Shown: piece by piece, positions 1 through 64,000 of the stretch
Numbering within the stretch: the stretch's first letter is position 1
Layout: each line of letters begins with the position of its first letter
Source: Amphiscolops sp. MND2022
Lineage: Eukaryota
Direction of reading: 5' to 3'
Length of the DNA: 64,000 nt
NCBI GenBank assembly: GCA_964187785.1
Contig: OZ076409.1
Location: forward strand, 24,554,001 to 24,618,000
Made by a program: the position numbers and the translations under genes
Notes under the pieces: model-generated
The model's database searches: none
What the model was told of the DNA's origin: nothing
What the model saw: the letters and a program-made list of their open reading frames with translations, nothing else

Positions 1-194
1 ACATTGGGAAAAACAAGTGGGATAGATTTTATTCGAAACTTAACTGCCTTGACAGAACTGAACGCGGATAGCAGCATACTATATACTACTTCCTTTATTC
101 GAATGGAAAAGTTTTTTCCTTTATTCGAGTTTTCAAGGTTCACTGAGACTTTCTAGTTTTGTGCTTTTGTTGCAAGATTCAAAATACGAATGTG

Positions 195-1570
195 TTATGG
201 GAAAGTGCGGGTGCTTTTTTTCCGCGCGACAACTCTCGTTTCAGCCCGCAAGTCGCAAAATTCAGCCGTTCGTGGTCTAGTGATAAGATGCTTGCTTTTC
301 AACGCACATTGTTCGTGTTCGAAGCCGTGCGTATGCGCTAATTTTTTTACAACTGTTTCGAAGCAGAAGGTTTTCACTTTTTCGGAACTTGAGACCCTCC
401 CTTTCGGCTTTGAGAGACTTTTTCGATTTTTTAATGTCCCCAAAGGGTTCTCCCTTCAATTTTTTGATATTTTGCAACAGAACGAATATTAAAAAATCCC
501 AAAGGGCCCCTTCTTTCAGATTTTTCGCACTGTGAGACTGTTAGAAATTCTCATTTTTTCGAAAATTTTTCAAAGTCTTCAAAGGGTCCCCTTCAAAGTT
601 TTGCAAAAGAATGGATGTTAAAAAACTCAAAGAGCCCCCGTTATAGTTTTCGGCATTGTAAGATTTTCCAGAGTGAATAATTTTTGTCTTAAAATTAGGT
701 TTTCTCAGGCCCAGCACGCTATATCCGATTTTTGTTTGTTTTCAAAGACAGGCGTTTTTTTATGCGACTATTTTTCTAATTTGTTTCCATCGAACCCCCC
801 TGAATTTTTACTAGAAACGAAACGTTTTGCGAGCATGAAGGTTTTCGTGCACTTAGCGTCTTACCGGAGACCTTCTTCGAAAAATTTTGTCGAAAACTTC
901 GAAAACAATTTTCCTCAATTTTCTGTTTTTTAATGGATTTCGGTTGAGAAAGCTGGGTTTTTTACTGGTTCCAGTTAGAGAAGAATGGTTTTCGATTTTA
1001 CCCTTTGTTCTCCGTATGATATTGCTTATTTGGTTTTCTTCAAAAATTCGCAACTTTCTTCGCAAGTGTTTGCGAAGCACGGCTTCGCCTCTGTGTCAAA
1101 AAAATTTTGTCGAAAATTTTTGAATGTCTCCAAAGGACCCCCTTCGTTTTTTTGCAACCGGATTCCCAAAGGGTCCGCCCTTTTACAATTTTGAAAACTT
1201 TAACTTTCCGCTTTTTGAGCCTTGGATATAGTCCGATTTTAGATGTCTTATTTACAATAGCACGTGTGACGCTTGTCTCTGTAGGCCTCTACTGTGTGCG
1301 GATTAAATTCTGTGGGATTTTTTAAAAACCAGTTGAAGCGTTGACATTGTTTAATCAACTCCAAAGGGTCCCTCTCAAATTTTTTGATGGTTTGCAACAG
1401 AATGGATGTTAAAAAATCCGAAAGGGTCACCCATTTAGCGCGCCGATTCGGTCCAATTTTTTGGGGGGTTTTTCGGGTTCTGTAAAAGAAGACTTGACGC
1501 TATTTTTGAGCCTTAGATATGGCGCCGACTTATACCGACATACTTATATATGGCGCCGTTCCTTGTTTTC
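195..1570 (+). mobile_element. Two abutting truncated HINE copies (repeated at about 2256-3630)
   Basis: Core repeats and 3' ends TTTTGAGCCTTRGATAT at about 1213 and 1505. Confidence 0.7.
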
Positions 1571-3667
1571 TTGTTTTCTTGCGTAGTTGTGTAGTGGTAT
1601 TGCTATGATGAAAAAGCATTCAGTGGAGGACACAAGAAAAGAGCGACGGTGAGCAATCAGACATTTGTGACTTTGAGCAACTCACTTCGATATCACAGCT
1701 TCAAGCCGGCAATCGTTTTACTCTAGCTCATAAACAAGTTGTTTTTTCATAAACCAGTTGGTTTTCTTTGAAAAATTAGGTATAATTTGAACTAAAAGTT
1801 TCAAATTTCGGGCGACAAAGATCCTGCTCCTCAGCGGGTCTCTTGTGTAAAATCAAAATTGCCAGTTTTTTCTAAATAACCGTTTCGTGCTTCTTTGGTA
1901 GAAATATTGATTGTTTTCGTAGATCGACAGAATTAAACGACAAAGCAATCATATACTTAGGAGACTTGTTTAATAGAGGAAGTTTTGCAGTATATCACCC
2001 ACGCTCAAGTCCTAAACTGTCGGTAAAATAAATCAGGGCGGACAAAATTCCGGTGCTTCTAACATTGGGAAAAACAAGTGGGATAGATTTTATTCGAAAC
2101 TCAACTGCCTTGACAGAACTGAACGCGGATAGCAGCACACTATATACTACTTCCTTTATTCGAATGGAAAAGTTTTTTCATTTATTCGAGTTTTCAAGGT
2201 TCACTGAAATTTTCTAGTTTTGTGCTTTTGTTGCAAGATTCAAAATACGAATGTGTTATGGGAAAGTGCGGGTGCTTTTTTTCCGCGCGACAACTCTCGT
2301 TTCAGCCCGCAAGTCGCAAAATTCAGTCGTTCGTGGTCTAGTGATAAGATGCTTGCTTTTCAACGCACACTGTTCGTGTTCGGAGCCGTGCGTATGCGCT
2401 AATTTTTTTTACAACTGTTTCGAAGCAGAAGGTTTTCACTTTTTCGGAACTTGAGACCCCTCCTTTCGGCTTTGAGAGACTTTTTTCGATTTTTTAATGT
2501 CCCCAAAGGGTTCTCCCTTCAATTTTTTGATATTTTGCTACAGAACGAATATTAAAAAATCCCAAAGGGTCCCTTTCAGATTTTTCGCACTGTGAGACTG
2601 TTAGAAATTCTCATTTTTTCGAAAATTTTTCAAAGTCTTCAAAGGGTCCCCTTCAAAGTTTTGCAAAAGAATGGATGTTAAAAAACTCAAAGAGCCCCCG
2701 TTATAGTTTTCGGCACTGTAAGATTTTCCGAAGTGAATAATTTTTGTCTTAAAATTAGGTTTTCTCAGGCCCAGCACGCTATATCCGATTTTTGTTTGTT
2801 TTCAAAGACCGGCGTTTTTTTATGCGACTATTTTTCTAATTTGTTTTCATCGAACCCCCCTCAATTTTTACTAGAAACGAAACGTTTTGCGAGCATGAAG
2901 GTTTTCGTGCACTTAGCGACTTACCGGAGACCTTCTTCGAAAAATTTTGTCGAAAAACTTCGAAAACAATTTTCCTCAATTTTCTGTTTTTTAATGGATT
3001 TCGGTTGAGAAAGCTGGGTTTTTTACTGGTTCCAGTTGGAGAAGAATGGTTTTCGATTTTACCCTTTGTTCTCCGTATGATATTGCTTATTTGGCTTTCT
3101 TCAAAAGTTTGCAAATTTCTTCGCAAGTGTTTGCGAAGCACGGCTTCGCCTCTGTCAAAAAAATTTTGTCGAAAATTTTTAAATGTCTCCAAAGGGCCCC
3201 CTTCGTTTTTTTGCAACCGGATTTCCAAAGGGTCCGCCCTTTTTACAATTTTGAAAACTTTAACTTTGCGCTTTTTGAGCCTTAGATATAGTCCGATTTT
3301 AGATGTCCTATTTACAATAGCACGTGTGACGCTTGTCTCAGTAGGCCTCTACTGTGTGCGGATTAAATTCTGTGGGATTTTTTAAAAACCAGTTGAAGCG
3401 TTGACATTGTTTAATCAACTCCAAAGGGTCCCTCTCAAATTTTTTGAAGGTTTGCAACAGAATGGATGTTAAAAAATCCGAAAGGGTCACCCATTTAGTG
3501 CGCCGATTCGGTCCATTTTTTTGGGTTTTTCGGGTTCTGTAAAAGAAGACTTGACGCTATTTTTGAGCCTTAGATATGGCGCCGACTTATACCGACATAC
3601 TTATATATGGCGCCGTTCCTTGTTTTCATGTTTTCTTGCGTAGTTGTGTAGTGGTATTGCTATGATG

Positions 3668-4330
3668 AACAAGCCGGGACCGGCCCAAGTCGGCGCCATA
3701 TCCAAGGCTCAAAAATAGCAAAAAGACTTCCAAGTGTCAAGTATTCGTTTACAGTAGTCGAAACTCGAAAATTTTTCGAAAATTTTTTTTTTTGAAAAAA
3801 TTACATACTAAAAAAATGGACCGAGTGGCGCGCTAACGTCTCACAATGCCGAAAAACTGAAAAGGGGGACCCTTTGAGGTTTTTCAACATCCATTCTGTC
3901 GCAAAACATGAAAAAATTGAAGAAAAAAATTTTTTTATTTTCGGGAGAAAATCTCACAATGCCGAAAAAAACTGAAAGGAGGAACCCTTTGGGATTTTCC
4001 AACATCCATTCTGTCGCAAAACATCAAAAAAAATGCAGGGGGGACCCTTTGCGGAAAAAAAATTTTGAAAAAAAATCCGAAAAAAATGTCTCGCAGTGCC
4101 GAAAAAAAATGAAAGGGGGGACTCTTTGGTCTCGCCCGGTATGATATGTTACGCGGAAAAACAGGTAAATTCATTTTGGTCCAGTTCGCTAGGCCAAATG
4201 GTGCTATTTGACACCATAATATTTTGTAGAACTTTTAAGAACTATTTTGGTCAGTTCGTGTGGATTGAAAAAAAAAAAAGAAAAGTCACTATAATAGTCG
4301 CGTTTCACTTCATGAAGCGCCGACTAAAAA
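3668..4330 (-). mobile_element. Non-autonomous Helentron/DINE-1-like element (HINE), complete copy
   Basis: subTIR AGTCGGCGC/GCGCCGACT, 3' hairpin GCCGG-TC-CCGGC, T-run ends, internal AAAGGGTCCCC tandem units; empty site at 1611-1615. Confidence 0.85.
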
Positions 4331-5199
4331 GCATTCAGTGGAGGACACAGGAAAAGAGCGACGGTGAGCAATCAGACATTTGTGACTCTGAGCAACTCAC
4401 TTCGATATCACAGCTTCAAGCCGGCAATCGTTTTACTCTAGCTCATAAACAAGTTGTTTTTTTCTTTTTAAAAAAATAGGTATAAATTGAACTAAAAGTT
4501 TCAAGTTTCGGGCGACAAAGATCCTGCTCCTCAGCGGGTCTCTTGTGTAAAATCAAAATTGCCAGTTTTTTCTAAATAACCGTTTCGTGCTTCTTTGGTA
4601 GAAATATTGATTGTTTTCGTAGATCGACAGAATTAAACGACAAAACAATCATATACTTAGGAGACTTGTTTATTAGAGGAAGTTTCGCAGTATATCACCC
4701 ACGCTCAAGTCCTAAACTGTCGGTAAAATAAATCAGGGCGGACAATATTCCGGTGCTTCTAACATTGGGAAAAACAAGTGGGATAGATTTTATTCGAAAC
4801 TTAACTGCCTTGACAGAACTGAACGCGGATAGCAGCATACTATATACTACTTCCTTTATTCGAATGGAAAAGTTTTTTCCTTTATTCGAGTTTTCAAGGT
4901 TCACTGAAACTTTCTAGTTTTGTGCTTTTGTTGCAAGATTCAAAATACGAATGTTTTGAATTGAAAGTTGCCTCTGGAGGTTTTTAAAATGAGTTATTTT
5001 CTGGAAATAAAAGATATACTTTTTGGGATTCATTTCAATTTACTTGCTGTTGCAGAAAAATCACAGACTTGATTTTTAGAGTTCGTTACAAATTTCGAAA
5101 ATGTAGAAGGTCTTAGTTGCGATTTTTTTCCGAATATTCGTTAGCTTGATGTTTAGCAACCTTTTGGTTCGTGCCTAATCGATCAATAGTTTGTTTCAG

Positions 5200-5422
5200 A
5201 AGGCGAAGTGGAGGTGACGAAAGATTCGAAACATTTGCAGACGATGAAGCCCGGCAAAGTGTTCGGAGAGCTGGCCATTTTGTACAACTGCACGAGAACT
5301 GCATCTGTGCGGGCACTAAACAGCCAAGTGAAGCTATGGGCAATCGATAGACCCGCCTTCCAAACAGTTATGGTCAAGACCAATATTATCAGACAACAAG
5401 ACTACATAGAGTTATTGAAAAG
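5200..5422 (+). CDS. PRKG1: PKG exon, CNB-A C-terminal half
   Basis: tttcag|AAGGC...AAAAG|gttaac; GEVEVTKD...[16 protein letters not shown]...LWAIDR. Confidence 0.95.
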
Positions 5423-8400
5423 GTTAACCCCACGGGCCGGGCCATTAGCATTTCCTAGTTTTGAAGCTGCCGTTTTTACAAATGGCTTAATTGCATGACG
5501 TTTTTGCAAGAGTGAACAAGGTTCTGGAATGTATGATTCTGATCTCAGGGTGTGAAATCTGAATAGTTCAGAAACTCGTTTCTCGTTGTCGTTGGTTCAT
5601 ATATATTTGTAATTTACATAAATAAAATCTATTTTCCGCTTCCACTTAAGATACATCACACGGAGCTTAATTTTGGGATATTTAGTGAATTCTTAGTGAT
5701 TCTGATATAAATTGAAGTGGTAGTGAACATTGGAATTGAAGTGCATGATTGAGCGATTCTACAATGATTGTAATCTGCCTTAACAAAACGTTGATTCTAC
5801 AATGATTGTAATCTGCCTTAACAAGAAAACGTTTACCAAGAAAAGAAAATATGTGATCCCAAATGTGTTCTTCAGACTTTCGTTTTTCTCTCACCTGGAC
5901 GATGAGACGTTAAGTAGATTAGCGGACACGGTGGAAGAAAACTTCTTCGACGAGCATGATCACGTGGTGAGGCACGGAGCTCATGGCAGCCAGTTCTACA
6001 TAGTCAAAAAGGGCCAGGTTGGTGCTGATCTCATTCCCTCCGATAATTTTTGCCTCAACTAATTTTTCTCCGTGATCATTCTCAGGTATTGGAAACTTGT
6101 TGAAAATACAGCCTTGTGAATAATTCTTGTCTCTTTTCAACATTGCATGTTCATTTCAATTTGGTGGTACCAGACTGGCTTGTGCGTTTGGCACGGCATG
6201 AATCGCGTGTAAAATAGCGTGTAATTGGCCGATTGGATTTTTGCGTGTAATGGCGTGTAAAATGAGCGTGAAATCGGCCTTATATTTGTGAGAAATGTAA
6301 AATCTCAGAAAATCTCACTCGTATTAATATGATGCAGTTAATTATGCATCTAATAATACTAATTATGAAGTATTTTGACTTAGTTGGGTCGTCGGCGGGC
6401 GGGCGTCGAGAGAACAATCTCCCACTGAAATATTCAATAATTTTCCAAAAAATTTCAGTGGTGGGGGCAGAAAAGAGCCACTTTTGATCCTTTTTCAACG
6501 CTGGGAAATTGTAACCCTAATTTACATCTTTGGATGTATCACTTTTTTGAAAAAAAATAGTAAAAGTAGCGTGAAATTACGTAAAAATTGCCGTGAAATG
6601 CGGCGTGAAAATCGAGGAAATTTTCCGTGAAAAACGCACAGGCCTGGTACCAGTTAAAGCTTAATTAGTTTTAAAATTTTGTTTCATGAAACTCAAAATT
6701 GACGTTATAGCCAACCTTAACAAAACGTTTTACTGTAGTATTCTGTATTTTGTCTCCTATGGAATTTCACCAATTCCTCTGATTTGAAAGTTAGACAAAA
6801 CCATTTGATGTAGCAATGTGTAACAGGCCGGGAACGGCCCAGAAAGTGCATTTCTCAGAGAGCAGTCTTACAAAGATGATGAAGGACAATGATTTATGAT
6901 AATTCAATTTATTTATTACAATGATTTTGACCTTTAGTTAACATCAATGAGCAGACCAAAAAATAACTCCAAGGGCATATAACCGCTTGAAAGAGGCCTT
7001 CCTTATTTTAAAAGTTTGTAATTGTAAAACTTCCTAATTGTAAAAGTTTTTGTAAAAGTGGTGCAACAAGCAACAACAGAATATATGAATTTGAAAGCAT
7101 GTTGTATAAATAAAATAAAAAACAACACAGTACCAAACAATAACCAGAGGGGCGCTTTTGAGGCTCGAAAAATGATTTTTTCCCTAACTGAAAATACAAA
7201 GAACCCAATGTTGTAGAGAAAAATCTTGCCCACTAAAGCCAAAGGTTCTTGTCTAACTTCGCAAGCGTTATTTTTTCAGATCATTGCGGTATTCGAATAC
7301 ATGATCTGCTTCCCAGTCACGCATGCTAATAACTGGGACAAGAGGCGGGTGATGCGGAGAAATTTATAGAAGCTGTCAAGTCGAGTTGTCTTTAAAAATG
7401 CCTTTTACTATAGTCTGCGTTTTTCTAACAAAAAAGGCTGACTAAAAGGTCAATTTCATTCTCAAGTCTCTGATCAACCGTGCTTTTGATTGTCCGTACT
7501 TAACAGTGAATCGAGCAGTTTGGTAGTGGTAGATCGTTTCATTGCTCATTTGTTGATTGAATATTTTGTTTCAGTGCAAACTATTTGAATCAGAGTCTTC
7601 CACATCTTCAAGAACGATCGAAGCCGGTGAATATTTTGGAGAAGAATCTATTACAGGGTGAGTCAAAGTGAACGTCGGGAAATATGTATTTCTACTTTCT
7701 TTTTTTATGAACATCAGTTATAACATTGCTCGAAGTTCTATATCTCTTTACACCATATCACGGTTTCAGTACGCGCGGTCCTTAAAAAAATAAAACATTA
7801 AGAGATGCAAAAATAAATAGAGGAAAAAAATGTTATAACATTGCTAAACCTAGTTGTTAATAGTTCTGTTCAGTATTATAATGGGACAAGGTACTTTCAT
7901 AGCCGTAGAAATTGTGACGTTCTTACCATTTTTTGTTTTTTGGTGAGTTTTTGTCTTAATATTTGTGAAAACTGCGAGAACGGAATAGTTCTCTAAGGGT
8001 GATTCCTGTTGCGTTTGTATTTTTTTTAAAAAGAAGGAAGCCTATTTTGACAAATGGACAAAAAATTTTCAATGTCATGAAAATCTTTTGAAAATCAGCT
8101 GGGATGTCTCACACGGTGCTTCCTATTTGAGAAGGTTGGCATGTTCTTTGTGCTTGCAATCTTGCAGAACCCCCTTCCTGCGTAATTTGCAACGCTCGTG
8201 TGCATTCATGGTTTTTATTAAATTTGTAAAAGAGCTAGATTCTGTCTTGATGCCACTTGTGTTCTGTAGAGCTCCCTGGGATTCCGTTCAGGTTAATTGG
8301 AACCTTTGCCAATTGATGTGATATTATATTGAATAGACTGTGAAACTCATTGTCTGTCTGATTCACAGAAATGGCAAAAAGCTGTTATGTATTGAGGCAT

Positions 8401-11400
8401 GAACGCAGAGTTAATTTTTAGTAATGTTGACCTAAACATTTTTCCCATGCAATCGCGAAACTCAACTGTTAACGTGAAAAGTAGATACCGTTTTGAAAAG
8501 TGTGCTTGTTGAACTAAATACCATCCACGCTCTCCCGTCAACTGAATATGACTTCTCATCAGTCTAAGGATGACCATATGAAAGTGTCTTTTCTAGAGTT
8601 GAGTTTCTTGAAATGAAAAATTGAAACCGAAATATATATTTCTTTTTATTTATTTTTATATACAACTTTTGAGTTATAACTTTCTTTCTCGAAAATATAA
8701 CTTTCTTATAAATTTAGAAAGCAAACTTTATCTCAGGTCAATATTCACAAAATCCTACTGCCTGTCAAGTAGTGGCACGTAATTTGGCTGCTGCATTTAG
8801 GCTACTAAAGGTATGGTGTAGTAATAATGAAATCTTGACCTCTTTCGATCATATAGAAAATTCTACGCCCATTCGATCCTAAAAAATCGACCCTGTATAG
8901 TTACCAAAATGACTCGGTTACCATTGAGCTTCTGTAGTTCGAGTCTGAATTGTCGTCTGTTATCTATCTGGCTTTCTCCGCAGCTAGAAGATAAAGACTT
9001 TATTGTTGATTTTAATAATCATCCACTGAGAGCTTTGACTGTTTTCAAATGAATGAATGCAAAAGTTCATTATCCTTCACTATTTTCTGTTCAAGATTAG
9101 AGGATTATTCTCTTTCATTCACAGAATTCACTTGGCAAGTAACTGGGAAACTTCACCGGTTTGCACATCTCCAAGTTTCAGAAATTTGGACTGCTTTGAG
9201 CAATCTGCCTGGAATTGGAAAATTACGTCTACAACAATTTTTGAAAAGGCGATATTCTCGCAAAAGCATCGCTTCTCCAAGGGGCTGGTTTTCTATACCT
9301 TCGCATGACACTGGAACATAATAAACTCAACGAAGATACATTTTGAAAGTCAAAGTTTAAATCATTTTTGTCACCAGTAGAGGAAGTTATCCTATATCCG
9401 AGAGATTCAAATAATTTTCGGTGGTAAAATAATGCAATTCCCGTCTTGAATTGCTGAGAACTCTTAAAATTCAAATATTAGTTTCTCTCAAAAAATCAAA
9501 CCAGTTACATAATCTTGTCCTGGAATCCGGAAACAATCTGTAGTTATTAATAAGATCAGGAAAAATTTGCATCTTCACTCATAGAATGAATCGGTTTCTG
9601 GGCTCGCAATTATGTAATGCAGTTTGGCGATGGCCAATATTTTATGCTGAATGCGGATGTGTTGAATTATAGACCCAAACTAAGTTTCCAACTGCGTGAA
9701 CATTTTTTTATTCACGTCATTGTCCGAATCAAGAAACCTTCATTTGATATTCCTTTTTTAGTCGGCGCGTTTTCCTTTTAAGGAAAATACGCGACTAAGC
9801 AGTGACCTTTTTTAGTCGGCGCTTTATCCTTTTAAGGAAAAATCCCCGACTATAGCAGTGACCTTTTTTTTCTTCAGACTACAATCCTCACACTGATCGT
9901 CCACTTTTTAGAAACAATCCTGAAACCAACTAAGGCCAAGTCCGGCCCAGGCAAACTTGCAAACTTAGGCCAAAGGGTCCCCCTTTCATTTTTTACTTTT
10001 TCAAGGAAACATACAACACCACACCTGCCTAAAGGGCCCCCCCCCTTTGGATTTTTTTTCGGCACTGTGCGACTTTTTTTCGGAATTTTTAATGTCCCCA
10101 AAGGGTCCCCCCTTCGTGTTTTTTGATATTTTGCAATGGAATGTATGTTAATAAATCCAGAAGGGTCCTCCCTTTTACATTTTTCGGCACTATGCGAATT
10201 TTTTTGAAAGAAAAAATATCGAAAATTTCAATTTTATACCAAAAAAAATGTTTTGCGCTTTTTGACCCTTAGATATGGCGCCGACTTTAGACGTTCTCGT
10301 CTTGTTTCTTCAGACCACAGACCTCACACTGATCGGTCCACTTTTTAGAGAAACTCCTGAAACCACTGAGGCCAAGTCCGGCCAGTGCAAAACTTAGTCC
10401 AAAGGGTCCATCCTTTCATTTTTTACTTGTTCAAGGTAACCTACAAAACCGGACGAGCCTAAAGGGTCCCCTTTGGATTTTTTCGGCACTGCGACATTTT
10501 TCGAAAGAAAAAAATCAAAAATTTCAAGTTTTTTTCAACAAAAATGTTTTGCGCTTTTTGAGCTCTAGATATAGCGCCGACTTTAGACGTTCTTGTCTTC
10601 TTTCATATTCATCTGTATTGAAAGTAGTGGTTATCGTTTTCGGCAAGCAGGAATAACGTCTAAAGCCAAGTTATTCTAATTCATTATTTCAAGACATTGA
10701 GTTTTCTTAGACTTTATTCCATTAGAGGTATTTCCCGAAACACTCAGACTTTATTCTTTAGACGTTATTCGCACCCGTAATTGACTTGGTCGCATATACA
10801 CGCAGCTCTAAAATATAAGTATCTTAGTTGGACGAGCAAAATTTAAAGGTTAACCTCTGTGATACTCAGTGACAAACTTCAATGCTCAAACATGAGTTTT
10901 TGGGAACGCGCGCATGAGGCCGACAAACCATTAAGCCGACTATCAAATATTGAGTCAAAAAGTCCACGCAAATTATCTGGTGAAGAAGCGTTCCTTCAGA
11001 GCCACTTGTTTCAATATTGATCAACCAGGCATGAAAACATTCCTGTCGGTTTAATGGCTTGTCGGTTCAATTACCTGTCGGCGTAACACACGACTGTCAA
11101 GTTTTTGTTGTTTTAATGGGTTTTGCCTTACCAAGTTGGTACTGAATGTCAAAATTGTTAGCCTGCTAGGCACCAGATGTTTCGAGTATGTCTTTTCCCT
11201 CTTGATCGACAGGTATAAAAAGTCTACCAAGAGCATCTTCAACCGGCTCCGAGGCACATAGCCTTATGCATTTGATTCTCACTCCCTGTCTTTGTCAATT
11301 ACAGACAGGCTTTCAAGGCATCGCTTGAAGTTTTTTGTTGAAGATGAAATTAAGGGGGAAAGAAAATGTTAATTTCAGAAGTGAGAAGTGAGTTCAGTTC

Positions 11401-14400
11401 ACGCTGTGAAAGTCAAAAACTGGACATGAAACAGAAATTACATTTTCCGTTCTCGTTAGGGATTTGACTTGAGAGTTTCGCTTTGTAATAAATTGAATAT
11501 TCCGTGGCAGTTCGAACCAGCCGGGAACGGCCCAAGTTGGCGCCCGCTCAACGTTCTAAAAAAGCATATTATTTCGAATATGCACAGGTACGCTATTGTG
11601 AAAATTTTTATTAAACTTCCAGCGCTGAAAATACTCGAAACATCAAAAAACATACCTCTCCCTCCAAGTTCGCAAAACGCTTTATTTTTGCTAAAAATTG
11701 AAAGGGCTACGGTAAAAAAAAAATTAAGTCGCATAGTACCAAAAAATCAAAGGGAGGCCCTTCGTCTTTTCTCTTCGTTTGCAAGGATAAAAACTTTCGT
11801 TTAGTGCCAGGACTCCAACCCACATACTTCTGCTTCTCAGGCCTCGTTAGCAGGCCCGGAAATCCGCGTTAACCACTGGTCCAAAAAACACTGGGCGGGC
11901 CATTTATATAAAATTTATGGCCCATCCAAAGTTCATATAAAAGTGGACGTTTCACGGTGACTGAAGAAAAAACCTAGTCACTAAATAAAGTTCCGACTAA
12001 AATTAGATATTAAATTTAAGATGATAAACTAATATGGAATTTTGAACCTTTCTTTGTTGACCAGCGGTTCTATGCTAATGACCCACTCTGTCGGTTAGTT
12101 TCACTTTAACACATCAGTCAAGTCTTGTTACAAGGACGGTAGTTATTACGAAATTATCAATGCGCCGACTGAGTCAGCTTAGCATGTGTCTGTCCAATTT
12201 TATGCTACGTGTTAGTTACGGTTCATATAAAATTTCACATATTGTAACCTGTCTACATCAATTCGCTCTAGTCTTAACTATACATCCGAATTGTTTAATC
12301 AATCGCAGTTTAGCGGTTGTCGCCGATCATCCACCCAGTTCCCACCGAGATGGAGTCTGAAACATTTGCGATGGTAACTGGTGGCCCACTGGTGGGAAAA
12401 TTGCAGGTTTTATTCAAAACTCGTTTGCAAAAATTGTGATACACACCTGTAATCTATTTACACCTGCGCTATCTGCCCGTATATTTGATTGTTTTGACTA
12501 AGCTACAGTCCTGTGATGGAAGAATGGAATCCTTAATTGATAATAATGTTTGGAACAATCCATTTTTCTCCCCATATCAATAATGCTTTGATAAAAATTT
12601 CTTGGAATTTCATCTAGCTTACATTCGCGATTGTTTGAAACTTCTATGACAAATATTGCGGACATTAGCTCTCAATGCCTCTCTAATTTGTGGTTTGCAA
12701 CCCAAATTTAGAACCAATTTGATTAATTTTTATTCAACTTCCGGTTCATTGCTGTCCACTGATTGCACTGTCAAACTTTTGAGGCACTGGCACGTCCGAA
12801 AAACCCGACTCCAATGAATCAATTCCGGTACAAGTATGAAGATTGGGTAGAGATTTTAGACTACGGAATTGTGATTATCTTTCACATGTACACTTTAGGG
12901 AGCTAAAAAAATTTCGAGTGTATAGTCAAGGATGGACACCTTGAACAGTAATAAAAGTAAATGCTGACCAACTTCTTTACTCCTAATTTAGACTCCGCAA
13001 CTGAATTTGCAATATTTTACCTGTGAAATTTATTTGCAAATTTGTCTCATGTTAGTTTACCAGGTCCATAATTAGGTAAGAGTAAACTAAACAAAATTCT
13101 AAGATATTTTTGTTTCTCGTGTTATGGAAAATTTGACTGTTTTTGAGAAATTCGCAAACTCATTAGGCGTTCCAAGACTTTTTGTGTCAAATATTGTGTT
13201 ATTCAATAATTACAACTTCTGTGTGAAACCGGTGTTACAGTATGGATTGCTTATCTATGGAAGAATTTCTTTTTCTAATTTGGACAAATCGAGTGTCTAC
13301 CAACGTAAAATGATCAGATTGATCTTGTTCGAGAAACGGAAAGCTAGCATAGAAACTGACATGAATAAACACAATGTACTCTCGTTGACACAATTGTATT
13401 TCTACGACTTGGTCAAAATTGCATTACGAAGCGTGAGGAAAGAACTCTCTTCCGAATTCTTGAATAATTTGTATACACGTGCCACTTCAAGGGCAACTCG
13501 AATGCGGTCTGCATGTAAAGATCCCCAAAGGAAAAAACAACTGGGACAATTTTTCTTTAAAAACCCGTGGAACTAAACTTATAAACTTCTTGATAGACCA
13601 GAAACTTGTTCCTGATAACTTATGGAACGTCAGTCAGTACGAATTCAATTGTGAAATCCACAAATTCAAAAATTTTTGCAACTAATCCTCGATGAAAACC
13701 TACGTATGATTTTGCAGTGAATTACCCCGAAATAGCCTAATCTTCATTGTATGAAGTGCTTCTTTATAACATATCCCAACTCATGTTTGAACCCCTGAGT
13801 GTATATATAATTCTGAGGCCTTATCGTTAAATATGACTAACTTCCTTGCTCAATTTCCAATCATTGTCAACCATGGAGAATGAAGTACTCCATTTGCTTC
13901 TGACACCTGATGCAAAAATCCCGCGTTAGTGTTCTTGGGGATCTATATATTTGCTCCCTGTGAGCAGCGAAGAATCCTGAGCCAGTAAAGTCGGACATCG
14001 AGTGTGCAGGAGCCGCTCAGCGCAACAAGGGTCTAAGATACGAGTTTTCAACGAGTTTTTTTTTTCGGTTTTTGTACTCTTATGATTTTTGAATTGCTCT
14101 GCGGTCTCCCTTCAAACGCGGAAGTGGACTGAAATAAGGTAAATCTAACCAGGAACTCAAAATCGTCTAACTAGCTTTTTTAAAATGTAAATTTTACCCA
14201 TAAATTCCATTAATTTCTTTTTTTAGTGAAACTGTTTGACATACTAAAAATAATAGATAAAAAACTCCGAAACTTGAAATACGGGATCCAGCTTAGATGT
14301 ACATTTGCTCTGCAGATTGCCTACATCGCGGCTTCGGAACAGATGATAAGGGGTGTAAATTAAATGGTTGTTTGAAAATAATTGCAATAATTATATTGCA

Positions 14401-17400
14401 ATTGTTTGTTTATAACCTGGGGTGTGGGATTTTCAGACCGTGGACCGAAACCCGTAGTGCCAAACCGTAACCCGTAAACCGTAGTTCTGAAAAAAGCGAA
14501 CCGTACACATTTCTGAGGAATAAGACCGAAATGTTGTATACATTTAACAGTAGTATTTCTGAGAAAACGACACGCGTACTAACTACAAAAAAGTACGTTT
14601 CTCAGAAATACTGGAACATTTCCTTTCAGATTTATTTTGTTCAACAATACTGATAGTGATATTGGTTATTAAACGCGAAAATATGGATATTACTGTAGAT
14701 TATTCGAGTATATATACACTTTCCACAATTGAAAATAAGGCAATCTGCAAGAAAGCATTATATGACAAAACATCCGGACATTTTCAAAATATTCGAGCGG
14801 AAACGCAAACCAGATGCCGCAAATTTAAATATTTCTGAAGCAAACGTGTTTTTTCAAACCGTACCTTGAAACCGTAAACCGTACACGCTAACCCGTAAAC
14901 CGTAATTTCAATTCAACCCGTACGGTTCCACACCCCAGTTTATAACATTATAAATTATTCATTTTTGCTTGAAATTATTGGTTTTAAAGTCAAAATTATT
15001 TTGTTTTATAAACTTTCAGTACTGTTACTAGCTGCAAAACTTTTGTAACCTGCAGCATCTACAAATTGAAAAACTTAGGTTTAATCCGCGTACATGCGAT
15101 TGATGTGTCACATATTTAACGTGTAGTTTTGCGTTTTCAGGAGTGTCTCGCGCATAGTATAGCTTTTTCAGTCAAATCGACATGGCTCCATTTACTCCAC
15201 AGCTATTTTCATCTCTTTTTCAGAGTTCCACGCTTTTTGATGTTTCTGACAATAATTGAATATTTAAGCAATAATTTATTGTTCTGAAACAATTCATTTT
15301 CGTTTGAATTCAATAAAAATATCAATTTTTAGGGAAATAATATTGCATTACAATATTTTACACCCCTGCACGCGGTGCGGAAAATCGTCCTTAAAATGCT
15401 GCAAAAGTAATTAACGTAATCCTCCGGATTTAAAGACAAACCGGGAACGGCATACCAAGTCGGCGCCATATCTGAGGCTCAAAAATAGCACAAGGACTTC
15501 AAAATGTCAAGGATTTTATTCAAATTTCTACCCAATGAACTTCTTAGACTTTTAGAAATGGTCAGTGAGAATAAACTTGTCTTATATCTTGTTTTATGCT
15601 TTCCGTGTATTTCAGCGGCTTTCCGCCCGTGAAATTGACGAAAATTTTCCGTGAATTTCTGTGTTAGAGTAATCTAACCTCTCGTTCTTTCTGTTTCAGA
15701 GGCACACTGTGCATCAACAGTGTTGTGGTTACTAGCAGAGAAGGATGTATCTTACTAACTATAGATCAAGAGTAAGTAATTCCATCACTTGTTTTTTGTG
15801 CTATCAATTTTATTCATACCCTTCAATTCGTGGGGTGGGTAAATGCCCAATTTTTCCGAGTCAACGTCTTCAGTGTCAAAACCTGATAAGTTTGCAGAAT
15901 TAAACTCTAAATGATATGGTTTCAAAGTAATCGTGCAATGTTTCAAAACACTCGTTTGACAGAAATAGATCACCAAGCTATGTGAACGTGTGGTTGATTG
16001 ATTACAGTATATACTTTAGAAATTCGGAATTTCTGACGTTGGAGAATCTGTCATGTTATTCGACACTAGAAGCCTCAATGCCTTGTATTTTGTAGAAAAT
16101 GTAGTCTAGTAATTTATGAGAAAGGCTTGTAACAAAATTGAAGATAAATTGAAGTTAATCCGAACGCTGATACCAGCCCCTCTAACTTCGATTTTTGTGG
16201 CAGTAAAGAATGGAAAAGATTTGATTATTGAAGGGAAACAACAATCAATGAAGGAGTTAATTGAGATTGGGTCCATAGTGTAGGCGGGGGTAACAGCGAG
16301 ATGTGCCTCAAAAGGCTGATTTGTCCAGAGTTCATTTCTCTGTTGTGTTCCACTCGGTTATTCCTTTGTTGAAATGGGAGTGCACAGTTTTTGACGCCTT
16401 CCTGTTGTATCCCGCTGGGATTTAATCTTCCACTGGTCTGTGAAATGTTCCACGGGGTAGCTCGCTCACTCAATTTACAACAAGGTTCATGCCGGTTGAC
16501 TCCACCCGTGAATAACAATCACAACTCAAGTCTTGTATTTAAAAAATACAAATAGTAAAAAAAATGATACTGTTGAAGTGGTTTAGCATATTAAAAGCAT
16601 TCTTCCGTTTGAGTAGCTTAGGATATTGAACTGGGTTTGCGTTTATTAAATGCGCATTGAAATTTCAGGTCTTACAAACAAGTTCTTGGAACGTCAGAAG
16701 CGAGCTCATCGCCTTTGTCTCTAGAGGACGCGCTGCAAAAACAAGTCAGGTACAGATTCATTTTACATGCATTTTGAGGCATAATCTGACAGTATCCACA
16801 TCACGTGCATCAGTTATTATTGTAATGTTACACCCAAAATGGAGTATGTCCAAGTTTATTGGCGTTTATTTGTTGTGAGAAGCAACACCTTTTTTTAACC
16901 ATCAAAGGGATACGTTGCAATCCAATTGCTTCATTCGAAATTTATAATTTTCAATTGCGGAAATTTTGCGCTTTTTGTTCATTCGCACGTTCAAATTGAG
17001 TTTTGCCAATTCGAGGTGCGCTAACCTTTAAAAGGTGACAGCTGAAATCTGTGGTGACCAATTAATTTTTTCAATAGAAAATTCAGCATTTGATGGATTT
17101 AATGGATCCATTAAATGGATTTTTAGCACTAATGGTTTCCAACAATCAAGGTATTCATTTTCAGAATCAATTCTAATTCATCTCGCAAATTTAGTAATTG
17201 ATTGGTCTTTCTGATCACATTTTAAGCACATTGTATACACACCAAAAGGTAAACAAAAGGGTTGCTATTCAGTGAATTCCTTGAATGAAACCTAATCAAT
17301 GGAAATTTTACAGATCCAGTAATTGGGTATTAAAAGGATTCATTATATAGGTCATCACTGGTTGAGATTCTGACATAATTAAAGGAAAACTTCATAGTTT

Positions 17401-20400
17401 GAATTTTTTCAATTTTTATTCATAGTTTAAAAAATTGGTGGGTTATCTAAATTATTTGTTGTCTTTGATTTCTTGTGAACTTTGTGTTGCGTTTAGTTGG
17501 AACAAGTTTCAACAATTTTTCAATGCAAATCGATAACGTTAGTTGATTCAACACATCGATCATCCGAATGAAATCCTTCGAAAGAGCATGAACAAAAACG
17601 GAATACCGTCTCAGGTACTTTTGAAGGCGGCGTTTCGAAAGCTTAATTTGTTAGCGGTTAATTCAAGTTGCGTATACGGTCCTTAAAAAGCTGACGGAAC
17701 AAGTGCCGTACCGCAGAATACCCATCCAGGGCCATGAAGAATCCACTAATAAATAATCTGTCCAGTAGCCTGCTCTCCCGTGTAGGTGTTTTGTTGTCAT
17801 TACCTGTGAATTACGTCTTACCAAAAAACCGCGCTTATCACGTTGCGCTCGTGACTGACCCTCTCTAAAGCTTAAGCAACGCTTTTTGTGAAACAAAGTT
17901 TGTCTCAGCAAATTTGAATTTTAAAACGGCAAATTCTGTAAACTTCAACTGGTGCCGGGTGAAATGCTCAGTACTTGACAACAGTTTTTGGAAAGCCAGC
18001 TTTAACTTCCAGAATTCTGGTATATTGCACAAATTTCAGTCGTCGCTTTTGTTATCGGCACTTATTCGGATATGTCGCTTTCGTTTTTGCGCTTTCACTT
18101 ACAAGCGACCTAATTCACTGGTAATTACCGTGAACTCATGATGCAAAAGTGGAAATTTTACTCCGGGCTGTTTTGTATGTTTTCTTTTTGAAACAAGTTT
18201 TGAGATTTTTATATATGACCAACTGTAAAACTAGTATTTGTGCAGTTCTCCTGTAACTGACACCTCTCTTACTTTGATGAAAACATTGGAATGGAAGCAT
18301 CAGTTTACTTTAAGTGCTTGTTGTTCAGGGACAGTGTGTTCAATCGGACATTGAAGATATCAGACTTCAAAGTGGTCGCAATTCTCGGTGTTGGTGGATT
18401 TGGACGAGTGCAATTGGTGCGTCATCTAGAATTAGATTGTAGATGCAAAAATAATGGCACTTATTTGAATATAAGCTGTATAAGAACCGCTCTATGAAAA
18501 GGAACATGAATATTATAGTGGTTTTTTGTCGGCCAAAAGGTTTCAAATAGTCTCCTCTTCCATTTTTGACATTTTAATTGAAATTACCAACCTGTGCGAC
18601 TTTTTTCATTTCACAAAAGGTCTGCTTTTTTGATATTTTCAGTTAGAAAATTGTACTTTTTATGTTCGAATGTTCCCATTTGGGTTATTTTAGTTACTGC
18701 ATTTTGTGAAATTTTCGAAATTCACCATTTAGATTTTGATTTTTTTTCGGCTAGGGAAAACCCTTAAGCTTGAAAAGTCCTCCCTTCGGATATTTTTCGG
18801 TACTCTGAGATACTTTTTAAGTAACAGTTCCTTAACGATTTGAAATACTCCTATTTTTCACCATGCAATGCTACTAAGAGTGGCGTGAGTGAATCCTTCG
18901 TTCAGTACATATCTCATTTGACGTATAGTCTTAAGATTCCCTTTTTTGGCTATTTTGGAAGAAAAGCTCCGGAAATGTGCATTCGACATCTTCATGAAAG
19001 GATCTTTTGAAAGATATCAACCTGTAAGAGTGATCCTGAACTAGCAATAAGCTAGTAACACTTGTTTGACATCCTTCAAATTTAAATGTTTCTGACAGGT
19101 GCAATTCAAAGACATCGTGGCAAATGGGGATCACAGATCTTTCGCTTTAAAAACACTGAAAAAGAAACACATCGTTGACACAAGACAGCAAGAGCATGTG
19201 ATGAACGAGAAAAACATCCTCCTTTCATGTAACTCAGATTTCATTGTGCGGTTAGTTATCTAAGTGTCTTGATGTATTCAACCGGGCCAGAATTGATTTT
19301 GCCCCGAGGACTTGAGATTATTCGGCTTTCATATTTTTATGGGTTCAATTTTCAGTCTTTATATTGTTCTTAGTATCTGCAACTATAGATGTCTATGAGG
19401 CTTTTCTCCTTTGAAGTGGGTTAGAGATTTGGGGGATAGTGAGTAAAACCATTAAATTGGAGTAATCTGCATTTTCCAGCCATTATGAAATAGCATTTCT
19501 GAATGAACAGAAAGAAAGTCGCCTTTTTTCTGGTTGTAATATTCAGGGTCATTGCACATGCCTCAGGTGTTTAATCTACATTTACGTCTAACTCTGTGAA
19601 ACATCTAATTTAAAATGGTCTCCGATGTTGATTGAATGTCCGTTAGAATTTGACACTCCTTATTCTTTCAGCTTGTACGCCACCTTCAAAGACGCCAAAT
19701 ATCTCTACATGGTTTTTGAGGCATGTCTGGGAGGCGAAGCTTGGACAATTCTCAGAGACAGGTTAGACATTGGGCATCATACCTTGCGGCTGTATTCTAA
19801 TTTAGATTGAAGAAAGAGAGAGAGAGAGGTGAAATGAGGGACAGGAAATACTGCCGCCGCCTCTGAGATGATTACCGAAGACAGATATGCACAACAATCA
19901 GGGAGCAGGGCCGTCATTTTTGACACAGTGTTTTGATTGATCGATTCAGTCTTGCCTTGTGTTGCTCTCAGTCTGTTCCATTCCCACGTCTTATCACTGT
20001 ATATTAAGCAAGCAACCCGATAATGCAGTTGCCCTAATTCCTCTTTATTCACATTATAGTAAAGCGCTTGAATTTTCAAGGTTGCTTTCATCTACGCGTC
20101 TATTCAAGGAAAAAGTGCTTTTTACGTCCAATTGTGCCTGCTCTTGTACAAAAAGAACGAATTTCACACTGAAAGTGATTTTTTTGATCCAAAAGTAGAT
20201 TCATTTCAGTGAAAGATTTCATTATGATGTGAGCCTATTTTGGGTTCTTGCTCTCAGTGAAATCAATAGACTATTTAAAAAGTTTTGATTGTTCTGAAGA
20301 ATACTTCTTATATGGTTTATTTAACTCTAATCTGATTTAATTTGATTAAACATTTTAAATCATTAATGTCTCCCAAACTACGCATACGCGTTCGTTTGAA

Positions 20401-23400
20401 AGGTCTCGTCGTGGGCTTGTAGTAACAACAGCATATTATTGGGTTTTGTTGCAGAAGATCTTGTTGTGGAAGGATATGGGGTTGCTTTTCTTTATGGGTC
20501 AAGGACTTTTAAGAAAACTGGATTTCGCCAAAAACGAAATTTTGGAAAAGAATAACCATTTTTTGCAAGAATAGTCCACTAAGTTTTGGAGACATTCACT
20601 TTTTAATGCTTGTAGCATTCTAATCAAACTCGGTACCGATGAATTGAAAAAAAACCTGCTAGAGAATATGGGCTACTGGCAAAACGAATCAGAAGTTGAA
20701 AGTAAGGTAGGCTGTTTTAGGTCTTGTTTCGATGATGGGACCACCAGATTCTACACAGCTTGTGCTTTGGAAGCTTTGCAGTATCTGCACAATAACGGCA
20801 TCGTGTACAGAGACCTCAAACCAGAAAACATGCTACTCGATGTGAAAGGTTTCGTCAAAATGGTGAGTTGAATTCAACTTTTGTCACTTTGGAAGATTGA
20901 AACTTGATTGTTAATGCAATGCACTTATCATTTTCTTCACTGTTCAGTGCGACTTTGGTTTTGCAAAGAAAATTGGGAACAAGAAAACGTGGACATTTTG
21001 TGGAACGCCAGAGTATGTTCCTCCTGAAATCATTCTGAACAGAGGCCATGACCTAACAGCAGACTATTGGTCTTTGGGAGTTCTCATTTTCGAGTTATTA
21101 ACTGGAAAGTTAGTTTTTTCTATAACCTTAGTAACTTGTCATGATTCCATGTTATAATCGACGGAGAGACTGAAACTGGAAACTTAGATGAAGTATTCCT
21201 TCGATAAAAACTGGCATTTTTAAACAAGAATGGTTAAGCCTGATATGACTAGATTGAACGTTGAACTTCAAACACTTCAGTAAATAACGAGATATAAATA
21301 AGTAAATTAGTCAGACATTCAACAAGAATTTTCTGTACTCAAAGATCAGTTGACTTTTTGCTAGCCTCTTGTTATTTTCTGCCCATATTTTCATGTGGGA
21401 AAAGAAAGATACTAACAGCCGCGTTTTCCCACACAACTTGCCATCTTCCCAACGCTATACCCAGATTAAGGAGGTTCTCTCATAGATTCAACTGACATAA
21501 AATTAGTTTCGTGCAATAGGTATTTTTGAAGAACTCTGCTGAAACAAAGAGCAATTTTAGAAGTCGGCTTCGAAAGAACCACATCCATCAAACATCCGAA
21601 ATTGAAAAAGTGGAAGACCCACTCTGACTCAGTAGAAAAACATTCAGAAGATATAATCACTAATATGAGATTGTGAAAGTAGTGAGATGGGTCGTTGATA
21701 TTAATTCCAACTCTGCGTTTGAAAAAAAACCATTACATGAGTCGCCTCCCCCTTTAACCCCCCGGGGAAGGATAGTTTTTTAGATTCTTGACAGCTATAC
21801 AACTGCAGCGTAATCTTTTTTTACCGCCACTCCCTGTTCTACCTGGGGTTTTGACTGTAGCTAAGTTCGGCGTTATAGCCAATTTTCAAGCAAAACGGAT
21901 CATTCAATCGAAGAATGAATTAATTTGATACTGAACTGAAAAAATCAACAACTGAAGATCTACTGCGAGACATTTGTCACTGCTAGCCAATTAGTCTCCT
22001 GGTTGTATTGATTTGCCATTTCGATGCAAAGTGATCAGCAATTAATTGCTGTGTCCACGCTTTCTGACTTTGTATATACAAGCAAATATCTTAGTGGCAA
22101 GTTTTTTCTTCAGTCATTCTGAAGTGTTCACTTTCATAAATTTCAAATAAAATTTTACCAAGACGCCCACTGAGCAGCGAGATATTTTCAGCCCCAAACT
22201 GTTCTACAACGACATAAATTTGAGGCTCAAGAATAGCCAATGCACTATGAAAATGCAAAGAAGTTCGAAGAAAGAAAGTTTTGATCCATCTTGGCCCATT
22301 TTTGAACCTAATTTATAAACACGCTAAGTACCTAATTGTTTTTTTTGTTGATTTATGTGGGTACCAGAACCCAACACCAAATTATCAGTCAGCGCTTTTC
22401 GCCAGGAAAGACCGACTATAGTCATGGTTTTTCGTCATATTTTTTAATCGGCGCTTTTCCTGAAAAGAGCCGACTATAGTCATGGCTTTTCGTCAGTGCT
22501 TTTTTAAGACCACCTGAAGTGACCAAAATAGGTCTACCAAAAGTTCTACAAAATTTTGAGAAGACGCCAAATTGTACCTGTTGGCTCAAGGAACTGAACC
22601 AAAAAGGTTTCCCGCGTAACATACAATACCTGACGAAATCAAAGGGTCCCCCCTTTAGATTGTTTCGGCACTGTGCTACTTTTTTTCAAATTTTTTTTTC
22701 ATAAAAGGTTTCAAATTCACCAATACTTTGACATTTTGAAGTCCTCTTGCTATTTTTGAGCCCAAGATATGGCGACGACTTGAGCCGGTCCCGGCTTGTT
22801 TCGATAACACCTGGTCTACCAAAAGTTCAACTTTTCAAGTAACTTCTCACTGCCACTTGACCTAGTAGTTGACGCGGATTTCCTGCAAGCAACTGTACGT
22901 GGGTTCGAGTCTCGCACTTAACCAAAAAAGTTTTCATGTTGGAAAAGTAGGGGAAGACCAAAGTGTCCCCTTTTAGAACTTTTTCGGGACCATGCGACTT
23001 TCACCGTTTTTTGCAAATGTAAACTCCCTCCCTCGTTTTCAGCAGAAACCATAGCGGTTTGCAAGCATTGCTGGCCTCTTCGTTTTTCGGCACTGTGCAA
23101 CTTACCGAGTCAGGAGAAATTTCGGGAAAATTTTCCGAAAAAGGTTTTTGCAATATTTAGGTTTTTGAGGTTTCCTGTAACAGAAATATGTTAACCAAGC
23201 TTGAGGGTCTTTTTTAATCTTGTGGACCTCTTTGTTGTTCTTTGATCCTGTGGAACTGTTGTTGTCTGAATAATTGTTGAAAATGCCTGTTTTCAGCATT
23301 TTTCGGCTCTGTGCGTCTTTCCGAAACATTCATCTGGTCGAAGGGTATCGACTTTCATAGGTGATTTCGGCTTGATCAAAAGTAGTTTTGCGAGCTGAAA

Positions 23401-26400
23401 CTTTTTTGGCACTAGGGGACTTTTCCAAAAATAATTTGAAAAAATTGATTTTTTTGTTTTTCCTGTTGGTTTCCGAGTTTCAAGCGTGTCTTCAGTCGGC
23501 GCTTCATGAATGAAACGCGACTATTATAGTGACTTTTTCAATCCACACGAACTGACCAAAATAGTTCTTAGATGTTCTACGAAATTTTATAATCCCATAT
23601 TGAATCATTTGACCTAGCGAACTGAACCAAAATGGGTTTTCCTCTTTTTCCGCGTAACATACAATACCGGGAGAGACTAAAGGGCTCCCTTTTAGTTTTT
23701 CTCGACATTGTGAGACTTTTTTCGCAAAATATCTCCAAAGGGTCCCTCCTTCATTTTTTGATGTTTTGCAACAGAATGGATGTTGAAAAATCCCAAAGGG
23801 GCCCCTTTTTTCGGCATTGTCAGATTTTTCGGAAAAAAATTACTAGATGGTCCCCCTTCAATTTTTCGATGTTTTGCGACAGAATGGATGTTGAAAAATC
23901 CGAAAGGGTCCCCCTTCAGTTTTTTTTCGGCATTAAGACTTTCAAAAGATTTTTCGGGTGCTGTAGAAGAGAATACTTTGACACTTTGAAGTCTTTTTGC
24001 TTTTTTTGAGCCTTAGATATGGCGCCAACTTAGGCCGGTCCCGGCTTGTTTTCTGAAGTATCAACATTAGGCATAGAAGTACTCCTCCCCGAAAACTAGT
24101 ATCTTTTGCAAGTTTAAGAGGCTTGAGCGGGGTGCCAACTTGGACCGGTCCCGGTTTGTTATATTATTGCACATAACGTCACTAGAAGTGCCAAAAATTA
24201 GAAAAACTTAAATTTTTGACAACTTTGTGGTCAACTTCACTAACTTCTTACATGAAAATACGTATGTCCTGAATGCCCAATGGAAACCGAGGGTCATTCT
24301 CAGGTTTTTTTCCTACGTGAGGGAACTTTCGAGGAATTTTCTCCCACTTTCTTTCACAAATTGCCTTTTGAATTCCCTGTTTTAAAGTTCAGGTCATAGG
24401 ATGTTCTATTGTGCAAAACCGTTCGTGGTTATAACAAAAGTGGGGTTAATGTGTCCAAAAACGTGCTTTTTGTTGGGTTTTTGATTTTGGGGTGTTTCTG
24501 AGGCCATAATTCCAACAAAAAATTGCAATTGTATCTTTAAAAATTTTTACTATATACCAGATTAGTCTTTGTTGGAGTTTTTAAACCATTTTTTGCAAGG
24601 AAGTTACTCAAAAAGTCTACAAAAGCTGCACAAAAAAGTAAAAACTTGAAAATCAGTATATTTTGCATGTATCGCGTCATTCTCAAAACTTTCCGCCATA
24701 ACAAATGCAAATTTTCGACATTTTGCAGTCATTTTTGGGACATTTCCCAACTGAACTCTGCAAATATGTCCTCAAAAAGCTTTCTAAATTTTGAGGTCAC
24801 TCGTTGTTGAATGTTTTCCAACATTGTGACTACAAAACAAAAAACTACCGAAGTTTTTCGACTAATTTGGAGTAATTCTGAAGTGTTTTTGAAAAAGGTT
24901 GCTGCACAGCTTGTTCTTTCGTTTTTGAACGTTTGAAAATTTCTAGCCCTTGAAATTTCGCTGAAACTATACACAAATGCATTAAAAACGACAAAATTGA
25001 GTTTTAGGTTTTTGACGTTTTCTGGGCCAATTTGATGTATTTTCCTATTACAAAATGTTTTTATCTTCTGAGAAAAGCCTTCTAAAACTACGAATTTTTC
25101 ATATGATTAACAATTTTAACATTCTAATGTACGAGGTCTATCGAAAGTTTGACAAAAAATGAATACAAATTGTGAAAATCGGAAAATTTGGAAACTTTGT
25201 CTTTTTCAGTGTCAATTCGAGAGATTATTCATTTGAAAAAACAGCATATCTCTCTCCACTAGGCCTGCTGGACATCAAAGTCATTCCTTGTCGACTCTTT
25301 TCAACATTCCAATCCACAAAGTCTGTCAAAAATTCGACGAAAATTGCTTAAAAACTTTGAAAACAGTAAAATTTTGGAATTTCGTCATTTCCGGTGTAAA
25401 TTTGAGAATTTTCACTCAGAAAACGACTCATCTCCTCGAAAAAGACTACTGGACAACAAATTTTTGCCTTGTACGTTTTCAGCATTCTAGTCCACGAAGA
25501 TTTCAAAAATTTGACGCAAATTGTAAAAATTTGACGCAGATTTTTTGTCTGTTACTGGGTCATTTTTCTTTCGAAAAACCAAATGTGGCAGAAAAACAGT
25601 AAAAATCGGGAAATTTTGGAATTTTTGGTGCTTTCGGGGTTATTATGTGGTCATTTTCGTCATTCCCAAAAAGTGGAAAAATCTCTACAAATACATATCG
25701 CACGAAGCTAATATTATGTGAGGTGGGTGACACCCTTCAATTTAAATATAAAATTGGTGCTTGGCAAATTTTAAAAAAAAACGTTTGATTTAAATATTTT
25801 CCTCTTCCAAATGGAATATTGGCGGAAAATAAAAATTTTACATGGAAATAATAACGGGAAAGAAAGGCCTCTTGGCCCAGTGGTTAACACCCAGGCCTGG
25901 TGAAGGGGCCTTAGAAACAGGAGTATGTGTGTTCGGGCTCATGCAAAACCAAATGTTTCATTCATTTGTGTTTCTTCCACAAGGTCCAACGACGAAGAAA
26001 TTAAGTTCGTTGCATATTTGGTAGGTACCAAAAGTTTACGCATACCTAGTTTTTAAGATTTCTCGCTTTTTAGCTGGGACAGTTTTCTGTAGAAATCCAT
26101 GGTTCGGCGTTTGATTCTCAAGCGTTTCTCGAGATCCAGGAGCGAACCAACTTTACCTTTTTTTGTGTAAAATTTAGTTCAATTCGCTGTTAAAACAATC
26201 CCTATTTTGAAAATTAGCTATAGATTTTCCACCACTTTTTGTTAAAATGGTCCCAGTGCAGATACCCAGCGTCCTGTTTTACTAATTCCAAAACCGCGCG
26301 GAAACGTTTTTTTTTTTCAAAAATAACATCCCAATTCGCGAGATCTGAGCCTTGCACTTCTGAACTTTGTTCAACAATCGCCCTGGGCGAGTTCGAGATA

Positions 26401-29400
26401 TATCGGTTTTGGAAACAGCTCGAAACGAACAAAACAACATTAGACATAAAATTTTTGATTTTTTTTCAAAAGAAAATTGTATATTGATGTTTAGGAATAC
26501 GCTCCCGGGGTTGTTACAATTTAATCATATGAATGTTGTTCATACGCTCACGGAGTCGTTTTAAAATTGTTTAAAGAACGAAGTGAAGAACCAAATTAAA
26601 AGTTTATATGTAAAACGAACAAAACAATTATGGATATCTCATTTTTGAAACTAAAGAGCGAAAATTAGATTTGGACTAAACAACAGAATTATCATGAAAT
26701 CAGAAAGTGTGTATCAGTGTGTCGATTCTTCTTCGATTTAATTAATTTAGGAAAGCGTTTAAAAAATTGAGAAAAGTGTTCGAAGAATCCAGAAAGGTGT
26801 TCAAGAATTCACAAAAGTGTTCAAGAATTTACAAAAGTGATCAAGAAATGACCGATAAAATGCGAAGAATTTCACGCCAATGCTGTTACATTTGCAGCAT
26901 AGATTATCTTTAATATGAAGAATCCTCAAAGCATCTTTCTCATTTCTTGAAAAATTCCTTTTTCCAATGCTAATATTGGTGTGTGGATTTTTCAATCATT
27001 TGGCAGCACGCTCAATTTCTTTGAAGTGCACAACTTTTGTGAATTTCTGAAAACACATTTTGGTAGGTGCGAAAACCAACTTTTGTGAATTCTAAGAAAA
27101 AAATCAAAATTTCCCCGATTGACGTCGTAATGATCGGAACACCCAAAACCATGATAGTGTCTTTTGACAATTTAGAGCGTCAAATGACTTGTAGTTGTGA
27201 ATCATCTTCATGAAATTGCGTTTGTTATTTCTTTCAGCAACTGATGTCACAAAACGAGGTGTCTAAGTTGGTTTGGTTCTGATTGGGTTGGCTGATCAAA
27301 TTTAGAAAACTCTCAATACTCACTTGTTAGGAAAAATTTTGCTAAGACCAAAAAATACACGCGTATTTGGATCAGTGATGTCCCTTTTTAATTTTTTAAA
27401 GGATTTTTTATATTAAAGGATCGGCCTTAAAATTTAAAGGATCCTTTAAAGGATTAGAAAAAACATATTTCAACAAATACTTTAAGGGGAACGTCATACA
27501 GGCATAATGTATTACACGTCTAATTCTTCAAACAGCTGAATATTTATGTTGTAATCTGACTGGCTGAAATTTGGAATCGAATTGAATTCACTAAGCTGAA
27601 AACGCGTGTGTTTTTGTCGGAATTATTAGGAGTCGGAAAAAATTTTCGACACTGTGCAATCGTGTCGTTTTTTTCTCCTGACCTTTCAATGAAAATTTCA
27701 AATTTCTCAAAAACGTCCATACGAGTTTCATAAAATTTTGAACAGTCATTCTACACCATGCGTGCGCAATGGCATCAAAATCGATTTTCTTAAAAACTCT
27801 CCATACGATTCGAACGAAATTTTCTACAGTCATTCTACACCATATTGGAGATATCTTGCTTGGATTAATACGTGTCGCACCAAAAAAAAACATCAAAAAA
27901 CCAAATCGATTGGTTCGACCCATTATGGCAAGCAGTCGCACCGAAAAATCCAGAATTGATTCATAGAATAATTTTCTCACCGCGCTATTCGTATTTATAG
28001 TTGGTGTCAGATTTCCTTTTCATTTTTTTAAAGGAAAAAGGATCCTTTAAAAGAAAATCCTTTCAAAGGATCGATGTTTAAAGCAAGGATTTTTTAAAGG
28101 ATCCTTTAAAGGAAAATAAAAAGGGACATCACTGATTTGGATGCTATTTTAACAACGGAATGTTTTTGGTTTTCCATTGAGTTCTAGAGGGCTTCACGAA
28201 GAGCATCTCCAAGGGTGAAAATTTTATTTAAAATTCACCGAAGATTGGTTCTTTCAGTCCGACTGATCTGTTTAATGTTTTGTCATAATCATCCCTAAAG
28301 ATGCCGTCCCGCGTTTATTACCTCTTTGATCGAAAAAACATGCTTAAAATTTGGTAGCCTGTTGTTAGCGTGAAATAAATGCTTAAAAATGAAAAATGTT
28401 AATTTTCTGCAGATTTTGAGCTTGTGTACGTTTTTCGAACGGTAAATTTGCTGTAGGTTTTTCAGTTGCCGGAAATTGACTTCACATGCAAATTAATTGG
28501 CAATAACACTGAAATTACGCATTACAATAAATGATGAACATGAATGGGCATATTACGGCCGTTTTTAGTCGACACATTTTGAAATTGATTCTCCCAATCA
28601 AAAGTATCAATGAACTCAAAAGCATTTTGTGCTCCAATTATGGTAATTCGAGAAGTTATAAAATAAATTATTTGGAACTTATTTCGTATGAAGAGTTAGA
28701 TATCCAATGCTCTTTAATTTAAAGTTGGCACTCATTCTTGATTGAGTTAATTTTCGTCGACAAACGTTCTGTCCACTGCTTCTTGTTTGACAGAATTTAC
28801 TTGTCAAGATCCCAAGTTAGGTGGGGTGATTTGGACGATTAGACATATTGCGTGAATACTCAAGTTTTTACAACGATAGAAATGTTTCGACGTTCTTAAC
28901 ATTTTCGAATCTTGAATGAACCGATTTAGAGCTGACTTTGAAGAGTAAGTTTTTAACGAACTTGTTTTTGTATTGAGCTTATGTAGAGTTCGATGGTTTC
29001 AAATACAAAATCTAGCAGAGGAACCTTCAGTTTTTTTAAAACTTGAAAGGCCGGTGAAATGAGATGAAGTTCAGCTAGCTATGACTCCTTAGTGGCTCCT
29101 TGATATCTTGAGGCTCGTTTTCTGTCAACTCAACATCTGATTGGCGTCGCTTTGAAACCTCCGAACAATTTAAACATCTTCACGTGTCAGACAAATTGGC
29201 AGGTACTTTTTGAAAAGAATTGATTGGCATTTCCAGTGACAATGAAAATGCAGCAATGACCCAAGTTGACGCCGTGCTTTGAAACGCTTGAAAATGTGGA
29301 GGTGTTATGTGATGATCCGGAAGACGAAGACGTAATGCATTAAGTTATGTTTTTACTGAATGTTTTTTTGCTGAAACCTTGGTTGATGGATGCTCTCCTT

Positions 29401-30964
29401 AAATTCAAACTTGATAGAGATTGTTTAAAAAAATTGCACTGCATTTTGGTTGTCTGGTTCAAAGCTTCACAGACAAAAAATATTGACAAAAATGATATCA
29501 CAGTAGTTCAGAAAGTCTTCAGAAATTTCTGTCTGAATGCCGCTAAATTTGCTTATAAAACGGAATTTTGGACACACTGATAATCTTTTCTTGAATTTTT
29601 GGCTTTATCTAGAGTAGAGTAGTCGGGTAAATTGAAGATATTAATTGTGAATATATTGTTATCAATTTGTATGTGATATCTTGTGATTCAATCTATTTTT
29701 TGGATGAACGACTTGAGTTTGTTTCAGCCCGCCTTTTGTGGGCAGTGATCCAATGAAAACCTACAATATCATCCTCAAAGGGATAGACGCAATCACGTTT
29801 CCCCGTCGCATTACCAAGACAGCTTCAAACCTCATTAGAAGACTATGTCGAGATGTGCCTTCAGAAAGATTGGGTGCTCAGAAACATGGACTGAGAGACA
29901 TTAGGAAGCACAAGTGAGTCTTCCTTAGTTCTGGCGGGATTTAGTTGCAAGATCTTACAAGACAATGTATTATTGTGCCCAGGGTTTTGACATCGCTAAT
30001 TTCTTCCGCTAATCGCTAAACCGCTAATTTGAAAATCGCTATTTCGCTGAAAAGCTTTTTCTACAAACTATTAAATGTTTAGCTTCAACTATGTTTCAAA
30101 TTAACTTCTTCGGTTTTTGGAAGAGAAAAGACTAGAATTTTTTATACTGTGTGTGTTTTACAAGGGTAAGAGTTGGAATTTTTCCGAAATTCATTTTGAA
30201 ACACCGTTTATACATGGAAGAAATTTTGAATTTGGAGGGTCTGTCAGTTACCGCTAATTTGAATCGCTAATGAAATCGCTGAAAAATTCCTGCGCGGCCG
30301 CTAATTCGCTAAATCGCTGATTAGCGGTGTCAAAACTCTGATTGTGCCAGACTTTTCCGACTTTCGATTCTGGTAGAATAAAACTGAAACTGCGCAAAAA
30401 CTTGCATTCTATGTTTGAACAGAACAACTGCTGTCATCGCTTGCTCAACATTTTCTGTACATGGTCGAAAAATATTTGCTTACCTGAGATTGAACTTTTA
30501 CACGTCCTATGAACATTTTATATTCGGTGGTGGTAGATTTAGTTCGTGTAAGTGTCTAAATTCATAGTTGAACGACTCATAAAATGTGAAAAATTATTAA
30601 AGAAAATTAAAAAATTACAACAAACTCATTCAAGATTGGAATTGCTCGTTTTGAACTCGCTCGAAGTCTCCCTATTCAAATCTTATTGCGAGTATTGAGT
30701 TGGCGATTTACCTTGTTTCAGATGGTTCGAAGGCTTCAATTGGGATGGATTGGTAAACAGAACTTTGAGACCACCAATAATACCCGTGGCAAGTACCCTA
30801 CATTTTGCTTCCGGAAAGTTTCATCGCTAGTTTTCTAAATTTTCCTGAAAGCTTTCATTTTTAAGGTGAATTCTGCCACTGATGTTAGAAATTTCGACAA
30901 GTATGACGAAGATGAAACGCCAATTCCTCCGGATGATTTGACTGGCTGGGACGCCACGTTTTGA
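5200..30964 (+). CDS. PRKG1: cGMP-dependent protein kinase (PKG I-like), 5'-partial, 13 exons: 5200-5422, 5876-6017, 7575-7657, 15700-15771, 16669-16749, 18329-18416, 19099-19250, 19672-19761, 20721-20862, 20948-21108, 29728-29913, 30722-30788, 30866-30964
   Basis: Phase-compatible spliced frame contains CNB-A ([19 protein letters not shown]), CNB-B, kinase motifs [37 protein letters not shown] and AGC tail (NFD...[10 protein letters not shown]). N-terminal exons lie upstream of the window. Confidence 0.95.
5755..5824. repeat. About 39-bp tandem duplication
   Basis: GATTCTACAATGATTGTAATCTGCCTTAACAA twice. Confidence 0.9.
5876..6017 (+). CDS. PRKG1: PKG exon, start of CNB-B
   Basis: ttcag|ACTT...GGCCAG|gttggt; [17 protein letters not shown]...FYIVKKGQ. 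Confidence 0.93.
6175..6646. mobile_element. hAT-like MITE
   Basis: Imperfect TIRs CTGGCTTGTGCGTTT / AAACGCACAGGCCTG; 8-bp TSD GTACCAGA/GTACCAGT; subterminal CGTG repeats. Confidence 0.7.
7575..7657 (+). CDS. PRKG1: PKG exon, CNB-B up to FGE
   Basis: tttcag|TGC...ACAGG|gtgagt; [28 protein letters not shown]. Confidence 0.85.
9755..10600 (+). mobile_element. HINE with doubled 5' head plus a second truncated copy
   Basis: TTTTAGTCGGCGC at about 9756 and 9810; 3' ends GCGCCGACTTTAGACGTTC at about 10278 and 10574. Confidence 0.8.
11516..12002 (-). mobile_element. Diverged HINE copy
   Basis: AGCCGGGAACGGCCCAAGTTGGCGCC at left, CCGACTAAAA at right, tRNA-like segment inside. Confidence 0.65.
13110..14070 (+). 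mobile_element. 5'-truncated CR1/L2-like LINE remnant
   Basis: [17 protein letters not shown]...YQRKMIRLI...NVLSLTQLY resembles the post-RT region of CR1/L2 ORF2; frameshift near 13500-13550; 3' boundary approximate. Confidence 0.65.
14348..15368. mobile_element. Possible older MITE hosting the 14417-14938 element
   Basis: AGGGGTGTAAA / TTTACACCCCT inverted ends; no TSD recognisable. Confidence 0.4.
14417..14938. mobile_element. hAT-like MITE
   Basis: TIR CTGGGGTGTGG/CCACACCCCAG; perfect 8-bp TSD TTTATAAC; subterminal ACCGTA repeats. Confidence 0.88.
15700..15771 (+). CDS. PRKG1: PKG exon, end of CNB-B cassette
   Basis: tttcag|AGGC...CAAGA|gtaagt; [24 protein letters not shown]; phases fit both neighbours. 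Confidence 0.8.
16669..16749 (+). CDS. PRKG1: PKG exon, CNB-B C-helix/linker
   Basis: tttcag|GTCT...GTCAG|gtacag; [26 protein letters not shown]; phases fit. Confidence 0.72.
18329..18416 (+). CDS. PRKG1: PKG exon, glycine-rich loop
   Basis: [29 protein letters not shown] with AG/GT boundaries. Confidence 0.95.
19099..19250 (+). CDS. PRKG1: PKG exon, kinase subdomains II-IV
   Basis: [28 protein letters not shown]...FIVR. Confidence 0.95.
19672..19761 (+). CDS. PRKG1: PKG exon, kinase hinge
   Basis: [30 protein letters not shown]. Confidence 0.95.
20721..20862 (+). CDS. PRKG1: PKG exon, catalytic loop
   Basis: [12 protein letters not shown]...[15 protein letters not shown]. Confidence 0.96.
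20948..21108 (+). CDS. PRKG1: PKG exon, DFG and activation loop
   Basis: [44 protein letters not shown]. Confidence 0.96.
22385..24160 (+). mobile_element. Cluster of HINE copies (22385-22800, about 22850-23490, 23492-24050, end fragment to 24160)
   Basis: Repeated 5' AGTCGGCGC heads and 3' GCCGGTCCCGGCTTGTT ends. Confidence 0.8.
27373..28134. mobile_element. hAT-like MITE
   Basis: TIR CAGTGATGTCCCTTTTTA/TAAAAAGGGACATCACTG; perfect TSD ATTTGGAT; AAAGGA subterminal repeats. Confidence 0.92.
29728..29913 (+). CDS. PRKG1: PKG exon, kinase C-lobe
   Basis: [28 protein letters not shown]...PSERLG...DIRKHK. Confidence 0.96.
29980..30340. mobile_element. hAT-like MITE
   Basis: TIR CAGGGTTTTGACATCGCTAA/TTAGCGGTGTCAAAACTCTG; perfect TSD ATTGTGCC; CGCTAA repeats. 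Confidence 0.92.
30722..30788 (+). CDS. PRKG1: PKG exon, AGC tail part 1 (probable GC donor)
   Basis: [22 protein letters not shown] followed by GCAAGT. Confidence 0.88.
30866..30964 (+). CDS. PRKG1: PKG terminal coding exon
   Basis: [35 protein letters not shown]. Confidence 0.93.
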   Translation: MNSATDVRNFDKYDEDETPIPPDDLTGWDATF

Positions 30965-31449
30965 AAAACTATCTAAACTGTTGCCTACTTGCTGCATTAT
31001 GGGGCCCCTTGGGAACCCGCTGTGTTAACTATCTTTAAACGTATTGCAATAAGTAATCATTCGTGGTGATGGAAAATTTACCGAGAACTTTCATCTCTGA
31101 TTAATGCAATTTGAATTTAACTATCAATGTGTAATGTTTTAAGAGTAAGTTCTCAGGCTTTTGATATCTTCAGTTTGGGACGCAATCAATCAATGTTCAT
31201 ACTTTTTTCCGCAGTTCCGTGCATTATTCTACTATGAATGTAAAGTTTTCCTAAAGCTGCAACCATTTGAATCATTATTGTTCTATTTTTCTACAGAATG
31301 CCTAGTAATGTTTGATGTTTTGCCGGATTTAGTTTTAGTTTAAAACCGATCAGTTTCAGAGTAATTAAATGTTATAGTGGAAACTGTTTTCCATTAACTT
31401 GTTTGCGTTCGAATTTATGGAGACCTCAAATCCTTGCAATTTGAATTAT

Positions 31450-32350
31450 TAAATTGTTTATTACTTTTTTGCACCATTTTCTTGCCTATTTCCTGAGTGC
31501 ACGCAATATGATGAAAGAAACTTTGAAGAAAGCGGCGAAAATACCTTACCGAATAAAGTTTTTCATTATTCATCTCTGGCTTCAATTGGCTCCGCATCGA
31601 TTTGGAAAACGTAAAATCAACTGAAGCGTGTAATGAAGAGCACCTGCTATAACTTTCGTGATTTTTATATTTCCATCGCAAAGAAAACTCATTTAAAATG
31701 TTGTCCGATTCAGAAACTTTCGTTAAGAAAATCATGAGATTTGCACGCTCTAGAGAAATTTTGGTTGAATATTTTTTACCAACAATCATTGAAACGTTTT
31801 TTGTTTTTCTTTGTCTCCTCGAAAGTTTATTTTGGCATTCTAACTTGAAAGCATATACGAGTTGTCGGCTTTGACGTTTTCTTTTTTGCCAAAAATTTGG
31901 TCCAACAATAGTCGAGCTTGCTCGAAGTGCAATCATCCATGTGTTTTAATATTTCAACTAACAAATCTGAAGCTCTCTATTCAAGGGGGATTGAAATTCG
32001 GCTGAACTTTTTTCTTTGCTGGTAAAAAAAGGTATGGTTGAATGGTTTTTATAGAGATAATGACACCTTTCTTTACTGATTATCCCTTGAGATTTTAAAT
32101 AAAACCACGACAAAATGAAATCGGGATAGCGGAATTAGGTACACGTCTAACCTTTGATTTTTGATTCCATGCTGGTTATAGTCGCATAACAAAATTATTC
32201 TCATTTTTCACTGCTCCAATCATGCTCAATTGTTCGCTGATACAGGTATCTATCTACCTATTTCGCTATCATATTATGGTACCAAAACAGCTAATATTGC
32301 TGGTGAAAACTTTGAAAGCACTTGATTTCTTTGCATACACTTTTGACAAA
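31450..32350 (-). mobile_element. Highly decayed LINE-like remnant
   Basis: Broken frames loosely similar to the C-terminal part of the 13124-13685 remnant. Confidence 0.3.
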
Positions 32351-34030
32351 ACTTTAAAATGCAAAGATCTCAGATTTTGATCGGAATTACAACATGTTTT
32401 CGTTTGAAATCGAATCAAAATCGAAAAGTAATATCACGTTGTAATTAAAGGAATTCCGAAGTTCTACGAATTTTCTCTACGCAATATCTCGAAAATATTG
32501 GTCAATCAAAAAAGTCGTCAAAACAAAAACAGTCCGGAAACTTCTCTAACTTCTATATCCCACTCTTTCTAGGGAGGTTTTCTTGAAAATTGAACAGTTA
32601 AAAACACTTGTAAAACCGTAACAGTTTTACCGAATAAATTTTGTGACTTTGCGATGTTATTTTAATGTTTTTTCGAAAAGTGTTAGAATCAGAAGTTTTA
32701 GAATAGAATTAAAAGACCAAATATTGCACTTGAGACTTCTTAGTTTGATCGATTTATCATTTTTAGCTTTAGTTTCAAGCTTTGATTTTTTAGCGACTAG
32801 TGTCTTGAGCTTCTTGGTACCTGAGTTGAAGTAAAACTGGATTGCATACGTTATTTACGCAACTGTCTACCTGGTTCCCCCGTTCCCTAAGGAGCGTATT
32901 CGTAGAGGACAACCAACACGTCTTTCATTTCGGACAACAGTTTTAACTGCATTCGTAATTCGTCTTCGGAAATATTTGTGTATAGAATTATTGCTTCATG
33001 AAGCGTCATTAATTCTATTGAAGGCTTCAGAAATGAACGTTTAAGTTCAATATCAATTTTGGGATGAATATTTGAGCGCGCTCGGTTCCTATAAGCGAAA
33101 ATCAAATCGCAAAATGCAATACAATAATAATGAAGGTTTTCTGCAAGTACGTCTTTTTTCGAAGTTTAAAGGTGTTTTTCAAGTCGTAGAACACAGTCCT
33201 CTGGGAGCAAAAAAATTTCAAACATGGTTTCAAACTGACCTGGTTAGAAGAGAAATCTTGTTCCGCAATAGGAAGTTAACTTCTATTGGAATAGTTTTTC
33301 GTCTGAACAAAACATTTTGACTCACTTTGACTGATTATGTCCGTATTCACTTCTTTTTGTGACTCAAAACAGGAGGCTGTTGATTTTTTTAATCAAGAAT
33401 GCGTGACTTCTTGATAGGCAAAAATGATGTGAACAAAGTTTGTGTTTGGATTCTAAACTGCCACCTTGAAATTAAATTTGGGTCTTTTCTGTTTCCCAGC
33501 GCTTTTAACACTCTCCCACACACAAAACATTTTTCACACATTTTGACTGATTAGGTTCGAATTAACTGTTTTTTGTGACTCAAAATAGAAAGCCGTTGTT
33601 AATTTCTTCATCAAGAATGCGTGATTTCATAGGCAAAAATAGTGTGAACAAAGTTTATCTCAATTCCAAATTGTTACCCCTGGAAATAAATTTAAATTTG
33701 AAGGTTTCTGGTTTGTATTCAAGTTTCTTGTGCTATAAGATTTTCACTGATTGCCCGAAAAATTTTTTGAGGGGGGGGGGGAGGGGAGGGTCAGAAAAGA
33801 GTCAAAAAGTGTGCAGAAGTGCGGTGCCTGTGTAAGATTTTTCAAGTTCATCTTGGTTTGTTAGCACATTTTGAGCATACATCGCTTGCACGAAACTTGT
33901 ATCAGACTTGTTCCGAATTGTCAGAAGCGTCTGAACTCAAGGGTCGCAAACTATCGGAGCTTTGAAAAGGCGGAATTGATATCCCTTGGGTTCAAGTAAA
34001 GAGCCTTTTGTACCAATTGTACTAGTATAG

Positions 34031-34433
34031 GGCTCTTTTCTGTTCCCCCCCCCCACCACCAAAATTTTTGGAAGTAAATTTCTTTGAAACCTTCAGACTA
34101 GCCTAATTAAAAGTAAAACCTTCTTTCATAATGGGAAGTTAACGTCTATTGGAATAGTGGTTTGCTTTAACAAAACATTGTTCACGCTTTTTGACTATAA
34201 TTGTGTTCGTATTGAGTGTTTATTGATGACTCAAAACAGGAAGCTGTTGATTTCTTCATCAAAAACGCGTAAATACATAGGGAAAAAATGTGAACAAAAT
34301 TTGTATCTGAATCCTAAACTGCTACATTAAGTTACTGTTACATTTCTGGTTTGTATTCAAGTCTCTTTGTTATACGATTTTCACTAATTTTCCAAAAAAA
34401 AATTGGTGGTGGGGTGGAAAACAGAAAAGAGCC
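34031..34433. mobile_element. MITE with GG termini and 8-bp TSD (Merlin- or Mutator-like)
   Basis: About 40-bp TIRs GGCTCTTTTCTGTT...AACAGAAAAGAGCC; TSD TAGTATAG; related degenerate copies at about 33240-33803 and an end fragment near 6440-6479. Confidence 0.8.
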
Positions 34434-34581
34434 TAGTATAGTTTTGGTAATTGAAAACCAGTCGATTACATTGTCATTCGAATAAAAATAACAACCGATG
34501 ACTCATTACAAGCTTTTTTGATTTCACAATCACTTGTGAATTTTCTCTTTTGATCGTTCACGCTGCATGATGTGAAGTTGC

Positions 34582-34809
34582 ATGGAAATAGACGATGAAG
34601 AACAGGCCTTGATCATCAAACACTTCGTTGGCAGCCTTCTTATCGGCTCCTCCCTCGTTCTCCTCTTCGTATCCTTGCGTCTTATTGGCTGTTACCGGAA
34701 GCTTCGACAGGCCCTCAACCAAATGAACTCCCCCTCAGGAACAAATGCCCCCAAACATTTTGTTGACCGAGTGGATAGTACGAAGTGCAAACGCTGCAAT
34801 GGTTGGTAG
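34582..34809 (+). CDS. Candidate 75-aa single-pass membrane microprotein
   Basis: ATG-initiated ORF, more GC-rich than flanks: acidic N-terminus, hydrophobic FVGSLLIGSSLVLLFVSLRLIG, basic RKLR, C-terminal CxxC. Confidence 0.4.
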   Translation: MEIDDEEQALIIKHFVGSLLIGSSLVLLFVSLRLIGCYRKLRQALNQMNSPSGTNAPKHFVDRVDSTKCKRCNGW

Positions 34810-35350
34810 AGCTCATAACATTGTGTTTCGCTCAACTTCCTTTTTTTCTATCACATTGAAATGAGCAGTTCGCATGTCTTAATTTGTGTGTTATGGTTTA
34901 TTATGCTGTGAAATATTGCAGTATGTCGAATGAAGCTTATTTCATTTAGGAACTGGGTTGAGAGCCCGAAACAAAATGTCAAAACTAAAGAGGGGGCCCG
35001 AAAAACGTCCTTTCCGAAGTTAAAACTGGGAAAAAACCCTTTAATGTCAAGATCTGCCAACCAAATTAAAAAATAATTTCCAACCGGGTTCGAGCCGATC
35101 ACCTTCTGCTTACACTCCGCTTGCTAACCACTGAGCCAAGTGGCACCGTGAACAACATCTGTTCAAAAAGTGGACCATTCATTGAAAGGTCTGTGGTCTG
35201 TCAAATAAAGGAAAACCTAAGAAGGAACCCTTTTTTAGAAAGTTTTTTAAACGAATGTCGCACAGTGCCAAAAACCCAAAGTGTGACCCTTTGTACTTTT
35301 TACTCGGCGCTTTTCGAAGAAAAACGCAGGCTATAGCAGTGACTTTTCTA

Positions 35351-35750
35351 GGCTTTTTTCTGTTTTTCCCCCCACCATCAAAAGTTTTTGGGCGAAATTT
35401 ACGAAAATTTTCAAAATGGCCCAATTAAAAATGAAATATTTTTCCATAACAAAGTACACTTCTATTATAAGAGTTTTTTGTTTGAACAAAACATTTCTCA
35501 CACGTTCTGACTGTGATTACCTTCGAATTGATTTTTTTGTGAGTCACAAAACTGGAAGTTGTTGAGCTTTTAATGGAGAATGCGCGACTTCATAGGGAGA
35601 AAAGTGTGAACAAAGTCTATATCCCAAACTGTCAATCTGGAAGTACATTTAACTTTGAAGATTTTCGGTTTCAGTTTCAAGGCTATTCATGATAATATTT
35701 GCACTATTTTTTCAAAAAAAATGGCGGTGGGGGGGAAACAGAAAAGAATC
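35351..35750. mobile_element. Second copy of the GG-terminal MITE; Gypsy inserted at its last 4 bp
   Basis: Same TIRs and interior as 34031-34433; TSD CTTTTCTA (35343-35350) / CTTTTCTT (40808-40815). Confidence 0.78.
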
Positions 35751-37248
35751 TGTGGGGTCGAATAACAAAAAGACAACTGATTCGAATGAAGGTTAAATTA
35801 ATAATGAATAGATGATAAGAAATCAGCTCTATTTATACCAAATCATTGTCCCAAAGGGCAGGATTACATTCTAAACGGTACTATTGAACCTTTCCTTTGG
35901 GACGGTGACCGTTCTTTTTGGCCGTTCCTTTTGGACGGTACCTTTCCTTTTGGCTGTTCCTTTTAGACGGTACCTTTCCTTTTGGCCGGTTCCTTTTGGA
36001 CCATTCCACTGCTTATGGGGAAGCATTTTCCGATATCAGTGAAGCTAAGTAATCGGTGTCGGTTACAGTTAGTCGCAACCGAAGCATCAAATTAGCAAGT
36101 GTTGTCTGCTTGGCCAGGTCCATCACCTTTTTCGCAAAAACCTTACTCTTTTCCGCAATGTTGACCTCGGGATGTCCATTATTTGCGCCACTAACCACGG
36201 ACAGTGAACCAACACTGCAGCATAAGTAGCTCGGGTTATGTAATTTGGCTTGTCGTTTGCTTCAATCTGATCGTACTTCAAACCAGCGAAACGTCCCATG
36301 GCTCGGCACATATTGTTGATCTCAAAACCTGTCATGCCACTCCTTCGTGAAATAACCCAATTACCAAATTTGGCTCCTGGAGGCACTTTTTTGGCTAAAC
36401 CTTCACCTTGAAAGGGAAGGTTGATGTCATCAATCTCCGGCGTAATGTCACGGATTTGATCGTCGACCTCGTTGACATCGTCTAATTTGCTTATCTGCGA
36501 TGTGGACAGGCTGGCCAGCTTATTCAGCGGTACCAGGTTGTTGTGCCACTCGTTAGCTGGGGGTCGTGCCAATTCTTTGGCTGCCGAGGACCGTTCTTGC
36601 CATCCCTTTTCTTCTGCGGCCTTTTGGGTGGTGGTTCTTCATCGGTCTCGGACGAACTGCTGCTCGAATCTGAAGAGCTGGATAAGTGGTGTTCACGCTG
36701 TTTCTGTGGTGTTGGATTGCGGGGAAGTGTTCTAGGTGCAGGATTGCTAACAATTTGCTCGTTGTCCACTGACACTTGAGCGAACAACTCAATTGACTGT
36801 GTAATAGCAACCATTCCATTCTGCGGCGTAATAGACATCAATGTCAAATTGGCGTGGTTTGGTAACATCCCTCCGAGCTGCATTTTGATGGTTTGTAGAG
36901 TTGCAGAAGGGACATTTCGTCTGAGCTGATTTCCATTTCTGCCGACCGTTTGGTGCTGTTTTTTGAAGAGAAGTGATTCTAAGGGTTGAAAACGATCCTT
37001 TGTGTCGTTTGAAGTGTGGTCACGTTTCTGACTTCTGGTGACTTCTGAAATGACTCATATGAGTCATCATACTACTACGTCATTACGTAATCATGATAAG
37101 TCGCCTCAACGCATTGTTGCCCATCAATCTAACGGCTTGAAATATACGTTTAATATAATGTTTCATTCAGAAAAAAGTAATAAAGCATAGGTGACTAAAA
37201 TTGGAATCGAAATATTTTTTTTCCGATATCCAGTGTGGATAGGTTACA
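35751..37248 (-). repeat. 3' LTR, split by an insertion (LTR parts 35751-36037 and 37219-37248)
   Basis: Matches the 5' LTR up to TTTTCCGATATC and resumes at 37231 with CAGTGTGGATAGGTTACA. Confidence 0.9.
36038..37218 (-). other. 1.18-kb foreign insertion in the 3' LTR with overlapping orphan ORFs (36524-36883, 36123-36572, 36013-36198)
   Basis: Absent from the 5' LTR; flanked by duplicated TTTTCCGATATC (36026-36037, 37219-37230); coding-like composition. Confidence 0.85.
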
Positions 37249-37260
37249 GAGGTCCCCCAT
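37249..37260 (-). promoter_or_regulatory. Polypurine tract region
   Basis: ATGGGGGACCTC immediately before TGTAAC of the 3' LTR. Confidence 0.7.
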
Positions 37261-37284
37261 AAAATAACGGAGTGTTGACATATA

Positions 37285-40200
37285 TCATGCGAATGAAACG
37301 GTTTTATGAACTCGTTGTTCCCTGCAGGTAGGACTAAACCTCTTGCCTTGAGGAGGTTTGTCAACTCCTACACACGGAAAATGAAACCATTGTATGACAC
37401 AAATAGGACCGTCGCAGCCGATCATATCGGTGTTAAAAGGTTCCCCACAAGTACAAAAGGACCCATTGTCCTCTGACAATTTTGGCACAGTTGGTTTGAT
37501 ATGTGGCTCTGATGGAAAGTAGCAAGGTTTAACTCTGGTTAAACTCACTCGGGTAGGGCCGTTCGTGCATTGTATCAACATTGTTTTATCATTGCGTTCC
37601 AGAACAGGAAAAGTACCACTATAGGGTGCCTCCAAGGGACGCCTGGTACGATCAACTCGTAGCCAAACATGACTACACTCCTGAAGGTCCCGAGGAACAT
37701 ATTGCTTGAAACCGGAATGAGGAGTCAATGAAGGTGTTGTAAATTGTAATAACTGCAAATGCGTGGCCAGTTTAGAGACGTAATCACGAGTGAATGTTTG
37801 TCGTTGTTTTTCTTTAAAAATAGTGGGAACAAAAGCATCAGATCCGGTTACCAGTTGAAAAGGGGATAGTCCCATGGCATTGGGCAGAATTTTATGACTG
37901 ATTAAAACGACCGGTAAAGCTTGAGTCCAGCGATGTGAACAATGTCGTCAATAATTTCCGACAAGAACGAAAACTGCCGGGATTGTCGAGGGGAGTGGTC
38001 GGTTGTTTTTCGGAAGGACGCAACAATGGGTTTGTGGTCGGTAAAAACGACACAGTAACGACCTTCAATAAACCGTCAAAATTTCTGTGTTGCGGCAAAA
38101 TTGCTAAAAGTTCTTTATCAAATACAGAATAATTGCGTTCTGCGACAGATAATTTTCGTGAAAATAAAGCTAGAGGTACGTTTGTCCCGTCCGTTCTGTT
38201 GTCGTGTAAAACTCCGCCAATTGCTTTGTCGGTAGCATCAGTGGTGAGAGTGAGAGTACCATCTGGAGACAAATAGTGTAACATGGTACGTTGAGAAAGT
38301 TTGTTCTTCATTAATGTCAAAGCGTCATCGTGGAAGGATTCCCAACGCAGTGGTGTGTCGATAGTCAAATTTGAAGTACGGGATGGCCGACTATCATTGA
38401 GTAACGTTTGGAGAGGTTCGACTATTTCTGCATAATGGGGAACATGTTGTCGATAAAAAGAACATTCCCATCATACTTCGCAAACTTTTGTAACTTGTGG
38501 GACGTGGCCATCGTTGAATAGCTTCGACTTTGTCCGCTTTGGGTTGTAAACCTTCAGCAGTGATCAAAAATCCGAGGAATTCGATCTCATTTTTCATCCA
38601 TTCGCATTTCTTTATAGAGCAGTGCAGTCCGTATTGCTTCAGGCGTTCCAATACCGCTTCGATGTCTTTCAAGTGAGTCGTTATATCGTCTGATGCAATT
38701 AGGACGTCGTCCACGAAGGTGAAAACCATATCTAATCCTTGGAAAACTGTATTCATAAAGCGTTAGAATGTTTGTCCTGCATTTCGAAGACCAAATGGCA
38801 TTCGTAGAAATTCAAAAAGACCAAACGGTGTTGTCAAAGCAGTTTTCTCTGTCATCGGGATGTACTGGTATCTGATGGTATGCTTTTACTGTGTCCAACT
38901 TACTAAAAACGTTTTCGCCATAAAGATTGAAATCCAATAGCTGTGGAAGGGGGTAGCAATCCCTTTTAGTGACCGAATTTATTCGTCGATAATCTCCACA
39001 AGGCCTCCAATCGTTAGGTCCTTTTTAGGTACCATATGCAATGGGGAGGCGTATTCGCTGCATGATGGACGACATATCCCTGTTGCTATCATGGAATCGA
39101 AACACTGCTTGGCGATCCTGTATTTCTCAGGGCACAAACGCCTCCGGTTGCCATACGGGCCTTTACCCGTCAGTTCAATACGATGTAGCGTTTGGTGTTG
39201 AGCTGTGCTGTTGAAATCAACATCACCGAAAACTTCGGCATTTTTGATCATTATTGATTTCAGCTCGTCGTTTCCGATATCAGGTATCACTGTCTCAACT
39301 TTGTTCACAGAGACGTGGTTGCACTTTTTAAATTGAATTGCAGTAGACAACAATGTTGTTATCCTTGAGGCGGCCATTTTTTCAATCATTTGAGAAATCG
39401 TTCGTTGACAAGAAATTAATACGAAGAATATTACACGACACGTCAGCGACGAAAAAGGTATGGCTGATGCACCGTCGTAAGGAAGGTATTTCAATTGGTA
39501 TAGTAACTTTTCCGTAAACGTTCAACGCGTCACTTTAATGGTGGATAGAACTGCGTTGGAAGGCAGAATAGTAACTGGATGGATTAAATTGGGCTTAACA
39601 ATGGACACCATTGATCCTGTTTCTATAAGGAACTTTTGCTGGCTAGAATTGATAGAGGCAGCGATCTTAATGAATAAATCACCGCCAGTGCAAGCTGCCA
39701 CTACGCTAGGGGTTCCTAGTTTGACGCTGGGTTGTTTGAGGTTGCTGGTCGTGATGAAGCATCAATCAACTGTGGTTTCTGACCCGGCCACTTACACCAG
39801 GGTTTACACCGCTTGGCATTATTTGCATAGAAGACGTGAAATCGGCAAATTTTTGGTTTTGCCCCGCGGTGAAGGGAAACATCCCTCCTTTTTGCTGTCT
39901 AGAATTGCGTTGAAAGTTTCTGTTCGGGGAGACAGAATCATATTCGGGCTTAGGATCGGGTCTTACTGCTGCTACGTGGTAATCGAACGTTGAATACTGG
40001 TATGTCGTATCCGCAAGTTTAGCGAAATCGTCCAAGGCCAAATCTTGATGTGCGGACAGGGTAACACGTGTCGTTGGAGGTAACGCTTGGAGGAATTGTG
40101 GCGTAAAAATTGGTCATCGATGGTTAAATGGCAATCTTCTAATTTGCGCTTTATGCGTAGGAAACAGACTGACGGTTTTTGGCCGTCAAGGGAAATTGAA

Positions 40201-40544
40201 CCTAAGGCCTCCTCCAATAACTCCTTTCGACTTTTTTGGTAGATTCCAATTATCTGCTCCTTTAGAGATTCGTAAGAAGTAACGTCCAGTGGGAGGTTGA
40301 TTGCGACGTCCTCCGGTAATGCGCCCATGACGTGGTGAAACTTTGGTTGGGAACTGGTGATATTTGCTAGTGCAAATTGGGGCTCGAGTTGTCTGAACCA
40401 GACTTGCGGGTTGCTTCTATAGAAAGTTGGAGGTTTGATTGTTATTCTCCCCACTTGAGCATTGTTTGTGCTATCACCGCTACCTTCGTTAGATATGTGA
40501 TTATAAGCAGTGGTAGAGTCTTCCAATTGTGTTGGATCATCCAT
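37285..40544 (-). pseudogene. Frameshifted gag-pol; integrase core deleted; C-terminal PHD finger
   Basis: Gag IKPPTFYRSNPQVWFRQLE; CRFHVFYANNAKRCKPWC (39794-39847); protease FLIETGS (D replaced by E); RT ASPLHMVPKK and FVDDVLI; RNase H TTDA, FSRKL, DKELLAI; IN tail LEAPYSGTF; several frameshifts and a stop. Confidence 0.92.
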
Positions 40545-40560
40545 CACGTCGGGGTCACCA
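40543..40560 (-). promoter_or_regulatory. Primer-binding site complementary to tRNA-Trp
   Basis: TGGTGACCCCGACGTGAT, 3 nt inside the 5' LTR; complement of the eukaryotic tRNA-Trp 3' end ATCACGTCGGGGTCACCA. Confidence 0.9.
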
Positions 40561-40563
40561 ATT

Positions 40564-40803
40564 TGTGGGCTCGAATAACAAAAAGACAACTGATTCGAAT
40601 GAAGGTTAAATTAATAATGAATAAATGATAAGAAATCAACTCTATTTATACCAAGTCCTTGTCCCAAAGGGCAGGATTACATTCTAAACGGTACTATTAA
40701 ACCTTCCCTTTTGGACGGTGACCGTTCCTTTTGGCCGTTCCTTTTGGACCGTTCCACTGCTTATGGGGAAGCATTTTTCGATATCCAGTGTGGGTAGGTT
40801 ACA
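40564..40803 (-). repeat. 5' LTR (240 bp)
   Basis: Minus strand TGTAAC...CCCACA; direct repeat of 35751-36037 plus 37231-37248. Confidence 0.93.
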
Positions 40804-42979
40804 AATCCTTTTCTTTTTTAAGGATAACGAAGTTAGATTTTATAAGCTGGCTTCCACTAACTGCCACACTAATGTAACTTCTACAGCTTCTGATTTTTTG
40901 AGAGGATTTTTGAGGTCTGACAAGCAGAAGGAGGTGGGTTCGAGTCTCGCCCTTGACCAAAAACTTTTTGTGCATGTTATTTTGGCTTTGAGATTTTTTT
41001 TCGCAAATTTTTTTAATGATCCCAAAGGGTCCCCCTTCAATTTTTTTCTATTTTCCAAAAGAATGGATGTTCAAAAAATCGTAAAGGCCCCCCTTTTCAC
41101 ATTTTTTGGCACTATGCGACTTACCGGAGACTTCAAAAAAGTTTCGGAAACTTTTTTCCTCATTCGGGTACTGTAGAAGAGAATACTTGATACTTTGAAG
41201 TCCTTTTGCTATTCTGAGCCTTAGATATGGCGCCGACGTGGGGCATTTGATATGGCGCCGTTCCCGGCTTATTTGTTTCGCCGGGTTGGTTGATTATAAT
41301 CATTGATTGTAATCTTACTATAATCAACTCTATTAAATTATTTCAATCATTATTGATTGAAATCAGCCAAAATAGGCCAGACATGGATGAGATCTTTGAT
41401 CTACGAATCCGCATTAACAGGCTTATTTGTCTTTCGTTCCGAGCACTTTTCAATCGGAATGCATTCTTATCTTTTTAGACTTTGTTCATTCTAAGACTAG
41501 AATCAATTTGATCAAAACGCAAAAATTTTTCTGCCCAAATATTTATTTCTGACCGAATTTTTTTCAAACAAGACATGTTTGGCCTAAATCGGCGCCCTGC
41601 TAAGTGTTCAGAAAGAGCAAAGTGTTTTGAATATGCCAAGGACATTAGTTTGAGAAATTTTATCCAGATCTTGTTTGCTGATGCAAATGTTTTTGAGGCT
41701 CAGGTTGTTCATGTAGCGTGATTGCCAACGTCAATTTCGAATCAATGATCTTTTTGGCTTGTTCACACAAGCGTGAAACGAAGCTGACCACATGCTTACT
41801 GACATGACTATTTTCTGTTCACAACATCGTGCAAACATGCGAGCACTCCATTTCGACAGGGGAAAAAATTTTGGTGTGCGTAAATTTTGGGGGATAGATA
41901 AATTTTCTGGCAGTAGGCCGGGGGGCATTAGCAAAGAAGATCCTTTTATCCAATCTATAGAATACCTGAAAGGATTAAGACCCCCCTCATAAGACTGGAA
42001 AAACCGCTTTTGCCCTTAGTCGTCATATCAAAAAAACCCAAATTTTGGGTAAAAAGTTCGGCAAAAATGTTTCTTAGTGCCAAAAAATCGCAAGAAGACC
42101 CTTTAAGGGTTCTTCAATATCCTTCCCCCGGCAAAGCTTTTCTTTCGAAAAATGAATGAAATATTAGAAAAATGATTTACTGGTTTGAAGCTAAACCAAA
42201 AACCTTCAATTTTAATTTTTTACCCAGGTAACAGTGTAGGATCCAGATACAATGTTAACACTATTTTTCCATGTGAAGTCACACCTTCGTGATTAGGAAA
42301 AACTCCCTGTTAGGGAAGAAATTCACTTTTAATTAGGTCACTTCCAATTTATCTGTAAATTTCATTCAAGTAAGTATTTAAACAAACGGCCCTTCAAAAT
42401 TTGCGAAACGTTTTCCGAGCCGAAAACATCTTGAAAAGTGTGGGGGTACCCTTTGGCCGAAAAGCACAATTCGAAAACAGAAAACACAATAGATCTTTCC
42501 ACAAGTACTAAGAAAATTCTGATCAGTCCCACAGGACGTAATGAAGATGCCACCCTCGAGACTCGTAAAACAGCTTTCCTTAACAGAAAACCCTGAAAAA
42601 TCGTGAGAAAAATTCGATGGTCGCATAGTGCCGAAAAACGCTAAGGAGGCTCTCTTTGCTGGCCAAACGCGTTGTTTCTCCTGAAAATTGAAAAGGGGTT
42701 TTGGTGAAAAAATGCAGAAAAGTTGTTTGTTACGGCAAAAAACAAAGGAGCACCATTTGGTCTTTGCTTCACCTTTGTTTGTATGCATTAAAAAGTTGCG
42801 TAGTGCCGAAAAACCCGAAAGAAGATTTTACGCTCGCGAAATGTTTTTTTTCAACTAAAAATTTAAACTTGGAGTCAATTTTTTAAATTTTTTTGCATCA
42901 GCTGGAATAGTTTTTAATTATTAAATTGGTTCTTTTTCCGGATAAAATAATCTTTGTTCAGGATTTTTCAAATTATCCT

Positions 42980-43300
42980 TTTTAGTCAGCGCTTTTTTTT
43001 CGAAGAGTCGACTATAGTCATGACTTAAAGGCATTTTTAGTCGGCGCATTTTAGTAGAAAATGTGCCCGACTCTTACAGTGGGTTGTTTTTTTTAGACAC
43101 GAAAGGTCCACTTTTTTGTTCATTTGTTCAACTTTTTAGCCGAGATATTTTAGTTCCGATATACCGTTTCAAAGGTATGACGTTTTGAAAGTTCGGATAT
43201 AACGTTTTCTTTTCTCGTATAGCATTATCAGTTTTTCCCCAAACTTCACAACTTGTTGAACCTTGGATATGGCGCCGACTTGGGCCGGTTCCGGTTTGTT
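42980..43300 (+). mobile_element. HINE copy with doubled head
   Basis: Heads at about 42980 and 43035; end GCGCCGACTTGGGCCGGTTCCGGTTTGTT. Confidence 0.75.
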
Positions 43301-44149
43301 TTCGATACACCTGAACTAGCCAAAATAGTTCTTAAAAGGTTTCCAATTTTGGCAATGTCTGTTTTTAATATTTCTGCTTTAGCAGGAATGTTATTGTAAC
43401 CTCAAAGTTGGTCCTTTTTTTTTCAGTCGTCAAATTTCGTCCTACTGAATAATTCAGATATTTTGTTCGGCAGTGAGTGTAAGCGTGGGAAAGCTGCCGA
43501 CAACAATTCAATTCTAGTGCGATAGAACGAGCGAGTGGTAATTATCCATTCGTATGCTGACGTCATTGAGATGAAGCGAATGAGTGTTAATTATTCGTTC
43601 GTTGAGAGCTTCGCCTGCATTCAAATGCGAATGCGAAACTTCGTCTACGCTTAGTTATATTTTCTTTAGTCCGAGAAGAATTAAAGGCGGTGTAAACTTG
43701 TACAGTGATTAATTGTGCTCTAAGTAATGATTAAACAGGAGTGTATTGGTATTCCAGATATGATTCTTTTATTAATGATTTTTTGTTTTAAAAAAATAAA
43801 GATTAAAGCAGAAATAGTACTGAGCCCCGGAGGGGCCTATTTTGGATATCTACATACTACATTTGAACTTCAAAAAAATACTAAGGAATCCCCTCCGACA
43901 GAAACACAACACATACCGGATTTAACACATACCGGATATAACGTTTCTTGTAGAATTTTTCAATGTTTTGACGTCATATACGGAGTAAGTTTCGTTTCAC
44001 TAAAGAGGAGGTGTGTGTTCGAAATATTGCCCTATATCCAAACTTGGACGTTATATCCGTCTTATCGCGTTTTACTAAGATGAAAGCGGAATTTCAAAAG
44101 TATTGCGCTGTGTCCGAATTTTCATTACGAGACGTGGATAGATTCAGCA

Positions 44150-45472
44150 TAAACCCCTCGTGGTCGTCACTGGGTTGATGGTGTACTGCCATTTTAACTA
44201 GCTCTGAAGTGATGTTTTAATCAAGTGCTATCTACTGCCGCACCGTTTTGTATGGCAATCTTTGTCCGTCACGCCCGATTGAATTCGTTCGTTGAGGTTC
44301 GGCTGTGTCCAGGCGTCTTTTGGTAATTTGTTCCTCTCCGAGCATTCTGATTTCCGTAATGATTTCTGTACTGGCTGTAGTCGTTCGCAGAGATTATAGG
44401 TTCTTCTTTGATTGCCTCCACTAGCGCCGTGGACTGGTGCGATCCGAATGTTCGTTTGCGGATAGACTTGATAACTTCATATTCCAAGCTATTGGACTGT
44501 GAAAGTACTAGTCGCCTTTCGCGGACTTTGATATTGGGCAATTCAGCAACTTATAAGCCTGCGCTGATGTTGGTAGGCTCATTCCATGTTTCGCTGCCTT
44601 GTTATGCTCTTTCGAAGGCCAGAATATAATCGGAAATTTTACCCCCGTCCGATCTGGTGCACATATCAAAGGCTTCAAAGGATTCGTAGGCCTTGTCAGC
44701 TGAGTCTTCTGACTCTTCAAGAGTTATTCATACCGTCGTCTGCATTGAGCTTTGCTACTGGGGCTTCCATCGCCACTTCTCTGTATTATCCAGACAAGGA
44801 TAATGCTACTGCTATCGTTTGTTGCTTCTTATCGAGAGTCGTTACCAACATCCGCCTCTTTGTCTCGTTTACTCATTTGTCGTAAATCGTTTCCTCCGTC
44901 ACCACTGGAAAGTTCTTGTGAACACTGCTTCCAGGCATCTTCCTCCTACCATAAAACAATTGTTGGTTCACAATAAATTTTTGAAGGCTAGCATAAGCAT
45001 TACTGAAAACATGTAAATGGTTTCTATCACATTCACTAAAGTCAGTGAAGATGGTGTACTCCTGGAAGGTGTAGTTGTCCCAACCAGCGTTATGGAAAAT
45101 AATGTAAACTAGTCAAGGCGCGTGCGTTGTTAGCGAGAAGTGGAAGTTCGTCCATAAATGCACTTCTCTGAAATTCAGTCGAACTTGTCCTAACTTCCAC
45201 TTATTTCAAGTATAGCGATCCACAATTTGCAGCGAGTAGAATCTGGTCAATGTTTGACTACCTTACGCCATGTTTATATGTATTCAAAATTCAGTGTTGA
45301 TTTTATACCAGACAACAGTCAAGTTAAGCAATGATTCATTAAATAATTAGTTGTCATTAGCAAGCAGTACCGTACATAGTACGTATAAACTGCACTGCGC
45401 ACTTGTACACGTGTATTTTATCCATGCATTAAACGTGCGAATAATATATCTTTTAGTTACTAATTAGTAACA
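44150..45472 (-). mobile_element. Decayed Ty1/Copia (GalEa-like) fragment: candidate LTR 45271-45472 and gag remnant
   Basis: Broken frames read LVTTLDKKQQTIAVALSLSG*YREVAME, AYESFEAFD, KISDYILAFE and ERRLVL...IRKRTFG, recalling aquatic Copia gag; TGTT..AACA-bounded segment followed by TGGCG on the minus strand. Confidence 0.6.
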
Positions 45473-48295
45473 TTGCCAAAATCGATTGATCTGTCACGGA
45501 GTTATTGAACTGGTTGTTTTTGGTCCCTGCCGAGAGCCAGTAAATATCTAAGTTGGATTTTCAAGACCAGCGAACTAACACATTTCTATACATTTTTCAA
45601 AAAGAAAACGTAGTATCAAATAACTGCCACCCTTATGATTGATAGATTTTACTCAAGAACGCCCTGAGCATATTTCTAAAACATTGCATTTTTGAGCCTG
45701 AAGCAGGGTGCCGACTTGAGAAGTCCCGTCTTATTTATAATAGTTTAGAATCAACTACGTCCTAAGATCACACTAATGATAAATCCAGTGTACAATCAGG
45801 AATGGGCCCATCTCATTAGGACGACCACTCAATTTGCCGTTTGGTTCAAAAATAATGCGTTATAAACGATTTTTGTTTTTTCAAGACAAGCGATCTGGCA
45901 GACTTCTATGAGCATTTTTAGTTAGTAACTTCCCTACTGCCACTTGGCCTAGTGGTTAACTATTCGACTTTTTAAACAGTTTCTCCAATCTAGCTGCCCT
46001 CGTTCGGTTTTTAACAGGAGCAACATTTCGCGAGCATAGAGGGCAATCTTAAGTTTTTTGGCACAATGCGACTTACCGAAAAATAAATCTTATTCCACAG
46101 AAATTTATTTCAATTTTGTGCTTCACTGTTTGTTTTTTAAGATTTTCTGTAATGAAAATCCTCTTTCGAGTCCTAAGGGTGACTTCATTGGTTTTTTGGT
46201 CTTGTAGAACTGATGAGACGTCCCAATAATTGTGGTAAAGAAGTACGTTTTTTTCCTCACTGTGCAACTTCGAAACTTTGGTCAAAGTGTACCTCTTTAT
46301 TTCATGAATGTTGTCTTGAAGAAGGCGTTTTGCGAGCTCGAAGCTTCATTTTCGGCGCTGTGAGTCTTTTTTCCGAAAAAAAATTTCAAAAAATTGAGCT
46401 TTTTTGTTGCTTCCGGTTGGGGAGAAAGTGGTTTTCTAGCCTTGTGTGTATCCCTTCGGGTATTCTTCGGCCCCGAGAAAGTGAGAAAATTTTAACAACA
46501 GTGGCCTTGGTATATTTAAGAAACTTGGTGTTTTGAAGCTTAAGCGGCGCGCCAACTTGTGCCGCTCCTCGCTTGTTTATTCTCTTGATTAACTCATTTA
46601 GTTGTGATATAATTTTATTGACATAAAAAACCCAAGTCTTTGCTAATCACTGACAGCTTTGGCTACCCCCTTTTATTCGGAGATATGGATTTTGCGGTCA
46701 CGCAATTGAGTTCATGTCGAAGTAGAAAATAAGATATTAACGTAATTTTTGATAAACATACCTGTCTGTATTCGTCGACTGGCTGGTTGACGAACCATAT
46801 CAGATAAATTGCTTCGTTTGATAAAGAACGTTTGATAAAGATAACGTTAATTGACATGCAAGCGCCACTGTTTTAACCTTAACACTCAGCTTGCAACTCT
46901 TTCGCTAAATTTGTGGAATTCTTTTGAGAAACCGCTCGAAATTAAAAAAATGAAAACAAAATTTGGGTCTATTTATCAGCCCAACGCCCCCTCTCCCCCC
47001 CCCACTCGGTAGGCGCTGAAAGCACGAGTAACCCGCCTTCCCATTTCACACAGTCTATTCAATTAGCAGTGAAGATTATGAATTTGCTCAAATTTCATTG
47101 ACTGAAATCAAGTTAACACTGAAATCAGACCTTCTACCAACCAATCCAATTGGATTGCTTCATAATTTTAAACTACGCAAGCAATTGCGTTGACTGGATA
47201 ATTATATAAATGGAAAACTGGATAATTATATAAATGGAATTGTATTGATGAAGTTTGAATTCATGAAAAAGTTCTAAATTTTTACCTCAAGTTTCTTGGT
47301 GAAATTTCTGTAATCCCCGAAAGTTCCGGTTTTTGTTCAATAAAGAGCGTAAAAACTTAGTCTTTGAAAGAAGGTCGTATTCATTTTGAATAGGCCAACT
47401 GGTATGATCTGGTTCGTGATCTCAGATAAATCTCAGATACTGGGTTCAATTTTCATTTGCTTTCGTATCATGAGCCTCCATTGTAACCATACAGAGTGTT
47501 AACTTTATAGGTTCTTGAAGTTGATCAAAACATTACGAATCCTATATTTTTTTAATTATATCTATAGATCGAATCAATGATAAATAATTATCCATTCAAA
47601 AAGACGAAAGGAGAGCTGATCAACTCGGCTAGCTTTTGCCCTTAACTTAAATCGTTTTCATTGAATGTGGTTCGAAAAAGAATCATCAAATACTGTCTTC
47701 TGGGAGTTTTGAATGCAAAAAGAGCACGTTCCTCATCTTCAGACATGATTTACTTCAAAAGCTTCACAAGTTTGTGACTAAAAGGTTTATTTCATCAAAA
47801 TTTAAAAAATTTGCAGGGCAGACCTTGAAAAAGAATTGTATTCTTTCAACTGAGCAGGAAGTCTTAACTGGGAGTGTTGAATACTTTTTTATTGTCATTC
47901 AAATCTTTTACCATCTTTATTTTTGAGATTAATTTGAGCTCATACTTTGGGTATACTTGCTATACATACTATCGGATACTTGCCTAACTCGGATTCGCTG
48001 ATGAAGAATTTAATTTTGTTCAAGACTGCATAAAAATGTAGCACTAAATTTGAACCACATTCCTTATCACGAAAAACTCTGTCGCTTATCAAAATTTACT
48101 GTCCTAAAGTCACGGCAACTTTGCAGGTGTTGATATAGAACTTTTCAGTACGGTTGACGGCGTCTGCGATTACATCTTTTCATTCGAATTTCCCTAACTT
48201 AAATCTTTTTAGTCTTGATGGCTTGTGTCGTCAGTCTTGATGTATCGCAATTCAAATAGTGGCTAGAAATTTCTGTATACTTGGTTTTTTAAATA

Positions 48296-48862
48296 TTTCA
48301 GTCGGAGCATTTTGTAACAAATGTGCCAGACTATTACTGTTATTAGTTTTTTTCGTCAGACTGCAAATGTATGCGCAGTGTCTACTTTTGAACAGAGTTT
48401 GTTAACTCCGCCAGTAATTAGGATGCGCGCTTGCCAAGCGGAAGGCCGTCGGTTCGGTGTCTGCCGTGAACTTAAATATCTTAGTTTGCAAATCTTGATG
48501 TATCAAAGGGTCCCTTCTTTAGGCTTTTTCTGCACTGCACGATTTTTCCCCGAGATTTTTTTCCACCAATGGGTCCCCTTCGGTTTTTCCCATGTTCAGA
48601 CTTCCAAAAGTCAAAAATTTCGAGCCTAAAGTTCCCATCTTTGAGTTTTTCGTCATTGTGCGACTTTTTTGGAACATTTTTAAAATCAATTTGGGTATTT
48701 TTGATGTTTTCCATAGAAAAGCGTTTTCAAGACGCCCGATCGCCCCTTCCGATATTTTTGCCACTCTGGAAGTTATGAAAATGTCCTAAGAGCCTGAGCA
48801 TTTCTACAAAACCGCACTTTGAGCTTGAAGTAGGGTGCCGACTTAAGACGGTTCCGTTTTGT
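48296..48862 (+). mobile_element. Diverged HINE copy
   Basis: AGTCGGAGC head; end GTGCCGACTTAAGACGGTTCCGTTTTGTT. Confidence 0.65.
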
Positions 48863-49312
48863 TGCCTGTTTATGATGAGACTTCTGTTGAAGTAGAGGCA
48901 TTATACGGCAAGTCGGGATCGAATTGACTCGGTATCCTGTTTAAGTTCATTTAATGTGCATAGAAGTTTGTATTTCAGAAAGTTTCAAGAAATGAAATTT
49001 TCAAAAGGGGGCGTTCAGGCTCATAAGACTTTTGCCGTAATTTACAAAAATACGAAGCTCACGTTTAGTATTCTAATTCATGTGAAGTTATAAGATTCAA
49101 ACAAAACGCTGCCAAAAGAAAAACAAGTTACTGTAAGAGTCGAGCGTTTTTAATACGAAGCACCGGTAATGAACGGGAAAAATTTTTGGAATTGGCGCAA
49201 TATTAGTTTTTAGGCAATATAATCGACTGTTCGCTCCTGGCGTTATTTCGTCACAGGTTATACTCAAAGCTGGGCCTACCAGATTTTGCCAAATTGAATC
49301 AGCTGTACTCAA

Positions 49313-49790
49313 TTTTTAGTCAGCGCTTTTCTTAAGAAAAGAGTCGACTATAGTCATGGCTTTTCGTCAGTGTTTTTTAAGACCACCTGAAGTGACCAAA
49401 ATAGTTCTACCAAAAGTTCTACAAAATTTTGAGAAGACGCCAAATTGTACCTGTTGGCCCAAGGAACTGAACCAAAAAGGTTTCCCGCGTAACATACAAT
49501 ACCGGACAAGACCAAAGGCCCCCCTTTAGATTTTTTTCGGCACTGTGCGACTTTTTCAAAAAAAATCCACCAAAGGGTCCCTCCTTCATTTTTTTTGGAG
49601 TTTTGCAACAGAATGGATGTTTAAAAATCCCAAAGGGTCCTCCCTTTCAGTTTTTTTCGGCATTGAGACTTTTTAAAAAAAAATTTTTCGTAAAAGGTTT
49701 CAAATTTACCAATACTTTGACATTTTGAAGTCCTTTTGCTATTTTTGAGCCTTAGATATGGCGCCGACTTGGGCCGGTCCCGGTTTGTTT
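49313..49790 (+). mobile_element. HINE copy
   Basis: TTTTTAGTCAGCGC head, core repeats, canonical 3' end. Confidence 0.82.
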
Positions 49791-49920
49791 GTTTGTGCTA
49801 AGGTATCCTGAGGTTTTCCGTATTCAAATCAGCGAAAAGTTAGGTGAAAATGATCAATTTTCCATTGAGTGGAAATTATTGAGTGATTTTTGTATTAATG
49901 ATGTAAAAATGAGTTTTTAG

Positions 49921-50105
49921 ATTGCATTCTGGAAAGACAGCAGATGCAGAAATGGGTTGCATCAATGGAAACGGGGGTGGATGGACATCTGAATTACAGC
50001 TACCACTCTAACAATACCCGCAAGACTCTGAAGGACATCTCCAACAACGAGGTGCTCTGCCAGCAAATCAGGAGAAAGACTCTCTTTTCCTCGATTGTGA
50101 AATAA
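49921..50105 (+). CDS. Candidate orphan terminal exon
   Basis: tttttag acceptor followed by about 60 open codons (CILERQQMQKWVASMETG...TLFSSIVK*) with exon-like composition; upstream exons not resolved. Confidence 0.3.
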
Positions 50106-51203
50106 TGTCCGTTTGCAACGACCAACTGTCAATTCTTTTCTTCATTCATATCTAGTGATTTTGCCGATCAACGTTTTGTAATTCAAGATACAAATTTGCT
50201 AATTTATTTTTGTGTGCTCTACTAAAAAATTTTTGACTGAGCGTCCTAAGAAATGTTTCGGTAGAAGCTATATAAAAAGCAACACGTCAATATATCAGAA
50301 ATAATTTTTTTCTCCTGGGTGCAATTTTCTCGCAAAATCCCGATAACGGCGGTTTGAGCGACCAATCATCACTGCTTATTTTAACTCAATGCTGAAGTTG
50401 AACAGAAGACACTTAAAAATCTAATGAGTAAAGGATTTCATCAATTGGTTTAATGTCAGCTGAGAATCATAAGTTCAGGTTAGAACTTTTCTTGAAACGA
50501 AACATGCCCGACTTACAGTTACTTGTTTTTAGTGGACGCTTTTTGCAAGGAAAAATCCGACTTTTACAATGACAAGTTTTTGTAAGATGACATTTTTCAC
50601 TTCGAAAGGCCCGCTTTTAACAAACGCCTAGCGTAAAAATAGAAGTGTACTAACAGGTATTGAAACGTCATCCCATTAAATTTTCCTCGCCTTTACATCA
50701 CGTACGAAACAGAAAAAAGTATAGAGGGCCACCTTTGGGTTTTTTCAACATTGTGCGACTTTTTTCAAAATCTTTCACTTCACCAGAGGGTGCCCCTTTG
50801 TTTTCCCCTATTTTAATTCGAAAAAGACGTTTTTCGATCCTAAGTGTCCCCTCAGACATCCCGGCGATGTGCGACGTTTGGTAAATTTTTTCTCGAGAAA
50901 ACCTTTTCCCGTCGAATTGTTTTTATTGGATGTTTTCAAAGAAGCGTTTCTCGAGGTCACTGTGCGCCCCTTTGTACTCTTTGCGATCTCTGAAAGTTTA
51001 AGAGAATTTGCAGCTAGCCTGTTTTGAAACAGCACTTTTTGAGCCTTGAGCTGCCCGACGACTTGAGACGTTCTTGTGTTATCTCTGCAGACCACATAGC
51101 TCACACCGTATGGTCCTCTTCCTACTGACTCACCTTACAATAGAACCTGAAGCGTACGTACCCAAAGAGTATAATTTGTAGATTTACCTTATCTATCAAA
51201 GTA

Positions 51204-51366
51204 CAGTAAACCCTCGATTATCCGCCACCATCGGTCCAGCGCGAATTATGGCGGATAAGTGAGAGTGGCGGTTAATCAAGGGAGCTTAGACACGGGTGGT
51301 ATAGCAAAATGTCCCCGTAGATTTGTGGCGGTTGACCAAAGGTGGCGGATAATCGAGGGTTTACTG
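51204..51366. mobile_element. Tc1/mariner (pogo-like) MITE
   Basis: Perfect 26-bp TIR CAGTAAACCCTCGATTATCCGCCACC; TA TSD. Confidence 0.92.
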
Positions 51367-51735
51367 TATATCTAATTAGGGAAAAACGAAGATCAGATGT
51401 TCAATTTGCTACATTTCGAAAATACATTCTGAGCATTAGTGTTCTAAATCTAAACTCATCTTTAGTATTTATCTGCGGTTGCAAATGTGTGAAGCCTCAA
51501 TTGTCTGCAACGAATCCACAAAGTTAGCAGAATCAACAACTCTGGACTGCCGGTGTAATTCAGTATTCGAAACAACACAACTCTGACTGGAGTGCCCCTG
51601 TGACGCGTTGTCCAACATTCAGGTCATCACACTCGAACAAGTTATTGAATACACAACAATTTTTCGGATAAACATTGGCAGTGGGCACTTCCATTGAGAC
51701 ACTTGATCGCGGATCTTCTCGTTTTCAAGAATCAA

Positions 51736-53186
51736 CTGGACAAGCAGCGTTTCACTTATCGTCATGATGGACTTCACAAAATTCAATTTTAGTCGGCGCT
51801 TTATGAAGTGAAACGCGACTATACTAGTGGCTTTTTTTTCAATCCACACAAACTGACCAAAATAGTTCTTAAAAGTTCTACGAAATTTTATGGCGTCAAA
51901 TTGAACCATTTTTCCTTTTTTTTCCATTTTTCCATACAATACTGGGCGAGACTAAAGGGCCCCCTTCCAGTTTTTTTCGGCATTGTGGGACTTTTTTTGG
52001 AAAATGTTTTTTCACCAAAGGGTCCCCCTTCAATTTTCTTGATGTTTTGCGACGGAAATTTTGAAAAATCTCAAAAATCTTCCCTTTCAGTTTTTTCGGC
52101 ATTGAGACTTTTTTCGAAAATATTTTAATGACTTCAAAGGGTTCCCCTTCAATTTTGCTGATGTTTTGCGACAGAAATGTTCCAAATGAAAAATCCCAAA
52201 GGGTCCCCCCTTTTAGCGCGCCAATTCGGTCCAACTTTTTGGTTTTTTTCGGGTACTGTAAAAGAATATTTGACACTTTGAAGTCCTTTTGCTATTTTTG
52301 AGCCTTAAATATGGCGCCAACTCATGCCATTCCCGGCTTGCTCAATTATTGTAAGGTAGTGCTATACAAATGGTGCCATTCACGAGTGTGTTATCCACAA
52401 GTGGAACCCTCTTCTCAAGTTTGCTCACGACTATGGAAGCAACCAAAGACTTGAGGGTCCTGGACAAGCAGCGTTTCACTTATCGTCATGATGGACTTCA
52501 CAAAATTCATTTTTAGTCGGCGCTTTATGAAGTGAAACGCGACTGTACTAGTGGCTTTTTTTTCAATCCACACAAACTGACCAAAATAGTTCTTAAAAGT
52601 TCTACGAAATTTTATGGCGTCAAATTGAACCATTTTTCCTTTTTTTTCCATTTTTCCATACAATACTGGGCGAGACTAAAGGGCCCCCTTCCAGTTTTTT
52701 TCGGCATTGTGGGACTTTTTTTGGAAAATGTTTTTTCAACCAAAGGGTCCCCCTTCAATTTTCTTGATGTTTTGCGACGGAAATTTTGAAAAATCTCAAA
52801 AATCTTCCCTTTCAGTTTTTTCGGCATTGAGACTTTTTTCGAAAATATTTTAATGACTTCAAAGGGTTCCCCTTCAATTTTGCTGATGTTTTGCGACAGA
52901 AATGTTCCAAATGAAAAATCCCAAAGGGTCCCCCTTTTAGCGCGCCAATTCGGTCCAACTTTTTGGTTTTTTTCGGGTACTGTAAAAGAATATTTGACAC
53001 TTTGAAGTCCTTTTGCTATTTTTGAGCCTTAAATATGGCGCCAACTCATGCCATTCCCGGCTTGCTCAAACTATTGTAAGGTAGTGCTATACAAATGGTG
53101 CCATTCACGAGTGTGTTATCCACAAGTGGAACCCTCTTCTCAAGTTTGCTCACGACTATGGAAGCAACCAAAGACTTGAGGGTCCT
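51736..53186. repeat. 724-bp tandem duplication, each unit holding a complete HINE (51787-52340, 52511-53064)
   Basis: CTGGACAAGCAGCG at 51736 and 52460; near-identical units; CT microhomology at the junction. Confidence 0.93.
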
Positions 53187-54280
53187 TCTGTGACCATACA
53201 TTAAAAAGGGATTAAAAAAGCGTTGGTGGATAGTGTTTTTTTTGAGTTTCGTACCGACACTCGTGGGGGGATTTCAGTAGGAGGCCTCTTTTCCGTTGAG
53301 CACATTGTAAAGATTTCTGGTATAACATAGCGATAAAAATGCCCCACATCTAAGTTGATAACGTTTTTCCCGAATTATAATGGATCTTGCAATGACAAAG
53401 GCAAAAATTTTTTCAGTCTGCCATTGTGGAACTCTATGCGTAAACGCATGAACTAGTTTCCAGAACAGCAGACTTAGTTTTGAATATTCCGATTGAGGCT
53501 GGAAAGTGTCTAAAGGTGTATTCTTTTTTAAAAGTGTTTTGCCAGAACATCACAGCGCCAGAAAAAAATTCACACAGCGCCACTGCATTTCTTGTTTTTC
53601 TTCAGATCAAAACGGATCTGATCTTAAAGCTATAAAATCAGCTTCTTAGCCAGCTGTTTGAACCATTTCGTTCAGCCCTCTCAGCCGTCTCTTTGTTACT
53701 AACTATCTTAACTCTTGCCCGCAAAATTAGATATTTTTCTCGATATAAAACAAAGGAGTCAATTGCAAAGTTAATTAACCTTTCATTGCAGTAATATCTT
53801 TTTCAAGTGCAGAGGATTTATATCCTTGGCTCAAGCATCAACACTTATAGTGCAAGATTTGGATGTTTTCAGTGAATTTACCTCTGACATGTTTAATGAG
53901 ATGTTATCCCAAAAATGGTGCGGAAATAATATACCTTTTGAAATTTATATGGAACTTTATTGCAGAAATTCTACGGAGCACGATTTTTTTTTAAATTGGA
54001 AATATCAATGTAACCAGCGTCGAACCTAGTTTGATCTCAGTTGGAATATCGTCAAATTGATATTTGATGGCAAATTTTATATGAGCCGCCGTCTGAGAAG
54101 TTTTTCAGTGGAATCAAAATATCGACTGAGTTATATATACATCACAAGCCGATATGTTGTTTTTCATCTCTGTCAAATTTTGAAGAACTCCTTTGAACTA
54201 TTATTAGTTCAGATATTCAATTATTTGAAATTTTCGAGACGTAAACAGATTAGATTTGTCGATTTTCAGAAAAAAAAAGT

Positions 54281-54352
54281 ATGTCTGCAACTTCTAGCAG
54301 TTTCTTGAAGCGCTCGACTTGCATTGTATGCAACTACATTCGTCAATACTCG
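54281..54352 (+). CDS. RCC1L: RCC1L exon 1, putative mitochondrial presequence
   Basis: MSATSSSFLKRSTCIVCNYIRQYS then G|GCAAGT; alternative GT donor at 54326. Confidence 0.6.
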
Positions 54353-57300
54353 GCAAGTTATTGATTTCAATTTTTCCATGACAAGTAATTTTGATGAAAA
54401 CATGCTGGATTTTGTAACAGAAAGAGCCACCAAGTAGTATCTACAAGCCGAATGAGAAGTATACCATGTTTCCTGTCAAAACAGCCCAAGAAGTGCTCCA
54501 GGAACAAGAGATGCCAGTAGTCTCTTATGCCGATCCAAAGCCTTCTCACAAACGACGAAAGAAGCCTCAGACATTTTTTGGCTGTGGAAATCTGCATACA
54601 GGTGCTTTGGGACTGGTCAAACACGATGGCTCTGCGTTGAATCAAAGACAGATCGCCAATCCTAGAAAACTGCATTTCGATAAAACTATACGGTAGTGTA
54701 TGTAATTTCTTCTATTGCATGCCACGATATTTTCTCATTTTCGCAGGGATTTTTATTTCGGTATTTTTTACACTCCTTTCTGTCCGTCGTAACTTCTCGT
54801 GCTATTTTTCAGTCGGCGCTTTTCGTAGAAAAACGCAGACTACAGTAGTGACTTTTCTTTTTTTTTCTTTTTCAAGACCAACGAAGTGACAGATTTTAAA
54901 AGCTGGCTTCCACTAACTGCATAGAGACTACTGGCACTTGGTATAGAGTTTAATTAGGCTTTTTTGAGGTCTACCAAGCAGAAGGACGTGGGTTCGAGTC
55001 CCGCCCTTGACCAAAATTTTTTTTGAAGGTTATTTCGGCTTTGTGAGACTTTTTTTCGCAAATTTTTTGTGTGTCTCCAAAGGGTCCCCCTTCAATTTTT
55101 TTCTATTTTGCAAAAGAATGGATGTTCAAAAACTCCCAAAGGCCCCTTTTTACATTTTTCGGCACTATGCGACTTACCGGAGACCAAAAAATATTCAAAA
55201 AAGTTCGGAATTTTTCAGTTTTTTCCTCACGCGGGTGTAGAAGAGAATACTTGACACTTTGAAGTCGTTTTGCTATTTTTGAGCCTTAGATATGGCGCCG
55301 ACTTGAGCCGTTCCCGGCTTGTTAATATATCTATCGAAAAAAATTTCCAAAACATTCGAAAAAAGAATCCAGAATTCAAAAACGCTAAAAACCAACAATG
55401 GGTCTCGCTGTGATATTTTGACACTGAGCATTGCACTTTTTTCATTTATGGCGTTGATTCTCGGGGAGCGAAAGGTTTTGGTTTTGTGGTTTTGTTTTAG
55501 TGAGCCGGTTTTCTGCTAAAATGTATTTTGAAAACGGAAAACAATCACAGTGTCAAAATATCACAGTGTCAAGATATGAAGAATTTTGAACGTCAAGGTT
55601 CTTGAACTATCTTCGATACTAATCTTTTTCGATTGTCATACGTTATCTAAAGTTACCATGTGGGCTCGCGAAATATTTTACTTCAAGGGAACGTAAAGTG
55701 TTGCAGTGCGCCTGAGCTTTCTACCCCTATTAAGAAACCCGTGCATTTCGTGTTTACCACCTTAAGTTGCAGTCAGCTAATTCGTGGCAAGATTTCATCA
55801 AAGTCTTCAGCAGTTTATGAAAACAATTTTTTTCAGAATTTCAAGCATTAAAGTAAAATCTTTGATGTGCCAATTGCAAAGAGTGATTTTCCGGGAGACT
55901 ATTTCTGATGTGATTACAGGACTGTGGGTTGTGGTTACGGCTTCACAATTTTTGTGCCATCCTCTCTGACTGGCGCTGGTCTTTTCGGCTGTGGATTGAA
56001 CGGAGAGGGTCAGTTAGGCCAACATTTCGCTAACGAAGATGACCCACAAAGTATCTTCGAACTTCTCCTGACTTTGCAACCAATTGAGTTAAGCTCGCCT
56101 GAAGTGACTCCTTCTGCGCGCTTCACGAGAGTCGACTGTGGTCGATCTCATGTTGTGGTGGTCAGTGAAAAACACGAGGTCTTTTGTTTTGGGTCAAACT
56201 CTAATGGCCAATGTGGGTATCCGGTCAAAGAAGGCACCGATTATTTGGTCGATGCAAAAGTTCATCTTGTGAAGGAACTGCTTGACTTCAGGATCAAGAA
56301 AGTTGTTTGTGGATATGATCATAGTCTATGTTTGACTGAGTGTGGAAAAGTGTTTTCGTGGGGGTGGAATGCGGACGGTCAGTTGGGAATTGGTCATACA
56401 AACTCAACCCATACACCATCATTAGTCAAAGGGGACATGACCGATGAGAAAATAGTTGACATCAGTTGTTTTGCGGATACATGTTTAGCCGTCAACGAAA
56501 AAGGTTCCCCAAACCTTAGGCTTCGTGAATTATCAATTATAGTCTAATAGCTTTTTCGATAAGATTGTTCATGAATAATGAACATATAAATTGTGTTTGG
56601 TATGTTTAAAAAAGTCATTTAATTCCATCATCATCATTCGATTGAACGAAATGAATGGTATTAGGTTTGGTATAAAGTTCAATCGTAATTGTAGCCACGC
56701 TGTTCCTAGAGAATCCAATAAAGTGAAAGAAAGGAGAGCTGTTTTTGTGAGAATAATGTATTGTTGGGCGAAAACGGTTCAATTAACAAAGAATGTAAAG
56801 TTTATTTCTATAATTGGGAGCTTTTCGCAGCTTTTGTCGATAATTGACTCAGAAATTTCCCCATAGCTCACTACCTAAATGATCATTTAAGTATTGTTGC
56901 AGGTGACATATTCGGATGGGGAAACTCTGAATACAGCCAATTCAGTGTGTCCACAGATGATATCCAACTGACTATACCCCGCAAATTGGATTTCAAAAAT
57001 TTACAATCTAAACCGACATCAGTGGTCGCTGCAGGCAGCATGTGTGGCCTTCTTACTCAACAGGGAGAAGTGTATACATTTGGCTACGGACAGCTGGGAC
57101 ACGGTCCAAACGTCTCCCGATCTGCCGAGCCACAACTAGTGCACCCTAGATTGTTTGGTACGCTTCAGAAACCTGTTAGAGTTGAAACACAGAGTAAAAC
57201 TTGGACCAGTCAATCGATTAAGAATCAAATTCACCGGTTAATCGATTAACTGATCCAGATTCTATAACTGAGTGAAAGGGTATGAAGGGTACAAGTTTTC

Positions 57301-59294
57301 TCTGATTTTTTTTGTTTTTCGACAAGTGGTTTTTGAGATAATGCATGAAACAGTTCGAGAAGTCCAGAAAATAAAAGATATGACTTTCGTCAAGCTCCTA
57401 AATGACCGATGTCGTTATAATTCTCGTCACCAAATCTCGTGGTTCCGAGATTCGTATTAAATGCATAACTAAAAATTAGTTGGTGAAACTAGTTGTTTTT
57501 GAAAGGAAAAAGTTTATTCAATTGAATGGTAAGAATCAAAATTATTTCAAAAGTTTCAACATTCAATTTGGACGAGATGAGCCTTGTTGTTTTTTAGTCG
57601 GCGCCTTTTCCCTTGAGGAAAAAAAGCCGGACCATTACAGTGAGTAGTTTTTTCAGCCTACAATTTCATTCTGAATGGTCCACTTTTCTTACAATTTTCA
57701 TGAGTCATGAATTCTTGCTTGCGAAGTACTTTTACATCATCTAAGAAACGAGGCCAAAAGGTACTCCCTTAAAGTATTTTCGGCTCTGTGAGACTTTTTT
57801 TCGAAAAAAATTCTCACCAAAGGGTCCCCCTTCAATTTTTTGATATTTTCCGATAGAATGGATGTTGAAAAGTCCGAAAGGGTCGCCCTTTCAGTTTTTT
57901 CGGCAATGTGAGACTTTTTTCAAAAAAATTTTTCATAAAAGGGTCCCCAATACACCAATACGCGAACGAGTGTTAATTATTTATACGCCGAGTTCATTGA
58001 GATGTAGCGAACGTGTGTTAATTATCCGTACGTCGAGAGTTTCGCATGCATTCGAATTTAAGACCGGATATTTATAAACATAAGTAAAGGTTAACAAAAC
58101 TGAAATTTGTGACAAAATATCAATTTTTTAGTCGGCGTTTTTCGTAGAAAAACGCAAACTATAGTAGTGACTTTGTTTTCTTTTTTTTTTAAGACCAACG
58201 AACTGACAGATTCTATAAGCTTTATAAGCTGACTTGCACTAACACTAAACTGTGCCACACTACTTCTACTGGCACTTGGCATATAGGTTACGGCTTTTTT
58301 GAGGTCTGCCAAGCAGAAGGACGTGGGTTCGAGTCCCGCCCTTGACCAAAAATTTTTTGTGCAGGTTTTTTCGGCTTTGTGAGACTTTCTTTCGCAATTT
58401 TTTAATGTCTCCAAAGGGTCCCCCTTCAATTTTTTTCTATTTTGCAAAAGAATGGATGTTCAAAAACTCCCAAAGGCCCGCTTTTTACATTTTTCGGCAC
58501 TATGCGACTTACCGGAGACCATAAATATTCAAAAAAATTCGGATTTTTCCTCACGCAGGTACTGTAGAAGATAATACTTGACATTTTGAAGTCCTTTTAG
58601 CATTTTTGAGCCTTAGATATGGCGCCGACTTGGGCCGTTCCCGGCTTGTTTTACTTCGTTGTACCTTACTGCATCTAGTTCGTGAAGTTTGAGAAAGGTC
58701 CATTGTTGCAGGAATGGACCTGGATAATGATGGCAGTGTCTCCAAACTAGCTTGTGGCTTGTCTCATTTTGCTGCCGTCAACTATCAAGGCGCCCTTTAC
58801 ACCTGGGGCAAGAACAGATTTGGGTGTTTGGGTCTCAACACTAAAGCTGATCAAAGCTTTCCTCTCAATGTACACTTTAGGTAAAGTTACTGATATGAGG
58901 AGTAAATTGAAGAGAATAAAACACGGAACAAAGCAACCAAAATCGACCGAAAATCTGAATTCATTGTAGTTTCAGGGCAACGATGAAGGGGAAATTCCTT
59001 AGTAAAAGTCAAACAAATGAAGCTTTCGGTACCTTTTACAAAATGCCTTCAGTGTAGTTTGTTTTCGTTTGTCATTTGACAAGTTGTTACATGATACATA
59101 ACTAGAAGTTACACCATATGCTCTTCTAATTCACTTAATTACAATTTTAATTGTGAAAACAGCATAAAAATGGAATATTAAAACGATCCATGTTCTTCGT
59201 TTACCTTTTGCTCTGTTTTAGAAAGGATATTGTCAACGATGTTGTTTGTGGAGTTGATCACACTATTATCATCAGTGAGAAACTTGCTAGATGA
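54281..59294 (+). CDS. RCC1L: RCC1-like protein (RCC1L/WBSCR16, mitochondrial), about 474 aa; exons 54281-54352, 54421-54692, 55920-56503, 56903-57157, 58712-58880, 59222-59294
   Basis: RCC1 repeats and motifs in RCC1L order: GNLHTGALG, CGYGFT, GLNGEGQLG, CGRSH, CGYDHS, WGWNADGQLG, FGWGNSEYSQ, GYGQLGHGPN, CGLSHFAA, WGKNRFGCLG, CGVDH. The N-terminus is Ser/Arg-rich and acid-free, like a presequence. All phases are compatible. Confidence 0.9.
54421..54692 (+). CDS. RCC1L: RCC1L exon 2
   Basis: aacag|AAAGAG...; EMPVVSY...FFGCGNLHTGALG. Confidence 0.85.
54805..55323 (+). mobile_element. HINE copy in RCC1L intron 2
   Basis: Both termini present, B-box-like GGTTCGAGTCCC inside. Confidence 0.85.
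55920..56503 (+). CDS. RCC1L: RCC1L exon 3
   Basis: TVGCGYGFT...three RCC1 repeats...DTCLAVNEK. Confidence 0.93.
56903..57157 (+). CDS. RCC1L: RCC1L exon 4
   Basis: DIFGWGNSEYSQF...YTFGYGQLGHGPN...HPRLF. Confidence 0.92.
57591..58650 (+). mobile_element. Truncated HINE (57591 to about 57950), unrelated repeat, complete HINE (58125-58650)
   Basis: Heads at about 57592 and 58126; 3' end at 58620-58650. Confidence 0.8.
57960..58093 (+). repeat. Unclassified dispersed repeat with about 46-bp tandem subunits (also 63400-63540 and diverged 43525-43630)
   Basis: GAACGAGTGTTAATTAT...TCATTGAGATG units shared by three loci. Confidence 0.75.
58712..58880 (+). CDS. RCC1L: RCC1L exon 5
   Basis: LACGLSHFAAVNYQGALYTWGKNRFGCLG. 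Confidence 0.92.
59222..59294 (+). CDS. RCC1L: RCC1L terminal exon
   Basis: KDIVNDVVCGVDHTIIISEKLAR-TGA. Confidence 0.9.
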
Positions 59295-60640
59295 CCTTCT
59301 GAAATACAAATTCTATTTTCCAATATCTAATTAAAAAATTTTTCCAATCCTTGACTTTTCAAGTTATTTTTTGCAAGCTTTGCTTAGTATAGGCAACTAA
59401 CAAAATGGACACGCGTTATGTTTTGAGGCATTGAACATATGCGGATTTCGATCATCAGTTGTCTCGTCATAATTAAATTGGAAGTTTAAAGGTTGCAGTT
59501 GAAGTTTAAATTGCAGTCATTTTCTGCCTTCATTGTCATTTCAAGTACTCCACTTGAAGTGCGACACGATTTTGTCTCAGAATAATTCCATCTGATATCG
59601 ACCCGACCCGCTTTCTCGACAATTTTATTGCATGAAGTCAGTCATAACAATGCTTTTCCATAGGAGTTTTCGTTTTCAAAAACATAGTCACGTAATCTTT
59701 CATGAATTGGAAACGTTGTTGTGAAGAAATGCTGCTCGTAATTGGTTTCTTAGACCGTTTAATCTGGGCTTTTTCCCAATCTGTGCTCCAAGGATTTTAT
59801 ATTGTTTTCATTTGTTGAAGCTGAATGGCAACAATAAAGGCATATTCAAAGCGTAAAAGTCCGGAAATAGCTCGATTCAAGTGTATAGGGAAGAAATTTC
59901 CTCGGAAAACGTAGAAAGGTTCATGTAAAATATCCTAAAAAGGAAGCGTTTTCATTGACAAACGTGATTAAGGCAAGACTATATGGCAGTTGAAGTTGTG
60001 GACGCTGGAGAAACTGAAAGCTAAATTTCTGAAGCTAAAAATTAAATAATTCATGCTCTTTTATCCATTCAGATTTCGGTTTCGCTTTTGTATTCGTTTT
60101 ATGCTGTCTAGTCTCGCTAATGCGGTTTTATGCGACAGCATAATTCTGCAGGCCCCAATACGCCCATATGAAGTATCTGGATCTTGAAATCGTGTACACA
60201 CGACCTCGAATAAGCTTAATTCGTAACGCCAGTCCGAAGTCTGAACGGCTCCAGGATTCTGGGATTGTTTTCAAAATGGTCCAGAATTCATCATTTATGT
60301 CCAGGGAGTGTCAGCTAGACAAGTGAAAGGAGATTCCATTCATCAATGACCTGATTGAAGAAAAAACATAGAAAAAGCCTAACTGGCAAAATTGAATTTT
60401 TGAAGTATCTGGCTGTTTGAAGGAACATATTTGCTACATGCTGACTACACGGGTTCTTTTTCAAAAATGATTTTACGATACACCATGTTTTGCAATGTAT
60501 GAATCCACAGGCTACGATTCAAATTTTACATGACAACACGCTCTCTGGGATACTTAGCTAGTAGAATGCATAGTAGTAATCTATTCTTTAACAAAAAATC
60601 TTGCAGACCCCATAATTTAATTCACATTTAGTACTAAAAC

Positions 60641-61645
60641 CAGAGGCGTGACAGCGATGGCGGTAGCGTTAGTGACAATTAAGCATGAATTAGCGATAGC
60701 GATAGTTAGCGATAAATTAAAGCATTAGCGAACATTTTTAGTCGGCGCTTTTCTAGGTAAAAGTGCCCGACTCTTACAGTGGCTAGTTTTTCGTCAGACC
60801 ACAGACCTCATCGCGTATGTACCACTTTTTACAGACTTCACTCTCGCTCACATGTACTCGGTTTACGGTGAACCCAGCGGTCACGGGTTCCAGTCCTTGC
60901 TTTAGCCAGAAACCTTTTCGACCAATTTCTTTCGACACTGTGCGGCTCTTTCAATTTTTTTCGGCACTGTGCGACTTTTTTTCGAATTTTTTTTGTCGCC
61001 AAAGGGTCCTCCCTTCAAGTTTTTTGATATTTTGCAACAAACTGAAGTTTCAAAAAGCCCAAAGGGTCCCCCTTTCTAGTTTTTCGGCACTATTAGACTG
61101 TTTCAAAAATCTCATTTTTCGTTTTTTTTCGAAAATTTTTCCAAATTTTTTTAAATATTTTTTAAATGTCTCCAAAGGGTCCCCCCTCAACTTTTTTGAT
61201 ATTTTGCAACAGACTGGATTTTCAAAAAGTCGAAAGGGTCCCCCTTTTAACAAATTGAAAAAATTGCGCTTTTTTGAGCCTTAGATATAGCGCCGACTTT
61301 AGACGTTCCCGTCTTGTTATTCGCTAAAAGAATTCAAAGTTAACTAATGTAATAATTTAATGCGAATAACTTGACACATCATATTGACTGTGGCTTGGCT
61401 TTCATTTTTTTTCGAACGGTTATTCAGTGTGCCCGGCAATGTGCAGAACCCAAGGCGAATTAGATTTTGCCCAAAAATTTTTTAAAATTTGTTACTCTGT
61501 AAGTACAATTCTGAAATTTTTAAATGAATATCTTGAAAATCAGATTTAATTAGCGATAGCCTTAGCGAACCCATTTTGTTGTAACGGTAGCGATGAAATC
61601 AAGCCGTTAGCGATTAGCGATAAAATTGATAGCGATCACCCTCTG
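60641..61645. mobile_element. hAT-like MITE
   Basis: TIR CAGAGGCGTGA/TCACCCTCTG; perfect TSD ACTAAAAC; TAGCGA repeats. Confidence 0.88.
60735..61318 (+). mobile_element. HINE copy nested in a hAT-like MITE
   Basis: TTTTTAGTCGGCGC ... GCGCCGACTTTAGACGTTCCCGTCTTGTT. Confidence 0.85.
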
Positions 61646-61677
61646 ACTAAAACGTAAAATGTTTTTTTTTCAGAGGA

Positions 61678-62228
61678 ATGAGCACAATTAAAATTGGTTG
61701 CATATCCAGATGCATTTTCAGTCGCCAATTCCAAACATGCACAGTCAGGTAAGCAATGTTACATTTGCTCCTAATTATCTACTATAGTTTCGATGTCTGG
61801 ATTATTTTTTTCAATCACGCAAAACACGGGAACACAACAGCATTGATGTCTTTTCTAAATGAATAAAATTTCTTCGAGTTGACCAAATAAAAAATCGTAT
61901 CTCTAATCTCAATACATTCGAGGCAAAATGGCATTTAAAAGCTCTTCAAAGCGTCTCAGAATGGTGAAACCTTCGAACAAATCCAAAAAATTGGAAAATC
62001 GTTTGGAAAATTAGAACCCAATAAAGATTTGACACTATACTTGACTTGGGTATCATTTCTTGCATTTAGACTGGGACTAAAGGGTAAAACAACGAACTTG
62101 GCAATGCTCCAAGCAGCGGAAAAGCGCAAACAGAAGAAGTTGCAAGTGCTGCAAAAATTGTATGAGAACCTCGATAAACGCATTGTCCCTGATAAAGAAG
62201 TTAACTACGATCTTCTTCAAGAATCCAG
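61678..62228 (+). CDS. 3'-partial gene (exons 61678-61748, 62070-62228); probable mitochondrial protein, weakly resembling ribosomal protein mL40
   Basis: ATG...AG|gtaagc and tttag|A...AG|gtatgt join in frame: MSTIKIGCISRCIFSRQFQTCTVRLGLKGKTTNLAMLQAAEKRKQKKLQVLQKLYENLDKRIVPDKEVNYDLLQESR. Presequence-like start, then a basic helix. The mL40 resemblance is from memory only. Confidence 0.6.
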
Positions 62229-62369
62229 GTATGTATCTAACACATCTACAGAATTTACCCCTGTGTTTTTTATGTACAACTTTTTTGTGAGAATGATGTT
62301 TTTTATTTCGAAAACTGTCCCAAACTGCAGAAACCTTACCCCAAAAGCCACAACTTTTGAATTTTCTTG

Positions 62370-62467
62370 ATTTTAAGTTCAAAGGATCTAGTTAGTTTGT
62401 TCATATGTTTCTGATTCATTTTAAGTTCAAAGGATCTAGTTAGTTTGTTCATATGTTTCTGATTCAT
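62370..62467. repeat. About 49-bp tandem duplication
   Basis: ATTTTAAGTTCAAAGGATCTAGTTAGTTTGTTCATATGTTTCTGATTC twice. Confidence 0.9.
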
Positions 62468-62676
62468 AACTTTGAGGGCAAATTTATTTTGATGGACTCA
62501 AGGGTTTGACGTGAGAATCGGTCAAAAACATCCTTGTTATAATATTTCTGCGTATTTCTGAAGTATTAGAGAATGCTGTAAATGTGATCTTTTTCCAGAC
62601 TTCTGTCAGCTCACTTCTTCGCTGATTCTAGTAGCAGTGAGGCAGCGCTACTTCAAGTCTACAGCTAATTTATTTA

Positions 62677-63370
62677 TTCGTCGGCGCTTTTCTAGAAAAG
62701 TTCCCGGCAATTACAGTAGCTAGTTTTTTTTAGTCAGCGCTTTTCTTGAGAAAAGTGCCCGACTATTACAGTGGCTTTTTTTTTCGTTTTTTTTTTCGTC
62801 AGACCACAGAGCTCACGCTGTATATACCACTTTTTAGTAGATACTTTAATCGGTTTAGGAGAAACAGTGGTCGCGGGTTCGAGTCCCTGATTCATGCAAA
62901 AACTTTTTCGTGCATTTGCAAAACCGGAAGACACTGAAGGGTATCCCCTTTCAATTTTTTGGCACAGACTTTTTTCGAGAATTTTTTTCCAAAGGGACCT
63001 CCTTAATTTTTTTGAAATTTTTTCCAACAAACCGGAGTTTCAAAAAGCTCAAAGGGTCTCTTTTACATTTTTAGACATGTAAACTGCGAGACGGTTTCAA
63101 AATTCTCATTTTTTGTCTGAAATTATGTCATTCTCAATATATACCCACAAATAATTTTTTCAATACTATCCGAAATTCTGACATAATATCCGGAGTAAAG
63201 CGCTACATCCGAATTTTCCACGTTATATCCGAACTATATTGCGTTTTACTAGGGAGGAGGGGGAGGTTCGAAAACAGGTGTTTTTCATAAAAAACGTCGG
63301 ACGCATATTTCAAAAACTGCGTTTTTGGAGCCTTAGAGATAGTGCCGACTTTAAACTTTCCCGACTTGTT
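62677..63370 (+). mobile_element. HINE copy with doubled head
   Basis: Heads at about 62680 and 62730; end GTGCCGACTTTAAACTTTCCCGACTTGTT. Confidence 0.75.
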
Positions 63371-64000
63371 TCTTATAGCAGCGAGGCAGATCTTTCTCTG
63401 AGACGACGCAAACGAGTGATAGTTATTCGTACGCCGAGTTCATTGAGATGTCGCGAACGAGTGTTAATTATCCGTACGTCGAGAGTTTCGCATGCATTCG
63501 AATTAAAGACCGGATAATTATAAACATGAGTAAAGGTTAAAAGTAAAGGTTGTGAGAAAATGTCTATTTTTTTTTCATTTTGAATGCAAAATCAGGCAAC
63601 ATCGTTGCGGGTAAATGGAAATTGGCAAAGTTGATTTTCTGGGTAATATAAGCCTCCGCTTTCTACGCATTCACTGCGCATATTTTGTTTTTCTGAGAAA
63701 TATAGGTGAAAATAAGCAAATGTGTTTTGAAAATTTTCGACCAAACATGGGAATCACATACATGTTATTTGTTTACAGAGAGATCCGGTCCCTGATGCGA
63801 ATGCGGAACGTCATATGCTCTTAGTAGTTGTGATACTTACTTCAGATGCTTTTATTGAACATTAAAGTTAATGGTTATAGTAGCTTAAAGCAGAAATTTT
63901 CAGCTTATAGTTTTTTAGCAACATTTGTTATGTCAGCCAATAAAGTTATGCAATTGGAACAGTTTAAAAAATACAAAAGTTTTTTGATAGTTTTTGTCTC

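Follow-up and report, generated by a model that had tools for sequence, protein, structure and literature searches.

It is customary to regard retrotransposon LTRs as non-coding, an assumption built into annotation tools. Among the accessory genes of LTR-bearing elements, MMTV sag gives a protein which is made from spliced RNAs and presented at the cell surface, foamy virus Tas is a transactivator of an internal promoter, HIV nef overlaps U3, and the bdelloid ORF3s are located between pol and the 3' LTR. The MMTV LTR reaches about 1.3 kb owing to its Sag coding, according to the available part of PMC3026287. The 3'ORF of the snakehead retrovirus, proposed as a transactivator on the strength of acidic and basic tracts, proved not to be a major one, as stated in the accessible text of PMC12193657. 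Closer to the element considered here, the LTRs of the CsRn1 clade are described as 330-381 bp long with no gene inside in those sections of PMC2582038 and PMC3601003 which are accessible. The literature searched, largely open-access papers in their main text, contained no report of a gene inside a CsRn1-like LTR.

The locus described here lies in a 64-kb window, by which the whole stretch of DNA analysed is meant, and consists of a minus-strand Ty3/gypsy element whose 3' LTR holds a 1181-bp cassette. This cassette is probably a resident U3 accessory gene of a CsRn1-like family with a normal LTR of about 1.5 kb, which the 5' LTR of this copy has lost. As in MMTV, an accessory ORF lengthens the LTR (about 1.3 kb in MMTV, 1.5 kb here) and factor-binding sites are found within it; unlike MMTV, the element is a Ty3/gypsy without env, and Pfam and BFVD gave no match to Sag by sequence or fold. 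The predicted U3 protein further differs from Sag in that it looks nuclear from its modelled features and may have a promoter of its own within U3. Foamy virus Tas, the snakehead 3'ORF and HIV nef resemble the present gene in their position at the 3' end and in acidic and basic tracts suggestive of a transactivator, but the ORF in the window is placed entirely inside U3 and no homology with them was found; moreover, the outcome for the snakehead 3'ORF calls for caution in reading the U3 protein as a regulator. Family-level extra genes of unclear function are also described for bdelloid elements (ORF3 types, env-like or enzymatic) and for Retrosat2 (ORF0, upstream of gag-pol), with no placement inside an LTR in the parts of these accounts that are available (PMC5408684; PMC3485330). 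With CsRn1, PwRn1 and AgCR, the element shares the CX2HX9CX3C Gag, a 4-bp TSD, a PBS starting with TGG and a similar size of the short LTR, whereas the U3 gene, an ING-type PHD finger on the integrase and the 5' terminus TGTAACC set it apart from CsRn1 elements.

If U3 encodes a conserved, unclassified nuclear protein, retrotransposons would have their own equivalent of MMTV sag. Solo LTRs would become possible sources of a trans-acting regulator, and the U3 gene would give a testable route for the acquisition of accessory genes by LTR elements. The locus also carries a warning, in that what looks like an "insertion with TSD" in one LTR may instead reflect a deletion in its partner.

The host element and its unequal LTRs

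The element carrying the cassette is a decayed, minus-strand CsRn1-like Ty3/gypsy LTR retrotransposon, in which TG...CA LTRs, TSD, PBS and PPT are all present. Its 3' LTR (35751-37248, minus strand), the start of which was set by the PPT and by identity to the start of the 5' LTR, is a long form of 1498 bp bounded by TG...CA, with the cassette in U3. The 5' LTR (40564-40803, minus) is a short form of 240 bp without the cassette. The two copies of the TSD AATC lie at 35747-35750 on the left and 40804-40807 on the right (plus strand). A polypurine-tract-like site (37249-37260, minus) is immediately 5' of the 3' LTR, and a matching context was read in P0027, one of the related predicted proteins considered below. 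The primer-binding site (40543-40560, minus) begins with TGG and is presumably that of tRNA-Trp, while a TATA box, TATAAAT (35831-35837, minus), marks the putative LTR promoter.

The coding remnants follow the order gag-PR-RT-RH-INT. A frameshifted gag (39716-40540, minus) was recognised by Pfam DUF7041 and by the CX2HX9CX3C motif (about 39794-39847), frameshifted remnants of protease, RT and RNase H (37895-39761, minus) by Pfam RVT_1, RT_RNaseH_2 and a weak gag-asp_proteas match (E 0.1), and the C-terminal part of the integrase (37285-37947, minus) by its translation, with no Pfam rve match. From the translations and the lack of an rve match, the integrase core appears to be mostly missing in this copy; the end of RNase H is joined straight to the integrase C-terminal part (about 37890-37950), apparently through a deletion that took away the zinc finger and the greater part of the catalytic core. 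The integrase ends in an ING-type PHD finger (about 37306-37467), for which the ING4 PHD was the best of 29 PDB matches (E 1.2e-14). This finger is a possible H3K4me3 reader and could steer integration as the chromodomains of chromoviruses do. When the integrase-PHD frame was compared with viral contigs, pattern matches were obtained and none was confirmed by tblastn. In the available portions of the respective articles, PHD fingers are called widespread in retrotransposons (PMC6673714) and are recorded on Ginger1 transposases (PMC2836005).

The CsRn1 signature consists of the Gag CX2HX9CX3C motif and a tRNA-Trp PBS, with a 4-bp TSD in PwRn1 (PMC2582038, accessible part), and the typical LTR termini, modelled on 13 LTRs, are TGTGGYG ... 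MSYYAMA (PMC3601003, accessible part). The 3' motif fits the LTR of the window, whereas the 5' motif, TGTAACC, does not match TGTGGYG; given this terminus, and with an affinity drawn from motifs, the element is filed as "CsRn1-like" only. Its host is a eukaryote, as the RCC1-repeat exons elsewhere in the window show, and, judging by the clade of the element, probably an animal. Besides the cassette and a 65-bp tandem-repeat block, the two LTRs differ at 12 of 240 aligned sites (5%). The block belongs to a series of U3 tandem repeats in units of 32-33 bp (35875-36005, minus), which is 65 bp longer than its counterpart in the 5' LTR (40690-40755); the number of these repeats varies between the two LTRs and the locus of P0010, another of the related proteins.

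A single frameshifted gene within U3

A preceding reading, made from the sequence alone, had described the cassette as an orphan insertion carrying overlapping ORFs of 119 and 149 aa and a third frame running open into the LTR. These ORFs were found as described: between stops they are 176 and 171 aa long, or 119 and 149 aa when counted from the earliest start that is plausible, and the third open frame, of 82 aa, ends within the LTR. Their coding nature was borne out, but tblastn of four relatives (P0004, P0007, P0011 and P0012) maps the overlapping frames onto one predicted gene of about 307 codons, broken by three frameshifts. The gene (36013-36936, minus) reads from an ATG at 36936 to a stop at 36013-36015, and the frameshifts, located by mapping the relatives back, fall near 36900-36870, 36615-36600 and 36160-36126. 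It is placed downstream of the LTR start, as set by the PPT, and upstream of the TATA box, that is, in the position of an LTR-encoded gene, with its last codons and stop in the segment common to the short LTR. The cassette itself (36038-37218, minus) comprises about 280 bp of upstream non-coding DNA and most of the U3 gene. Two other readings of its frames were rejected: a zinc knuckle in the CPFC frame (36792-37019), where intact relatives use another frame, and truly overlapping ORFs of the densovirus kind, which the relatives join into one.

The relatives were retrieved with a single window frame, X standing at the stops, which was searched against 1.84 billion protein representatives at E<=0.001. 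There were 18 matches, 17 of them relatives, so that the label "orphan" had to be given up; the other, P0019 (a 2126-aa LRR protein, E 7e-4), was set aside as fortuitous. A close family is present on about 11 other contigs and a second subfamily, with some 40-53% identity to it, on 4, counts in which some contigs may be one locus in several assemblies (P0024 on 4 contigs, P0006 on 2). Intact distant relatives are P0012, of 297 aa, and P0022, of 301 aa, the latter differing little from P0018; they show 28-34% identity to the window frame and 33% to one another. P0017 aligns over about 40 residues only. P0012 and P0022 come from short metagenome contigs of 3270 and 5379 bp, respectively. No intact member of the close family was among the matches of the protein searches; a word-index search for relatives of the window ORF of 301-2000 aa returned none among 754 candidates, and another from P0012 recovered P0012 itself and nothing else (1 of 1353 candidates).

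Copies taken as sharing a contig, judged by equal size, are 96%, 93% and 99% identical, with a third copy on the first of those contigs at 91-92%. Between contigs, identity is 71-89% over 15 in-frame pairs among six proteins, a range from which the pairs of P0016 were excluded; P0016, P0025, P0013 and P0024 are translated out of frame, either in part or throughout. The near-identical copies would fit paired LTRs, and tandem duplication would fit as well.

Searches for relatives in viral contigs, metagenome contigs and prokaryote genomes gave only pattern matches, none confirmed by tblastn. The cassette had no match among phage records and only sub-threshold ones in Pfam, PHROGs, PDB sequences and Rfam; it matched no known TE family, a possibility which the earlier reading had raised against itself. 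In the ESM Atlas, the window ORF had no usable match and the best score of P0012 was 0.89, with low recognition. DIRS Gag/LAP2alpha (PF11560) was considered and rejected, there being no Pfam match and nothing beyond one weak Atlas row (rank 23, score 0.83, the family on 22% of members, low recognition).

Predicted protein and upstream sites

A Ser/acidic tract with the basic, NLS-like stretch PPPKRPQKKR is found at approximately 36596-36700 (minus), and a Ser tract and basic residues are also present in P0012 and P0022. In the model of P0012, the Ser-rich middle is predicted to be disordered (pLDDT <50, residues 45-125) and the C-terminal domain is confident, with block means of 83-95 over most of residues 151-290; the model of P0018 has the same helix pattern (mean pLDDT 85.3; C-terminal domain 79-92, residues 11-139). 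In both models the helices have pLDDT values near 90. These models and weak fold matches point to a conserved folded C-terminal domain with an HTH-like unit at 36016-36420 (minus). The earlier impression of a nuclear, HTH-like product agrees with the NLS-like tract and the helical models. Foldseek, which had been recommended along with tblastn, gave no match at E<=0.001 against PDB and BFVD, a result which does not in itself make the fold new. The best VIA-align scores were Z 5.8 (rmsd 3.8, 82 aligned) and Z 5.5 (rmsd 3.2, 52 aligned), and values of Z <=5.8 are within the range which VIA-align gives for common arrangements. Six of the ten best domain rows belong to DNA-binding proteins of the HTH type, among them Fis, DnaA domain IV, KorB and CT009; the Pfam HTH_psq match to the cassette had E 0.14. 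The HTH-type fold matches of the modelled C-terminal domain are thus suggestive only.

Upstream of the ATG, a cluster of bZIP-type sites (TTACGTAA, TGACG and two TGA[CG]TCA) and a GATA site forms a candidate enhancer/promoter at 37051-37099 (minus). Four bZIP-type sites within 60 nt were obtained in 1 of 1000 shuffles, for motifs picked after inspection. It is proposed tentatively, with doubt slightly outweighing confidence, that U3 holds an internal promoter and encodes a nuclear DNA-binding regulator acting on the element's own LTR. The protein, made from its own bZIP-site promoter in U3, would bind the LTR and either increase transcription or counter silencing. Possible, yet more doubtful, is the wider notion of an old lineage of animal Ty3/gypsy elements carrying a U3-internal expression unit, composed of a bZIP promoter and a new HTH-like family of transactivators or anti-silencing proteins. 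If this were true, any LTR, even a solo one, could be a source of the regulator in trans, exact loss between the 12-bp repeats would give LTRs without the gene, and, together with the PHD finger of the integrase, a retrotransposon regulated like a complex retrovirus would be at hand.

Cassette junctions and the direction of change

The cassette sits between two copies of TTTTCCGATATC and has no counterpart in the 5' LTR (40564-40803). The upstream copy (37219-37230, minus) corresponds to LTR nt 19-30 and was also read in P0027; the downstream copy (36026-36037, minus) is within the last codons of the gene and was read in P0010 and P0011 too. The plus strand of the 64-kb window has exactly two copies of TTTTCCGATATC and the minus strand none, and the single copy of the 5' LTR has one mismatch. 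Coordinates and 12-mer copies thus confirm the earlier observation that the 3' LTR is interrupted 30 bp from its start by 1181 bp which the 5' LTR lacks. Of 1000 composition shuffles of the long LTR, 80 had a 12-mer repeat at any position and 4 had one with a copy among the first 100 nt, so that the repeat alone is no proof of a target-site duplication.

The borders bear no mark of a familiar mobile element. As previously noted, the cassette has neither the TIRs of a DNA transposon or MITE (the search listed 18 inverted pairs, none of which joins the cassette ends) nor poly(A) at its coding 3' end. The signs of a retroposon or processed pseudogene were likewise not found, since neither a poly(A) or repeat tail nor a 3' UTR precedes the repeat, and the ORF crosses the downstream repeat. 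A second copy was not found within the 64-kb window. A short inverted repeat, formed by the 12-mer and the cassette start, spans the upstream junction (37206-37228, minus), and the translation of P0027 suggests a more perfect one at that locus. At the other end, the final 30 nt of the cassette resemble LTR nt 1-18 beyond the 12-mer, with TGTAACC at 36061-36067, ahead of the downstream copy, as a looser likeness. This resemblance was noticed post hoc, and control windows scored as high in 8 of 3000 cases for the head of the 5' LTR and in 22 of 3000 for that of the 3' LTR; it could have guided an ancient template-switch capture or a later deletion.

Both junctions recur elsewhere, as read from three predicted proteins only (P0010, P0011 and P0027). 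On a 51,983-bp contig, P0027 reads through the 3' UTR, the PPT, the LTR start, the 12-mer and the 5' region of the cassette, with 20 of 23 residues identical in its first block; it was the one match among 32 candidates in a search for the upstream junction, which was aimed at the long form. P0011 crosses the downstream 12-mer to the same stop, with identity at 36 of 43 residues of the last frame, and P0010 extends from the cassette via U3 to the TATA region, where the repeat length differs (E 1e-9 for the LTR part alone). As these loci are diverged, the recurrence argues that the long LTR was propagated as a unit, in place of the one-off insertion into the 3' LTR which the sequence-only reading had envisaged. 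The conserved protein of about 300 aa, its many diverged copies and the recurring junctions together show a family-level LTR gene.

The polarity of the change is probably the reverse of that first assumed. Amino-acid distances of 10-29% between copies correspond to some 5-13% at the DNA level under neutral decay, by our own rough estimate, and with a difference of 5% between the LTRs of the window, the short LTR is no further from its partner than the closest long copies are. Six substitution sites can be read in the translations of relatives; these side with the 5' LTR at three of them and with the 3' LTR at the other three. Small divergence and balanced private changes make the short LTR look derived from within the long family. 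Most likely, then, the cassette was removed from the 5' LTR by a deletion from one 12-bp repeat to the other, a route that is described for short direct repeats (PMC3648361, in its available part).

Reverse transcription yields two LTRs which are identical at first (PMC5668417, available part), and the earlier statement that a U3 gene would be copied to both of them holds good. On the favoured reading, namely that of a resident gene lost from one LTR, both LTRs of the window copy would have been long at integration. The cassette would have dropped out of the 5' LTR when the 12-bp repeats slipped or recombined, whether in the course of reverse transcription or once the element had integrated, so that one 12-mer was left, and the U3 gene would then have decayed along with the rest of the element. 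Its first entry into U3 may date from long ago, by template switching at a sequence resembling the LTR start. Of the origins first proposed, an old capture of this kind by an ancestral member of the family is still a fair one; searches of PHROGs, BFVD, viral contigs and phage records turned up no donor, either viral or host. Two observations sit less well with the loss of a resident gene: the 12-bp repeat with its near-start position (4 of 1000 shuffles) looks like insertion into a short LTR, and the 240 bp of the short LTR are near the published CsRn1-type lengths, 330 and 381 bp in the accessible text of their sources.

The best surviving alternative, though an unlikely one, keeps the gene as a U3 resident of a long subfamily and adds a coexisting short-LTR subfamily. 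A short partner would have contributed the 5' LTR and a long one the 3' LTR, either while the element transposed, through strand transfer or recombination, or afterwards, through gene conversion. This alternative would account for a 5' LTR lacking both the cassette and the 65-bp repeat, and in Onsen, LTRs recombined between members of the family have been documented (PMC5668417, in the part available); the 95% identity of the two window LTRs and their balanced private changes speak against it, as does the long form of the single upstream-junction match, in a search directed at that form. Rather less probable is a separate, target-specific mobile element inserting repeatedly at LTR nt 30 with a 12-bp duplication, for which the 5' LTR would be the empty site. 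The exact flanking repeat, the identical junctions at several loci and the many copies are what such an element would leave, but the cassette lacks TIRs, poly(A) and any transposase, recombinase or RT match, and its gene has no 3' UTR of its own, taking the stop codon from the LTR both in the window and in P0011.

It is more improbable still that the asymmetry is regular. Elements of the family would then usually integrate with a long 3' but a short 5' LTR, the completion of the 5' LTR passing over the cassette from one 12-bp repeat to the other, and the gene would be inherited solely via the 3' LTR. The window copy is so built with its TSD intact, and the sole upstream junction read elsewhere, that of P0027, also belongs to a 3' LTR; the near-identical same-contig pairs, however, suggest two long LTRs per element, and no precedent was met in the literature searched. 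A one-off capture of viral, host or mobile DNA into the 3' LTR after integration is very improbable. The missing cassette in the 5' LTR, the 12-bp duplication and the GC content of the cassette (45%, compared with about 37% in the flanks) were in its favour, but the internal region of the element is also GC-richer than the flanks (41-44%), no donor was found in the collections named above, and the recurrence of both junctions at diverged loci largely refutes it, barring P0010, P0011 and P0027 being alleles or later duplications of the window locus. An assembly chimera or collapse, to which the many frameshifts might point, is hardly credible given matching TSDs at both ends and both junctions on independent contigs.

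Over most of the window (400-63500), there is a very abundant family of dispersed repeats with AAAGGGTCCCCC and GAGCCTTAGATATGGCGCCGAC cores, with 18-25 copies per motif family in both orientations, and recent tandem duplications, 92-98% identical, occupy 1-5100 (period about 2060 bp) and 51736-53070 (724 bp). Exons of a host gene with RCC1 repeats are located at 55909-57249 on the plus strand.

Follow-up and report, generated by a model that had tools for sequence, protein, structure and literature searches.

Retroviruses rely on host adaptors to reach active chromatin, and the targeting domains that LTR elements encode themselves (chromodomain, MBD) all point, to our knowledge, to silent chromatin. 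In chromoviruses it is a chromodomain at the C-terminus of the integrase that steers integration, and PHD fingers are described as widespread among retrotransposons (both in the accessible sections of PMC6673714). The CsRn1 clade (CsRn1, PwRn1, and AgCR) is characterized by a tRNA-Trp primer site, a CX2HX9CX3C motif in gag, a 4-bp target site duplication, overlapping gag and pol frames, and a GPY/F domain, according to the available part of its description (PMC2582038). ING-type PHD fingers, in turn, read histone H3 by means of a cage for trimethylated Lys4 and a pocket for Arg2 (PMC3241642, in the parts available). Here we describe a Gypsy element with CsRn1 hallmarks whose integrase ends in an ING-type PHD finger.

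The element lies within the window, that is, the whole 64-kb stretch of DNA analysed (Table 1). A first-pass annotation had read a PHD finger behind a GPY/F-like integrase tail in one and the same frame, and we located its peptide on the minus strand. The full frame (37285-37947) comprises the GPY/F tail, a 20-residue linker, the PHD, and 11 residues with a K-x-V-x-F motif. The annotation had let this frame stop about 35 bp before the polypurine tract; the distance is 26 bp to the purine run and 36 bp to the start of the LTR, and the frame continues for those 11 residues beyond the last cysteine pair before it stops. This copy of the element is dead. Its gag and pol are broken up, with frameshifts, and about 820 bp near 37927, corresponding to the zinc finger and the catalytic core of the integrase, are gone—a loss missing from the annotation. 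Between its two LTRs, 11 of 222 compared bases differ.

Table 1 Features of the element copy in the window (positions count from the first base of the window)
Feature	Position	Strand	Remarks
Whole element	40803 to 35751	minus	bounded by the copies of the 4-bp target site duplication
4-bp target site duplication	left copy 35747..35750, right copy 40804..40807	none
5' LTR, short form, 240 bp	40564..40803	minus
Primer binding site for tRNA-Trp	40543..40560	minus	host tRNA-Trp genes match
gag, broken	39716..40610	minus	DUF7041 and CX2HX9CX3C (CHCC) motif
pol, several broken frames: protease, RT, RNase H, integrase remnant	37285..39761	minus
GPY/F region, predicted SH3-like integrase C-terminal domain	37519..37707	minus	residues 81-143 of the frame
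Variable 20-residue linker	37459..37518	minus	pLDDT under 50; A/A2 identity 44%
ING-type PHD finger (C4HC3), integrase C-terminus	37321..37458	minus	two positions decayed in this copy
K-x-V-x-F tail motif, C-terminal of the PHD	37291..37305	minus	stop at 37285-37287
Polypurine tract	37249..37258	minus
Split 3' LTR, first piece	37218..37248	minus	ends in copy 1 of the ~13-nt direct repeat
Third gene within the 3' LTR	36042..37217	minus	in pieces here; ~310 codons in unbroken copies
Split 3' LTR, second piece	35751..36041	minus	begins at copy 2 of the direct repeat

Elsewhere in the window, host exons on the plus strand (5190-5498, 55909-56547, and 56848-57249) encode a cyclic-nucleotide-binding domain and RCC1 repeats, detected in three of the 41 frames scanned. 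A dispersed repeat family with many copies of 50-300-bp units occupies 1-5061, 9951-10604, 22636-24161, and 40907-63540, and a 2.06-kb tandem duplication is located at the window start.

That the finger is of the ING type, as first annotated, is borne out by both its sequence and its predicted fold. Its 20 best matches among solved structures are without exception PHD fingers of ING, Yng, or Pho23 proteins, with ING4 on top (E = 2.2e-13), and the first non-ING match follows at E = 7e-4 (49 sequences at E up to 1). For an unbroken copy, AlphaFold predicts (mean pLDDT 81) two domains joined by a flexible linker: the PHD, which superimposes on those of ING3/4/5 with an rmsd of 0.6-0.9 Å, and the GPY/F domain, which matches the C-terminal domains of HIV, SIV, and MVV integrases. 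Pfam's PHD model scores the window copy at E = 0.43, under the cut-off, as is also the case for most of its relatives. This probably explains why automatic annotation misses the window PHD and, because the domain mostly scores this low, similar fusions may be overlooked in other annotations.

We then inspected the residues on which zinc and histone binding depend across 22 copies (one a tandem twin) that cover the PHD and belong to the window element's own family, family A. Each zinc ligand of the C4HC3 signature, in ING spacing, is present in 20-22 of the 22 copies, so the signature that the annotation had wished to see checked is intact in the family. The seventh ligand is decayed in the window copy; its two deviating residues are found in one and two of the 22 copies, respectively, in agreement with the earlier view that both are decay of this particular copy. 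Cage positions are intact in 20/21, 21/22, and 22/22 family A copies, and the aromatic cage—F/Y, M, and W—is retained in all three families introduced below (A, A2, and B). The acidic Arg2 pocket, whose residue roles were assigned from the solved-ING alignment, is more variable: most A2 copies have both acidic residues, family A has one (an aspartate, in 21/22 copies), and family B none, its PHD also bearing a lysine in place of an ING glycine. The glutamate that precedes the cage tryptophan in ING4 is replaced by glutamine in every one of the 22 family A copies. We predict that the finger reads H3K4me3, the mark of active promoters.

A DNA search with the window element returned 42 matches in the genome, and a protein search with the PHD at least 127 among 150 scored. 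The stretches examined sort into family A, a second family with a similar organization (A2), a family B, and host ING genes; several members of families A and B retain an uninterrupted Pol frame, 1102-1145 codons long, that extends through the PHD. In family B (L064-L068, L117-L120), the two LTRs are equal, 173 bp long, and end in AA; its PHD is under selection, and the third gene is absent. To look beyond this genome, we ran a profile search against 1.84 billion representatives, in which at least 11 proteins among the best 150 listed combine GPY/F and PHD. Three of these resemble families A2 or B; the other eight, together with protein P0003, make up nine further fusion clusters, likely from other organisms (these outside carriers come from JGI, ENA, and Logan records). 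Viral and metagenome contigs scanned with the fusion profile contained no carrier locus, and two non-PHD relatives.

In a tree of the integrase core plus GPY/F, from which we excluded the PHD itself as well as near-identical family A rows and short fragments, the carriers occupy one side of a 100/99 branch (7/25 rows). The same holds for a tree of RT plus RNase H (again 100/99; 4/12 rows). Both trees are midpoint-rooted only, and one origin for the PHD-carrying group is their simplest reading. As for its affiliation, the annotated CsRn1 type agrees with the hallmarks: a primer site that fits host tRNA-Trp (confirmed at two of three loci), a 4-bp target site duplication in each of the nine family A copies for which both ends were extracted, the CX2HX9CX3C motif in gag, and overlapping gag and pol frames. 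The assignment is by these hallmarks, the trees containing unnamed relatives only. Pfam scans of whole Pol proteins revealed no chromodomain.

Where did the finger come from, and what did it displace? The genome has a host ING gene with a single open frame (L069:3024-4229; G000 C3:83618023-83619228) and Pfam ING and PHD domains. A P-F-N motif in the PHD of this gene recurs in eight of ten element fingers and in 3/89 other fingers. A PHD-only tree (100 rows, 46 columns, 5/97 branches starred) places the gene with the element fingers at weak support; the gene is a candidate donor—or recipient. Capture of a host PHD, as the annotation had it, is plausible in light of the common motif, and the tree against ING fingers that it had called for yields this weak grouping and cannot name the donor.

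A conserved RSGR-[RK]-V-x-F motif closes the integrases of CsRn1-like elements (C-termini of P0004-P0007 and P0065-P0169); a literature search found nothing on it. After dropping four short tails and 14 proteins that were cut or came from this genome, we counted an RSGR-type motif in 31/40 non-PHD tails versus 0/9 PHD tails; therefore, the PHD seems to have replaced this basic motif, although the mutual exclusion rests on a single evolutionary event. The V-x-F part occurs in 28/40 non-PHD and 6/9 PHD tails, and an aromatic pair follows in 21/40 non-PHD tails. Family B is without a clear K/R-x-V-x-F motif. Presumably, the RSGR-type tail is akin to the acidic-patch anchors by which viral proteins grip nucleosomes, and we take the K-x-V-x-F or V-x-F tail to resemble a PP1 docking motif.

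We propose the following scenario. The finger would have been captured from a host ING gene, taking the place of an earlier, basic tail of the RSGR type, which probably held on to nucleosomes irrespective of their marks. The finger would bind the H3 tail in the manner of ING proteins, with Lys4me3 in the F/Y-M-W cage and Arg2 in the acidic pocket, and the flexible linker would let the integrase cut DNA beside the marked nucleosome. The PHD sits where chromoviruses have their integration-steering chromodomain, which speaks for this scenario. We lean, by a little, towards a finger that binds methylated H3K4 and thereby tethers the integration complex to chromatin that is open and active; within this reading, we hypothesize that active promoters are the target.

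Family A insertions are indeed non-random. Element flanks are richer in repeats than random DNA (28/59 half-flanks vs 13/80), and two young repeats—chosen post hoc from the flanks of a first set of family A stretches—lie within 1 kb in 10/19 stretches of that set and in 8/20 of a second set (18/39 combined), as compared to 2/40 random and 3/34 family B stretches (p = 0.0014, second set vs random; p = 6e-4, family A vs B). The second set is partly dependent on the first, since some of its stretches are the other ends of first-set copies, and several adjoin internal breaks, not LTR ends; it contains six exact 18-mers of these hot-spot repeats where 0.22 would be expected. The hot-spot repeats, whose 18-mers have 4199 and 5160 occurrences, reside in varied MITE-like elements and end in a hairpin plus CTAG. 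They cluster with one another, with families A and A2, and close to two tRNA-Trp loci (flanks of L062, L081, L083, L084, L088-L090, and others).

Whether these sites are promoters is another matter. Flank GC and CpG at 34 sites do not differ from those of 40 random stretches; as the CpG observed/expected ratio is about 0.95-1.0 in random stretches and the window alike, flank GC and CpG are uninformative. DNA just upstream of Ras-family genes has a lower GC content. Around the first coding exons of these genes, hot-spot repeats were found at 5/52 between -1500 and +500 (p = 0.69 vs random) and at 9/40 between -2500 and -500 (p = 0.048), well under the rate at family A sites. None lies within the 64-kb window, and a genome search for non-PHD relatives to serve as an insertion control returned mostly PHD families, as judged by coordinates. 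Thus, of the annotated steering to active promoters, the non-random choice of sites stands, whereas flank composition is that of random DNA and hot-spot repeats are not clearly enriched at gene starts. In favor of tethering, we count, besides the ING matches and the retained cage, the hot-spot association of family A and its absence from family B, in which the acidic residues of the Arg2 pocket are missing; against it, we count the flank composition, the low rate of hot-spot repeats near Ras-family exons, the window without hot-spot repeats, and the glutamine before the cage tryptophan of family A.

The insertion data can also be read in another way, one that we deem unlikely. The PHD might be a general tether to the nucleosome or H3 tail, or its specificity might have drifted, such that it would promote efficiency and not promoter choice, with the LTR opening chromatin and later attracting small repeats. 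This would agree with flanks that lack a promoter signal, with a PHD standing in place of the basic tail motif, and—as regards drift—with family B, whose PHD is selected without an Arg2 pocket. Furthermore, 12/17 inserts inside family A copies (121 kb) carry hot-spot repeats (family B, 69 kb: 0/1), and the hot spots may therefore be of the element's own making. However, at least three family A copies landed inside hot-spot repeats that were already present, and the four youngest (99.6-100% alike) are all in or beside such repeats, arguing against hot spots that arise only afterwards. A general tether, moreover, is difficult to square with the retained aromatic cage, which is typical of H3K4me3 readers and which readers of unmodified H3K4 lack (PMC3241642, as far as its accessible text goes).

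More doubtful still is that the PHD acts at a step other than integration, holding the integrase—perhaps with a docked phosphatase—on active chromatin or on the element's own LTR and so affecting transcription, repair, or nuclear retention instead of site choice. The K/R-x-V-x-F tail, conserved in carriers and non-carriers, could be taken to suggest as much, and ING fingers are known to recruit whole complexes with opposite outcomes (available sections of PMC3241642). Yet, fusion to the integrase, at the very position of the chromodomain, points to the integration step, and the tail motif is not clear in family B.

When each column is represented by the commonest codon of the family, the PHDs of A and A2 share 79% of their residues, and 48 codons give a pS of 0.93 as against a pN of 0.13 (Fisher p = 6e-16). 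Because this protein identity persists while silent sites are saturated, the PHD is under purifying selection, which is what the annotation had suggested looking for. Identity between the two families is similar in GPY/F (80%), higher in the integrase core (87%), and lowest in the linker (Table 1); relative to family B, it amounts to 46% for the PHD and 61% for the core. Aligned outside carriers, 36-50% identical to family A over the GPY/F-PHD region, have likewise kept the zinc ligands. The PHD fusion is real, old, selected, and a conserved feature of the group. A mere passenger, i.e., a functionless host ING fragment caught once, could draw only on the non-significant signal within family A alone (shared variants, 5 silent/6 replacement; private, 15/37; p = 0.23), and is highly improbable as it is contradicted by the A/A2 identity at saturated silent sites and by zinc ligands that persist in lineages this divergent.

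Families A and A2 share a second peculiarity. In all nine family A copies for which both ends were extracted, the 5' LTR measures 240-303 bp, whereas about 1.2 kb of sequence, lying between direct repeats of ~13 nt, interrupts the 3' LTR. Where measured, 1450-1834 bp separate the purine tract from the 3' terminus of the element, and the 5' and 3' LTR structures are unequal (compared at L062, L063, L083, L084, L086, L088, L089, and L098, plus L107, L110, L113, and L116). Among 50 LTR-start matches in the genome, none was readable as an element with two long LTRs. The layout recurs in A2, where a different repeat sequence occupies both places; at three of 17 A2-type loci, the two LTRs are both short. 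Subfamily variants are common to both LTRs of a given copy. By the standard scheme of reverse transcription, both LTRs should receive the insert, so a template jump between the direct repeats in each replication cycle is likely. Such a jump would resemble the hepadnaviral primer translocation between DR1 and DR2; a literature search on LTR asymmetry returned, in the portions accessible, HIV work only. Three other accounts of the 1.2-kb stretch were discarded: a chance insertion in the window copy (there are 48 matches, nearly all adjoining family copies), a peculiarity of family A (A2 has it, too), and an intron (splice-type ends were not seen at the repeat).

The stretch between the direct repeats harbors a third gene of ~310 codons, which is present at L061:5855-6826 as well. 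Matches were obtained at 14/17 A2 loci, with 47-68% protein identity in the best segments. Shared variants are skewed towards silent ones (0.47 vs 0.90 for private variants, p = 0.006), with other frames near 1. The third gene is thus under selection and common to A and A2. It had no match in Pfam, PDB, or Atlas, and a structure model from a six-row alignment, one row of which was in the wrong frame, reached a pLDDT of 42.

Joining these strands, an animal Gypsy lineage may have swapped a nucleosome-gripping tail for an H3K4me3-reading ING PHD while keeping a phosphatase-docking motif, and one sub-lineage may have added a programmed plus-strand jump between direct repeats, by which the 5' LTR of every new copy would be short, with a third gene carried along inside the 3' LTR; in its entirety, we offer this account tentatively, as possible more than probable. 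An LTR asymmetry that is regenerated, and retained in two old families, is at odds with textbook reverse transcription. PHD targeting, for its part, is directly testable with a domain of 50 residues, and family B, with its lost Arg2 pocket and no hot-spot association, provides a natural contrast to family A.

How does the element compare with described systems? PHDs in Gypsy-type proteins turn out to be less rare than the annotation, which named them in other elements and none at this position in the clade, had assumed. Our literature search—with Repbase, GyDB, and most subscription journals outside its scope—found no CsRn1-like element described as having an ING-type PHD at the end of its integrase, and a prior entry for the fusion in Repbase or GyDB is quite possible. 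PMC3286476 and bioRxiv 2026.05.21.726589 contributed no further case, and the main text of PMC5890265 does not mention PHD. Gypsy-7a_cRei of Chlamydomonas is likewise a Gypsy element with a PHD in Gag-Pol and suspected targeted insertion (bioRxiv 10.1101/2022.06.16.496473, accessible parts); it stems from a green alga, and a figure legend puts its PHD between RNase H and integrase, a description that sets it apart. In Ginger1-9_HM of Hydra, a Gypsy-like integrase is also followed by a C-terminal PHD (PMC2836005, available text), although this is a cut-and-paste DNA transposon whose PHD comes after an Ulp1 protease; we liken the two by description only. The ING1-5, Yng, and Pho23 fingers are alike in sequence, predicted fold, and cage residues, but host ING proteins carry an ING N-terminal domain that the element lacks, and the pockets differ (glutamine for glutamate in family A, no acidic pocket in family B).

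From the CsRn1 clade, to which the element is tied by the hallmarks above, families A and A2 differ in their split 3' LTR and third gene; the clade is described as having neither chromodomain nor env, and no other added domain is named in the accessible portion of that description (PMC2582038), whereas the present element has a PHD. CopiaMBD of arthropods is another retrotransposon with a captured host chromatin reader and evidence of biased insertion, yet it belongs to Copia, and its methyl-CpG reader, for which binding has been shown, addresses silent chromatin (PMC6673714, in part); binding by the present PHD is a prediction. Similar in design are the chromoviruses, which are likewise Gypsy elements with a histone reader after GPY/F and a proposed role in site choice (same source, accessible sections). 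Their chromodomain, however, leads to heterochromatin, while our element has CsRn1 and not chromoviral hallmarks and, as its reader, a PHD of the ING type, for which we predict an active mark as the target. If this is true, an integrase with its own H3K4me3 reader would follow the opposite strategy to that of the chromodomain and MBD elements.
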